Assembly: GCA_965370715.1 (NCBI GenBank)
Contig: CBDUVQ010000001.1
Span: 1 to 39,699 of the forward strand
Direction: 5' to 3'
DNA length: 39,699 nucleotides
Source of the DNA: an uncultured archaeon
Lineage (GTDB): Archaea; EX4484-52; B79-G9
The position numbers and the translations under genes were made by a program. Positions 1-39,699 of this stretch are shown in pieces. Position 1 is the first letter of the stretch, and each line of letters opens with the position of its first letter. The notes below the pieces were generated by a model. The model was not told the DNA's origin, searched no databases, and was given only the letters and a program-made list of their open reading frames with translations.

Positions 1-80
1 CAAAAAACAGCCTTAAAGAAGGGCGGTTCAAAATGTGTGAGCTTTATATTGAAGGACTGAAAAAGAGGTTTTCTGGAAAA

Positions 81-90
81 TATATATAAT
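81..90 (+). promoter_or_regulatory. Candidate TATA box (TATATATAAT) upstream of the 123..2129 gene
   Basis: A/T-only decamer preceded by purine-rich GGAAAA, about 35-40 nt upstream of the ATG at 123. No SD motif precedes the ATG. Sequence inspection only. Confidence 0.3.
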
Positions 91-122
91 CTGGATGGCT
101 AAAGACTGTTTGTAGCCATAAA

Positions 123-2129
123 ATGGTGAAATTTATGCTGGAAAAATATGTGGGTGGGGTAAAAAAGATATTTAGAATACCTAAGGAAGACGATAATACA
201 TGCGTCCTGATGGAAAGAGACGCATCCACGACACAGAGAATCCCCCGTTCTGAAGCAAAAGAACCTTTTTTTGCATCTGAAGACGAAAATCTCTTTGGAT
301 GCCCTGAAACCTCTATGCAATCCGCACCTAAAGCCAGTCATCTCACTAACGTTCGAAGCTTTTCGAACAAGTTCGAAAATGGTTTGTTTGGTTCTGTTTC
401 AAGCCAGCTCACTTCGCATCCGCGTCGTTCGAATCTTTCGAGTACATCTCAAAATACTCCAACCGGCAACCCCTCCATAAATGAAACTGTTGAAAACGTT
501 CATCTCCAAAACGGAGAGCCTACAAAGTGTTTCGAAGATGGAAAAGTTTTAACGATTTCAGATGATGTCAGGGAAGAAAGACAAAAAAGCCAGCTTGAAA
601 TATCAAACATGGAGCTACGAAATAAAATACTATTTTCTCAAAAAGATGAAAAAACAAAAAAGAATGTCAAAGGAGCAACTCAAACAATAGGTGATCTTGC
701 GGGCGAAGATACATATGAATCTATGCAACCAGATGAAAGGCCTTTGCCAAAACAAAGAAAAGGGAAAAACGATGAGTCTGTTATTCAGAACATTTTGATG
801 AGTATAGAGAAAATTGAAGGAAAACTCGAGGGAACCACTGAATCAAAAAACCAGTTGATGCAGAAAACGATGGATCTTTCTGAGAGAATTGGAGAAGTTC
901 GCTCAATGGTTCTTGAAAGAGAGCGCAAGATAAATGACATTGATCTCACAGTAACGCGGGTTTCTGATATTGTAGAAAATGTAGATCCAAAAAAGTTTCT
1001 GCGCAATATAGAAAAAATAAATTCAAAACTATCCGAATTTGACGTCGTTATGGAAAAGAACGACGGAACAATAAAAATTCTTAAATCAGAAATATCCCGC
1101 CTAAACGATAAAACGTCAAAAATCGGGGATTTCGAGGCACTTTCAAATATGCAGGCGCGCGTTTCAAAATCAGTTGATGAAGTTAATAACAAGAGGAAAG
1201 AAGTGTTTGTAATATCATCCAAAATAGAATCTATGTTTGGTGAATTGAGTGCCCGTTTCCCTGAATTAGATTCAATCAAAACAAATGTAGAGGAATATAC
1301 GAAGATTTTGCAGGATATGTTAAAAGATGTTGATGCGCTTAAAACACAAATGAGTGCTATCAAAACTACGCAAAACAGTATGAAAAAGAAGGATGTCTCA
1401 AAAGAACCAACAAAAAAGGATTTTGAATCTTTTAATGAGATGTTTTCTACGGATCTTAAAGCAACCAATAAAAGAATGTTGGCTATTTCGGCTGAAATTC
1501 AGCAAATTGTAAAGCATGTAAAGCGTCTTGAAACCACTAATAAAGACAACGCAGCTGTAGAGTTTGCAGCACTCAACAGGAGAATTGAAATGCTTGAATC
1601 AAGAGTGCAGAAAACAAATGAAATGGAAGACACAGACCGCAATATAAATCGTGTGCTTACAGAATACGAGAAATTAAACAACATATGGGAACGAGACACA
1701 GATGTTGCTATAAAAAATATCAACACAAGCATGGGCGTTATAACTAACAAACTAGGTTCTGTGAGTAGCGAACTGGGGCGATTTGAAGAAAAACAGGCAC
1801 AGGCAGTTTCTTTTTCAGATATGGTTGTGGGGAATCAGAACCCAAAGACAAGACATTTTCTAAGACAAGACATTGAAAAACCATCTGGAACTGATGACAT
1901 AGAAGCAGCCATACAGAATACGAAAAAAGCGATAATGTTTATCGATGAAGGCAGGCATTCAGAAGCAGGAAAACTATATAGTAAATCACTCGAAACGTAT
2001 TCATGCGCTATTACAAAAAACGATTTAGACCCTGCAATACATGTACAGCTAATAACATTGTACGGCGCACTAAAACGCATACATTCCAGGCTAAAAAATG
2101 AAAATAAGACCCTTAAGACGCGATCATAA
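123..2129 (+). CDS. Long coiled-coil protein of unknown function, with an S/T/P/N-rich N-terminus and a C-terminal MIT/TPR-like helical module
   Basis: 668-codon ORF, dominant in its region. The central ~400 aa are E/K/L/I/N-rich and heptad-like (e.g. EKIEGKLEGTTESKNQLMQKTMDLSERIGEVRSMVLERERKINDIDL). The C-terminal ~70 aa (IEAAIQNTKKAIMFIDEGRHSEAGKLYSKSLETY...LKRIHSRLK) resemble an MIT-type three-helix pattern. No family was recognised with certainty. Confidence 0.6.
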   Translation: MVKFMLEKYVGGVKKIFRIPKEDDNTCVLMERDASTTQRIPRSEAKEPFFASEDENLFGCPETSMQSAPKASHLTNVRSFSNKFENGLFGSVSSQLTSHPRRSNLSSTSQNTPTGNPSINETVENVHLQNGEPTKCFEDGKVLTISDDVREERQKSQLEISNMELRNKILFSQKDEKTKKNVKGATQTIGDLAGEDTYESMQPDERPLPKQRKGKNDESVIQNILMSIEKIEGKLEGTTESKNQLMQKTMDLSERIGEVRSMVLERERKINDIDLTVTRVSDIVENVDPKKFLRNIEKINSKLSEFDVVMEKNDGTIKILKSEISRLNDKTSKIGDFEALSNMQARVSKSVDEVNNKRKEVFVISSKIESMFGELSARFPELDSIKTNVEEYTKILQDMLKDVDALKTQMSAIKTTQNSMKKKDVSKEPTKKDFESFNEMFSTDLKATNKRMLAISAEIQQIVKHVKRLETTNKDNAAVEFAALNRRIEMLESRVQKTNEMEDTDRNINRVLTEYEKLNNIWERDTDVAIKNINTSMGVITNKLGSVSSELGRFEEKQAQAVSFSDMVVGNQNPKTRHFLRQDIEKPSGTDDIEAAIQNTKKAIMFIDEGRHSEAGKLYSKSLETYSCAITKNDLDPAIHVQLITLYGALKRIHSRLKNENKTLKTRS

Positions 2130-2433
2130 TTCCTCGGGGATAAAGCATACCTGCAATCTCTGCGGATATTCTTGGGTGGGAAAAACTTTAGACCGTTCAA
2201 CGTGTTGTCCTAACTGCTACCAAAAGAATTTTCGGGTTTTTACTATGCGCTCGAAAATAATGCTTCTGGTAAAAAAATCGCGAAATATGTGTAAAAAGGC
2301 GCTTGAGCTGACAAAAGAAATAAAGGAGCAATTATATTTGTTCGGAATGGAAAATCAGCATCTTTTTGATTTGTTGCTTTTTGTAATTGCTATCGCTGTT
2401 ATATTTCGGGTTTTAGTATATTTTATTCTATAA
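2098..2433 (+). CDS. Small zinc-ribbon protein with a C-terminal transmembrane helix
   Basis: The two Cys pairs CNLC...CPNC (HTCNLCGYSWVGKTLDRSTCCPNCYQ) fit a zinc ribbon. The hydrophobic tail LFDLLLFVIAIAVIFRVLVYFIL fits a TM helix. The ORF overlaps the upstream gene by 32 nt in another frame. The start codon is uncertain. Confidence 0.45.
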   Translation: MKIRPLRRDHNSSGIKHTCNLCGYSWVGKTLDRSTCCPNCYQKNFRVFTMRSKIMLLVKKSRNMCKKALELTKEIKEQLYLFGMENQHLFDLLLFVIAIAVIFRVLVYFIL

Positions 2434-2439
2434 CCCAAG

Positions 2440-2974
2440 TTTGACACTTTAAGCCATATTTCATTTTAAAAACAGTTGACTTATACGTATTTTTACAATA
2501 TTTGATTCTATTTTCTCATGCAATATTTTGAATTTAGACTATAATCCATAGTTCTATCTTTTATTTTTGATGATTTTTGAACTTTTTAGCGTTTTAGCAT
2601 ACATGAATTTGACAGTTGCATTGTCTTCAATAGTATGCGTTTTTTATGATTTTTAACTTGTTTTTTAACAGTCCATTTGACAGTTTGCATGGATCTGCTA
2701 ATCGTAAATATTTCACGTATAGCATACCGGAATTCAATTGCCATTTGAAGTCATGAGTCAAGAAATTCACCAAAATATCCATAATGAATTTGACAGTTAC
2801 GGTGAATTTTAAGGCGAGACACCAAAAACCGTCATTTATTCGTATTTTGACCCCAGAAATACGCTGATTTTGACCTGAAATGAGGCAATTAATTAGAAAA
2901 GTACTGAAAAATGAGTGCGTTTTCGCCAACTGTCAAATAGGTTTTCATGCCAAAATTGGGGTTGAACTGTCAAA
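2440..2974. repeat. Array of a 10-nt motif, TTTGACAGTT, in an AT-rich non-coding region
   Basis: Exact direct copies at 2608-2617, 2676-2685 and 2789-2798. Exact inverted copies (AACTGTCAAA) at 2928-2937 and 2965-2974. A 9/10 copy (TTTGACACTT) at 2440-2449. TTTGAC half-sites near 2847 and 2868. Two copies share the longer ATGAATTTGACAGTT (2603, 2784). A very AT-rich stretch at about 2461-2600 lies next to the array. Confidence 0.75.
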
Positions 2975-2980
2975 CTTATG

Positions 2981-3634
2981 CTATAAAGAAGCACTGCTAT
3001 TGGCAAGCATACAATCCTTTGGCTCAAACCAATACTCAACATTCTCGTCAAAGTATGCGCACGACATCTTCTCAATGGGTATGCCTGTGCGCTTTGAGAG
3101 CATCAATGCATAAATGTATAGCTGGGTTGCAGCGTACTTTTCTTTATGCGCCCTCGGCTTGTAGTCAAGTATGTTTATCTTCCCATCATGTATCCTTAGA
3201 ACATCAACATGCCCTGACATTGGGAAAAGGCTCTCGTCTATTCCTTCTGCTTGGCCATTCATTTCATTCTTGAGCATCCAGAGAGGCAACTCGCATGCGA
3301 GTGTGGCAGGGTCTTTGTCAAGAAAGTGTACCTGGACGCGCGAGTGATTCTGCTTGAAGGCGTCTTTATTTGCAATGAGCCCGTCCATTGTGAGTTGGCA
3401 AAGATCTCCTTGTTTTTCAACCATATCAAGAGATACAGGAACTTTCATGCTGCTTGCCCGACCGCCCTCGTCAAATGGTTTTTGCGGGCAGTACTTGAAA
3501 GTCAAATCAATATAATCCTTTAATTTTGAAAATCCATTGCCTGCAAGCGCGTCAATGCGCGCGTCATGGACACGGTAGTGGTAGAACCAGCCGTGCTTAA
3601 GTGAAACAGTCCTAACTGGTTTGAAAAGAAGCAT
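2981..3634 (-). CDS. PD-(D/E)XK superfamily nuclease (RecB/Cas4-like fold, without the Cas4 Cys cluster)
   Basis: Motifs GHVDVL ... INILDYKP ... ATQLYIYALML match the D / (D/E)xK / QxxxY arrangement of PD-(D/E)XK nucleases. AAGGTG lies 8 nt upstream of the ATG. Confidence 0.65.
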   Translation of the reverse strand: MLLFKPVRTVSLKHGWFYHYRVHDARIDALAGNGFSKLKDYIDLTFKYCPQKPFDEGGRASSMKVPVSLDMVEKQGDLCQLTMDGLIANKDAFKQNHSRVQVHFLDKDPATLACELPLWMLKNEMNGQAEGIDESLFPMSGHVDVLRIHDGKINILDYKPRAHKEKYAATQLYIYALMLSKRTGIPIEKMSCAYFDENVEYWFEPKDCMLANSSASL

Positions 3635-3751
3635 CTTCAGAACACCTTACCGGCTTTGTTCTGGAGATGGCGCGTTGTAAAAATTCCACTATTCGAAGTC
3701 ATGTTTCTCCCTTAAAGGAGATTAAGATTTTTGGTGTTAATATAACTGAGC

Positions 3752-5455
3752 CTACTGCTCGCACTCAATAGTGATTTGAAGCTTGCCCGCAACAGTCTCG
3801 CTTGAGACCACGCGGCAGTTTTCATCAAACACAGTTTTATTTTTTACAGGCTCAACTACAGAATCTTCCTTAACTTCCTGATCGCCCCAACCAAACAGCT
3901 TGACCTGCTCGCTTTTTGCGTCAACCACAGCAACAGCCTTAAGCACCATTGACTCGCGCACTCCGGAATACACAGGCACCACATAGAAGTATCCGTCCTT
4001 TATTTTCTTGAACAAGGGTTGCAATGCATACCAGTCACTGTAAAGGCTTATTTCCCCGCGTACATCACCAATAGCTCTTTCAGGCCCGATAAGCCCGAGC
4101 GCACGTGTATCATAAATCACAGGCGTGCCATAGTCTGTTCCTGATGCCTCAATTTCCATGTACTGCGTTATTGCCTTCCTTGTATTTCCTTCCGGCTCAA
4201 GCTGGAAAAGACCGTATGTCCTGTCTGTGTCCTTGTCATACTGGAAATACATCTCGCGCGCAAGCTCGAAAACATTCTCGTGCTGGAACTGGTAATTCAA
4301 AAATCCTTTCCATGTAGCGTATTTTGCCCATTTCCAAACGCGCTCATAAGAATAATCCTCATCTATTAGAACCTGCCCGTCAAGCAGCCATGCCGGGGCA
4401 TTTCCCTGCCTAATGTCGCTTTCAGAATAAAAGATAACCTTTCCGCTGTTGTCAAGAGTTACAATACCGACCTGCTCTGTGTAGAACTTCACTATAAACT
4501 TGGTCGGATACCTCAATTTTACAGGAGCGAACCATACTGGCTCTCCATCGCAATCATGAGTGAATACAGTGTCGCCGTAGTTAAAGAAAGGATATTTCAG
4601 CCAGTATTTTGTCTTGACATCGCGTATCTTTCCTGTTATAATCTGGTATGCAAGAAGTATGAGCGCTCCCCGCTCTTCGGAAAACTCAATATCGCCCATT
4701 ATCTTTCTTCTGTCTGACGGGTTCTGGGCATTCACGATTATGTGTGCCGGAGAAGGAGCTCCGTTGTTTGCAAGGCGCGTGGGCTCATAAGCCATCACCC
4801 AGTAAAGCGTATTGTCTATAGAGTAAATGCCGTCCCAGTCACTTGAAAGTTTCCATCCTGTCTCTGTAACCATTGTCTTTGGCACCTGAAGCGCGTATTC
4901 CTGTGATACAAGCCTCATATCGCTTATGTCTTCCCAGATGATTTCAGAAAGCAATGCAGGCTCGACATCCTCAACAACTATGGTGCTTACATCGCGCATT
5001 TTGTACCAACCAACCTCTTGTGGCGGTGCAAATACTGCTGTCAGGAGGCTTAGAATAATAACAATCATAATTGTTCCGGCAAATAGGCTAGGGCGCGAGA
5101 ACTCAAAGCGCACAGCAGGTTCACCCTCTTCCATGCGCCTTACTTTTTTGGCAGTTTGCTTAAGGCCGATTATTTTTACTCCCTCAAGCAAAAGGCGCAG
5201 AAAAACCGCGAATACAAGAGCGCCTATGGGATTTGTGCTGACAAGTACAGCTCCTGCAATCCAGCTAAAAAGAACATTTGCAACAAGCCCTTTCTTTCCG
5301 AAGTTCCGCAATATTCCAAAAAACGCAACAGAGCCAACAAATAATGCCCAAAGAGTATAGAACCCTAAAAAACCAAGACTCATGAAAAGGTCAAGCCACA
5401 TACACTTTATTTGGCTGAAAACTATATATTGGTATTTCGGCAGTGTACGCAGCAA
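3752..5455 (-). CDS. Membrane protein with N-terminal TM helices and a large extracytoplasmic domain, possibly UPF0182/COG1615-like
   Basis: 3-4 hydrophobic helices sit in the first ~150 aa. The C-terminal signature (WYALQPLFKKIKDGYFYVVPVYSGVRESMVLKAVAVVDAKSEQVKLFGWG) is reminiscent of UPF0182, but this family call is tentative. The true start is probably Met19 at 5401 (MWLDLF...), which lies ~25 nt downstream of the TATA-like ACTATATATT at 5421-5430. Confidence 0.65.
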   Translation of the reverse strand: MLRTLPKYQYIVFSQIKCMWLDLFMSLGFLGFYTLWALFVGSVAFFGILRNFGKKGLVANVLFSWIAGAVLVSTNPIGALVFAVFLRLLLEGVKIIGLKQTAKKVRRMEEGEPAVRFEFSRPSLFAGTIMIVIILSLLTAVFAPPQEVGWYKMRDVSTIVVEDVEPALLSEIIWEDISDMRLVSQEYALQVPKTMVTETGWKLSSDWDGIYSIDNTLYWVMAYEPTRLANNGAPSPAHIIVNAQNPSDRRKIMGDIEFSEERGALILLAYQIITGKIRDVKTKYWLKYPFFNYGDTVFTHDCDGEPVWFAPVKLRYPTKFIVKFYTEQVGIVTLDNSGKVIFYSESDIRQGNAPAWLLDGQVLIDEDYSYERVWKWAKYATWKGFLNYQFQHENVFELAREMYFQYDKDTDRTYGLFQLEPEGNTRKAITQYMEIEASGTDYGTPVIYDTRALGLIGPERAIGDVRGEISLYSDWYALQPLFKKIKDGYFYVVPVYSGVRESMVLKAVAVVDAKSEQVKLFGWGDQEVKEDSVVEPVKNKTVFDENCRVVSSETVAGKLQITIECEQ

Positions 5456-5457
5456 GA

Positions 5458-5468
5458 TTATTTAAATA
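5458..5468 (+). promoter_or_regulatory. TATA-like box (ATTATTTAAAT) about 25 nt upstream of the XPD ATG, suggesting a leaderless transcript
   Basis: The A/T-only element is centred ~25 nt upstream of the ATG at 5488. No SD motif lies in between. Confidence 0.4.
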
Positions 5469-5487
5469 AGCGAAAAGAACCCTCTGC

Positions 5488-7350
5488 ATGAAGAGCCTCT
5501 TTCCTTTTGACACAATTCGGCAGGGGCAGGAAACACTTGTTGAGAAAGTCGGAGAGGTTATTTCTTCGGGCAAAAACCTTATTGCCCACGCCCCGACAGG
5601 AATCGGGAAAACAGCAGCAGTTCTCGCACCAGCGCTCTCGTTCGCGCTCAAAAACAACAAGCGCATACTTTTTGTGACGCCAAGGCACTCTCAGCACAGG
5701 ATTGCTATTGAGACACTGAAAATGATTTCTGAAAAGCATGGTGTCAAATTCAATGTAGCAGATATTGTAGGGCGCAAGGGGCTTTGCGCTTATGATTATG
5801 CTGACATGATTTCCAGTTCTGATTTTGCATCCTGGTGCTCTCAGCACATAAAAGGAAAGTCATGCATTTTTCGGAACCAAACATTCTCGAAAGATATTAT
5901 GCTTTCAAAGGATGCTGAAAGGGCACTTGAAAAACTTGACCAAAAAATACTTCATGTTGATGAAGCAAAGCAAATGTGCTCTGAGGTGTGCCCACATGAG
6001 ATAATGATGCGCCATGCAAAAAAGTCTAAAGTAATTATTGCAGACTATAACCATGTGTTTCACCCGCAGATTGCGCCGCTCTTTTTTGCAAAGACGAACT
6101 TAAACCCGGAAGAATGCATCCTTATTGTTGATGAAGCGCACAATGCATCATCAAGGATCCGGTCAATGTGCTCTTTTGAGCTTACGTCACAGCGCCTTGA
6201 GATTGCAAGAAATGAATTGCTCAAGGCAGGCTTTTCAGATCTTTCTGAAAAAGTCTCTGTGCTGCTTGATTCTGTCCAGAAAATATGCACCCAAAAAACA
6301 CTTCAGGGAAGTAACGATTCATTTGCAGACAAATCAGACATAACAAAACCTATTGAAAGCATTGGAGATTATACTTCATTTGTAAAGTCTCTTGAGGAGG
6401 CGTCAAACAAGATTCTTGAAACAAAGAAAAAATCCTTTACTCACTCACTCGCAGGCTTTCTGTCAGCATGGTCTGGCGGTGATGACGGCTTTGCGCGCAT
6501 TATTTCAAAAAAAGAGAGTAATTACGGAAGCTATTTTTCATTCGCATACCACTGCCTCGACCCCTCGCTGATTGCATCCGAAACACTAAATGAAATGCAT
6601 TCTACAATTCTCATGTCCGGAACATTGGTTCCGATAGAAATGCATAAAAATGTGCTTGGGATAAAAAATGTTGACTCACTCATTCTTGAATCCCCGTTCC
6701 CGCGCAAGAATCGCAGGGACTTTGTAGCACCGGGCTTAACAAGCAAGTACTCTGAAAGAAGCGAGGCAAATTACAACGCGTATGCAGACTGTATAGCAGA
6801 GATTGCAGAAAACGTACCCGGAAACATTGGCGTATATTTTCCGTCATACGCTTTTCGAAACAAAATACATGAATTGCTTGAGCAAAAAACATCAAAAAAA
6901 ATGATTCTTGAGGAATCCGGGGCAACGACTCAGGCAAAAAGAGAGCTTCTTAAAGACTTCGCATCAAGTGCAAAAAAAGGCTCAATGCTTCTTGCAGTGG
7001 TTGGCGCAAACTTTGCAGAGGGCGTGGATTTCCCCGGAGAGATGATGCTTGCAGCAGTTGTTGCAGGAGTTCCTCTTGAGAGACCGAACCTTCTCACAAA
7101 ATCAATGATAAATTATTATGACAAAAAGTTTGGCAGGGGATGGGATTTTGCATACACATACCCTGCAGTGAACCGGGCAGTACAGGCCGCAGGAAGATGC
7201 ATAAGGTCTGAGACAGATAAAGGGCTGATATTCTTTCTTGACAACCGCTTTATGTGGCCCAAGTACAGGGAAGCAATGCCTAAAGACATCAAACTTGAAC
7301 CCCTAAATGACATAAAACATGAGATTTCTGGATTCTACACTTCTTCATGA
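5488..7350 (+). CDS. xpd: XPD/Rad3-family 5'-3' DNA helicase (SF2, FeS-domain type)
   Basis: Walker A AHAPTGIGKT and DEAH box LIVDEAHNA. Several Cys lie between them (GLCAY, WCSQ, KSCIF, CSEVCPHE), consistent with a 4Fe-4S insert. C-terminal helicase motifs GANFAEGVDFPG and AVQAAGRCIRS are present. Confidence 0.9.
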   Translation: MKSLFPFDTIRQGQETLVEKVGEVISSGKNLIAHAPTGIGKTAAVLAPALSFALKNNKRILFVTPRHSQHRIAIETLKMISEKHGVKFNVADIVGRKGLCAYDYADMISSSDFASWCSQHIKGKSCIFRNQTFSKDIMLSKDAERALEKLDQKILHVDEAKQMCSEVCPHEIMMRHAKKSKVIIADYNHVFHPQIAPLFFAKTNLNPEECILIVDEAHNASSRIRSMCSFELTSQRLEIARNELLKAGFSDLSEKVSVLLDSVQKICTQKTLQGSNDSFADKSDITKPIESIGDYTSFVKSLEEASNKILETKKKSFTHSLAGFLSAWSGGDDGFARIISKKESNYGSYFSFAYHCLDPSLIASETLNEMHSTILMSGTLVPIEMHKNVLGIKNVDSLILESPFPRKNRRDFVAPGLTSKYSERSEANYNAYADCIAEIAENVPGNIGVYFPSYAFRNKIHELLEQKTSKKMILEESGATTQAKRELLKDFASSAKKGSMLLAVVGANFAEGVDFPGEMMLAAVVAGVPLERPNLLTKSMINYYDKKFGRGWDFAYTYPAVNRAVQAAGRCIRSETDKGLIFFLDNRFMWPKYREAMPKDIKLEPLNDIKHEISGFYTSS

Positions 7351-8603
7351 ACCGTAGGTTTTTATTCTTAGCACTTCGCACATATTTTATGGCAGCATTA
7401 TGCTCCTCCTGCAAAGGCAGAGGATTCTGTGGATCAAAAAGATGCATATACCTTGACCGTATAAGTGCAGTCGCACCTCTTGCAAAAAAAGTAAGCACAT
7501 CTTTCTTTGGCTCAAGCCCTCCTTCTGTTTTTGTCGGGCGCATTGGATACCCGAATGTCTTTGCAGGTGCGCTCGCCCCAGCAGAGCAGGGCGATACAAA
7601 CTTATTTGACAGCCCTTCTCTTTGGGCTGAGAAAAAGATGAGCATACCGGATGTACTCGCATACCGGACATCTCTTGTGAATTCACGGCTGCGCACAAAC
7701 ATAAAAAAGAAACCGAAATTTCTTGAATCAATACAGGAAATAGCAATGGCTAAAAAAAGCGTTGAGTTTGAGGCGCACTATGAAAAACCGGTTTCTGTAG
7801 GCTTGGGCTTTTTCACGACAAGCGCACCGATTGGCCCAAGCGGCAACATATCAAACATGGCGCTGACAGAAAATGTCCGCGTTGCAAGAAAAGTTGATAG
7901 CATTGTATCCGATATTCATGCTCAGGCAAAAACATCTGTTATCGAGCTTTTTGATAAGTCTCTTTCAGAGAACTCAATAATGAAACTTTTTTCTGTCGGG
8001 CTTCTTGGAAGAAAAACAGACAGAAAGCTTGTCCCAACGCGCTGGTCAATAACAGCTGTTGATGACACACTCGGCAAAAACATTATTGATGAGATAAAGG
8101 CATACAGCGTAATTGATTCTGTACAGGCACTAAAGGCAAACTACAATGGCAATTATTTCTGGATAATTCTTTTGCCGAATGTATGGTCTTATGAACTCAT
8201 AGAATTCGGGCACGAGGGTGCTGTGTGGTCTAACAAAGGCACAGAAGTATGCGTAACAAAGGATTTTGAGAACTATTTTGGCAGGAAAAAATACGCCAGC
8301 ATAACTGCCGGCGGATATTACGCGGCGCGCATTGGTGTGCTTGAATACCTTAAGAAAATACGAAAGCAGGCATCTGTTTTGATTGTGCGCGAGATACTGC
8401 CTGATTACTTTGCACCGCTTGGTGTCTGGGTTGTACGGGAAACAGTGCGCACTGCAATGAAAACAAAACCAGTAGTTTTCGAAAGTGCAAATCATGCAGT
8501 TCTTACAGTCCAGAAAGAGATGAAGGCAAAAAAGAATATTTTTCAGGAAAGCGTTCTTCTGAAAAAATCATTTTCACAGAAAATGCTTTCGAGCTTTGCG
8601 TGA
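7347..8603 (+). CDS. nreA: Archaeal Nre-family DNA repair protein with a C-terminal PIP-like box
   Basis: The N-terminal Cys cluster CSSCKGRGFCGSKRC and the conserved core (KLVPTRWSITAVDD, GGYYAARIGVLEYL, APLGVWVVRE) are typical of the Nre family as I recall it. The extreme C-terminus QKMLSSFA is close to a PCNA-interacting QxxLxxF motif. The ATG overlaps the XPD stop (ATGA at 7347-7350). An alternative start is at 7389. Confidence 0.75.
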   Translation: MNRRFLFLALRTYFMAALCSSCKGRGFCGSKRCIYLDRISAVAPLAKKVSTSFFGSSPPSVFVGRIGYPNVFAGALAPAEQGDTNLFDSPSLWAEKKMSIPDVLAYRTSLVNSRLRTNIKKKPKFLESIQEIAMAKKSVEFEAHYEKPVSVGLGFFTTSAPIGPSGNISNMALTENVRVARKVDSIVSDIHAQAKTSVIELFDKSLSENSIMKLFSVGLLGRKTDRKLVPTRWSITAVDDTLGKNIIDEIKAYSVIDSVQALKANYNGNYFWIILLPNVWSYELIEFGHEGAVWSNKGTEVCVTKDFENYFGRKKYASITAGGYYAARIGVLEYLKKIRKQASVLIVREILPDYFAPLGVWVVRETVRTAMKTKPVVFESANHAVLTVQKEMKAKKNIFQESVLLKKSFSQKMLSSFA

Positions 8604-8615
8604 ATGTTTGTGTTG

Positions 8616-9797
8616 CTAAAACTTCAGATTCCTTATGCGCCTTGCCGCCTCTTTTGTCCTCTCAATACTTGGGACAAGCGCAAACCTGACAAATCCCTCA
8701 CCGGGATTTACTCCGTCAACATCTTCGCTTAAGAAACTGCCCGGTGTTGCAACAAGAGCAATATCCTCGACCAGCATCTTTTTAGAAAACTCAACTGAGG
8801 TGTATCCTTTAGGCACTTTCTGCCAAATATAGAATGTTCCTGCAGGCACACTTTTTGGAAGCCCGATAGAATTGAATGCCTCAAGAAGTATGTCTCTTTT
8901 CTGCTGGTATTCATCCCTCATAAGTTCAACATGAGCTTCATCTTTTAGCGCCTCAGTTGCCGCATCCTGAATGAATGTTGCAGTTCCTGAATCTATGTTT
9001 CCTTTAAGCTTCTTGTACGCCTTGATTATTTTTTCATCGCCTGCAAGCCAGCCGACGCGGTAGCCGGTCATTGCGCTTCTTTTAGAAAGTGAGTTTATCG
9101 CAACTATGCCTTCCATTTCGTATTCTAAAATGCTGTGCGGCACATCATCAAAATACATTTCAGAATATGCTTCATCAGAAACAAGAATGATTTCATTTTT
9201 TCTGCAAAACTCAATTGCTTTTTTGAAGAATTCTTCGGTTGCCATTGATGCTGTCGGATTATTTGGGTAATTAAGCCACATTATCTTTGCTTTTTTCGCA
9301 GTCGCAGAATCAATCTTATCAAAATCAGGAAGATAATTATTTTCTTCAAGCAGGTTCATGAAGACAGGGATTCCGCGCGCAAACAGTGTGCCGCGCTCGT
9401 ATGGAGGATAACCCGGGTTTGGGACAAGAACAACATCACCTGGGTTCACAAATGCAAGATGAAAATTAAACACAGCCTCTTTTGAGCCAAGGCTTGAGGC
9501 AATCTGGGTTGCAGGGTTAAGTGTCACGCCAAAGCGCTTCTTGTTCCATGCGACAATCTCCTGCAAAAATTCATGAGTTCCGGCGTTTCTTGGATAGCCC
9601 GCAGATTTTCTAATATCAATAGCTTTTTTCACAGCATTGCGTATTATCTCAGGCGTTGGAGTATCCGGGTCACCGACACCGAAGTCAATCACATCAACAC
9701 CTTTTGCTTTCAACTCATCGCGCATTCTGTCAACTTCATCAAATGCATAAGACTCAAGCGAACTCAATACAGTGTTTTCAGTTATCAATTTTTCCAC
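8616..9797 (-). CDS. dapL: Class I/II PLP aminotransferase, most parsimoniously LL-diaminopimelate aminotransferase (DapL)
   Basis: PLP-lysine motif SLSKRSAMTGYRVGW and NYPNNPT. It is the last gene of a dapB-dapA-lysA-dapF cluster that lacks dapD/C/E. It appears to start at GTG, overlapping the dapF end by 13 nt. A generic Asp aminotransferase cannot be excluded by eye. Confidence 0.65.
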   Translation of the reverse strand: MEKLITENTVLSSLESYAFDEVDRMRDELKAKGVDVIDFGVGDPDTPTPEIIRNAVKKAIDIRKSAGYPRNAGTHEFLQEIVAWNKKRFGVTLNPATQIASSLGSKEAVFNFHLAFVNPGDVVLVPNPGYPPYERGTLFARGIPVFMNLLEENNYLPDFDKIDSATAKKAKIMWLNYPNNPTASMATEEFFKKAIEFCRKNEIILVSDEAYSEMYFDDVPHSILEYEMEGIVAINSLSKRSAMTGYRVGWLAGDEKIIKAYKKLKGNIDSGTATFIQDAATEALKDEAHVELMRDEYQQKRDILLEAFNSIGLPKSVPAGTFYIWQKVPKGYTSVEFSKKMLVEDIALVATPGSFLSEDVDGVNPGEGFVRFALVPSIERTKEAARRIRNLKF

Positions 9798-10615
9798 ACT
9801 CCCTCGAAAACTTCCTCTGCAGAACCTGTCATATAGACATGGTTGCTCTTTTCATCCCACACTATTTTAAGGTCTCCGCCTTTCAGGTGCGCGGTCACAT
9901 CCCGCCCTGTCTTTTTGTTTAACACACATGCAACTACCGAAGCGCATGCGCCTGTTCCGCATGCAAGAGTCTCGCCTGCACCACGCTCCCACACGCGCAT
10001 CTCAATCTCGTGTTCGTTTAGAATCTTGACAAACTCAACATTAATCCTATTGGGAAACAAATCATGGTTTTCAATAATTTTTCCAAGATGTTCGAATTCA
10101 GAAAAATCAATATCTTCAACAAAAATAACGCAATGTGGGTTTCCCATTGATACGCATGTAATTTTCACTTTTGTGCCGCCAGCATCAAGCACCTCATCAA
10201 TAACTTTCCCGTCTGAGCCCATCATAGGTATTTTTTCCCGCTCAAAAACAGGCTCACCCATGTCAACCTGAACCATCGAAACACGTCCTGAAGAAATCAA
10301 TTTCGGCTTTATGATTCCTGCAAGAGTCTCTATCTCAAACTCGTCTGTTTCTATCATCTTTCTGTCGCGCACGTATTTTGCAACGCAGCGAACAGCATTG
10401 CCGCACATCTCTGCCTCACTTCCGTCAGGGTTGAAAATTCTCATCCGAAAGTCTGCCTTTTCAGAAGGCATTATGAGAACCAGTCCGTCAGAACCTATGC
10501 CGAAGTGGCGGGCGCTTATTTTTTTTGACAACTCTTGCGGGTTTTCAACTTTTTCCTCAAAACAGTTGACAAAAATATAATCGTTTCCGATTCCATGCAT
10601 TTTTGTGAATTTCAT
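9785..10615 (-). CDS. dapF: Diaminopimelate epimerase
   Basis: MHGIGNDYIFV, the two catalytic-Cys motifs CGNAVRCVAKY and LACGTGACASV, and MGNPHCV. ATGA overlap with the lysA stop. Confidence 0.9.
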   Translation of the reverse strand: MKFTKMHGIGNDYIFVNCFEEKVENPQELSKKISARHFGIGSDGLVLIMPSEKADFRMRIFNPDGSEAEMCGNAVRCVAKYVRDRKMIETDEFEIETLAGIIKPKLISSGRVSMVQVDMGEPVFEREKIPMMGSDGKVIDEVLDAGGTKVKITCVSMGNPHCVIFVEDIDFSEFEHLGKIIENHDLFPNRINVEFVKILNEHEIEMRVWERGAGETLACGTGACASVVACVLNKKTGRDVTAHLKGGDLKIVWDEKSNHVYMTGSAEEVFEGVWKN

Positions 10616-11898
10616 AAATTTTCCTGCTCCCGCAAAAGGCCATCAAGTGTCTGGCGGCGCCTTACAATTTTTGATTCATTGCCATCAATCATAACTTCTG
10701 CTGGAAGAGGGCGCGAGTTGTATGTAGAGGCCATTGAAAATCCATATGCTCCGGTATCAAGTATTGCTAAGATATCTCCTTCATGAATTTGGGGTAGGCT
10801 TCGCAGGATTTTTTTATTCTCAGTAAAAACATCTCCGGTCTCGCAGAGGTTTCCGGCAACCATGTATTCCTTTTTGCATGTTGAGTCAACATTATCGCAA
10901 ACCACAATTTCCTGATATGCTCCATACATCGCGGGTCTTGCAAGTGTGTTAAACCCTGCATTTACTCCAACAACAAGTATGTTTTTTTCCTCAACAGTGT
11001 TTGCTTCAACAAGAAGTATGCCTGCGTCCCCAACGATAAATCTTCCGGGCTCTATTGCCACTACAACATCCATGCCAGAGGACTTTATTTTCTCAGAAAT
11101 GCCTTTAGCATATTCATTTATCGGAAACAGCTTTTGTACTTCAGCATATGGTATGCCCGGACCTCCGCCAAAGTCAATAAAAGAAAGCTTTTTCCCTGTT
11201 GCAGCCTCTATCTTCTTTGCTGTGTTTATTGTCTTATCAACTGAAGACAAAAATGTCGGAACATCTTCCTTCAGCCAGCCAGAGCCTATATGCTGGTGCA
11301 GGCCAACTATATTGAATCCTGCTTTTTTTGCCTCAAGAACAGCATCTTCAAGCTTATGCTCAGGTATTCCAAACTTAACATATTTTCCTGCAGTTATTGT
11401 GTGAGAATGATGCCCTGCCCCACTACCCTCACCAGGGTTCCAACGTATGGAAATGTCAGGCTTTTTGTCTGTAAGTTTTTGGAGCCGCCTGATTTGCGAT
11501 ACAGAATCAATGTTAAGGAAAACGCCAAGCTCAAGCAAATGAATCAAGTCCTCATTGCTGACACTCGTGCCTGTAAACATTATGCGCTCTTTTGGAAAGC
11601 CTGCCTTTATTGCAGTTTCAACCTCAAGCGGCGAAACTGCATCTATATATGCGCCTGCATCTTTCAGGGTTCGAAGAATTTCAATGTTAGAATTTGCCTT
11701 CATCGCATAATGTATGCGCACATTTTGATTATGTTTAGAAAACGCATTGTTTAACTCATTAAAATTTTCAAGAATCCTTTTTCTGTTGTACACATAAAGA
11801 GGAGTCCCGTATTTTTCTGCCAATGCTTTTGCGCTCATGCCGCCTATGAAGAGCTTGTTATCTTTTACTTCCAGATGCCCTTCTTTTTCCCACCACAT
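10612..11898 (-). CDS. lysA: Diaminopimelate decarboxylase
   Basis: PLP-Lys motif YAMKANSN, HIGSG, GGGPGIPY, and CETGD near the C-terminus. AGGTGAGG SD upstream. Confidence 0.9.
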   Translation of the reverse strand: MWWEKEGHLEVKDNKLFIGGMSAKALAEKYGTPLYVYNRKRILENFNELNNAFSKHNQNVRIHYAMKANSNIEILRTLKDAGAYIDAVSPLEVETAIKAGFPKERIMFTGTSVSNEDLIHLLELGVFLNIDSVSQIRRLQKLTDKKPDISIRWNPGEGSGAGHHSHTITAGKYVKFGIPEHKLEDAVLEAKKAGFNIVGLHQHIGSGWLKEDVPTFLSSVDKTINTAKKIEAATGKKLSFIDFGGGPGIPYAEVQKLFPINEYAKGISEKIKSSGMDVVVAIEPGRFIVGDAGILLVEANTVEEKNILVVGVNAGFNTLARPAMYGAYQEIVVCDNVDSTCKKEYMVAGNLCETGDVFTENKKILRSLPQIHEGDILAILDTGAYGFSMASTYNSRPLPAEVMIDGNESKIVRRRQTLDGLLREQENL

Positions 11899-11904
11899 TC
11901 TGCC

Positions 11905-12822
11905 TCACCTGAATAACTGTAAATCCTTTAGAACAGCGTCCATTTTTATCTTGGTAGCATCTGTGACATCAATCAACGGCAGTCGCGGCACACCGACAGG
12001 AATGCCTAACTTCCTCAATGCATAATGCGCAGGGCTTGGGTTTGTTTCAAGAAACAATGCGTCATATAACGGGCGAAGTGTCTGGTCTATTTTCTCTGCA
12101 CCCTCAAAGTTTTTTGAAAGCGCAAGGCCTACAGACTCCGAAGTCCTCCTCGGGTCAACATTCGCGGCAACAGAAATACTTCCTGCTCCACCCGCTCTAA
12201 TGAGGTCTATATTAATCCCGTCATCACCTGAAATGACAGAGAAGTCCATATTTGTTGTTGCATCAATTATCTTTTTTATTTGTTCCATATTACCCGACGC
12301 CTCCTTCACAGCGATTATGTTTGAGTGCTCCTTTGCAAGACGCACAGTTGTTTCAGCCTCTATGTTTTTCCCGGTCCTTCCGGGAACATTGTAGAGAATG
12401 ATTTTGCCATCAATTTTTGATGCAATCGCAGAATAATGCTGAAAAATTCCTTCCTGCATTGGCTTGTTCTGGTACGGGGATATCTGAAGGTGCGTTGTTA
12501 TGCCCAGGTCTTCAATCTCTTTTGCGGCAGAAATTGCCTCGCGCGTGCAGTTTGAGCCGTCCCCTGCAAGAACAGGCACCCGTCCGTTCACATGCTCCAG
12601 AGAGTTTTTCATCAGGCTTTTCTGTTCATCCCATGTTAGCGAAGAAGCATGGCCTGTACAGCCTGCAACAAGAACGCCTGTAACACCCCCGTCTATTACA
12701 TAATCAATAAGCTGGTTCATCGCTTCCTGATCCACAGGGTTGTTGAGCGCGTCCCCGTTGTCTTTTATTGGAGTCACAAGCGCAGGATAACACCCGCTGA
12801 ATGCCTTAGCCATTGTTACCAC
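11905..12822 (-). CDS. dapA: 4-hydroxy-tetrahydrodipicolinate synthase
   Basis: GVLVAGCTGHASSL, YNVPGRTG, and the Schiff-base Lys in IIAVKEASG. The start may be Met4 at 12813. Confidence 0.9.
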   Translation of the reverse strand: MVTMAKAFSGCYPALVTPIKDNGDALNNPVDQEAMNQLIDYVIDGGVTGVLVAGCTGHASSLTWDEQKSLMKNSLEHVNGRVPVLAGDGSNCTREAISAAKEIEDLGITTHLQISPYQNKPMQEGIFQHYSAIASKIDGKIILYNVPGRTGKNIEAETTVRLAKEHSNIIAVKEASGNMEQIKKIIDATTNMDFSVISGDDGINIDLIRAGGAGSISVAANVDPRRTSESVGLALSKNFEGAEKIDQTLRPLYDALFLETNPSPAHYALRKLGIPVGVPRLPLIDVTDATKIKMDAVLKDLQLFR

Positions 12823-13579
12823 ACTCCAAAATACTCTTCATCATGTCGTCCATGCTGTAGAATCCTTTTTTGCCAGCCATCCATTCCGAAGCACTTACAG
12901 CGCCTACAGCGAATCCAGCTCTTCCGCGCGCAGTGTGCTTAAGCTCAATTGTGTCTGCTTTTGAATCAAAGCCAACGACGTGCGTTCCCGGAAAATTGCC
13001 TGCCCGGATACTTGCAACATGAAGCTCTTCTGGGTTAATCTTGCGGTCAACCACACCGTATTCTGCCTTTGATTTTCTGTCAATTCCGGCAAGAACAAGC
13101 TCACCGAGCTTTTTTCCGGTTCCTGAAGGGCTGTCAAGCTTCTGGTTGTGGTGAAGCTCGTAAAGATAAGGGTCATATTCAGAAAACTTGTCAAAAAGTA
13201 GTGATGCGTTTTCAATTATTTTGAAGAAGAGGTTTACGCCGATTGAAAAATTTTGGGCATAAATTATACCAATATCATTTTTTTCTGCAATTGCTTTGAC
13301 TTCATCAATTTTGTCGTACCAGCCGGTTGTGCCAATTACAATGTTTTTCTTGTGCTCTGCAATCTTTTTCACATTCTCAAGAACAACAGCAGGCGCTGTA
13401 AAGTCTATGCAGACATCAACATCTTTCATGCTTTCTGCGCTTATTTCTGTGAAAAACTTACCGCACTTTTCTTGCGCAGGGTCTATTATTGCCTGAACAG
13501 TGATATTTCTGTCTTTGGCTGCCTTTTCAATCTCACAGCCCATTTTTCCGTAACCAATTATTGCTATTTTTATAGCCAT
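12806..13579 (-). CDS. dapB: 4-hydroxy-tetrahydrodipicolinate reductase
   Basis: N-terminal Rossmann motif IAIIGYGKMG and the signature ELHHNQKLDSPSGTG. Confidence 0.9.
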   Translation of the reverse strand: MAIKIAIIGYGKMGCEIEKAAKDRNITVQAIIDPAQEKCGKFFTEISAESMKDVDVCIDFTAPAVVLENVKKIAEHKKNIVIGTTGWYDKIDEVKAIAEKNDIGIIYAQNFSIGVNLFFKIIENASLLFDKFSEYDPYLYELHHNQKLDSPSGTGKKLGELVLAGIDRKSKAEYGVVDRKINPEELHVASIRAGNFPGTHVVGFDSKADTIELKHTARGRAGFAVGAVSASEWMAGKKGFYSMDDMMKSILECGNNG

Positions 13580-13602
13580 AAAGTTCCCTCAGAGTATAAA
13601 CA

Positions 13603-13610
13603 TTTATAAA
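13603..13610. promoter_or_regulatory. Palindromic TATA-like box (TTTATAAA) ~27 nt upstream of the dapB ATG
   Basis: It is the only A/T-only palindrome in the 82-bp divergent intergenic region. Its spacing to the dapB start fits a leaderless archaeal promoter. Confidence 0.4.
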
Positions 13611-13661
13611 TTTTTAAGTGTAATCTTCAACGTAGTATTACTACAATAAAGTTATAAGATA

Positions 13662-14060
13662 ATGATGGTGATTTGCATGCCTCTTACAGACCCCGAATTA
13701 GGAATATTCCAAGACGGACTAAAAAGGATTACTAAACTCACGGAATTGTTACAAGAACCTGAAGACCCTCCGTCATACCCATCAGACTTCACTAACAGAT
13801 TAGAAGAGTTAGAAGTTATTAAAAAAGTGCTTGTGGATGGCTTGAACGGTTATGAAGTAATATCTGGCGAAAATACAGGAATGGTTTATACTTGCAAAAC
13901 GGATGTCTTTGGTTTTGTAGTCAATGAGACCCCTATAAATCTCGATGGAAGTAAAGGTATTGAAAAAAAATTATATATTCTGGGTTCTGGCGAAGGTTGC
14001 AAGGTACTTGTAAGTCGTGAACCGATCAATAATAAAGTACATTATAAGTCAGTTTCCTAA
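13662..14060 (+). CDS. Hypothetical protein with no recognisable family
   Basis: 132-codon ORF. A more likely start is the ATG at 13677, preceded by GGTGAT (13667-13672). Its codon usage looks different from the neighbouring genes, with many TTA/GTA/ATT codons. Confidence 0.45.
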   Translation: MMVICMPLTDPELGIFQDGLKRITKLTELLQEPEDPPSYPSDFTNRLEELEVIKKVLVDGLNGYEVISGENTGMVYTCKTDVFGFVVNETPINLDGSKGIEKKLYILGSGEGCKVLVSREPINNKVHYKSVS

Positions 14061-14917
14061 AAAACATCTTGAACATTCCTAAACCCTATCTTAACAAACT
14101 TTTCATGAGCAAGTCCTCTTTTTTTCATCTCCATCAGCGCGCCCTTTACGTGTGTGCTTCCAAGAGGCAATTTGTAGCCCGCTTTTTTTGACAATTCGTC
14201 AATCTGCTTAAGAGCAACTGAGCGCGCGAGTATTGATGCCGCAGCAACCTCAATGTATTTTGACTCTGCCTTTGTCTCCAAGACAGCGCCCTTTACGCGG
14301 CAACCGGGATACTGGTCAACAACAATTTCATCAGCGGGAAGTAGGTTGCTTGTCGCGCGCGAGTGTAGTGCATTCAGCATCACAGTCACACTTTTAATTT
14401 TGTTGTATTCTTCCGGAAACAATTCTGCAATTGCGTAGTTCTTTTTTCCAAGAACTTTTTTTATTTTTTCAGCCAACTCATGTATTTTACCATTCAATAT
14501 TTTTTTTGAATCCTGAACACCAATGCGCGCAAGTTCTTCACGTTCCTTTGCACCCATCTTTGCAGAGGCGACAACAATCCCGCCAAATGTGTCTCCCTTG
14601 AGAGACTCGTCGCTTCCAATGCGCACTATTTTACTTCCATCCTTATTTGGCAGTATTTTTTTTGCTGCCTTTTTTCCTGTAAGAAAAAACACGGTTCTCT
14701 CAACCTCAGTTTCTTTTCCCTGTATCAGAAGTTTTCCGCTCTTGTAATGAATAACTGTCGCAGGTCCACTTAAGCGGCGAAGCTCGTAGGCTGTTTTTAT
14801 TTCATTCTCACGAAACCCCTGCTCAAGAAGAGAGTCAATTTTTTTTGTGTCAACATTGTTCAGAACAGCCATGCCCCTTATTGATTTATTCAACCTATAT
14901 ATACCCCCCGCAACCAA
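14057..14917 (-). CDS. rnhC: Ribonuclease HIII (type 2 RNase H with an N-terminal TBP-like domain)
   Basis: The N-domain YKSGKLLIQGK matches RNase HIII YQSGKVLFQGK. Catalytic motifs GSDESLKGDTFGG, GVQDSKK, VVDQY, ETKAESKYIEVAAASILAR and LPLGSTHV follow in RNase HIII order. The likely start is Met16 at 14872, 27 nt from the TATA box. Confidence 0.8.
   Translation of the reverse strand: MVAGGIYRLNKSIRGMAVLNNVDTKKIDSLLEQGFRENEIKTAYELRRLSGPATVIHYKSGKLLIQGKETEVERTVFFLTGKKAAKKILPNKDGSKIVRIGSDESLKGDTFGGIVVASAKMGAKEREELARIGVQDSKKILNGKIHELAEKIKKVLGKKNYAIAELFPEEYNKIKSVTVMLNALHSRATSNLLPADEIVVDQYPGCRVKGAVLETKAESKYIEVAAASILARSVALKQIDELSKKAGYKLPLGSTHVKGALMEMKKRGLAHEKFVKIGFRNVQDVF
14896..14903. promoter_or_regulatory. 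Palindromic TATATATA box, a candidate shared core element for divergent rnhC and ppsA transcription
   Basis: It is centred 27 nt from the rnhC Met16 codon (14872, minus strand). It lies ~26-37 nt upstream of the ppsA AGGAG (14929-14933) and ATG (14939). Confidence 0.4.
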
Positions 14918-14938
14918 TAATTTACTTCAGGAGATTCT

Positions 14939-17359
14939 ATGGACAAAACAAATGCTTTCATTTTGTGGTTTGACCAGCTCGGCATCGAGGATGTTCCGCT
15001 TGTCGGCGGAAAAAATGCATCTTTGGGTGAGATGTATAGAAACCTGTCTTCTCTCGGAGTAAAAATACCGAACGGTTTTGCCGTGACTTCAAAAGCATAC
15101 TGGCATTTTCTTGAAACAGCAGGAATAAAGGATAAAATACATGAAATACTTTCAGACCTTGACACGCGCAGCATAAAAAACCTTCGCGAGCACGGTGAAA
15201 AAGTGAGAAAAACAATATTGGCAGCAGAACTCCCTGATGACCTGAAGCAGGAAATTGTTGAGGCATATTCGCACCTTGAAAAGCAGTACAGCGAATTTGT
15301 TGATGTTGCAGTTCGCTCAAGCGCAACAGCAGAGGACCTTCCTGATGCAAGCTTTGCAGGGCAACAAGAAACATACCTCAATATAACAGGTCCTGAGTCA
15401 CTGGTTCTGGCATGTAAAAAATGCATTGCCTCGCTTTTCACAGACAGGGCGATATCTTATCGCGCAGACAAGAACTTTGACCATTTTTCTATTGCACTTT
15501 CAATCGGCGTTCAGAAAATGGTGCGCTCTGACCAGGCAACAAGCGGTGTGATGTTTTCAATTGATACAGAAAGCGGTTTTCAGGACGTTGTTGTAATCAA
15601 CGCAGCATATGGGCTTGGGGAAAATGTCGTGCAGGGTGCGGTAAACCCTGACGAGTATATGGTGTTTAAGCCGACACTTCTTAAGGGCAAAAGGCCTATT
15701 ATCTCAAAGTCTATTGGCTCAAAAGAGCAGAAGATGGTGTATACAACAGACGGGCGCCACCCGACAAAGAACGTGCCTGTGTCTGTTGCAGAACAAAAGT
15801 CTTTCGCGCTTTCTGATGATGAGATTCTCATGCTTTCAAAGTGGGCGTGCACAATCGAGGATCATTATTCCAAAAAGGCAGGGCACAAAAAGCCCATGGA
15901 TATGGAGTGGGCAAAAGACGGAGTAACAAATGAGATTTTCATTGTTCAGGCGCGGCCGGAAACAGTCCAGTCGCAAAAGGACAAAAATGTTATCAAAACA
16001 TATGTGCTAAAGCAAAAAGGAGACCTTCTTGTGGTAGGAACAAGTGTCGGCGATATGATTGGCAATGGACGCGCGCACGTCATAAAAAGCGTTCACAACA
16101 TTGATGAGTTCAAGAAAGGCGAGGTTCTTGTTACAGACATGACAGACCCTGACTGGGAGCCGATAATGAAGATAGCGTCTGCAATTGTCACAAACAGGGG
16201 CGGGCGCACATGCCACGCAGCAATAATATCGCGCGAGCTTGGAATCCCCTGCGTTGTCGGCACAACCACTTCAACTGAAAAAGTAAAGAACGGGGCAAAC
16301 GTAACAGTTTCGTGCGCAGAAGGAGAAGAAGGTTATGTTTACAAAGGAAAACTTCAATTTGAGATTCAGGAAATAAAGCTTGATGACATACCTCTGACAA
16401 AAACAAAAATAATGATGAATGTCGGAAACCCTGGACAGGCATTTGAGAACTCATTCATACCAAATGAGGGTGTCGGCCTTGCGCGCGAGGAGTTTGTGAT
16501 AAATTCCCATATAAAAATACACCCTCTTGCGCTCATACATTTCAGTAAGATAAAAAAGGATAAAAAAAACAAGGAATTGGTAAAAGAAATTGAAGAATTA
16601 ACACCCGGATACAAAAACAAGTCTGATTTTTTTGTTGACAAGCTTGCAGAAGGAATCGGTACGATTGGCGCTGCATTTTATCCTAAAGACGTCATAGTTC
16701 GATTATCAGATTTCAAATCCAATGAGTATTCAAACCTGATTGGAGGCACACTTTTTGAGCCGCATGAGGACAACCCCATGATTGGCTGGAGGGGTGCATC
16801 AAGATATTATTCTGATAAATACAGGGATGCGTTTGTTCTTGAGTGCAGGGCACTCAAAAAAGTAAGAAATGACTTTGGCCTCAATAATGTCAAAATCATG
16901 ATTCCGTTCTGCCGAACCGTTGATGAAGGAAAAGCTGTCCTGACAGAAATGAAAAAGAACGGCCTCAAAAAAGGAGAAAACGGGCTTGAGGTATATGTCA
17001 TGTGCGAAATTCCTTCAAACGTGATTCTTGCAGACAAGTTTTCTGAAATCTTTGACGGTTTTTCAATAGGCACAAATGACCTGACCCAATTGACACTGGG
17101 ACTTGACAGAGATTCTGAAATTGTCTCACACATCTATGATGAGCGAAACGAGGCAGTCAAGCGCCTGATTACAAGCGTAATAAAGACTGCAAAAGAAAAA
17201 AAGAGGAAAATCGGAATATGTGGGCAGGCGCCAAGCGACTTTCCTGATTTTGCCGAATTTCTTGTCGAATGCGGGATTGACTCAATTTCCCTGAACCCGG
17301 ACACTGTTGTTAAAACAAGGCTTAAAATTGCAGAAAAAGAGAAAAACCTGAAACTCTAA
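14939..17359 (+). CDS. ppsA: Phosphoenolpyruvate synthase (pyruvate, water dikinase)
   Basis: 806 aa with GGKNASLGEM, the phospho-His motif GGRTCHAAIISRELGIPCVVG, and a C-terminal PEP-utilising TIM domain (GFSIGTNDLTQL, CGQAP). Confidence 0.95.
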   Translation: MDKTNAFILWFDQLGIEDVPLVGGKNASLGEMYRNLSSLGVKIPNGFAVTSKAYWHFLETAGIKDKIHEILSDLDTRSIKNLREHGEKVRKTILAAELPDDLKQEIVEAYSHLEKQYSEFVDVAVRSSATAEDLPDASFAGQQETYLNITGPESLVLACKKCIASLFTDRAISYRADKNFDHFSIALSIGVQKMVRSDQATSGVMFSIDTESGFQDVVVINAAYGLGENVVQGAVNPDEYMVFKPTLLKGKRPIISKSIGSKEQKMVYTTDGRHPTKNVPVSVAEQKSFALSDDEILMLSKWACTIEDHYSKKAGHKKPMDMEWAKDGVTNEIFIVQARPETVQSQKDKNVIKTYVLKQKGDLLVVGTSVGDMIGNGRAHVIKSVHNIDEFKKGEVLVTDMTDPDWEPIMKIASAIVTNRGGRTCHAAIISRELGIPCVVGTTTSTEKVKNGANVTVSCAEGEEGYVYKGKLQFEIQEIKLDDIPLTKTKIMMNVGNPGQAFENSFIPNEGVGLAREEFVINSHIKIHPLALIHFSKIKKDKKNKELVKEIEELTPGYKNKSDFFVDKLAEGIGTIGAAFYPKDVIVRLSDFKSNEYSNLIGGTLFEPHEDNPMIGWRGASRYYSDKYRDAFVLECRALKKVRNDFGLNNVKIMIPFCRTVDEGKAVLTEMKKNGLKKGENGLEVYVMCEIPSNVILADKFSEIFDGFSIGTNDLTQLTLGLDRDSEIVSHIYDERNEAVKRLITSVIKTAKEKKRKIGICGQAPSDFPDFAEFLVECGIDSISLNPDTVVKTRLKIAEKEKNLKL

Positions 17360-17369
17360 TCTGATAAGC

Positions 17370-17377
17370 ATAATAAT
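17370..17377 (+). promoter_or_regulatory. TATA-like box (ATAATAAT) ~29 nt upstream of tRNA-Pro
   Basis: Its position relative to tRNA position +1 (17403) fits archaeal promoter spacing. Confidence 0.35.
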
Positions 17378-17402
17378 CTTTCTGCACAACATATCTTCAT
17401 CA

Positions 17403-17553
17403 GGGGCCTTGGGGTAGCTTCGCGCAATGCACACTGTTTTGCGCGCTACATTGGTATCCTTCCGGTTTCGGGGACCGGGGACCTGTGTTCAAATCATGCA
17501 ATTGCGTTGCAAACTCAAAGCCATCGCATGTGAAAGTCACAGGGGCCCCACCA
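17403..17553 (+). tRNA. tRNA-Pro (anticodon CGG) with two non-canonical introns and an encoded CCA
   Basis: Folded by eye. Acceptor GGGGCCU/GGGCCCC. Anticodon stem CCGGU/ACCGG with loop UUCGGGG. T-stem CUGUG/CACAG with T-loop UUCAAAU. Discriminator A plus CCA. The mature 76-nt form requires removing ~32 nt in the D-loop (about 17420-17451) and ~43 nt at the T-loop/T-stem junction (about 17494-17536). The D-stem has one G-U pair and one U-U pair. Confidence 0.85.
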
Positions 17554-17570
17554 ATTTATGAGGTGTAATT

Positions 17571-17900
17571 ATGCAACCAGTAATGAAGCAGGCACAACAG
17601 AATATAATGAAAAGTATGATACCGCCCATTTTCGCGGATGAAGCAGTGATAATAACTCCTGTTCGGGCAATGAAAGACAAAAACGGTAAAATAACAAAAG
17701 AAGGCCATGTGGTTGTTGTTTTTGTTGACATGACAACCCAGCAACCCGTCTCAAAAATTGCAATGACTATGACAACTGCAAAAAACCTTGAGCGCGCACT
17801 CACAAATTCTATAGGGCGCCTTGAAAAGGATCTCAAATCAAAGAACATTCCTACAAAGCCAATTGAAAAAACAGAAACTTCAACAAAATACATTGGGTGA
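17571..17900 (+). CDS. Small hypothetical protein, possibly DUF3467-like
   Basis: GAGGTG SD lies 7 nt upstream of the ATG. The pattern FADEAVIITP...VVVVFVDM...VSKIAMTMTTAKNLERAL loosely resembles DUF3467; the family call is tentative. Confidence 0.55.
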   Translation: MQPVMKQAQQNIMKSMIPPIFADEAVIITPVRAMKDKNGKITKEGHVVVVFVDMTTQQPVSKIAMTMTTAKNLERALTNSIGRLEKDLKSKNIPTKPIEKTETSTKYIG

Positions 17901-17904
17901 TGTT

Positions 17905-18453
17905 ATGGCTGATGACTGCATATTCTGTAAAATCATTTCTGGGCAGATACCTGCATTAAAGATATACGAAGACGCGAACTTCATAGGCATTCTTGACATA
18001 AACCCGAGGCGCCGCGGTCACGCTGTTGTAATACCAAAACGCCACGCAAAGACACTTCTTGATCTTTCCGAAAAGCTAACAGGAGAGTATCTTGAAGTTG
18101 TGCAGGCCGTTGCAAGGCATATAGTCGGGGCTCTTGGGGCAAAAGGGTTCAATTTCGGCTCAAACAATGGCGAGGCAGCAGGGCAAATGGTTCCGCATGT
18201 GCATATACACATACTGCCGAGATTCTCCGGCGAAAAAATAACAGCAGGCTTCGAGGCAATATTTCAGCCGGACGAAGCACTCAAAAAAGAGCTTGAGCCA
18301 ACAAATAAAAAAATCGGCAGGATTGCACCATTAATCAGGCCTGAATTTTCTGAACAAAAAGAAGAGAAACCGACGGAAGAAGAAAATGACAAGAAATCTG
18401 GAGAACCTGCATGGGACTTTAATGATCGAGCAAACCAGCCAACGAATTTCTAG
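17905..18453 (+). CDS. HIT-family nucleotide hydrolase/transferase with an acidic/Lys-rich C-terminal tail
   Basis: CIFCKIISGQIP, and the histidine triad HVHIHILPR. Trimmed from track ORF 17821 to the ATG at 17905, which follows GGGTGAT. Confidence 0.85.
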   Translation: MADDCIFCKIISGQIPALKIYEDANFIGILDINPRRRGHAVVIPKRHAKTLLDLSEKLTGEYLEVVQAVARHIVGALGAKGFNFGSNNGEAAGQMVPHVHIHILPRFSGEKITAGFEAIFQPDEALKKELEPTNKKIGRIAPLIRPEFSEQKEEKPTEEENDKKSGEPAWDFNDRANQPTNF

Positions 18454-18604
18454 GCGCAAGAATTATAAGCTTTTGTGGTACACGTTACCTATGCGAAAAA
18501 CAAGCTTTTGCGGAACTGACAAATTTATTGCACTGATTAGTTCTATTATTATCCGCTAAAGCCCAAACCCGCTTAAACAACTTTTTTGGAGGGAATTAAT
18601 ATGG

Positions 18605-18925
18605 GTGAATGTATTATCTGTCGATAAACAAAAAATAATTAAGTTGTATTCATGTCCGTACTTTGATGGACGAATTGAAGCGTTTCAAACAGGGCACAGC
18701 ATACGCAGTTGCACAGAGTTGCAAAAAGTAGCCAACCTATATGGGCTCGACACTCTTGTCGACACTGTTATGAGATATTTTCTTAGTGAACTCACTAACA
18801 CAGATGCACCTCTAATTTATGATGGGGACGTGCCCGTTCTCACTCGAAAAGAGAAGGCATACAATCTTGCCCTAAAAACTGTTGCAGACCCAAGAAAACT
18901 TGAACAGCTGCTTGCAAACCCTTAA
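18605..18925 (+). CDS. Hypothetical protein with an uncertain start
   Basis: 106-codon ORF with an apparent GTG start. No motif recognised. The strong GGAGGG at 18588-18593 is better spaced for an out-of-frame ATG at 18601. Confidence 0.35.
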   Translation: MNVLSVDKQKIIKLYSCPYFDGRIEAFQTGHSIRSCTELQKVANLYGLDTLVDTVMRYFLSELTNTDAPLIYDGDVPVLTRKEKAYNLALKTVADPRKLEQLLANP

Positions 18926-18956
18926 AAACATTAAAAAAGCACTACTTGTGATCATC

Positions 18957-21900
18957 ATGTACGACCAAAAACAAATCGAGAAGGATGTGTCAAAGCTATG
19001 GAAAAAAGAGGACGTTCCGAACAAAGTTCGAACCAGAAATCCGGATGGCAAAAAATGCTATGTCCTTGACGGTCCACCGTACACAACGGGCGAGCCGCAT
19101 GTCGGGCATCTTAGGACCACCCTTGCAAAAGACCTCTGGATAAAGCTTCGCATGATGCAGGGATATAATGTGCGCATACAACCGGGTTTTGACTGCAACG
19201 GGCTTCCGATTGAGAACAAGGTCGAGCAGGAACTTGGTGTCAAGTGCAAGAGCGACATAGAAAAAATCGGTGTTGACAAATTTATCGGCAAATGTGAGCA
19301 GTATGCTGAGGGGAATATTCCAAAATGGCTTGGCGTCTACAAGCGCTTTGCAGCATGGGTTGGCTGGGTTGAGCCGTACAAAACTTACATGAACTACTAT
19401 CATGAAAGCGGCTGGTGGACAATAAAACAGATTCATGACAAGGGATTTCTTGTTCCAGGCGAAAAGCCGCTTTACTGGTGCCCTCACTGTGAGACTGCGA
19501 TTTCTGCTTTTGAAGCGCAGGACAGCTACAAGGATGTTACAGATCCGGCAGTTTATGTGAAGTTCCCACTCAAAGAAAAGAAAAATGAGTATCTGGTGAT
19601 ATTCACGACAACTCCATGGACTCTTCCTGCAAATGTTGCCGCAGCAGTACATCCTGATGAAAAATACGTTAGAGTTCAGGCAAACAGCGACATACTTATT
19701 CTCGCAGAAAAGCTGCTAAAAGATGTTATGAAAAAAGCAAAGGTTTCTAATTACAAAGTTCTTGAAACATTTCCGGGAAAGAAACTTGAGGGAACAGAGT
19801 ACCTGCCGGCACTTGATGTCCCGCTTCAAAAAGGGCTTGAAAAAGAAGCTAAGGCGCAAAAAGTAATTCTTTCGGTTCCGATACTCCTGAAAAAGGGCGC
19901 AGGAAAGACCGCGGTCAAGACAGGCTCTGATACAAAGGCAGAATTCGGCCATCTTGTTACAATGGATGTCGGAACAGGTATCGTCCATATTGCTCCCGGC
20001 CACGGGCAGGAAGATAATCGCATAGGCGCGCACTACGGCCTGCCTATTGTTTCACCTGTAAAGGAGGACGGCACATTTGAGGATACTGTGGGGCAATTTT
20101 CAGGGATTTTTGTCAAAGATGCTGACAAAAAAATAATCGCTTATCTGAAAGAGCGCGGGCTTTTGCTTTATACAGAACAAATAACCCACGCATACCCCTT
20201 ATGCTGGAGATGTAAAAGCCCTTTGCTGTTCCGAATGAGCAAGCAGTGGTTCTTCAAGATTGACGCAATAAAGCAGAAAATGATTGATGCTAACAGAAAG
20301 ATAAACTGGATGCCTGAATTTGCGCGCGTCCGTATGCACAACTGGCTTGAGGACGCTGAAGACTGGGCATTTTCCACACAAAGGTATTGGGGAATAGCAA
20401 TACCTATCTGGGTGTGCGAAGATTGCGGTAAAACCAAAGTCATAGGCTCACGTAAAGAGCTTCAAAAAGAATCCATAGAAAAAATACCGGATGATGTTGA
20501 CTTGCACAAAAACACTGTTGACAAAATCCACATCAAGTGCCCGTGCGGCAAAACAATGAACCGCATCCGCGACACAGCAAATGTGTGGTTTGACTCAGGC
20601 ATTGCACCCTGGGCATCAATGGGATACCCGTTCCAGAACAAGGATGTGTTTGAAAAATTCTTTCCAGCAGACCAAATATCAGAGAGTCAGGATCAGGTTC
20701 GCGCATGGTTTTATCACATGCTTTTCATGGGAATGATAACTTTTGATGAGACTCCTTTCAAAGCAGCATCAGTCACTGGATGGGTGCTTGACAAAAAGGG
20801 AGAAAAAATGTCAAAGTCCCTTGGGAACGTCATTTTAGCAGAAGATGCTATAGAGGAGCTTGGCACAGATGTTGTGCGCTTCTACTATTGCTTTGACACC
20901 GCATCATGGGAGACACAAAAGTTCAACAAAGACTCTGCGCGCGAGATAAACAGAATTCTGAATTCCCTTTGGAATGTGAAAGAGTTCTACAAGAGCTATG
21001 GCGGAACAGGAAAAGAAAAAATAACTCCCAAACTTCTCAGAAAAGAAGACAAGTGGATACTTTCGCGGGCAAACACCCTGACAAAAGAATACACCACACA
21101 TCTTGAAAAATTCGAGTGGCATTTTGCAGGAAGGAAAATGGCAGAATTTATACTAAATGACTTTTCGCGCTGGTACATAAAGCTTGTGCGCGAGAGAGTG
21201 TCAACCTCTTACAAAGGCGATGACCAAGAAAACGTTTTTGCAGTGAGCGCATATATTCTTCGAAAAATAGCACTCTTACTCACACCTGTTTGCCCGTTTA
21301 TGTCAGAGGCGATATTTCAGGAAATGAAACCTTCCGGCACAAAAGAGAAATCTGTGCATTTCTGCGAATGGCCAAAACCTGATAAGGAATACATGGACGC
21401 GTCTCTGGAAAAAGACATGGATGTTACAAAAAGAATTGTCGAGGCATCAAATTCAGCGCGACAGGACAATGACCTCAAGCTTCGATGGCCGCTTCGAAAA
21501 ATGACTGTTTCAGGCGAAAAAGATGTTATTGCATCAGCAAAGAATTCAAAAGAAATCCTAAAATTCATGGCAAATGTCCTTGATGTTGATTTTGGCATGC
21601 TGAAACTGGAAGTCGTGGCAAAACCAAACTACAAAGTGCTCGGTCCGGCATTTGGCAAAAAAGCAAAAGAGGCTGCATTATTGATAGAAAAAATTGACTC
21701 TAAAAAAATACAGGAACTTTCTTCAAAGGGAAAAATATCCCTCGGCAGCTTCAAAGTCACAAAAGATATGGTGCTGATAAAAGAGAGTATTCCAGAAGGC
21801 GTTGCCGGAAAGACCTTTGAGGGCGGAAGCGTTTATCTTGACGCAACGCGCGATAAAGATATGCTTGAAGAGGCAGCAGTACGCGAGCTCATACGCCACG

Positions 21901-22094
21901 TGCAAATCATGCGCAAGGAATCCGGGCTTGATGTCAAAGAAAGAATAATGATTTCTTTTTCAGGAGAAGAAAAATTTGTGGAAAAGCACAACAAGAAACT
22001 TGAAACCGGGACAAATTCAACAATAGGTTCTGGCTGCAAAAAGAAGCAGGGCACATTCAAATTTGAAAAAATGAATATTGACGTCTTCTTTTAA
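18957..22094 (+). CDS. ileS: Isoleucyl-tRNA synthetase
   Basis: HIGH-type motif PHVGHL and KMSKS. It also has an editing-domain-sized insertion (not verified by motif), Zn-type CxxC pairs, and archaeal-type length. Trimmed to the ATG at 18957 (MYDQKQIEKDVSKLW). Confidence 0.95.
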   Translation: MYDQKQIEKDVSKLWKKEDVPNKVRTRNPDGKKCYVLDGPPYTTGEPHVGHLRTTLAKDLWIKLRMMQGYNVRIQPGFDCNGLPIENKVEQELGVKCKSDIEKIGVDKFIGKCEQYAEGNIPKWLGVYKRFAAWVGWVEPYKTYMNYYHESGWWTIKQIHDKGFLVPGEKPLYWCPHCETAISAFEAQDSYKDVTDPAVYVKFPLKEKKNEYLVIFTTTPWTLPANVAAAVHPDEKYVRVQANSDILILAEKLLKDVMKKAKVSNYKVLETFPGKKLEGTEYLPALDVPLQKGLEKEAKAQKVILSVPILLKKGAGKTAVKTGSDTKAEFGHLVTMDVGTGIVHIAPGHGQEDNRIGAHYGLPIVSPVKEDGTFEDTVGQFSGIFVKDADKKIIAYLKERGLLLYTEQITHAYPLCWRCKSPLLFRMSKQWFFKIDAIKQKMIDANRKINWMPEFARVRMHNWLEDAEDWAFSTQRYWGIAIPIWVCEDCGKTKVIGSRKELQKESIEKIPDDVDLHKNTVDKIHIKCPCGKTMNRIRDTANVWFDSGIAPWASMGYPFQNKDVFEKFFPADQISESQDQVRAWFYHMLFMGMITFDETPFKAASVTGWVLDKKGEKMSKSLGNVILAEDAIEELGTDVVRFYYCFDTASWETQKFNKDSAREINRILNSLWNVKEFYKSYGGTGKEKITPKLLRKEDKWILSRANTLTKEYTTHLEKFEWHFAGRKMAEFILNDFSRWYIKLVRERVSTSYKGDDQENVFAVSAYILRKIALLLTPVCPFMSEAIFQEMKPSGTKEKSVHFCEWPKPDKEYMDASLEKDMDVTKRIVEASNSARQDNDLKLRWPLRKMTVSGEKDVIASAKNSKEILKFMANVLDVDFGMLKLEVVAKPNYKVLGPAFGKKAKEAALLIEKIDSKKIQELSSKGKISLGSFKVTKDMVLIKESIPEGVAGKTFEGGSVYLDATRDKDMLEEAAVRELIRHVQIMRKESGLDVKERIMISFSGEEKFVEKHNKKLETGTNSTIGSGCKKKQGTFKFEKMNIDVFF

Positions 22095-22120
22095 GTGTTT
22101 GAGGCGAAAAGAAACTGTGG

Positions 22121-22492
22121 GTGATTGATTTGGAGGTCGCGCTTTCAACATACGCAGGATTTTTTATTGTGGTTTCTCTTGGCACATTCATCTTTTTCAC
22201 AGTAGCGTCTTTTTTCTTATTCGGCATATCCCAGATGATTAAAAAAAGAGAGATTGTTGTTCGCGGATTTGTCAGGACAAACTTCCAGAGAGTCGGCATC
22301 TTCTCATTATTAAACGGACTTTCAGCAACAGCGATAAGCGCATGGTGGCTTTCTGACTTTGTGCCAAAAGAACTCGGGGGTGCACTTGTCGGCCCCTTTG
22401 TAATTATAATTTCCGCGCTCACAACCACGACTTTTTTCTGGCTTATCGCGCTTATAATAGAGTTCGTCTTGCGCATCAAGAAAATGCCTTAG
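22121..22492 (+). CDS. Small integral membrane protein of unknown function
   Basis: Three to four hydrophobic helices. Apparent GTG start. Lies directly upstream of the A24 peptidase gene. Confidence 0.4.
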   Translation: MIDLEVALSTYAGFFIVVSLGTFIFFTVASFFLFGISQMIKKREIVVRGFVRTNFQRVGIFSLLNGLSATAISAWWLSDFVPKELGGALVGPFVIIISALTTTTFFWLIALIIEFVLRIKKMP

Positions 22493-22522
22493 ATTTAATA
22501 AAGTCAATCCATAAATACCCTT

Positions 22523-23416
22523 ATGATTGAGATTCTTCTTTTTGCAGCAGCTCTCATAGGAACCGCCGCAGGAGGCTGGATTGACCTTAAGACAACAGAG
22601 ATACCTGATATTGTCCCGGCATCAATGGCCGGAGCAGGTCTTATTCTTCACATAGCAGAAGCATATTTTGCCGGAAGCATGTTCCCTCTTTATGCAGCCT
22701 TTGCTGCGGCAATTGGGTATCTTGCATTCGGATATGTGCTTTACTACACAGGCCAGTGGGGAGAGGCAGATGTTTTGCTTCTCGGGGCAATAGGATTTCT
22801 TCTGCCCGTTGCACCTTCCTTTTTCAATACCACGGCAGCAGGCACCATCTGGTATGCATACCCTTTGATTTTTCTCCTAAACACATTCATTGTCGGTGGT
22901 GTTTATTCAATAATTTACGCCTTCATTGTTGCTTTCCGTGAAAAGCACGTCATAAAATCATTTTATTCTGATATTCAAGCCAACGCAAAAAGCTTTTCAA
23001 AAATAGCTCTTCTTTTCCTTGCCGGCGCTGCTATTATAGCGGCATACATATCAACATACATTGTTCGAATCCCCATGTATTTTCTCATGGAGCGCGCCCT
23101 TGTGATCCTGCCTGCAATCATACTGCTTTTCCTTATCTACCGGTTCGCAATTGTGGTTGACAAAACAGCGTTTCGCAAAAAAGTGTTGTCAAACAAGCTT
23201 CAGGAAGGCGATGTGCTTGCAGAGAGTATAACTGCTGGCAAACTAAAAATGGGCGGCAAGCTTTTCGTAGGCCTGACAAAAAACCAGATAAAAAAGATAC
23301 AGAATGCAAAAAAGACAGTATGGATAAAAGAAGGTATAAGATACGGCCCTACATTTTTTCTGGCACTTGTCGCAACATGGCTTTATGGGAATATTCTTCT
23401 GATTGCAATGGTGTAA
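22523..23416 (+). CDS. A24-family aspartic peptidase (archaeal prepilin/preflagellin peptidase, FlaK/PibD-like)
   Basis: Polytopic membrane protein. The first catalytic Asp context is GGWIDLKTTEIPD and the second is QWGEADVLLLGAIG. A soluble insertion precedes the last TM helix. The TATA-like ATTTAATAAA lies ~26 nt upstream of the ATG. Confidence 0.8.
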   Translation: MIEILLFAAALIGTAAGGWIDLKTTEIPDIVPASMAGAGLILHIAEAYFAGSMFPLYAAFAAAIGYLAFGYVLYYTGQWGEADVLLLGAIGFLLPVAPSFFNTTAAGTIWYAYPLIFLLNTFIVGGVYSIIYAFIVAFREKHVIKSFYSDIQANAKSFSKIALLFLAGAAIIAAYISTYIVRIPMYFLMERALVILPAIILLFLIYRFAIVVDKTAFRKKVLSNKLQEGDVLAESITAGKLKMGGKLFVGLTKNQIKKIQNAKKTVWIKEGIRYGPTFFLALVATWLYGNILLIAMV

Positions 23417-24152
23417 AAAAGAACAGTGGGATACTATGGTAGATGCAGCAAAACTTTTTGATGAGTGGGCAGAGAAATATGATGAATACCTGCCGCATTT
23501 TCCGGTTTATAAAAAACTAATGAACATCGTTCTTCAGAATGCAAATATATCATCTGGCGCAAAAGTTCTTGATGTCGGCATAGGAACTGGAAATACAAGC
23601 CTTGGCATTTTCGCCAAAACACCATGCATGATAACAGGCGTTGATGTCTCTGAAAAAATGATGCGCGTTGCAAAAGAAAAAGCAAATGAAATTGGTGCTG
23701 AAATCAAGACAATTGTCTCAAGTGCAGATAAGATGGAGTTAAATGATGATTTTGATTTGGCAGTTGCCGCGTTCTCAATACATCATCTGGAGCAAGAAGG
23801 AAAACTTGAATCATTCAAAAGAATTTACGCCGCCCTAAAGGAAGGCGGGCGATTTATTCTGGTAGATATAACCATAGAAATTGATGCAAGCATACTGGAT
23901 GAAAAACGCCTTGAGCATATCATCAACAGGTGGGGTTGTGAAGCATTATACGCTCTCAAATATATTGGTCCTGAAGCTGTCGACACATCCCTACGCGGCC
24001 TAAAAGATGTTTTTTACAGGAACGGAGAATATGCCGAAACCCCGTCGAAATTGAAAGAACTTTTGAAGCAGGTCGGATTTAAATTGGTCAAACACGAAGA
24101 GCCTGATAAAAGAATCGGCTATCAAGTCTTTGTCTGCGACAAAAAGAACTGA
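23403..24152 (+). CDS. Class I SAM-dependent methyltransferase
   Basis: Motif I VLDVGIGTGNTS and a post-motif acidic residue (GVDVSEKM). The likely true start is the ATG at 23436 (MVDAAKLFDEW). Confidence 0.8.
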   Translation: MQWCKKEQWDTMVDAAKLFDEWAEKYDEYLPHFPVYKKLMNIVLQNANISSGAKVLDVGIGTGNTSLGIFAKTPCMITGVDVSEKMMRVAKEKANEIGAEIKTIVSSADKMELNDDFDLAVAAFSIHHLEQEGKLESFKRIYAALKEGGRFILVDITIEIDASILDEKRLEHIINRWGCEALYALKYIGPEAVDTSLRGLKDVFYRNGEYAETPSKLKELLKQVGFKLVKHEEPDKRIGYQVFVCDKKN

Positions 24153-24159
24153 ATATTTT

Positions 24160-26307
24160 TTATCGTATCTTCGCGCCTTCAAAAACATTTTCTACATGCA
24201 CTTTTTTGCCTGCGCACACAAGAGAGGCTCCTGAAACATTGACTCCTTTGTCTTTTGTAGTCGCCATTGTGTTTTTCTGGAAATCCTCAAATGAGAAAAC
24301 ATCTATAGGATTCTGCACAACGCCTTCTGCTGACACAACCTCGCCAGGCTCTGCTTCACAGAAAAGAAGGCTTAGGTGCTTTTCGTCGTCAGCGACAAGA
24401 ACCATTGCCTGCGACTCCACCCCGCGTATCTTTGACGGCTTTATGTTGTAGAGAAACACTGCGGTCTTTCCTACAATGTCTTCTGTCTTGTACTCGCTTT
24501 TTATTCCTGCCACAACAGAGCGCTTTTCATCCTTGAAGTCAACGCCAAGCACGTAAAGACGATCCGCGTTCGGATGGTTTACAGCAGATATTATCTTTCC
24601 TACGCGAAGTGCCATTCGAGTGAATGGGTCTCCTTCGTTTTCTGGTTTTGTCTTTTTTGTATCTGTTTTGTTAGAATCGTCTTTTTCTGAAATCTCGTTG
24701 TCCTCAATCTTTTTGAATAATGGGCTTGGCTCTTGAATCTTTTGTCCTGCAGAAACGAGAAATGATGTATCGTTCCAAACCGCGCCTTTAATTCCCAGAA
24801 ATCCCTGAAGGATTTTTGCTGTGTTCGGTATGAACGGCTCCAGAACAACTGAAAGCGCGCCTATTGCGCGAGCGCATACAAAGAGCGTTGTGTCGCACTT
24901 CTCCTTTTTCTCCTGAATTGTTTTCCATGGGCACGCCTCATTGAAATACTTGTTGCACTCATGCGTAAATGCCATAATTTCCTCAAGCGCGCGCTTGAGT
25001 TCGATATTTTCCATGTGCTTTGCTACGTTTTCAGGCAAAGCATCTATTTTTTTCTGAAATTCTATGTCTTTGTCATCAAGTGCCGATGGTTTTGGCACAA
25101 CCCCGCCGTACCTTGATGAAATAAATGTCATAGTCCGGTGGACAAAATTACCGAATGCATCTGAAAGGTCAGAGTTGCACTTTGACTGGAACTCGTTCCA
25201 TGAAAAGTTGACATCAACCGTGCTGTTAGGGGTTGATGTTGTAAGATAATACCGAAGATAATCCGGCTTAAAGCGCGCAAGGTAGTCTTTAATTGTTATG
25301 AATGTTCCCCTGCTCTTGCTCATTTTCTCTGACTCAACAGTCAGATATCCGCGAGTCGGTATTGCTGTGGGTAACGCTAAACCGGCTGCCATCAAAAGTG
25401 CAGGCCAGAAAAGGTAGTGAAAGTATATAATGTCTTTTCCGATGAAATGAACTATTCTGGAGTCCTTGCTCTTCCAGAAGTCTTCCCAATTCCTGTTCGC
25501 GCCCTCCGCCCATTTCACAGTTGATGACACATATCCAATCGGCGCGTCAAGCCACACATAATAGTATTTATCTTCCTCGCCCGGAATCTTAAATCCAAAG
25601 TAAGGTCCGTTCCTTGTTATGTCCCAGTCCTTGAGCCCTTCCTTTAGCCAGCCAGATACATAGTTCTTTACCTCTTTTTGAAGGTTCTTATTTGACTCAA
25701 GATATTCCTTAAGCCTTTTTTCATAAAGCGAGAGCTTGAAGAAGTAGTGCTCATCCTCTTTCTTGACCGGAGTTTTGCCGCAGATCGCGCACTTCGGGTT
25801 CTTCAGCTCTCCTCCTGCATGAGTCTTTCCGCATGCCTCGCACACGTCACCATACTGGTCGCCTGCCCCGCATGCAGGGCACTCGCCCTTGACATACCTG
25901 TCAGGCAGATACCTTTTGCAGTTTTCGCAGTATGTCAGAAGAACCTTTTTCTTAAATATCGCGCCTGCCTTGTTCGCGCACTCGAAAAAGTGGTTTGACA
26001 TCTTTTGGTTCTCAGGCGAGTGAGTGTGGTAAAACATATCAAACGAGACCCCCATTGCATCAAAGTCCCTTGAGTGCTCCTCGTGAAATTTCTTAACGAA
26101 TTCTTCGGGCTTTATTCCCACCTTTTCAGCATTTATCTGTATCGGAGTCCCGTGCTCGTCAGACGCGCACACAAAAGCGACATCGTTTCCCATAAGCCGA
26201 TGATATCTCGTATATATGTCTGACGGAAGATATGTAGATGCAAGATGCCCCAGATGCAGTGGTCCGTTCGCATAAGGAAGTGCTGCTGTAACAAGTATTT
26301 TTGCCAT
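24160..26307 (-). CDS. metG: Methionyl-tRNA synthetase with a C-terminal Trbp111/EMAPII-like tRNA-binding domain
   Basis: HLGHL, KMSKS, zinc knuckles CPACG...CEACG and CAICG, and the C-terminal OB-fold segment LRVGKIISAVNHPNADRLYVLGVDF. Confidence 0.95.
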   Translation of the reverse strand: MAKILVTAALPYANGPLHLGHLASTYLPSDIYTRYHRLMGNDVAFVCASDEHGTPIQINAEKVGIKPEEFVKKFHEEHSRDFDAMGVSFDMFYHTHSPENQKMSNHFFECANKAGAIFKKKVLLTYCENCKRYLPDRYVKGECPACGAGDQYGDVCEACGKTHAGGELKNPKCAICGKTPVKKEDEHYFFKLSLYEKRLKEYLESNKNLQKEVKNYVSGWLKEGLKDWDITRNGPYFGFKIPGEEDKYYYVWLDAPIGYVSSTVKWAEGANRNWEDFWKSKDSRIVHFIGKDIIYFHYLFWPALLMAAGLALPTAIPTRGYLTVESEKMSKSRGTFITIKDYLARFKPDYLRYYLTTSTPNSTVDVNFSWNEFQSKCNSDLSDAFGNFVHRTMTFISSRYGGVVPKPSALDDKDIEFQKKIDALPENVAKHMENIELKRALEEIMAFTHECNKYFNEACPWKTIQEKKEKCDTTLFVCARAIGALSVVLEPFIPNTAKILQGFLGIKGAVWNDTSFLVSAGQKIQEPSPLFKKIEDNEISEKDDSNKTDTKKTKPENEGDPFTRMALRVGKIISAVNHPNADRLYVLGVDFKDEKRSVVAGIKSEYKTEDIVGKTAVFLYNIKPSKIRGVESQAMVLVADDEKHLSLLFCEAEPGEVVSAEGVVQNPIDVFSFEDFQKNTMATTKDKGVNVSGASLVCAGKKVHVENVFEGAKIR

Positions 26308-26336
26308 AGTATCACCAAAAACTTGTCATTGAATCC

Positions 26337-26347
26337 TTTAAATATTA
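26337..26347. promoter_or_regulatory. TATA-like box (TTTAAATATTA) in the metG / SAMP-like divergent region
   Basis: It is centred 25 nt upstream of the ATG at 26367, consistent with a leaderless transcript. On the other strand it precedes the metG GGTGAT SD. Confidence 0.35.
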
Positions 26348-26366
26348 TCGGAAAAGATAGTATTTC

Positions 26367-26621
26367 ATGCGCATCGTATATTTCGGGCATTTCGGGAAGA
26401 TTGTAGGAAAACCAGAGGACTCGCTTGATATCCGAAAATCAACGGTTTCAGATGTTATTGGTATTATTGAGGAAAAAAGCCCTGGCTTAAAAAAAGAGTC
26501 AGAAGGGCATGATGCGCTCATTCTCAAGAACGGAGTGAATATTGAAGGGCTTCGCGGGATTAATACGCTTTTGACAGATAATGATACTTTGACGTTCGCG
26601 CATAAGGTTGTTGGGGGATAA
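26367..26621 (+). CDS. MoaD/ThiS-family ubiquitin-like small protein (SAMP-like) ending in Gly-Gly
   Basis: 84 aa in the beta-grasp size range. It terminates ...FAHKVVGG directly before the stop codon. Confidence 0.7.
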   Translation: MRIVYFGHFGKIVGKPEDSLDIRKSTVSDVIGIIEEKSPGLKKESEGHDALILKNGVNIEGLRGINTLLTDNDTLTFAHKVVGG

Positions 26622-26631
26622 CAAAAGATAC

Positions 26632-26718
26632 TGGTGCAGGGGAAGGGATTTGAACCCTCGAATGGACTAACCAACCGGGCCCTGAACCCGGCGCCGTTGA
26701 CCGCTTGGCTACCCCTGC
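26632..26718 (-). tRNA. tRNA-Leu (anticodon CAG), intron-less, with a long variable arm and an encoded CCA
   Basis: The reverse complement reads GCAGGGG UA GCCAAGCGGUCAACGGCG CCGGG UUCAGGG CCCGG UUGGUUAGUCCAUUC GAGGG UUCAAAU CCCUU CCCCUGC A CCA. Confidence 0.9.
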
Positions 26719-26954
26719 GTTTTTAATGAGCGAGTCCGAAATTGGTGTGCTCGCCTTACTTTCGGTGCGAGCCATTAAAAAGCTTGAAAAGCCCAACCAA
26801 TTGAACTTGTGGATCTTCATGACCTCAAAAGGGTGCCAATTGCATCATTTTTGAGGCATCGTATAGGGCGTTTGCTTTGTAAATTTAAAACACTTTGGCA
26901 ATCCTGTAAAACTCTTTACATTATTGTTCAAAGAACTAAGAAAAAACTTGGGCT

Positions 26955-27689
26955 CTAGTCCTGTTTGTTTTCGTCATTCTTTTTGGTTTCTCCGAATATC
27001 TGCATGTTATGCATTTTATTGTATTCCTCAAGCCTTCCGATATCAACCCAGTAGTCCTTGAAAGGATAGCCGAACACTTTTTTTCCTGACTCAATAAGTT
27101 TCGGAATTATGTGGTCTGTAAGATTTACAAGTTCCGGCTTTTCTGTCTTAGGTATAAATTCAAAAATTTCAGGCTCAATGCAGAATATCATTGTACCGGC
27201 ATAGTGCTTAAAAGTTGGCTTTTCAGAAAACTTATTTACTGAGGAATCTTCATCAAGCTCGTATATCCCGAACTCAACTTTTCTGGAGTATTCAAACAGG
27301 GCAACAGTCGCAACCCCGCCATGCTCCTTGTGAAACTTAATGAACTTTGTCAGGTCAAGGGTTGTAAGATTGTCTGCTCCCATCAGGATAAATGTTTCTG
27401 TCAGCCTGTCACGGATAAGATTAAGGCACCCTGCTGTTCCAAGAGGCTCTTTTTCCTCAACATAGTCTATTTTCACGCCAAGCTTCGCACCATCGCCAAA
27501 ATAATTCTTTATCTGGTAGCCGAGATACCCGACGCTTATTATAAATTCCGTTATTCCGTGCTGCTTTAGGTACAAAATTACGTTTTCAAGCAAAGGCCTT
27601 TGGCCAACAGGAAGCAGCGGCTTTGGAACAGCATACGTAAGCGGGCGAAGCCTTGTCCCTTTTCCGCCGGCAAGAAGCACTGCAATCAT
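26955..27689 (-). CDS. Sugar-1-phosphate nucleotidylyltransferase (NTP_transferase family)
   Basis: N-terminal MIAVLLAGGKGTRLRPLTYAVPKPLLPV. Trimmed from track ORF end 27743 to Met19. Sugar and nucleotide specificity cannot be determined by eye. Confidence 0.85.
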   Translation of the reverse strand: MIAVLLAGGKGTRLRPLTYAVPKPLLPVGQRPLLENVILYLKQHGITEFIISVGYLGYQIKNYFGDGAKLGVKIDYVEEKEPLGTAGCLNLIRDRLTETFILMGADNLTTLDLTKFIKFHKEHGGVATVALFEYSRKVEFGIYELDEDSSVNKFSEKPTFKHYAGTMIFCIEPEIFEFIPKTEKPELVNLTDHIIPKLIESGKKVFGYPFKDYWVDIGRLEEYNKMHNMQIFGETKKNDENKQD

Positions 27690-27781
27690 GCACTTTTTTA
27701 ATGCGCATAAGATATATGTCTTTGCTTTAATGCATTCGTTCAAAATGAATATTATTTAAAAGTACCTCTTGAAGTCAACTC

Positions 27782-28318
27782 ATGCGCCTAATAAAAATTG
27801 TTGGAACAATCAATACGCATCACGAAAGCGAGGAAATCCTGCGCAAGGCCATGGATGCAGGAGCTTTTAATGCAGCTATAATGTCGCGCGAGATAGCTCT
27901 TGAGGTTTCAGCAGCGCGCCTGAAAAAAGTGCGCGACACACTTCACTCAATGAAGGTGTCTGACATCAAGCTTCGCGAGGAAAGTGCAATAGAATCCACT
28001 GTAAGCCATTCAGGGCACGGGCATGATGCAAAAAAGTTCCTGAAGGTTTCCCTCGCACCGGGTACAAGAGTAACCGGGCTGAAATTTGTTTCATTTATGT
28101 TTTCAGATAAGTTCAGGCGCGAGTCAATAACAGACCCGGCAATTCTCATAAGCAACTTAAAACGGGTAATTTCAGATACACTGAAAAAAATAGGTATGAC
28201 AGATGCCCTGATTTGCGTTGAATTCAAGCAGGTAGTAGAAAATGTAGACTCTGCTGTTGAAAACGCCACAATTAATGCATTAATTGATGCAGACGGCATT
28301 GTGCAGGTAACGATTTAA
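27782..28318 (+). CDS. Hypothetical protein
   Basis: 178-codon ORF that fills the intergenic space. No recognisable motif. Confidence 0.45.
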   Translation: MRLIKIVGTINTHHESEEILRKAMDAGAFNAAIMSREIALEVSAARLKKVRDTLHSMKVSDIKLREESAIESTVSHSGHGHDAKKFLKVSLAPGTRVTGLKFVSFMFSDKFRRESITDPAILISNLKRVISDTLKKIGMTDALICVEFKQVVENVDSAVENATINALIDADGIVQVTI

Positions 28319-28333
28319 TTCATTCAGAAAGAT

Positions 28334-29113
28334 TTATTCCCTTATCAACTCAAGTAATGTAGACAAAATAACATCCGGCTTCTTTTCAGCAGGAAGCGCC
28401 TTGATTTCTGCAAGAGCCTCTCCATTCTCAGGCAGTATTGCGCACTTGAAGCCAGCGCGCCTTGAGAATGCAACATCTATCTCATAGTCGCCGCCAATGA
28501 AAATAACATCTTCAGGGAACATGAAAACGTCCTCAAAGAACCTCTGCTTTATCACATCTCCAGGCATTCCAAGAAGCTTCGGGATTTTGCCTGTAAGTAT
28601 CTCAACTGCCTTTATTATTGGTGCTTCTGCAGGAAACTTTTCATCTCCTGCTACAAAGTACCGCGATATTCCGGTGCAATAAAACGTTGCCCCGTGGTTT
28701 ATCAGGTCTGCCGCGGTCTTGAGCTTGCCATAAGTAAAATTGCGGTCAACAGAGATAATAACATGCTTTGCCTTGTCTGAAATTCCTATTCTTCGTTCCT
28801 CAAGCTCTTTTATGAGCCCGTGCTCACCAATAACGTATACTTCGCTTGCATCTGCTTCTTCAAGAAATCTTGCCGCAGAATAGCCTGCATTGATTATCTG
28901 CTCTTTTTTCACCCTGATGCCAAAATCTGCAAGCTTATCCTTTAGCTCGTTTCGTGAAAGAAGTGTGTTATTTGAAATAAAATATATTTTCTTGTGTTTT
29001 GATACAAGCTTGTCAATTACGTTTTTTGCATTTGCCCGAAGCTCACTCAAACGCCATACTGCGCTGTCAAGATCGAAAACAAATGTACTGAATGTCTGGT
29101 AGTTCAAAAGCAT
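28334..29113 (-). CDS. HAD-superfamily hydrolase, subfamily IIA-like (NagD/sugar-phosphatase type)
   Basis: Motif I FVFDLDSAVW, motif II ISNNT, and motif IV GGDYEIDV. Confidence 0.8.
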   Translation of the reverse strand: MLLNYQTFSTFVFDLDSAVWRLSELRANAKNVIDKLVSKHKKIYFISNNTLLSRNELKDKLADFGIRVKKEQIINAGYSAARFLEEADASEVYVIGEHGLIKELEERRIGISDKAKHVIISVDRNFTYGKLKTAADLINHGATFYCTGISRYFVAGDEKFPAEAPIIKAVEILTGKIPKLLGMPGDVIKQRFFEDVFMFPEDVIFIGGDYEIDVAFSRRAGFKCAILPENGEALAEIKALPAEKKPDVILSTLLELIRE

Positions 29114-29193
29114 AGTTGTTTTTGATGAAAGAGAATTATAAAGCTTGTGCGCACGCGCTTCAGGCTTTTATGTTTTGCCTTCCAACACGGGTT

Positions 29194-30219
29194 ATGGGTG
29201 TAAAAATCAGCGGCCTTGTAACAAAAGATACGATATCGCTTGAGTCTCTTGCAAACAGGACACTTGCAGTTGATGCATTAAATACGCTTTACCAGTTTCT
29301 GTCCATAATAAGGCAGTACGACGGCACACCGCTCAAGGACACTCACGGAAACATAACAAGCCACCTGTCAGGTCTTTTTTATCGCTCAATCAACCAGATG
29401 TCTGCCGGAGTGCACTTGGTTTATGTCTTTGATGGCAAAGCGCCGGATTTAAAGACAACAACGACAAATAAACGCAGGGCTGTAAGAAAAGAAGCAAAAG
29501 AGAAGTGGCAGGAAGCGCTGGAAAAGGGCGACCTTGGCGAAGCAAAAAAGTACGCTCAGGCCTCCGTGGAAATGACTGATGATATAATTGCAGAATCAAA
29601 GGAACTTCTTGCAGCACTTGGTATTCCTGTTGTGCAGGCGCCAAGCGAGGGCGAGGCGCAGGCGTCATATATGGCAAAAAAAGGAGATGTTTATGCTGTT
29701 GCGTCAAGTGATCTGGACTCTATTCTTTTTGGTGCGCCCCGGCTTATTCGAAATCTCAACATCACAGGACGAAGGAAGATTCCCGGAACCGGCGCATACC
29801 GCGATGTTGTTCCTGAAATCCTGTCCTGCGACAAAATACTGAAAGAGTTAGGCATAACACATGAACAGCTAATAAATCTTGGCATTCTTATCGGAACAGA
29901 TTACAATCCCGGCGGCATAAAGGGCATTGGCCCAAAGACTGCGCTAAAACTCGTGCGCAAGCACCCGAAGTTTGATGACCTTATGGCTAATGTGAAATGG
30001 GAGTTTGAAGTAAGCCCTGAAAAGATACGGGATTTTTTCATCAACCCGCCTGTGACAGATGAGTATTCTTTAGAGCAGGGTGTGCCTGACATAGAAAAAG
30101 TCAAAAAAATACTTTGCGGGCGCCATGAGTTCTCAGGCGAGCGCGTTGATAATACATTCAAAAAATTGCTTGAGTTAGACGAGAAAAAGAAGCAAACGAC
30201 CTTGGGAAAGTGGGGTTGA
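29194..30219 (+). CDS. fen: Flap endonuclease 1 (FEN-1)
   Basis: MGVKISGL...AVDALNTLYQFLS, VYVFDG, SEGEAQASYM, SSDLDSILFGAP, GTDYNPGGIKGIGPKTALKL, and the C-terminal PIP-like QTTLGKWG. Trimmed to the ATG at 29194. Confidence 0.9.
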   Translation: MGVKISGLVTKDTISLESLANRTLAVDALNTLYQFLSIIRQYDGTPLKDTHGNITSHLSGLFYRSINQMSAGVHLVYVFDGKAPDLKTTTTNKRRAVRKEAKEKWQEALEKGDLGEAKKYAQASVEMTDDIIAESKELLAALGIPVVQAPSEGEAQASYMAKKGDVYAVASSDLDSILFGAPRLIRNLNITGRRKIPGTGAYRDVVPEILSCDKILKELGITHEQLINLGILIGTDYNPGGIKGIGPKTALKLVRKHPKFDDLMANVKWEFEVSPEKIRDFFINPPVTDEYSLEQGVPDIEKVKKILCGRHEFSGERVDNTFKKLLELDEKKKQTTLGKWG

Positions 30220-30221
30220 AT

Positions 30222-30761
30222 CTAAAAATCTGCACTTTTTTGATTTTTGTGAAATACTGATGCGTCTTGATATAGCTTTTCCGTCATCTGTTTTTCTAAT
30301 TTTCGCGGGTTTATATCTTCCGGAATGTTCTTTAACGAGCTATTTAGTATGCTTTCTGTTGCGTTCAGAAGCTCTAGCGCAAGAGCATCGCAAGTGTCAT
30401 CAGACACATTTCCAAAGTTATGTTTTCCCATAACTTCATCCAAAATATGCACATATGTGCCCGAAATCACACATGCTATATTTTTTTCGTGTCTTTCGCT
30501 TTCGCCTTTAACGCCATTTTCAAGAACGAGTAGTGCGTCCCTAACTCTGCTTGCTAAGCCGTGTTCGGGTCTCTCTCCTGATAAGCTAAACCCATACGCA
30601 CCAACATCCTCAGAGAGCCTGTATAGATCATATGCACGAAGAACCTGCTGATTGCCAGAGTAAATGCTCTGTGCATCACCTGCACTGATGTCTCCTATTG
30701 CCGCAGTCAACCCAAGAGCAAGACCATCCATAATATTTGCAATAGTTTCACAATCACGCAT
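30222..30761 (-). CDS. Hypothetical protein
   Basis: 179-codon ORF convergent with fen. No recognisable motif. Confidence 0.45.
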   Translation of the reverse strand: MRDCETIANIMDGLALGLTAAIGDISAGDAQSIYSGNQQVLRAYDLYRLSEDVGAYGFSLSGERPEHGLASRVRDALLVLENGVKGESERHEKNIACVISGTYVHILDEVMGKHNFGNVSDDTCDALALELLNATESILNSSLKNIPEDINPRKLEKQMTEKLYQDASVFHKNQKSADF

Positions 30762-30794
30762 GTATTCACATCTTTATTACTCTTTAGTAACTAT

Positions 30795-31433
30795 TTAAAT
30801 CTTTCCATCATCGCCTCTCATAGGCACAAACATAAAAGCCCCATGATATGTTGTCAGGTACTCTTTTTCAGAAACCCGCTCTATGAGAGTCATCTCCTGC
30901 ATGAGTCCGGCACCCACCGGAGCAACGAGCTTGCCACCGATTTTCAGCTGTTTTTTCAGGACATCCGGTATTTTATGCGCAGCAGCAGTGATTATTATCC
31001 GGTCATAGGGCGCCTCTTTTTCATACCCTTTTGAGCCATCAAAAAGAAGGGCTTCAACATTCCTGTATTTTTCAAGGTTCTTTTTGCCGAATTCAAAAAC
31101 TTCAGGGACAATCTCTGTTGTTATGACTTTACCCTCTTTCCCGGCAATCTCCGAAAGTATTGCTGCCTGATACCCGCTTCCTGTACCTACCTCGAATACT
31201 TTGTCGCCATCACGCACGCCAAGAAGTTCTGTCATTATCGCGACAGTTGATGGCTGGCTTATTGTCTGCCCTGCCATTATAGGTAAAGGAATGTCGGCAT
31301 AGGCGCGCTTTTTGTATTCAGGCAGCACGAAGTTTTCCCGCGCCACTTTTTCGAATGCACGAATTGCCAAAGGGCTTTTCAGCACCCCCTCGCTTTTCAT
31401 CAAACTGAGCAAAAAGCTTTTTTCCGCGCGCAT
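30795..31433 (-). CDS. pcm: Protein-L-isoaspartate O-methyltransferase
   Basis: GQTISQPSTVAIMTELL, VFEVGTGSGYQAAIL and LKIGGKLVAPVG. Confidence 0.9.
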   Translation of the reverse strand: MRAEKSFLLSLMKSEGVLKSPLAIRAFEKVARENFVLPEYKKRAYADIPLPIMAGQTISQPSTVAIMTELLGVRDGDKVFEVGTGSGYQAAILSEIAGKEGKVITTEIVPEVFEFGKKNLEKYRNVEALLFDGSKGYEKEAPYDRIIITAAAHKIPDVLKKQLKIGGKLVAPVGAGLMQEMTLIERVSEKEYLTTYHGAFMFVPMRGDDGKI

Positions 31434-31483
31434 AAATCAATTTCACATGCAACAAATATATAGCCGGAAAAATACAATATGCT

Positions 31484-32377
31484 TTGATGAAAATTGAGCA
31501 AAAAATCAGGGACATAAAAACCCTGAAAGTACAGGGCGCAGAAAACATTGCAAAGGCCGGTCTTCTCATCCTTCACGACTTTGCACAACAAAGCAAAAGT
31601 GATGATAAGAAGTTCGTGCGCGAGTTTCTCGCGCTCGCGAGAAAAGTTTCTCGCGCGAGGCCAACAGAGCCTGCGCTAAGGCATGAAATATTCTTTGTAA
31701 CAGAAAAAGTAAAGGTCTCCAAAACCCCGAAAAAAGATGCGATACTATTGTGCCGTTTCTACATCAAAAACATTGCATCCGTGAAAAAGAAAATCTCCCT
31801 GTATGGCTCAAGGAAACTAAGAAACAATGACGTCATAATGACGCACTGCCATTCTAACACTGTAATGGCAATATTTCGTGAGGCAAAAAAAAGCGGCAAG
31901 AAGTTTCGTGTCATTGTCACAGAGACGCGCCCGAAAATGCAAGGTGAGCGAACAGCAGCAGACCTTCTGCGAATGCGCGTGCCATTCATTTACGTGGTTG
32001 ACTCTGCAATGGCTCTCTTCATGAAACAGGCAACAAAAGTATTTGTAGGAGCGGACGCGCTGCTTTCAGACGGCTCTATTGTAAACAAGATAGGAACTGA
32101 GGCAACCGCTATTGTCGCAAAGGAATTCCGTGTGCCTGTGTTTTCCGCTGCCGGCACACACAAATTTGATGAAAAGACAATATTCGGTTTTGAAGAACCG
32201 ATAGAGGAACGCGACCCAAAAGAGATATGGAACAACAAAAAAATCAAAATATTGAATCCTGCATTTGACATAACTTCCGCAGATTATGTATCAGAAATTA
32301 TTACAGAGCGCGGTGTTTTTTCGCCGCATGCGCTTGCCGCACTGCTTTCAGGGGAGGCAATAAGCAATGTCCGTTGA
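31484..32377 (+). CDS. e2b2: eIF-2B alpha/beta/delta-family isomerase, most likely ribose-1,5-bisphosphate isomerase
   Basis: Family motifs THCHSNTV, VIVTETRPKMQGERTA, VGADALLSDGSIVNKIGT and NPAFDITSADYVSEIITERG. It shares an operon with form III RuBisCO. MtnA or a true eIF2B subunit cannot be fully excluded by eye. Confidence 0.75.
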   Translation: MMKIEQKIRDIKTLKVQGAENIAKAGLLILHDFAQQSKSDDKKFVREFLALARKVSRARPTEPALRHEIFFVTEKVKVSKTPKKDAILLCRFYIKNIASVKKKISLYGSRKLRNNDVIMTHCHSNTVMAIFREAKKSGKKFRVIVTETRPKMQGERTAADLLRMRVPFIYVVDSAMALFMKQATKVFVGADALLSDGSIVNKIGTEATAIVAKEFRVPVFSAAGTHKFDEKTIFGFEEPIEERDPKEIWNNKKIKILNPAFDITSADYVSEIITERGVFSPHALAALLSGEAISNVR

Positions 32378-32897
32378 GACTGAAGTCAAAATTAAGGTTG
32401 AAGACTTCAACCAAGTAAGAAAGAAGCTTTTAGAACTAGGTGCAAAGAAAGTATCAAAGGTGTTCGAGAAGAACACTTTGTTTGATGATGAGCAAAAAAG
32501 ACTAATAAAAAAAGACTGCCTGCTAAGACTGCGACATGACAAAAAAACAAAAATAACGTACAAAGGACCAAGACAAACGCACGACATGAAAAGCAGGGAA
32601 GAAATTGAGTTTGAAGTAGCAGATATTGCCAAAGCCGAAGTTCTTCTGAACCGGCTTGGGTTCAAAAAAACACTTGTTTATGAAAAAAAGCGCGAGACAT
32701 GGCGCTATAAAAACGTTGAGATTGTGCTTGATGAAATGCCATTTGGAAAATACATGGAAATTGAAGGTGGCAAAAAAGAAATTATCTCTTTCGCAAAGAA
32801 ACTCGGGTTTTCAAAAAAAGAGTTCATCACAAAAACATATTTTGAACTTGCAAAGGAAAAAGGAATAAAAAAAGATATTGTTTTCAAAAAAAGGTGA
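32367..32897 (+). CDS. CYTH-domain protein (triphosphate tunnel metalloenzyme; CyaB-like class IV adenylyl cyclase / triphosphatase family)
   Basis: N-terminal ExExK signature (VETEVKIKV), 176 aa, with the alternating charged beta-strand pattern typical of CYTH. It overlaps the isomerase gene by 11 nt. Its TGA stop is embedded in the AAGGTGA SD of rbcL. Confidence 0.75.
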   Translation: MSVETEVKIKVEDFNQVRKKLLELGAKKVSKVFEKNTLFDDEQKRLIKKDCLLRLRHDKKTKITYKGPRQTHDMKSREEIEFEVADIAKAEVLLNRLGFKKTLVYEKKRETWRYKNVEIVLDEMPFGKYMEIEGGKKEIISFAKKLGFSKKEFITKTYFELAKEKGIKKDIVFKKR

Positions 32898-32901
32898 TTT
32901 T

Positions 32902-34137
32902 ATGAAAGAATTAAGCTATATTGACCTGAAATACAAGCCGACAAAGAAGGATTTGATTGCAAAATACCGCCTTGAGCCAAGCGGGGTTTCATTTGAGGAG
33001 GCGTGCGAGCAGCTCGCAGCAGAGAGCAGCATAGGCACATGGACTGACATTTGTACCATGAGCCCGAAAATTGCAAAAAAGCTCAAGCCACATGTTTTTT
33101 CAATTAACAAAAAAAAGAATCTTGCAGAAATCGCATACCCTGAAGCGCTTTTTGAGCCGGGAAACATGCCCCAGATTTTGTCAAGCATCGCAGGAAACAT
33201 ATTTGGCATGAAAATTGTGAAGAACTTACGCCTTGTCGATGTTTCGTTTTCTGAAAAGCTCGGAAAATCTTTTCAGGGTCCTGCATTCGGAGTGTCCGGA
33301 ATCAGAAAACTCCTTAAAGTAAAAAAGCGCCCTCTTGTCGGCACAATAATAAAGCCAAAGGTTGGGCTTGATGAGAAAGAGCACGCAAAAGTAGCCTATG
33401 ACGCATGGGTTGGTGGGCTGGATATTGTGAAGGATGATGAAAACCTGACAGACATGTCCTTCAACCATTTTGAAAAAAGGGTTATTGAAACCCTCAAGCT
33501 TCGCAACAAGGTAGAAAAAGAGACAGGTGAGAAGAAAATATACATGCCGAATGTCACTGCAGAAACTGATGAGATGCTTCGCAGAGCCAGATTCGTGAAG
33601 AAACACGGCGGCGAATATGTGATGGTCGACATACTGACTCTTGGTTTTTCAGCCCTTCAGACGCTTCGAAAAGCAAACCTTGGTCTTGTACTTCATGCGC
33701 ACCGTGCAATGCACGCAGCGCTCACAAGAAGCGAGCGCCACGGGATATCGATGCTCGTCATTGCAAAGATTGCGCGCCTAATTGGCATGGACCAGCTTCA
33801 TATAGGAACCGCTTATGTCGGAAAGATGTCCGGCAGCGCAGACGAAGTCATTGATATAGAGCGCGCAATCAATGAAAAATCTTTTGGCATAAAGCCTGTT
33901 TTTGCAGTCGCATCAGGCGGCCTTCACCCGGGGCACGTTCCAAAGCTTGCAAAACGCATGGGAACAGACATCATCATGCAGTTTGGAGGGGGTGTGCACG
34001 GGCATCCTGACGGCACACGAGCAGGCGCTGCGGCAGTGAGGCAGGCAGCAGAATCAGTAATGAAAAAAGTTTCAATAAAACAATATGCTAAAACACATAA
34101 AGAGCTTGCAGGCGCGATTGAAAAATGGGGCTGCTGA
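32902..34137 (+). CDS. rbcL: Ribulose-1,5-bisphosphate carboxylase large subunit, archaeal form III type
   Basis: Catalytic positions are readable: ESSIGTWT, AGNIFGM, IIKPKVGL, GGLDIVKDDENL (carbamyl-Lys, Asp and Glu), LHAHRAMHAA, LHIGT..GKMSG, ASGGLHPG and QFGGGVHGHP. There is no small-subunit gene nearby. The start is set at the ATG at 32902, after AAGGTGA. Confidence 0.9.
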   Translation: MKELSYIDLKYKPTKKDLIAKYRLEPSGVSFEEACEQLAAESSIGTWTDICTMSPKIAKKLKPHVFSINKKKNLAEIAYPEALFEPGNMPQILSSIAGNIFGMKIVKNLRLVDVSFSEKLGKSFQGPAFGVSGIRKLLKVKKRPLVGTIIKPKVGLDEKEHAKVAYDAWVGGLDIVKDDENLTDMSFNHFEKRVIETLKLRNKVEKETGEKKIYMPNVTAETDEMLRRARFVKKHGGEYVMVDILTLGFSALQTLRKANLGLVLHAHRAMHAALTRSERHGISMLVIAKIARLIGMDQLHIGTAYVGKMSGSADEVIDIERAINEKSFGIKPVFAVASGGLHPGHVPKLAKRMGTDIIMQFGGGVHGHPDGTRAGAAAVRQAAESVMKKVSIKQYAKTHKELAGAIEKWGC

Positions 34138-34138
34138 G

Positions 34139-35551
34139 TTAGTCCACAACAATTTTTGAGGAAATGTTTTTTGTAATTTTTCCTTTTGAGTCTTTTGCAA
34201 GTATTTTTGCCTGCGGCAGGTGTATTTTTCCGACAACATCCAGTATTGGCTGGATTTTGTATGAAAATACGCGTTCCTCGCCATGCGGGATTTTCCCTAC
34301 TTTCCACACAATATCAGTTCCCGCAGTTCGTTTCTTTACCATTGACGGCTGGACGGTTCCGTATTTTTCAACAACAACAAACGCCGCAGGTACAAGATCC
34401 GAAATCTGAACCTCATCGAGCGTTTTTCTGCTGTTGTTCTTTATCTCAATATGAACTGTATGAACTGCATGCTCTGTCCCTTTGACAACCCTCTTTTTTA
34501 TTCCTGGCTTCTGCACCTCTCTTATGATGATAAACATGATTATTATTGCAAAAGCGACCACCAAAAGATGCATCCAATACATTACTTCATATCGAATAGT
34601 ACAGCTTTCATTCGGCGCAATCTCGCAGTGCCATACAAGCTTTTTCTGCCCGTCAATCCTTTCAACAAGCGGGGCTTTCTCAAAAATGTATGCGCTTCTA
34701 AGGAACGGGCTATCAATCATCACAGTCTCAGTTCCTTTCTCATTGCCGCTGTTTCTTATTGTGATCTCTGTCTCCCGGCCAAGAATCCCGCTCTCTACTG
34801 ACTCGTCTTTTTCAAAGATTGCCTTGGATTCTACGGAAAATGATGTTGTCGCAGTTCCGATTTTGTCCCCAAGCTCATTAATTACCTCAAGGTATGCGCC
34901 ATATATGCCGCTTGCAGAATACCGGTCAAAAAGAAACTCTTCAGTGAATATTCTTTCTTCATCAACTTCAAGAGCGGGAATGTCTATTGTGCGCTCTGCA
35001 CTGGTTGCACCAGACACCCTCATAAGCATGTGGCTTTTCTTTGACGTTGAAGTGCCGGTATTCTTTATTCCTATAAGAATCGTTATTTTTTCACCAATGT
35101 CGTACTTTGACTTTGACGGCTTGAATGTTGTTGTGTTAAGCCCGGACGTTGCAAGAACATACAAGACAACCTCGCTTTGGGTAAAAATATTCTGGTCTGT
35201 CTGGGACACTACATTGAAGTCAAATGTGTATGTGTCCTGGCTAGTGCCATAAGGCGGAGTTATGTAAAATACGACTTCTTCTGTCTTTCCACTTTCAATA
35301 TCAGCAGAAAACGTGTTAATTGTAACCCACGTAGTTTTTGCTCGCGCGCGTACGAATATGTTATATGTGTCTGCAACATCCTGTTTGTTTGTTATGCTAG
35401 CAGTGTATGTTGCTATTTTTCCGGCATAGACCGCGCTGCCGTCAGGAGTAATTGTTACAGAAAGAACATCAGTTTCTGCGCTTGCCATAGAAACCCCGGC
35501 TATCAAAAAGAAAATAACGGCAAATGTAAGACTTATTGACTGCCTGCTCAT
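34139..35551 (-). CDS. Secreted/membrane-anchored protein with CARDB/DUF11-like beta-sandwich repeats
   Basis: Signal peptide MSRQSISLTFAVIFFLIAGVSMASA. Repeated segments of the type TYxxxITNxG...ADTYNIFV. One internal TM helix (LLVVAFAIIIMFIIIREV). Trimmed from track end 35665 because the first 38 codons run through tRNA-Thr. The TATA-like TATTTATAA (35572-35580) lies 25 nt upstream of the ATG. Confidence 0.7.
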   Translation of the reverse strand: MSRQSISLTFAVIFFLIAGVSMASAETDVLSVTITPDGSAVYAGKIATYTASITNKQDVADTYNIFVRARAKTTWVTINTFSADIESGKTEEVVFYITPPYGTSQDTYTFDFNVVSQTDQNIFTQSEVVLYVLATSGLNTTTFKPSKSKYDIGEKITILIGIKNTGTSTSKKSHMLMRVSGATSAERTIDIPALEVDEERIFTEEFLFDRYSASGIYGAYLEVINELGDKIGTATTSFSVESKAIFEKDESVESGILGRETEITIRNSGNEKGTETVMIDSPFLRSAYIFEKAPLVERIDGQKKLVWHCEIAPNESCTIRYEVMYWMHLLVVAFAIIIMFIIIREVQKPGIKKRVVKGTEHAVHTVHIEIKNNSRKTLDEVQISDLVPAAFVVVEKYGTVQPSMVKKRTAGTDIVWKVGKIPHGEERVFSYKIQPILDVVGKIHLPQAKILAKDSKGKITKNISSKIVVD

Positions 35552-35602
35552 AGGCTTATAATGGATTCGTCTATTTATAATAGTTTCTTTCAGAAAATGT
35601 AA

Positions 35603-35715
35603 AGCCCCGGGCGAGATTCGAACTCGCGACCTTTGCCTTACCAAGGCAACGCTTTTGGCGGGCAATACTAAAATGATACAAATTCTTTACCCTCTACCGG
35701 CTGAGCCACCGGGGC
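35603..35715 (-). tRNA. tRNA-Thr (anticodon GGU) with a 40-nt intron in the D-stem/position 24-25 region and no encoded CCA
   Basis: The reverse complement reads GCCCCGG UG GCUC AGCCGGUA GAG [40 nt] C G UUGCC UUGGUAA GGCAA AGGUC GCGAG UUCGAAU CUCGC CCGGGGC U. The intron is about 35652-35691 in plus-strand coordinates (junction ambiguous by 1 nt). The exon sequence is a typical archaeal tRNA-Thr. Confidence 0.85.
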
Positions 35716-35739
35716 ATAAAAAAGAAATATACTTTATTC

Positions 35740-35747
35740 TATTTATA
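35740..35747 (-). promoter_or_regulatory. TATA box (TATAAATA on the minus strand) ~28 nt upstream of tRNA-Thr
   Basis: On the minus strand TATAAATA is followed by 24 nt and then tRNA position 1. Confidence 0.45.
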
Positions 35748-35761
35748 GTCTGTGCTGCCTT

Positions 35762-35932
35762 CTACCCGGCTGATTTCAGATCCTTCTTCTTAAGCCGGAG
35801 GGACTTTGAGCCGCATTTTCTGCACTTTGTCTTCTCGATTTTGCCGCTTCTGATTTTAGCGTTGCACTTTCTGCAGATATAGATGTTCTTGAAGACTCGC
35901 TCCTCAACAACAGGGTCTTTTGGTTTTGCCAT
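35762..35932 (-). CDS. rpl40e: Large-subunit ribosomal protein eL40 (L40e)
   Basis: Hand translation gives MAKPKDPVVEERVFKNIYICRKCNAKIRSGKIEKTKCRKCGSKSLRLKKKDLKSAG (56 aa). The CRKC...CRKCG zinc-ribbon pattern and basic tail are typical of archaeal L40e. The gene is below the 60-aa cut-off of the supplied track. Confidence 0.85.
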   Translation of the reverse strand: MAKPKDPVVEERVFKNIYICRKCNAKIRSGKIEKTKCRKCGSKSLRLKKKDLKSAG

Positions 35933-35971
35933 AAGAATCACAATTTAGAATAGATGTTGTGTCAGGAACAT

Positions 35972-36568
35972 TTAAATGCTTTCCCTAAGCGCTGAAATGA
36001 ATTCACCAGACCAATCTACGTTACCTGGCAAGTGTTTTTCACGATTCTTGCCGCAAATCAATGCAATTGCTTCGCATGCTAGCGCATTCGGGGAGGTTCT
36101 TGTTGTATCTATTTCAAATACATTTTTGCATTTTTTCCGAGCCTCTAAAAGGCAGACACCAAGAGCTTCAGCCTCTATATTTTCCTTTACTTTTTCCTTG
36201 CTCCAGCCACGCAAAGAAAGCCGCCTTTTCAGTTCCACAGGATTCAGGCGAAGAACAATAATAATATCCGGGCTGCAAAAATGAGAAAGATGCCCATCGA
36301 GTATTGTGTTGCCTTTGATTGCATCTGCTTTTTTTCCAAGCTTTTTTTCGTCAACTATCCAGGAACCGCGTTTCACATCCTTTTCTGCAAAAAGCCCGTG
36401 CTTTTCTGCGAATTCATTTACATCTATAAGCAGGTGCCCGGTTTTCTTTGAAATGATTTTTGATAACGTACTTTTTCCTGTTCCTGGTGTGCCTGTGATT
36501 GCAACTCTTGACACTTTTTTTCTGAGGTCATCAAAGCAAGGATTGATAAAGTTTTTCGAAGAATTCAT
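35972..36568 (-). CDS. Fap7/AK6-type putative adenylate kinase (ribosome-biogenesis NTPase)
   Basis: P-loop ITGTPGTGKSTLSK followed by LIDVNEFAEKHGL, with DGHLSHF and VLRLNP..L..RL. Size and order match archaeal Fap7-like kinases, with a ~20-aa N-terminal extension. Confidence 0.8.
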   Translation of the reverse strand: MNSSKNFINPCFDDLRKKVSRVAITGTPGTGKSTLSKIISKKTGHLLIDVNEFAEKHGLFAEKDVKRGSWIVDEKKLGKKADAIKGNTILDGHLSHFCSPDIIIVLRLNPVELKRRLSLRGWSKEKVKENIEAEALGVCLLEARKKCKNVFEIDTTRTSPNALACEAIALICGKNREKHLPGNVDWSGEFISALRESI

Positions 36569-36638
36569 AAAGGTATTTATAGAAAGATTGTCTTATAAAA
36601 AGTAAGATTTACAATATTTGAGCGCATTATGTGGGTTA

Positions 36639-39600
36639 ATGAGAACACTCTCCTGTCTTTTCGTGGTTGCCGTTGTTTTTGCCCTGCTTTTGGTTTCTCC
36701 TGCATCGGCAGAAGAGTATGTAATCCTCACACCAAACAACAGTTCTTCTTATTATGATGAAGGCTTCAACCAGACAGCAACAGACATAAACACAACTCTT
36801 TCGCCAAATGCAACGATTGTGCGATTTGACTTAATTAATGATACTGTAAGAACATCTGTTGCATCAAAAAATCCAAAATACATTTATCTTGTAATGCAGG
36901 CAGCAAACCTTTCCCCTGATTTTCTGAATTCTGTTGACAACCTCACAAAATATCTTGACAGCGACCCGTATGTTGACGCAGGCTGGAGCATCATAACAGG
37001 GTATGACAACACCTCAGCAAAAAACCTTTTTGACAGGGACATGGATTCTGCGTGGAGCAACAACTATGTTTTTGTGCCGAACAATGCAAACGCTCAGGTT
37101 GCGGCTGGGACTCAAATCGCATCGCTTTTTAGCACGTCTGCTGTAACAGACGCAAGCGCGACAAATGAATCAATATACAATGCGCTTTCAACAATCAGCC
37201 CGGTAACAGATTTTGTTTACTTTTCGGCAGACCCTGCAGTGTATTCGTCCATATCTACAAAGCTATTTTCCGGAGAAGGTGCAGCATGCCCTGAAGCAAA
37301 TGAGGGTTCCGGAGCCCTTTGCATTAGTAACATGAATGTAAACAGGCTACTATTTTTTGCAGATGCTTCTGAAGCAGCAAGGGTAAACGGAACAAATTCT
37401 GATTCCACCTGGCTTTCAGATAATTCTGTTGCAAATTACAGCTTTTCACTTCCTATTGGTTTTTTATCATCAATAAATTCAGACGCTGCCGCATCATATA
37501 TCGGGCCTCACTCAACTCGATGGGTTTCATCAGAGAATATTGCAAAGTTCTTTACATCTTCGCTGAGCTATGGAAACGATATAGTATCCGCCCTCAGGTT
37601 TGCGAAAAACATGCTTTTGTTCAATGGAGAAAATGAATCGCTGTCTTCAAATTTTACTGAGTTTATTGCAGCAGAATACAACCTGTTCGGAAAAATGCAA
37701 AAGCCTTCAGCAGCATCAGCGCCTCAAAAGACATACAGCTTATCTTTTTCAAGAACCCATGAAAGTAATCCAGTAATATATTCTGAAAACATCACGAACA
37801 TAACATGGAATAATACAGTCACGGTTTCAGTGCCTTCAACAATAGCGGCACTGTATAGCCCGGTATCAGGCTGGGCTTCCTCAAACGCTTCAGTCTGGTA
37901 TAAAAACGTCTTAGAGCCATCGGGCGGTAAGGTGAATTTCTCATTTGTTTCTGCCATCTCGGGAGAAATTATTCCTGATTCTGCAACATTAAGTATACAA
38001 AACTACAATGGCACCTCAGCAGAGCAAAACATAACTGCTTTTAACATCTCTGTCAATGAGACCTACACACGGTATAATGCAAACGAATCTCTTCAAAACC
38101 ATCCTGCGCTGAGGTATGAATCAGATGTTGACAGAATCTATTTTGCACGTCTTTTCTCGCCAAATGCAACGCTTTCCGGCACCATTTCACAAGTTGATGT
38201 TATATACATCACAAGCGGTGTTACAACAAACAGAACTGCAATAACCGGAACAGAAAATGTCCTTGGGGAAACATTTGACATGATAAATCCTGCAGATGAA
38301 CCAATAACCTATGCATCCCTGCTTTATGAGCTTCCTTTTAATATCACGTCAAATTGTTCCGTTTCCGGAACAAACTGCTCAATAATTGATGTGGGCAATA
38401 CAAGATATGCCAATATAACATATTCATCAATAGCTTCCGGGATTACAACAAAGACCATATCGTACAACACAACACTTGATGTTAATACAACTAAAAACTA
38501 TTCTGTGTTTAATCTTGGCGAAACAATGACAATTATAATCAACATTACATCCACTGAAAACAGCACGGTTCTGGATTACGTTGCAAAGCTTGTTAATTCA
38601 ACTTCAGGAACGGTCTTATGGTCAAGCACAACAGAAGACATAATGCTTTCTTCATCAGGAGTTGTCAACACAACAATAGACAACTACGCCATTCCGCAAA
38701 CAACTAGTCCTGGAATATACACTCTGAAAACATATTATTTGTCCAATTCCACAAGCCATTACGCATCTTATGACTCAGTACCCATACAAATTACAAATGA
38801 GCTTAACCTGTCAAATACAACCTTCACAGCTACAGTCCTTAACAAGACATCTAAATACTATTTATTTGTGAATGACAGCATAACTGCCACGGGAAATGTC
38901 TATGACGTTCATGGAGACGCTATTGTTGGAGGTATAGTAAATATATCTCTTGTTGGAAGCATAGTAGAAAACTATACAGACGATTCAACCGGCTCTGCAG
39001 GCGAATATTCTGCACCCTTCAGCTGGACAGGGAGTTCAATAGGAAACAAGGTTCTTCGTGTAATTGCAACATATAACAATAACACAAAAACGCAAAATGA
39101 CACACTTTATATCACCCGTTACATAGGCGACACCATCTCCGTAACTTTTGACAAGACACTAAGCACAATAGAGAATAGAACAATATACAACAGATGGGAA
39201 ACACCAAAAATAACAGTAACTGTAAAAGATCCAAGCGGAGGGTCAAACTATGTTTACAAAGCGCTTGTTTCTGACAACGGAGGTCTTCCAGGCATTGGAG
39301 GAGACACAGAAACGGCATTAAACGGTAGCGCCACAATTACCTTTGACCCCTCAACAACAAGCACATATTTGATAAATGTTTCAGCACACTCTCCGCTCAA
39401 CACAACAAAGGTTGTGTACAACGCCACAAGATCGTTGAATATAATGTGGCTGGAAGCTGGCAGCGGATATTTTGTGGGAACTCAGACCCCGTCTTCTGCA
39501 AAGAAAGATTCTTCAGTAACCTTTACAGGCAATCTTACACTCAATGCCTATTCCGGAGCAAACACAACTCTCATTACAAACCCCACCTTGACATATAATT

Positions 39601-39699
39601 TGAATGTTAGTGGAAGCGATGTAACGGCTGCATCAAGTTGCACCGGCGGAACCATTTCAGGTGTGGACAGAACGTTTTCAATTACATGCGAGCCCCAAC
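36639..39699 (+). CDS. Large secreted surface protein (S-layer/adhesin-like), rich in N-glycosylation sequons; 3'-truncated by the window end
   Basis: The ATG at 36639 opens a frame that I checked codon by codon for ~400 codons (36639-37860). No competing plus-strand ORF is listed through 39699. Signal peptide MRTLSCLFVVAVVFALLLVSPASA|EE. Dozens of N-x-S/T sequons (e.g. NITNITWNNT, NISVNET, NSTSGT, NLSNTT). It is absent from the ORF track because it has no stop inside the window. Confidence 0.8.
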   Translation, partial: MRTLSCLFVVAVVFALLLVSPASAEEYVILTPNNSSSYYDEGFNQTATDINTTLSPNATIVRFDLINDTVRTSVASKNPKYIYLVMQAANLSPDFLNSVDNLTKYLDSDPYVDAGWSIITGYDNTSAKNLFDRDMDSAWSNNYVFVPNNANAQVAAGTQIASLFSTSAVTDASATNESIYNALSTISPVTDFVYFSADPAVYSSISTKLFSGEGAACPEANEGSGALCISNMNVNRLLFFADASEAARVNGTNSDSTWLSDNSVANYSFSLPIGFLSSINSDAAASYIGPHSTRWVSSENIAKFFTSSLSYGNDIVSALRFAKNMLLFNGENESLSSNFTEFIAAEYNLFGKMQKPSAASAPQKTYSLSFSRTHESNPVIYSENITNITWNNTVTVSVPSTIAALYSPVSGWASSNASVWYKNVLEPSGGKVNFSFVSAISGEIIPDSATLSIQNYNGTSAEQNITAFNISVNETYTRYNANESLQNHPALRYESDVDRIYFARLFSPNATLSGTISQVDVIYITSGVTTNRTAITGTENVLGETFDMINPADEPITYASLLYELPFNITSNCSVSGTNCSIIDVGNTRYANITYSSIASGITTKTISYNTTLDVNTTKNYSVFNLGETMTIIINITSTENSTVLDYVAKLVNSTSGTVLWSSTTEDIMLSSSGVVNTTIDNYAIPQTTSPGIYTLKTYYLSNSTSHYASYDSVPIQITNELNLSNTTFTATVLNKTSKYYLFVNDSITATGNVYDVHGDAIVGGIVNISLVGSIVENYTDDSTGSAGEYSAPFSWTGSSIGNKVLRVIATYNNNTKTQNDTLYITRYIGDTISVTFDKTLSTIENRTIYNRWETPKITVTVKDPSGGSNYVYKALVSDNGGLPGIGGDTETALNGSATITFDPSTTSTYLINVSAHSPLNTTKVVYNATRSLNIMWLEAGSGYFVGTQTPSSAKKDSSVTFTGNLTLNAYSGANTTLITNPTLTYNLNVSGSDVTAASSCTGGTISGVDRTFSITCEPQ

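Follow-up and report, generated by a model that had tools for sequence, protein, structure and literature searches.

The locus at positions 17403–17553 of the window (the window being the whole 39,699-nt stretch of DNA analyzed here) raises the question of whether it encodes a functional tRNA whose gene is interrupted by two introns, one in the D-loop and one in the T-loop. Left unspliced, it yielded no tRNA call by ARAGORN or by Rfam, the latter whether the gathering score or E ≤ 10 was applied. The initial annotation had proposed that a normal 76-nt tRNA-Pro(CGG) appears only once two segments are removed, and our in-silico splicing agreed: with both introns taken out, ARAGORN called the product tRNA-Pro(CGG), 73 nt long, or 76 nt with the CCA triplet that follows. 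The coordinates and pairings proposed for both introns proved exact when the sequence from 17250 to 17700 was read again. We consider it probable, at about 90%, that positions 17403–17550 of the forward strand represent a functional tRNA-Pro(CGG) gene of an ultrasmall, DPANN-type archaeon, with two BHB-type introns and an A/T-rich promoter of its own about 30 nt upstream. Splicing, the positions of the junctions and expression of the tRNA are what we infer from the DNA. The two-intron tRNA-Pro is a well-supported further example of a documented archaeal peculiarity and not a novel type.

Three exons are left after splicing, GGGGCCUUGGGGUAGCU, UGGUAUCCUUCCGGUUUCGGGGACCGGGGACCUGUGUUCAAA and UCACAGGGGCCCCA. 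They are colinear on the forward strand within 151 nt, which rules out a split or permuted tRNA gene. Exon 1 (17403–17419) provides the 5′ strand of the acceptor stem (G1–U7), U8, G9, the 5′ strand of the D-stem (G10–U13) and the D-loop nucleotides A14–U17, and is identical in all six variants of the gene that we compared. Intron 1 (17420–17451, 32 nt) follows U17 in the D-loop, at a site that by our own Sprinzl assignment is 17/17a. Exon 2 (17452–17493) continues with U17a, G18 and G19, the 3′ strand of the D-stem, the anticodon arm with anticodon CGG (17469–17471) followed by G37, the variable loop, the 5′ strand of the T-stem and T-loop nucleotides U54–A59. Intron 2 (17494–17536, 43 nt) interrupts the T-loop at 59/60, and exon 3 (17537–17550) completes the molecule with U60, the 3′ strands of the T-stem and the acceptor stem, and the discriminator A73. 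Direct reading of the spliced tRNA recovered the invariant positions U8, A14, G15–C48, G18G19, A21, U33, G37, G53–C61, U54U55C56, A58 and A73, as well as a 7-bp acceptor stem with G1–C72 and a variable loop of 4 nt. The D-stem is weak (G10·U25, G11–C24, G12–C23, U13×U22). The features by which a tRNA-Pro is recognized, namely an NGG anticodon, G37, A73, G1–C72 and a cloverleaf with its tertiary positions, are all present.

Just outside the gene, two short elements call for comment. On the 5′ side, a 17-nt BRE/TATA-like block, ATAAGCATAATAATCTT (17364–17380, forward strand), contains the TATA-like core ATAATAAT (17370–17377) about 30 nt 5′ of tRNA position 1. The block is invariant in 6/6 variants, with the bases on either side of it varying, and its placement and constancy lead us to take it as the putative promoter. 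On the 3′ side, the triplet at 17551–17553 had been described as an encoded CCA, a claim that did not survive the comparison with relatives: it reads CCA in this contig only, CTA in L009, TTT in L002 and L012, and TGT in L003 and L018. A genuine encoded CCA is unlikely here, and coincidence is the best reading of the triplet. In most relatives an array of a 104-nt repeat begins directly after A73.

Intron 2 displays every sequence-level element of a strict hBHBh′ motif, that is, 3-nt bulges, a 4-bp central helix, and both outer and inner helices. Its outer helix is the 5-bp T-stem itself (CUGUG 17483–17487 with CACAG 17538–17542), the central helix pairs UUCA (17488–17491) with UGAA (17531–17534), and the inner helix consists of five base pairs between CAUGC (17495–17499) and GCAUG (17526–17530). 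The two bulges, AA↓U (17492–17494) and AG↓U (17535–17537), where the arrow marks the predicted cut, each lie 3′ of their own helix strand, which is the canonical archaeal handedness. In geometry the intron is the T-loop counterpart of the canonical 37/38 intron: a stem serves as the outer helix, and nucleotides 1–4 of the 7-nt loop are base-paired to the intron. The 5′ bulge is made up of loop nucleotides 5 and 6 and the base that opens the intron, and the third base of the 3′ bulge is supplied by loop nucleotide 7. Imposing the BHB on the window sequence gave −14.2 kcal/mol, within 0.3 of the minimum free energy (MFE) of −14.5, and in L009 and L018 the hBHBh′-like structure was the MFE fold itself.

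Intron 1 is of the relaxed kind. Its central helix H pairs GUAG (17414–17417) with CUAC (17446–17449), its inner helix h′ comprises seven base pairs (CGCGCAA 17421–17427 with UUGCGCG 17439–17445), and the 5′ bulge CU↓U (17418–17420) is closed. The 3′ splice segment AU↓U (17450–17452) has no closing outer helix: the GGUA that follows AUU has no pairing partner 5′ of GUAG, and G13 would face G18. Lacking an outer helix, the intron has its 3′ site in an open loop; it departs from the strict BHB in this one respect and conforms to the relaxed HBh′ definition in the nomenclature of Marck and Grosjean (PMC5829648, PMC3239211). The local MFE fold produced its helix-bulge-helix unaided in every variant. 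The initial description of the two introns, with a strict BHB for the T-loop one and a relaxed motif lacking the outer helix for the one in the D-loop, was borne out on re-reading, and the motif elements are kept in the variants. The proposal that the cuts fall between bulge nucleotides 2 and 3 at all four sites likewise held, as excision after the second bulge nucleotide at each site, the behavior of a BHB-type intron, gave the mature sequence of a canonical tRNA that ARAGORN identified as Pro(CGG).

To compare the gene with its relatives, we reached the latter through close homologues of PpsA and of a 109-aa ORF, and through an exact-pattern scan of species-representative genomes. The gene order ppsA - tRNA - 109-aa ORF - HIT, in which the upstream neighbor encodes phosphoenolpyruvate synthase, is common to six distinct variants found in several assemblies, and both introns are common to all six variants of this shallow clade. 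The related assemblies are GCA_048635325.1, GCA_023139785.1, GCA_023140855.1, GCA_030635705.1 and JAFCBV01 (isolate AB_03_Bin_104), and the organisms occur in the source samples of, for instance, ERZ234985xx and ERZ25748485. Across the six, two of the 73 exon columns vary, and these two form a single compensatory T-stem pair (U52–A62 exchanged for A52–U62), position 52, which co-changes with 62, being the sole variable column of exon 2. The flanking DNA is 85–95% identical among the variants, so that the invariance of the exons does not stem from a lack of divergence. Exon and intron variability were compared within each of two groups defined by the version of intron 2 (see below), with Fisher p = 0.006 and 6.5e-5. 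The changes in the introns spare H, H′ and most of h′, and the overall pattern is thus one of constrained exons and of introns that are free to change except in their motif elements. In intron 1, which is 31–33 nt long in the relatives, 7/33 columns vary; the apical loop differs among them, indels included, and outside it only the last pair of h′ and nucleotide 2 of the 3′ site (AU↓U versus AA↓U) change. Its helices do not covary, because they are invariant.

Among 185,579 species genomes, the exact-pattern scan matched three contigs only, all of them from this clade, and an exact 26-mer exon pattern had no match in JGI metagenomes. A degenerate pattern matched only an unrelated G+C-rich coding region and was discarded. 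PpsA relatives at about 75% identity (L004–L006) had lost the synteny and gave no orthologue, and the contig of L011, which carries a relative of the 109-aa ORF at 68% identity, ends before the tRNA.

How easily could a G+C-rich stretch be folded into a cloverleaf by chance, given a free choice of two deletions? BHB-like motifs are commonplace in random sequence: 'strict' ones numbered about 100–150 per strand in the window versus 81 ± 9 in shuffles, which we judged not to be an enrichment, and the counting of such motifs, about as common in shuffles, was dropped as a significance test. ARAGORN, in turn, tolerates many arbitrary excisions, as was evident when single segments were removed by brute force around a second intron-containing tRNA gene of the window, that for tRNA-Thr, and very many arbitrary deletions were accepted. 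Because of this permissiveness, we dropped an ARAGORN call alone as evidence and used a motif-guided pipeline together with shuffles. Sites entered the pipeline if two 3-nt bulges accompanied a 4-bp central helix (with at most one G·U), the inner helix had 4 bp or more and the intron measured 12–120 nt; they were spliced singly or in neighboring pairs, the products were passed to ARAGORN, and a call was counted only if the tRNA spanned all junctions. On the real window the pipeline returned one tRNA only, with introns 17420–17451 and 17494–17536 (plus a slipped register of intron 1). Under the same rules, 71,973 spliced candidates from 30 shuffled windows (1.19 Mb) led to no call, and neither did 1000 shuffled versions of the 151-nt gene with matched composition. 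These controls, along with the conservation and synteny across assemblies, effectively refute a chance origin of the cloverleaf.

A genuine tRNA ancestry would still be compatible with a pseudogene, a former tRNA-Pro that fell out of use once two insertions had inactivated it. The silence of the standard finders at the locus would fit such a history, and since of this genome the analysis covered the window, an intron-less tRNA-Pro(CGG) duplicate might reside elsewhere in it. We regard this as very unlikely: the exons are 100% conserved save for the compensatory pair while flanks and introns diverge, the promoter-placed 17-nt block upstream is invariant in 6/6 variants, and both insertions carry exactly placed splice motifs that are maintained even in intron sequence that has diverged to about 50%, none of which is expected of a decaying gene. 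The remaining alternative concerns the exact ends of intron 1, whose cuts are ambiguous by one nucleotide at both the 5′ and the 3′ end. In a slipped register, H would become UAGC/GCUA with the bulge UU↓C, positions 17421–17450 would be removed and the D-loop would be left with 11 nt; a one-sided shift by 1 nt is a further form of the same idea. RNAfold favors a 5-bp GUAGC/GCUAC helix with the bulge UUC, the slipped excision of 17421–17450 is the one from which the motif-guided pipeline also obtained a tRNA-Pro call, and U↓U repeats make the cut hard to place at the junction. However, the 3-4-3 rule with its 4-bp spacing fits only the register 17420–17451, and excision in that register gives a standard 9-nt D-loop, AGCUUGGUA. 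Moreover, nucleotide 2 of the 3′ site is U or A depending on the relative, as expected of an intronic bulge base, whereas the slipped register would place this variable base in an exon that is otherwise invariant. The slipped cut therefore appears improbable, if somewhat less so than a pseudogene, and we retain 17420–17451 as intron 1 of a functional tRNA-Pro gene.

Intron 2 occurs in two versions, A (in the window, L002 and L003) and B (in L009, L012 and L018). They are 30–63% identical to each other, and both retain UGAA, a 3′ bulge of the form A-R↓U and an inner helix that is paired. Read in the same register, the inner helix changes from C–G/A–U/U–A/G–C/C–G in A to U–A/U–A/U×C/G–C/G·U in B, so that four of the five pairs change identity and at least four positions are still able to pair. 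In a slipped register, version B forms UUGG/CCAA with a 4-nt 5′ bulge, and in its MFE fold the 5′ bulge is likewise of 4 nt. Within the versions, 5/43 (A) and 9/43 (B) columns vary, all of them outside the central helix, and the only variable motif positions are the second nucleotide of the 3′ bulge in A and one inner-helix base in B. By count on the alignment, the centers of the intron in L003 and L018 are about 64% alike, and on this ground we read the versions as deeply diverged alleles and not as unrelated insertions. L018 is 95% identical to L012 on its ppsA side, and its 109-aa ORF is 100% identical to that of L003.

Tentatively, these observations could be combined into a broader scenario, which we think possible but would not favor. 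The T-arm and intron 2 would form a cassette that exists as two deeply diverged alleles (about 30–63% identity against 85–95% in the flanks), each tied to its own T-stem pair and shuffled by recombination among close genomes, of which L018 would be a mosaic. The clade would then offer a snapshot of rapid intron turnover or exchange at the fixed 59/60 site, and relaxed HBh′ introns may be cut in this lineage by an α4 EndA with the DPANN L3 loop rather than by an (αβ)2 or ε2 enzyme. A BLAST search against the window and the collected related sequence found no second copy of either tRNA-Pro intron or of the tRNA-Thr intron, and there is thus no evidence for intron transposition. No C/D-box motifs were seen by eye in the introns, which are too short.

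The order of events in maturation can be outlined from the motifs and from the established archaeal pathway. A primary transcript starting at the upstream promoter would carry both introns. In it, T-loop nucleotides 54–57 (UUCA) would pair with UGAA of intron 2, the two 3-nt bulges presenting the scissile bonds, and G12–G15 would pair with CUAC of intron 1, followed by the 3-nt bulge and the 7-bp inner helix. Since G12–G15 and U54–A57 would be held in the central helices, the D-stem, the core formed by the D- and T-loops and the L-shape could not form before splicing; and because the L-shape would be absent until both introns are out, recognition of the motifs would have to be local. By analogy with the known pathway, EndA would cut after the second bulge nucleotide at the four sites, an RtcB-type ligase would join the three exons, RNase P and RNase Z would trim the ends, and a CCA-adding enzyme would supply the CCA.

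As for the enzyme, no endA gene or tRNA-intron-endonuclease domain was found among the ORFs of the window (Pfam). The initial annotation had deduced from the introns an endonuclease of the α2β2 or ε2 type. This is too narrow: Kaneta et al. (2018) reported α4-type EndAs with an L3 insertion from several DPANN lineages rich in disrupted tRNA genes, and concluded that the subunit type contributes least to the substrate range of EndA (PMC5829648). What the gene predicts is a splicing endonuclease in this clade that can cleave relaxed motifs located beyond the anticodon arm.

Descriptions of non-canonical and multiple tRNA introns go back to 2003 (reviewed in PMC4033280 and PMC4090602), and the known sites include 20/21, 22/23, 25/26, 29/30, 30/31, 45/46, 53/54, 56/57 and 59/60 (PMC4090602). 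The initial annotation had called the combination of a T-loop with a D-loop intron uncommon and a useful lineage marker, a claim in need of correction: position 59/60 is a documented major insertion site, also in the DPANN archaeon ARMAN-2, and for D-loop introns there are documented cases from Aeropyrum and Methanopyrus, with cleavage in vitro (PMC3239211, PMC3241643, PMC5829648). ARMAN-2, likewise of the DPANN archaea, shares with our case a proline tRNA interrupted by several non-canonical introns, one of them a strict hBHBh′ at 59/60 with the T-stem as its outer helix (PMC3239211). There, pre-tRNA-Pro(GGG) has introns at 53/54 and 59/60, the 59/60 intron of pre-tRNA-Cys(GCA) was cleaved in vitro, tRNA-Pro(CGG) has an unusually weak D-arm like that of tRNA-Pro(CGG) here, and the endonuclease is of the ε2 type (PMC3239211). 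In our case, by contrast, the second intron is an HBh′ that follows U17 in the D-loop instead of one at 53/54, the isoacceptor is CGG, and the lineage is another one.

For intron 1, the nearest likeness is pre-tRNA-Glu(UUC) of Methanopyrus kandleri, which also combines a relaxed HBh′ intron in the D-loop with another intron in the same pre-tRNA (PMC5829648). There, however, the partner intron is at the canonical 37/38 and not at 59/60, and the D-loop site seems to be near 20/21, as a fragment A21–G37 suggests, compared with after U17 here; the organism is a euryarchaeon whose (αβ)2 EndA lacks the specific loop (PMC5829648). The D-loop BHB intron of Aeropyrum pernix pre-tRNA-Thr2(UGU) was cleaved in vitro by (αβ)2 EndA without other factors, and the narrow-specificity α′2 EndA barely removes it (Hirata et al., 2011; PMC3241643). 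That intron has a full BHB and belongs to a crenarchaeon, whereas intron 1 has no outer helix. In Thermoproteales, as far as the work of Sugahara et al. (2008) is summarized in reviews, tRNAs have up to three introns, at non-canonical sites that include 22/23 and 59/60, with BHB, HBh′ or hBH motifs (PMC4033280, PMC4090602). They belong to another phylum, and according to the same reviews similar introns at different sites there point to transposition (PMC4033280, PMC4090602). Finally, the circularly permuted tRNAs of Thermofilum pendens and Cyanidioschyzon merolae have the same 59/60 junction, with the T-arm building the BHB (Chan et al., 2011; PMC3218864), in contrast to the colinear exons on one strand within 151 nt in our gene.

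Our understanding of tRNA splicing is left unchanged by this gene, and its value is practical. It adds the combination of a D-loop intron (after U17, HBh′) with a T-loop intron (59/60, strict BHB) in a DPANN tRNA-Pro, and its six natural variants show where in the introns constraint acts. Owing to non-canonical introns, ARAGORN or Rfam failed to give a correct call for two of the three tRNA genes of the 40-kb window, which gives a concrete reason why the tRNA sets of DPANN metagenome-assembled genomes look incomplete; Kaneta et al. (2018) had already flagged 'unidentified disrupted tRNA genes' (PMC5829648).

The second intron-containing gene, for tRNA-Thr(GGU), lies on the reverse strand (35715–35603). 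Its intron, 40 nt long (35693–35654), is at position 22/23, and its motif is again a relaxed HBh′: H consists of GGU/GCC plus a C×A mismatch, the bulge is AG↓A, the inner helix is GGGUAA/UUGCCC and the 3′ site is AA↓A. ARAGORN missed this gene, and the Rfam alignment (31 bits) covered no more than the 3′ two-thirds of it; once spliced, the 73-mer forms a clean cloverleaf. With a tRNA-Thr in the same window also bearing a non-canonical intron, the host plainly processes such introns.

The host itself is represented by a 42% G+C archaeal contig. Its archaeal genes include those for Nre, an XPD-like helicase, the flap endonuclease FEN1, form III RuBisCO and an IF-2B-like isomerase, and the named relatives of its proteins are DPANN (Altiarchaeota, Aenigmarchaeota, Woese-/Pacearchaeota and Nanohalarchaeota). 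The near-identical relatives carry the labels Bathyarchaeota, Aenigmatarchaeota and Nanohalarchaeota in their records, of which two or more must be wrong.

The 104-nt repeat is structured and occurs in the window beside tRNA-Leu (26720–26822). In the relatives it forms head-to-tail arrays of two to three copies directly after tRNA-Pro, and L009 has one further copy away from any tRNA. It has no Rfam match. Tandem Repeats Finder reported nothing for the array downstream of tRNA-Pro, because the copies are too diverged, and an nhmmer profile did detect them. In the consensus fold of the repeat, 17 of the 30 predicted pairs have compensatory changes.

The 3′ flank of the tRNA-Pro(CGG) gene was compared with that of its relatives (17551-17553 of the window against the sequence from 4630 of L002, 4000 of L003 and 3998 of L009 onwards), and is a hot spot for indels. 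The stretch from the tRNA to the ribosome-binding site (GAGGTG) of ORF109, the downstream reading frame, holds 0 to 3 units of a 104-nt repeat. The CCA at 17551-17553, which the initial annotation took as encoded with the tRNA, is unique to the window contig; CTA, TTT or TGT occurs in its place in the relatives. In the relatives, two to three diverged copies of the repeat form exact head-to-tail arrays that begin directly after A73 of tRNA-Pro. The repeat was found in L002 (4630-4829), L003 (4001-4302), L009 (4376-4479), L012 (1699-1905) and L018 (540-841), which share the order ppsA, tRNA-Pro, ORF109 and HIT, and also in L011 (30-129), a short contig with an ORF109 relative. It is absent after tRNA-Pro in the window, where a single copy (26720-26822, plus strand) abuts tRNA-Leu(CAG) (26632-26718, minus strand).

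Searching with a profile of the repeat using nhmmer gave E-values as low as 1e-30. The unit contains a hairpin some 22 bp long; the apical loop (..AUGCUCG..) is conserved, as is the tail (AAAAAGCUUGAAAAGC...GAUUUUCAUGAUUUUU), and 17 of the 30 pairs of the consensus fold show compensatory changes. No Rfam family matched it; it could be a MITE- or REP-like element or a structured small RNA.

The same neighborhood bears signs of exchange between relatives. L018 resembles L012 on the ppsA side (95%) and in the promoter (98%), its ORF109 matches the L003 one at 100% identity, and intron 2 of its tRNA-Pro, in the T-loop, is version B, with version A in L003. L018 is a recombination mosaic, and this pattern suggests that recombination is frequent in the population and that a breakpoint lies close to the tRNA-Pro 3′ end. 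An identical 26-nt tRNA-Pro exon segment is present in three assemblies, labeled Bathyarchaeota (L007, JAIVYS010000026.1, the same contig as L002), Aenigmatarchaeota (L008, JAGLMX010000046.1, with the tRNA-Pro variant of L003) and Nanohalarchaeota (L009, JAFCBV010000007.1). Flanking DNA, compared for L002, L003 and L009, is 85-95% identical, and for such near kin these record labels contradict one another.

ORF109 itself (17571-17900, 109 aa) starts 18 nt past tRNA-Pro. It matched no Pfam family, and its homologs make up only three clusters among 5.8 billion proteins, every one from the same clade; it appears to be a clade-specific orphan small protein.

A second intron-containing tRNA in the window, tRNA-Thr(GGU) (35603-35715, minus strand), was not called by ARAGORN in the unspliced window, and its Rfam match (31 bits) is partial, covering only 35603-35663. 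Once the 40-nt intron (35654-35693, minus strand), which interrupts the 3′ strand of the D-stem at position 22/23, is removed, the resulting 73-mer folds into a clean cloverleaf. The splice motif is a relaxed HBh′, with a central helix of GGU/GCC plus a C×A mismatch, an AGA bulge cut between AG and A, a GGGUAA/UUGCCC inner helix, and AAA at the 3′ site, cut between AA and A. The listed ORF 34139-35665 overlaps this gene, and its true start must lie further downstream. At 31484-34137, genes for an IF-2B-like protein, probably a ribose-1,5-bisphosphate isomerase, and a form III-like RuBisCO large subunit adjoin each other. The two are a nucleotide-salvage (AMP) pathway pair, which is common in DPANN genomes.

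Follow-up and report, generated by a model that had tools for sequence, protein, structure and literature searches.

Three genes lie in the order e2b2, CYTH, and rbcL on the plus strand at positions 31487 to 34137 of the window, by which we mean the whole 39.7-kb stretch of DNA that was analyzed. The first, e2b2 (31487..32377, +), encodes a 296-aa member of the IF-2B family of the ribose-1,5-bisphosphate (R15P) isomerase type, with its TGA ending at 32377; a TTG at 31484 is a possible start, but the ATG at 31487 is likelier and is the choice of gene callers. The CYTH gene (32367..32897, +) runs from ATG to TGA and encodes a 176-aa triphosphate tunnel metalloenzyme (TTM), predicted to be a triphosphatase like SaTTM, and rbcL (32902..34137, +) encodes a form III-b RuBisCO large subunit of 411 aa that matches TIGR03326 and PDB 2cwx. 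The 3' end of e2b2 and the 5' end of CYTH share 11 nt, and a Shine-Dalgarno-like GGGGAGG (32351..32357, +) can be read 9 nt ahead of the CYTH ATG, still within the 3' end of e2b2; its equivalent in the related contigs L002 and L099 is AAGGAGG or GGAGG. At the second junction, the CYTH stop (TGA, 32895-32897) forms the final three bases of AAGGTGA (32891..32897, +), read as a Shine-Dalgarno-like element for rbcL, and four T residues follow it, leaving a 4-nt gap before the rbcL ATG at 32902. This element is the same in L002 and reads GGGTGA in L001. A previous sequence-only reading of this DNA had described the layout, the size of the CYTH protein, the overlap, the stop codon inside the Shine-Dalgarno-like element, and the short gap, and every detail proved correct when the open reading frames and junctions were reread and the families were assigned by profile.

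The view, also put forward in that reading, that the trio is packed as one operon holds up as well. The three genes are intact, and the sole TATA-like match on the plus strand between 31400 and 34330 is ATATATA at 31456..31462, about 25 to 31 nt upstream of the e2b2 start. Five T5-T6 runs are clustered just past the rbcL stop (34153..34229, +), in a convergent gap with a minus-strand DUF11-type gene, and the trio region has such a cluster after rbcL only. The ATATATA box is a putative operon promoter, from which the mRNA would be leaderless or carry a short leader, and the T-run cluster looks like the oligo-T terminator regions of archaea and may act as one. A scan for bacterial-type promoters and terminators was of no use for an archaeon and was discarded. 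From the geometry of the genes, cotranscription and translational coupling of the trio are probable; CYTH is tightly joined to its neighbors and so would be made from the same mRNA.

The product of e2b2 belongs to PF01008, the IF-2B family (Pfam scan, E 3e-70). Its best NCBIfam match is TIGR00511, the R15P isomerase model, at 237.6 bits, a score below the equivalog cutoff of 314.1, and it passes the subfamily model TIGR00524 (198 bits against a cutoff of 185.9). The nearest PDB entries are the R15P isomerases of Pyrococcus horikoshii and Thermococcus kodakarensis (5yfj and 3a11, E about 1e-55, or 2e-55), with weaker matches to the aIF-2B protein 1vb5 (E 3e-32) and the MtnA protein 1t9k (E 3e-30). 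By these comparisons the protein stands nearer to characterized R15P isomerases than to either of the other two, aIF-2B and MtnA. The motifs THC121HS and GAD190A are present and aligned, and their Cys and Asp are presumably the catalytic residues whose role is known from TK0185.

The rbcL product carries PF02788 and PF00016 and scores 566.3 bits against TIGR03326, the type III RuBisCO model (cutoff 497.45); a near homologue bears the name Form III-b. Aligned with the RuBisCO of P. horikoshii (2cwx, E 2e-126), it has all of the active-site motifs, ESSIGTWT, GNIFG, KPKVG, DIVKDDE, HAHRAMH, LHIGT, GKMSG, SGGLH, and GGGVHG, so that the catalytic residues are intact, as had been noted from the sequence. 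The two outer genes would provide the final pair of steps in the archaeal AMP, or pentose bisphosphate, route, in which the e2b2 enzyme would convert ribose-1,5-bisphosphate to ribulose-1,5-bisphosphate and RuBisCO would convert the latter to two molecules of 3-phosphoglycerate. In T. kodakarensis, this route reportedly (Sato 2007; Aono 2015) consists of the AMP phosphorylase (AMPpase) TK0353, the R15P isomerase TK0185, and the RuBisCO TK2290; to our knowledge, the genes are dispersed in that organism and the pathway includes no CYTH protein. The isomerase and RuBisCO of the window are clear homologues of those of the T. kodakarensis pathway (PDB 3a11 and 1geh families).

The CYTH protein matches PF01928 over residues 4-158 (71.1 bits against a gathering cutoff of 23.2, E 1.4e-19). 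Its ExExK motif, picked out in the sequence-only reading, is E4-T-E6-V-K8 and is unchanged across 29 aligned relatives, and the invariant residues are E4, E6, K8, R54, R56, K66, K107, R109, E131, and E133. The best match in both sequence and fold is SaTTM of Sulfolobus acidocaldarius (Saci_0718, PDB 7ns8-7nsf; PMC8233210). A profile search finds 7ns8 at E 2e-35, and an AlphaFold2 model of the protein (pLDDT 94.8, pTM 0.87), in which a beta-barrel tunnel fold of eight strands is predicted, has closed states of SaTTM as its top Foldseek matches (TM 0.85). Both proteins are single domains of about 180 aa with ExExK, RxR, K, KxR, and ExE; they differ in sequence, with an identity of only about 30%, and in that the activity of the window protein is predicted. 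The residues reported to bind PPPi and two metals in SaTTM are E5, E7, R56, R58, K69, K110, R112, E135, and E137, and each has an invariant counterpart here, with R54, R56, K66, K107, R109, E131, and E133 corresponding to the last seven.

In NCBI records, relatives of this protein are called class IV adenylate cyclase, and the protein itself scores 86.2 bits against the NCBIfam model TIGR00318, "cyaB" (cutoff 57.95). CyaB of Yersinia pestis (2fjt and 3n0y), the source of the relatives' database name, is of the same fold and superfamily, and the model matches it at TM 0.80 to 0.83. All of this could indicate a class IV adenylate cyclase that ties cAMP to the pathway, in line with the nucleotide-signal control that had been suggested from the sequence. 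However, three motifs discriminate triphosphatases from class IV adenylate cyclases, the cyclase-type state being HFxxxxExExK, a small residue where xRxR has its first Arg, and, on beta8, ExA (Vogt et al. 2021, PMC8233210), and in the CYTH protein all three are in the triphosphatase state. Only M-S-V precedes E4, and the HF motif is absent here and from every clade relative; both xRxR arginines are retained (LLR54LR56); and E131-I-E133 keeps the second Glu, which binds metal 2 in SaTTM-type triphosphatases. The cyaB-type annotation of archaeal CYTH proteins has itself been shown to be unreliable (Vogt et al. 2021, PMC8233210), and SaTTM, the closest characterized relative, forms no cyclic nucleotide. 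By the published motifs and a confident model, we assign the protein as a predicted SaTTM-type triphosphatase and not an adenylate cyclase, which corrects the database name for this group. On the three diagnostic motifs we reject a cAMP or signaling role, which we regard as extremely improbable. Thiamine triphosphatase was also rejected as an identity, as the aromatic residue of W/YxRxR, which stacks on the thiazolium, is missing and its place is taken by L52 in L-L-R-L-R.

CYTH/TTM proteins are found in all domains of life, yet little is known of what they do physiologically (Vogt et al. 2021, PMC8233210). A conserved operon partner offers one of only a few ways into their function. The substrate range of a TTM is not readable from sequence. 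By analogy with SaTTM, whose Mg2+-dependent hydrolysis of PPPi is extremely fast, much faster than that of NTPs, and is inhibited by PPi, the window protein would be a Mg2+-dependent two-metal hydrolase that takes the terminal phosphate off inorganic tri- or tetraphosphate and acts more weakly on NTPs. Such kinetics suit scavenging and, together with the triphosphatase-type active site, the conserved operon, and its tight junctions, they are compatible with a protective or regulatory accessory. CYTH would then clear PPPi, short polyphosphate, or NTPs that compete at the isomerase or RuBisCO sites, or would shift a local adenylate/phosphate balance that controls the isomerase, so that coexpression tunes pathway flux without CYTH being a pathway step. 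We consider such an accessory role unlikely, for its premises, including inhibition of the isomerase or RuBisCO by PPPi or polyphosphate, are purely inferential, and every other lineage that has this pathway does without a CYTH linked to it.

Within a single Aenigmarchaeota clade, three sublineages carry the trio, namely, A (the window, L001, and L002), B (L009 to L013), and C (L099), and a fourth sublineage, D (L003), has the e2b2-CYTH pair with rbcL missing. Because it recurs, the arrangement is not an accident of a single genome. CYTH-bearing genomes include the MAGs GCA_030638485.1, GCA_023142905.1, and GCA_023132275.1, the MAGs to which JAIVYS010000019.1 and JAFCBV010000025.1 belong, and the bin with scaffold_210 of ENA ERZ23499000, whereas GCA_043801595.1 is an Aenigmarchaeota genome of the CYTH-less kind. 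Junctions within the trio are tight in all lineages, with a geometry that varies by lineage. Identity of CYTH across the trio sublineages is 56 to 81%; that of rbcL among A, B, and C is 66 to 75%, which is tied with its identity to loci lacking the trio, L105 among them. For e2b2, lineages A and B are 40% identical to each other and 50% identical to the outgroups, and in-situ replacement of e2b2, as of rbcL, may have occurred. Purifying selection acts on CYTH, with a dN/dS of 0.12 to 0.15, compared to 0.05 to 0.09 for rbcL and 0.09 to 0.16 for e2b2. The possibility that the CYTH insertion is unique to this genome and shows relaxed selection, raised in the sequence-only reading as the outcome that would count against it, is rejected by the recurrence of the trio in related contigs and by the low dN/dS.

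FEN1 and the trio are the only flanking genes common to lineages A and B, between which FEN1 identity is 61 to 64%; identity to the FEN1 of the outgroup contigs L106, L107, and L108 is 47 to 51%. In the same syntenic slot these outgroups have, respectively, e2b2-AMPpase, e2b2-rbcL...AMPpase, and e2b2-rbcL-AMPpase, all without CYTH; the AMPpase gene comes straight after rbcL in L108 and two genes further downstream in L107. Aenigmarchaeota e2b2-rbcL loci share the slot of the window, FEN1-PIMT-e2b2-rbcL. Since sister Aenigmarchaeota run e2b2-rbcL(-AMPpase) without CYTH, the CYTH-RuBisCO linkage has one evolutionary origin only. In our preferred account, a single insertion in the ancestor shared by one Aenigmarchaeota (DPANN) subclade placed CYTH in a preexisting FEN1-(PIMT)-e2b2-rbcL(-AMPpase) block, and purifying selection has since kept it, tightly joined to its neighbors.

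Surveying RuBisCO neighborhoods, as had been proposed from the sequence, upheld the linkage within this one clade and at no other locus sampled: of 84 further RuBisCO loci of form III, 0 have a CYTH. Among 80 metagenomic form III-b loci and L094, none has a CYTH at hmmsearch E<=10, with 66 of these 81 loci having upstream sequence long enough to hold one, and none appears in the Pfam gene tables of L104 and L105. The profile is sensitive enough, because the PDB entries that it picks up include SaTTM, class IV cyclases, and ThTPases. A mobile CYTH-rbcL cassette moving with form III-b RuBisCO was rejected on the same count. Small open reading frames between e2b2 and rbcL at other DPANN loci were considered as divergent CYTH genes and rejected, as they are hydrophobic and membrane-like and give no profile match. 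The nearest relatives of the window CYTH outside the clade are from bacterial MAGs, at 35 to 46% identity, and the more distant relatives (<=46%) have bacterial surroundings in which neither e2b2 nor rbcL occurs. Published e2b2/RuBisCO loci are consecutive genes or e2b2-RuBisCO fusions with no CYTH mentioned (2019, PMC6389311; Wrighton et al. 2016, PMC5113843). Those loci, along with L108 and L017, have the same isomerase and form III RuBisCO, adjacent and codirectional, and the window differs from the published ones in the CYTH between e2b2 and rbcL and in having no AMPpase after rbcL. In the literature searched, we found no paper tying CYTH to RuBisCO or e2b2, as the sequence-only reading had supposed, and a position inside an e2b2-rbcL operon is unreported there for SaTTM or any other CYTH. 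The e2b2-CYTH-rbcL arrangement is an undescribed operon variant.

The same reading had pointed out that the window holds no AMPpase gene, and we agree: searches for the deoA type (PF02885, PF00591, and PF07831) by Pfam scans of all open reading frames of at least 130 aa, and by tblastn with four AMPpases, found none in the 39.7 kb. None is present at the CYTH-bearing loci examined, and the pathway may still be completed by a gene elsewhere in the genome. At 11 of 81 other loci, as in the outgroup L108, an AMPpase gene comes after rbcL. Gain of CYTH coincides with absence of an AMPpase gene that L107 and L108 have, which would fit a feeder enzyme that makes R15P or another isomerase substrate by terminal phosphate removal and replaces the operon's lost AMPpase. 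The most obvious candidate reaction is PRPP to R15P plus Pi; a PRPP-to-R15P conversion has been proposed for archaea and described as abiotic at high temperature (summarized in PMC5113843), so that mesophiles would need an enzyme. The tight, conserved position of CYTH, the purifying selection on it, and the retention of e2b2-CYTH as a pair in L003 also favor feeding, whereas the absence of the AMPpase gene is uninformative or at most weak evidence, because at about two-thirds of the well-flanked form III-b loci there is no neighboring AMPpase either, and the gene may lie elsewhere. Moreover, the active site matches the canonical one of linear-triphosphate hydrolases, with the known substrate-binding residues unaltered, the linkage has one evolutionary origin only, and L003 has CYTH without rbcL. 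We know of no TTM that acts on PRPP.

Overall, comparative support for CYTH having a role in the pathway, as had been suggested, is none, given its restriction to one clade and single origin, and such a role, of which R15P production in an operon that has lost its AMPpase is one example, is possible but unsupported. We view a feeder enzyme as rather unlikely, and as decidedly unlikely that CYTH was recruited as a new entry step, producing R15P from PRPP or another pyro- or triphosphorylated ribose in place of the AMPpase of an ancestral e2b2-rbcL-deoA operon. If true, an entry-step role would for the first time give an archaeal CYTH protein a physiological substrate and a place in a pathway. 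The source of R15P is unsettled in many RuBisCO-bearing DPANN and CPR organisms, and were CYTH to feed or protect the isomerase-RuBisCO pair, the pathway would gain a step.

The explanation that we favor, and that we hold to be somewhat probable, is that CYTH entered an existing operon by a single insertion and is coexpressed with it, serving generic (poly)phosphate/NTP housekeeping rather than a pathway step. CYTH would share the expression signal of the operon without catalyzing a step of the route. If CYTH is such a passenger, the locus is a clean example of compact DPANN genomes locking unrelated genes into one transcription unit over the long term, and a warning against inferring function from an adjacency that has arisen only once.

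Some observations sit less easily with a passenger. CYTH stays between e2b2 and rbcL across deep divergence (FEN1 identity of about 62%) while nearly all other neighbors have changed, and the e2b2-CYTH pair persists where rbcL was lost in L003; the conservation of its position is more than expected for a neutral passenger. The shared lack of an AMPpase gene at all CYTH-bearing loci likewise runs against generic housekeeping and fits a functional swap.

The composition of the CYTH gene also stands apart, with a GC content of 35% compared to 44 to 46% in the flanks and a product that is 20.5% lysine. Recent horizontal transfer was considered on account of the low GC and rejected, as CYTH lies below its flanks in every lineage, tracks the GC of each genome, and encodes a lysine-rich protein.

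The compact operon proposed in the sequence-only reading was upheld. Three genes lie head to tail on the + strand: e2b2, an IF-2B family gene of the ribose-1,5-bisphosphate (R15P) isomerase type (31487-32377); CYTH (32367-32897, 176 aa); and rbcL, a form III-b RuBisCO gene (32902-34137). For e2b2, the likelier start is ATG 31487, the choice of gene callers on the source contig, with an adjacent TTG (31484) as the alternative. The proposed anatomy, an 11-nt overlap, a TGA inside AAGGTGA and a 4-nt spacing, matched the ORF map and raw sequence exactly. CYTH begins at ATG 32367, behind a GGGGAGG read from the + strand sequence (32351-32357), and overlaps the e2b2 end (TGA 32375-32377) by 11 nt, while its own TGA (32895-32897) forms the end of AAGGTGA and is followed by TTTT and the rbcL ATG at 32902. 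Between 31400 and 34330, the sole + strand match to a TATA-like box lies 25-31 nt ahead of the e2b2 start, and five T5-T6 runs cluster 3' of the rbcL stop, with no comparable cluster within the operon, from which we infer a single transcript as the natural reading.

By homology, the outer genes encode the route from R15P through RuBP to two molecules of 3-PGA. The e2b2 product matches PF01008 (E 3e-70), has both the THCHS and GADA motifs in place and finds its nearest solved relatives in the Pyrococcus and Thermococcus R15P isomerases (E ~1e-55), with aIF-2B (E 3e-32) and MtnA (E 3e-30) much more distant. The rbcL product matches PF02788, PF00016 and the type III RuBisCO model TIGR03326 (566 bits; cut-off, 497), and aligns over its full length to the P. 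horikoshii RuBisCO with every active-site motif found. Both proteins belong to the usual form III-b AMP-pathway repertoire of DPANN, described by Jaffe et al. 2019 and, for Aenigmarchaeota, by Li et al. 2021. The stated lack of an AMP phosphorylase in the window was borne out: Pfam scans covering every ORF of 130 aa or more found none, nor did tblastn queries with four AMP phosphorylases.

The middle gene can be firmly predicted to encode a two-metal triphosphate hydrolase. Its product matches PF01928 (E 1e-19), and its closest solved relative is the Sulfolobus acidocaldarius triphosphate tunnel metalloenzyme, SaTTM (E 5e-17 for the sequence alone, 2e-35 for a profile built from 29 sequences); an AlphaFold2 model (pLDDT 94.8) fits the closed-tunnel complexes of SaTTM with a TM score of 0.85. 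SaTTM hydrolyses PPPi ~19 times faster than NTPs and forms no cyclic nucleotide, and three motifs tell class IV cyclases from triphosphatases (Vogt et al. 2021, PMC8233210). All three are in the triphosphatase state here: the HF motif is missing, with just three residues ahead of E4xE6xK8; L-L-R54-L-R56 retains both arginines and lacks the aromatic residue; and E131-I-E133 retains the second Glu. The SaTTM residues that bind PPPi and two metals all have invariant counterparts among 29 aligned relatives, in which E4, E6, K8, R54, R56, K66, K107, R109, E131 and E133 are invariant, and no residue of the known substrate-binding set is altered. Motifs and binding set together contradict the databases' label, "class IV adenylate cyclase", which is very probably wrong; the protein joins the SaTTM-like group as a new member. 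The nucleotide-signal role suggested earlier is refuted by the same three motifs, and a cAMP role is essentially excluded. A ThTPase identity was rejected on the missing aromatic residue.

No gene in the window has a lower GC content than CYTH (35%; mean, 42%), and in the window and six related loci (L001, L002, L003, L009, L012 and L099) it falls below its flanking genes by 4-11 points in both GC and GC3. As GC is lower in every lineage and the protein is 20.5% lysine, recent transfer was rejected as the cause; the low GC is explained by composition.

CYTH-centred searches returned only a small set of close relatives (56-100% identity), most labelled Aenigmarchaeota; relatives at or below 46% identity come from bacterial neighborhoods that lack both e2b2 and rbcL. 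The close relatives fall into four lineages. Lineage A, comprising the window, L001 and L002 (~80% CYTH identity), keeps e2b2-CYTH-rbcL with the same junction design throughout. Lineage B (L009-L013, CYTH identity 61-63%) has FEN1-e2b2-CYTH-rbcL, with a gap of ~14-23 nt between e2b2 and CYTH and an 8-nt overlap of CYTH and rbcL. In lineage C (L099, 57%), the first junction is a 4-nt ATGA overlap, and no base separates the CYTH stop codon from the rbcL ATG. Lineage D (L003, positions 21-1239 of WSZW01000174.1, MAG "archaeon GLR112"; 56%) has e2b2-CYTH followed by an unknown 262-aa gene and SecF/SecD. This low-complexity 262-aa gene and SecF/SecD lie 3' of rbcL in lineage B (L009 and L012) and directly 3' of CYTH in L003, which looks like a clean rbcL loss that left the isomerase without a visible consumer of its product. 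As its e2b2 groups with that of lineage B (72%), the missing rbcL is best read as secondary loss. The records of L001 (JAIVYS010000019.1) and L002 (JAFCBV010000025.1) carry the titles Bathyarchaeota and Nanohalarchaeota. Their proteins, however, share 79-95% identity and synteny with the window, and the window's other relatives bear the label Aenigmarchaeota; the taxonomic labels or binning of the two records are probably wrong.

The trio is a conserved unit that recurs in lineages A, B and C. CYTH is neither unique to this genome nor under relaxed selection: in pairs with unsaturated synonymous sites, dN/dS is 0.12-0.15 for CYTH, 0.05-0.09 for rbcL and 0.09-0.16 for e2b2, so CYTH is under purifying selection, as are its neighbors. 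Of roughly twelve genes compared on either flank, lineages A and B have only FEN1 and the trio in common, so the trio has held together better than the surrounding gene order. The e2b2 of lineage A (window 31487-32377) is only 40-42% identical to that of lineages B and D (L009 3168-4025, L012 and L003), against 61-64% for FEN1 and 61-62% for CYTH, and is closer to that of outgroups L106 and L107 (50-51%), a pattern suggesting that e2b2 was replaced in situ, or strongly accelerated, in lineages B and D.

Three outgroup Aenigmarchaeota loci share the syntenic frame FEN1-PIMT(-)-e2b2 and all lack CYTH: L106 has e2b2-AMP phosphorylase-apgM; L107, DUF371-e2b2-rbcL-TrkA-TrkH-AMP phosphorylase; and L108 (5332-10733, Aenigmatarchaeota GCA_043801595.1), e2b2-rbcL-AMP phosphorylase. 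FEN1 identity is 61-64% between lineages A and B and 47-51% from either to the outgroups, so the CYTH-bearing lineages make up a single clade, whose simplest history is one CYTH insertion between e2b2 and rbcL. AMP phosphorylase is missing from all CYTH-bearing loci and lies 3' of rbcL in L108 and 11 other loci. The L107 RuBisCO (4986-6206, beside e2b2) shares just 37-41% identity with its form III-b counterparts in the other Aenigmarchaeota loci; a different RuBisCO form takes the same operon position, which fits reported lateral exchange of RuBisCO (Jaffe et al. 2019, PMC6389311). Directly upstream of e2b2 and co-directional with it, L106 (5365-5781) and L107 (3614-4042), both without CYTH, carry DUF371 (PF04027), another small operon-attached protein of unknown function.

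A neighborhood check for CYTH beside other RuBisCO genes found none: hmmsearch at E<=10 gave no match in 80 metagenomic RuBisCO loci (56-67% identical to the query) and one Woesearchaeota locus, and the gene tables of two further loci (68-70%) list neither CYTH nor e2b2. Room for CYTH, at least 600 bp upstream of rbcL, was present in 66 of the 81, and profile sensitivity is adequate, as SaTTM, class IV cyclases and ThTPases in the PDB are all picked up. Where rbcL is flanked by 4.5 kb or more on each side (31 loci), e2b2 occurs in 11 and AMP phosphorylase in 10, so the absence of a nearby AMP phosphorylase is the usual situation. Other DPANN with e2b2 upstream of rbcL have no CYTH in the spacer, which holds one or two hydrophobic, membrane-like ORFs of ~90-145 aa per locus, conserved among these loci (L042 4690-5004; L050 3216-3976; also L058, L059, L060, L067 and L071). 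An extra ORF of ~280 aa also lies between e2b2 and rbcL in L058 and L059. Full-text literature searches (CYTH with RuBisCO, class IV adenylate cyclase with ribulose, and the TTM literature) turned up no account of the linkage, and neither Jaffe et al. 2019 (PMC6389311) nor Li et al. 2021 mentions a CYTH or adenylate cyclase neighbor. The operon represents a previously undescribed version of a known cluster.

Because the linkage arose once, every other lineage runs the pathway without CYTH and the active site is canonical, we lean modestly toward generic hydrolysis: the enzyme would cleave the terminal phosphate of PPPi, short polyphosphate or NTPs, sharing the operon's expression with no pathway step of its own. 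CYTH could well be a passenger. Four points argue against its being purely neutral: its position, long kept despite neighbor turnover, the tight junctions retained, the e2b2-CYTH pair persisting in L003 and the coincidence of CYTH gain with AMP phosphorylase absence from the operon. They keep two functional readings alive. A feeder step such as PRPP to R15P and Pi, a conversion proposed as abiotic at high temperature (summarized by Wrighton et al. 2016, PMC5113843), is one, and we hold it rather unlikely. A protective or regulatory scavenger is the other and is unlikely, and a CYTH-catalyzed entry step replacing AMP phosphorylase is quite doubtful. Of the earlier interpretation, the operon, its conservation and its not having been described before stood; signaling fell, and a pathway role gained no independent comparative backing. 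The trio offers a concrete and inexpensive experimental way into the physiology of archaeal CYTH enzymes.

Elsewhere in the window, a HAD-IIA hydrolase (28334-29113, - strand) lies 2.4 kb upstream of the operon, with a counterpart in L001; NCBIfam matches it best to the TK1734 family of 2-phosphoglycolate phosphatases, at 107 bits well short of the 475-bit cut-off, and it could handle the product of the RuBisCO oxygenase side reaction. Three further genes, none next to the operon, bear on adenylate metabolism: an adenylate-kinase-like AAA_18/PRK03839 "putative kinase" (35972-36568, - strand; also kept in L002), a PEP synthase/PPDK-family enzyme (14939-17359, + strand) and a HIT-family nucleotide hydrolase (17821-18453, + strand). 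Rfam gives a weak tRNA match at 35603-35663 (- strand; 31 bits, gathering score 29), within the upstream extension of ORF 34139-35665; ARAGORN does not call it, and its sole call in the window is tRNA-Leu(CAG) at 26632-26718. Three large ORFs have no Pfam match at E<=1e-4: 123-2129 (+ strand, 668 aa), 3752-5455 (- strand, 567 aa) and 36639-39699 (+ strand, >1020 aa to the window end), the last of which extends to 1404 aa on the source contig and has nothing more there than a weak match to NPCBM_assoc.
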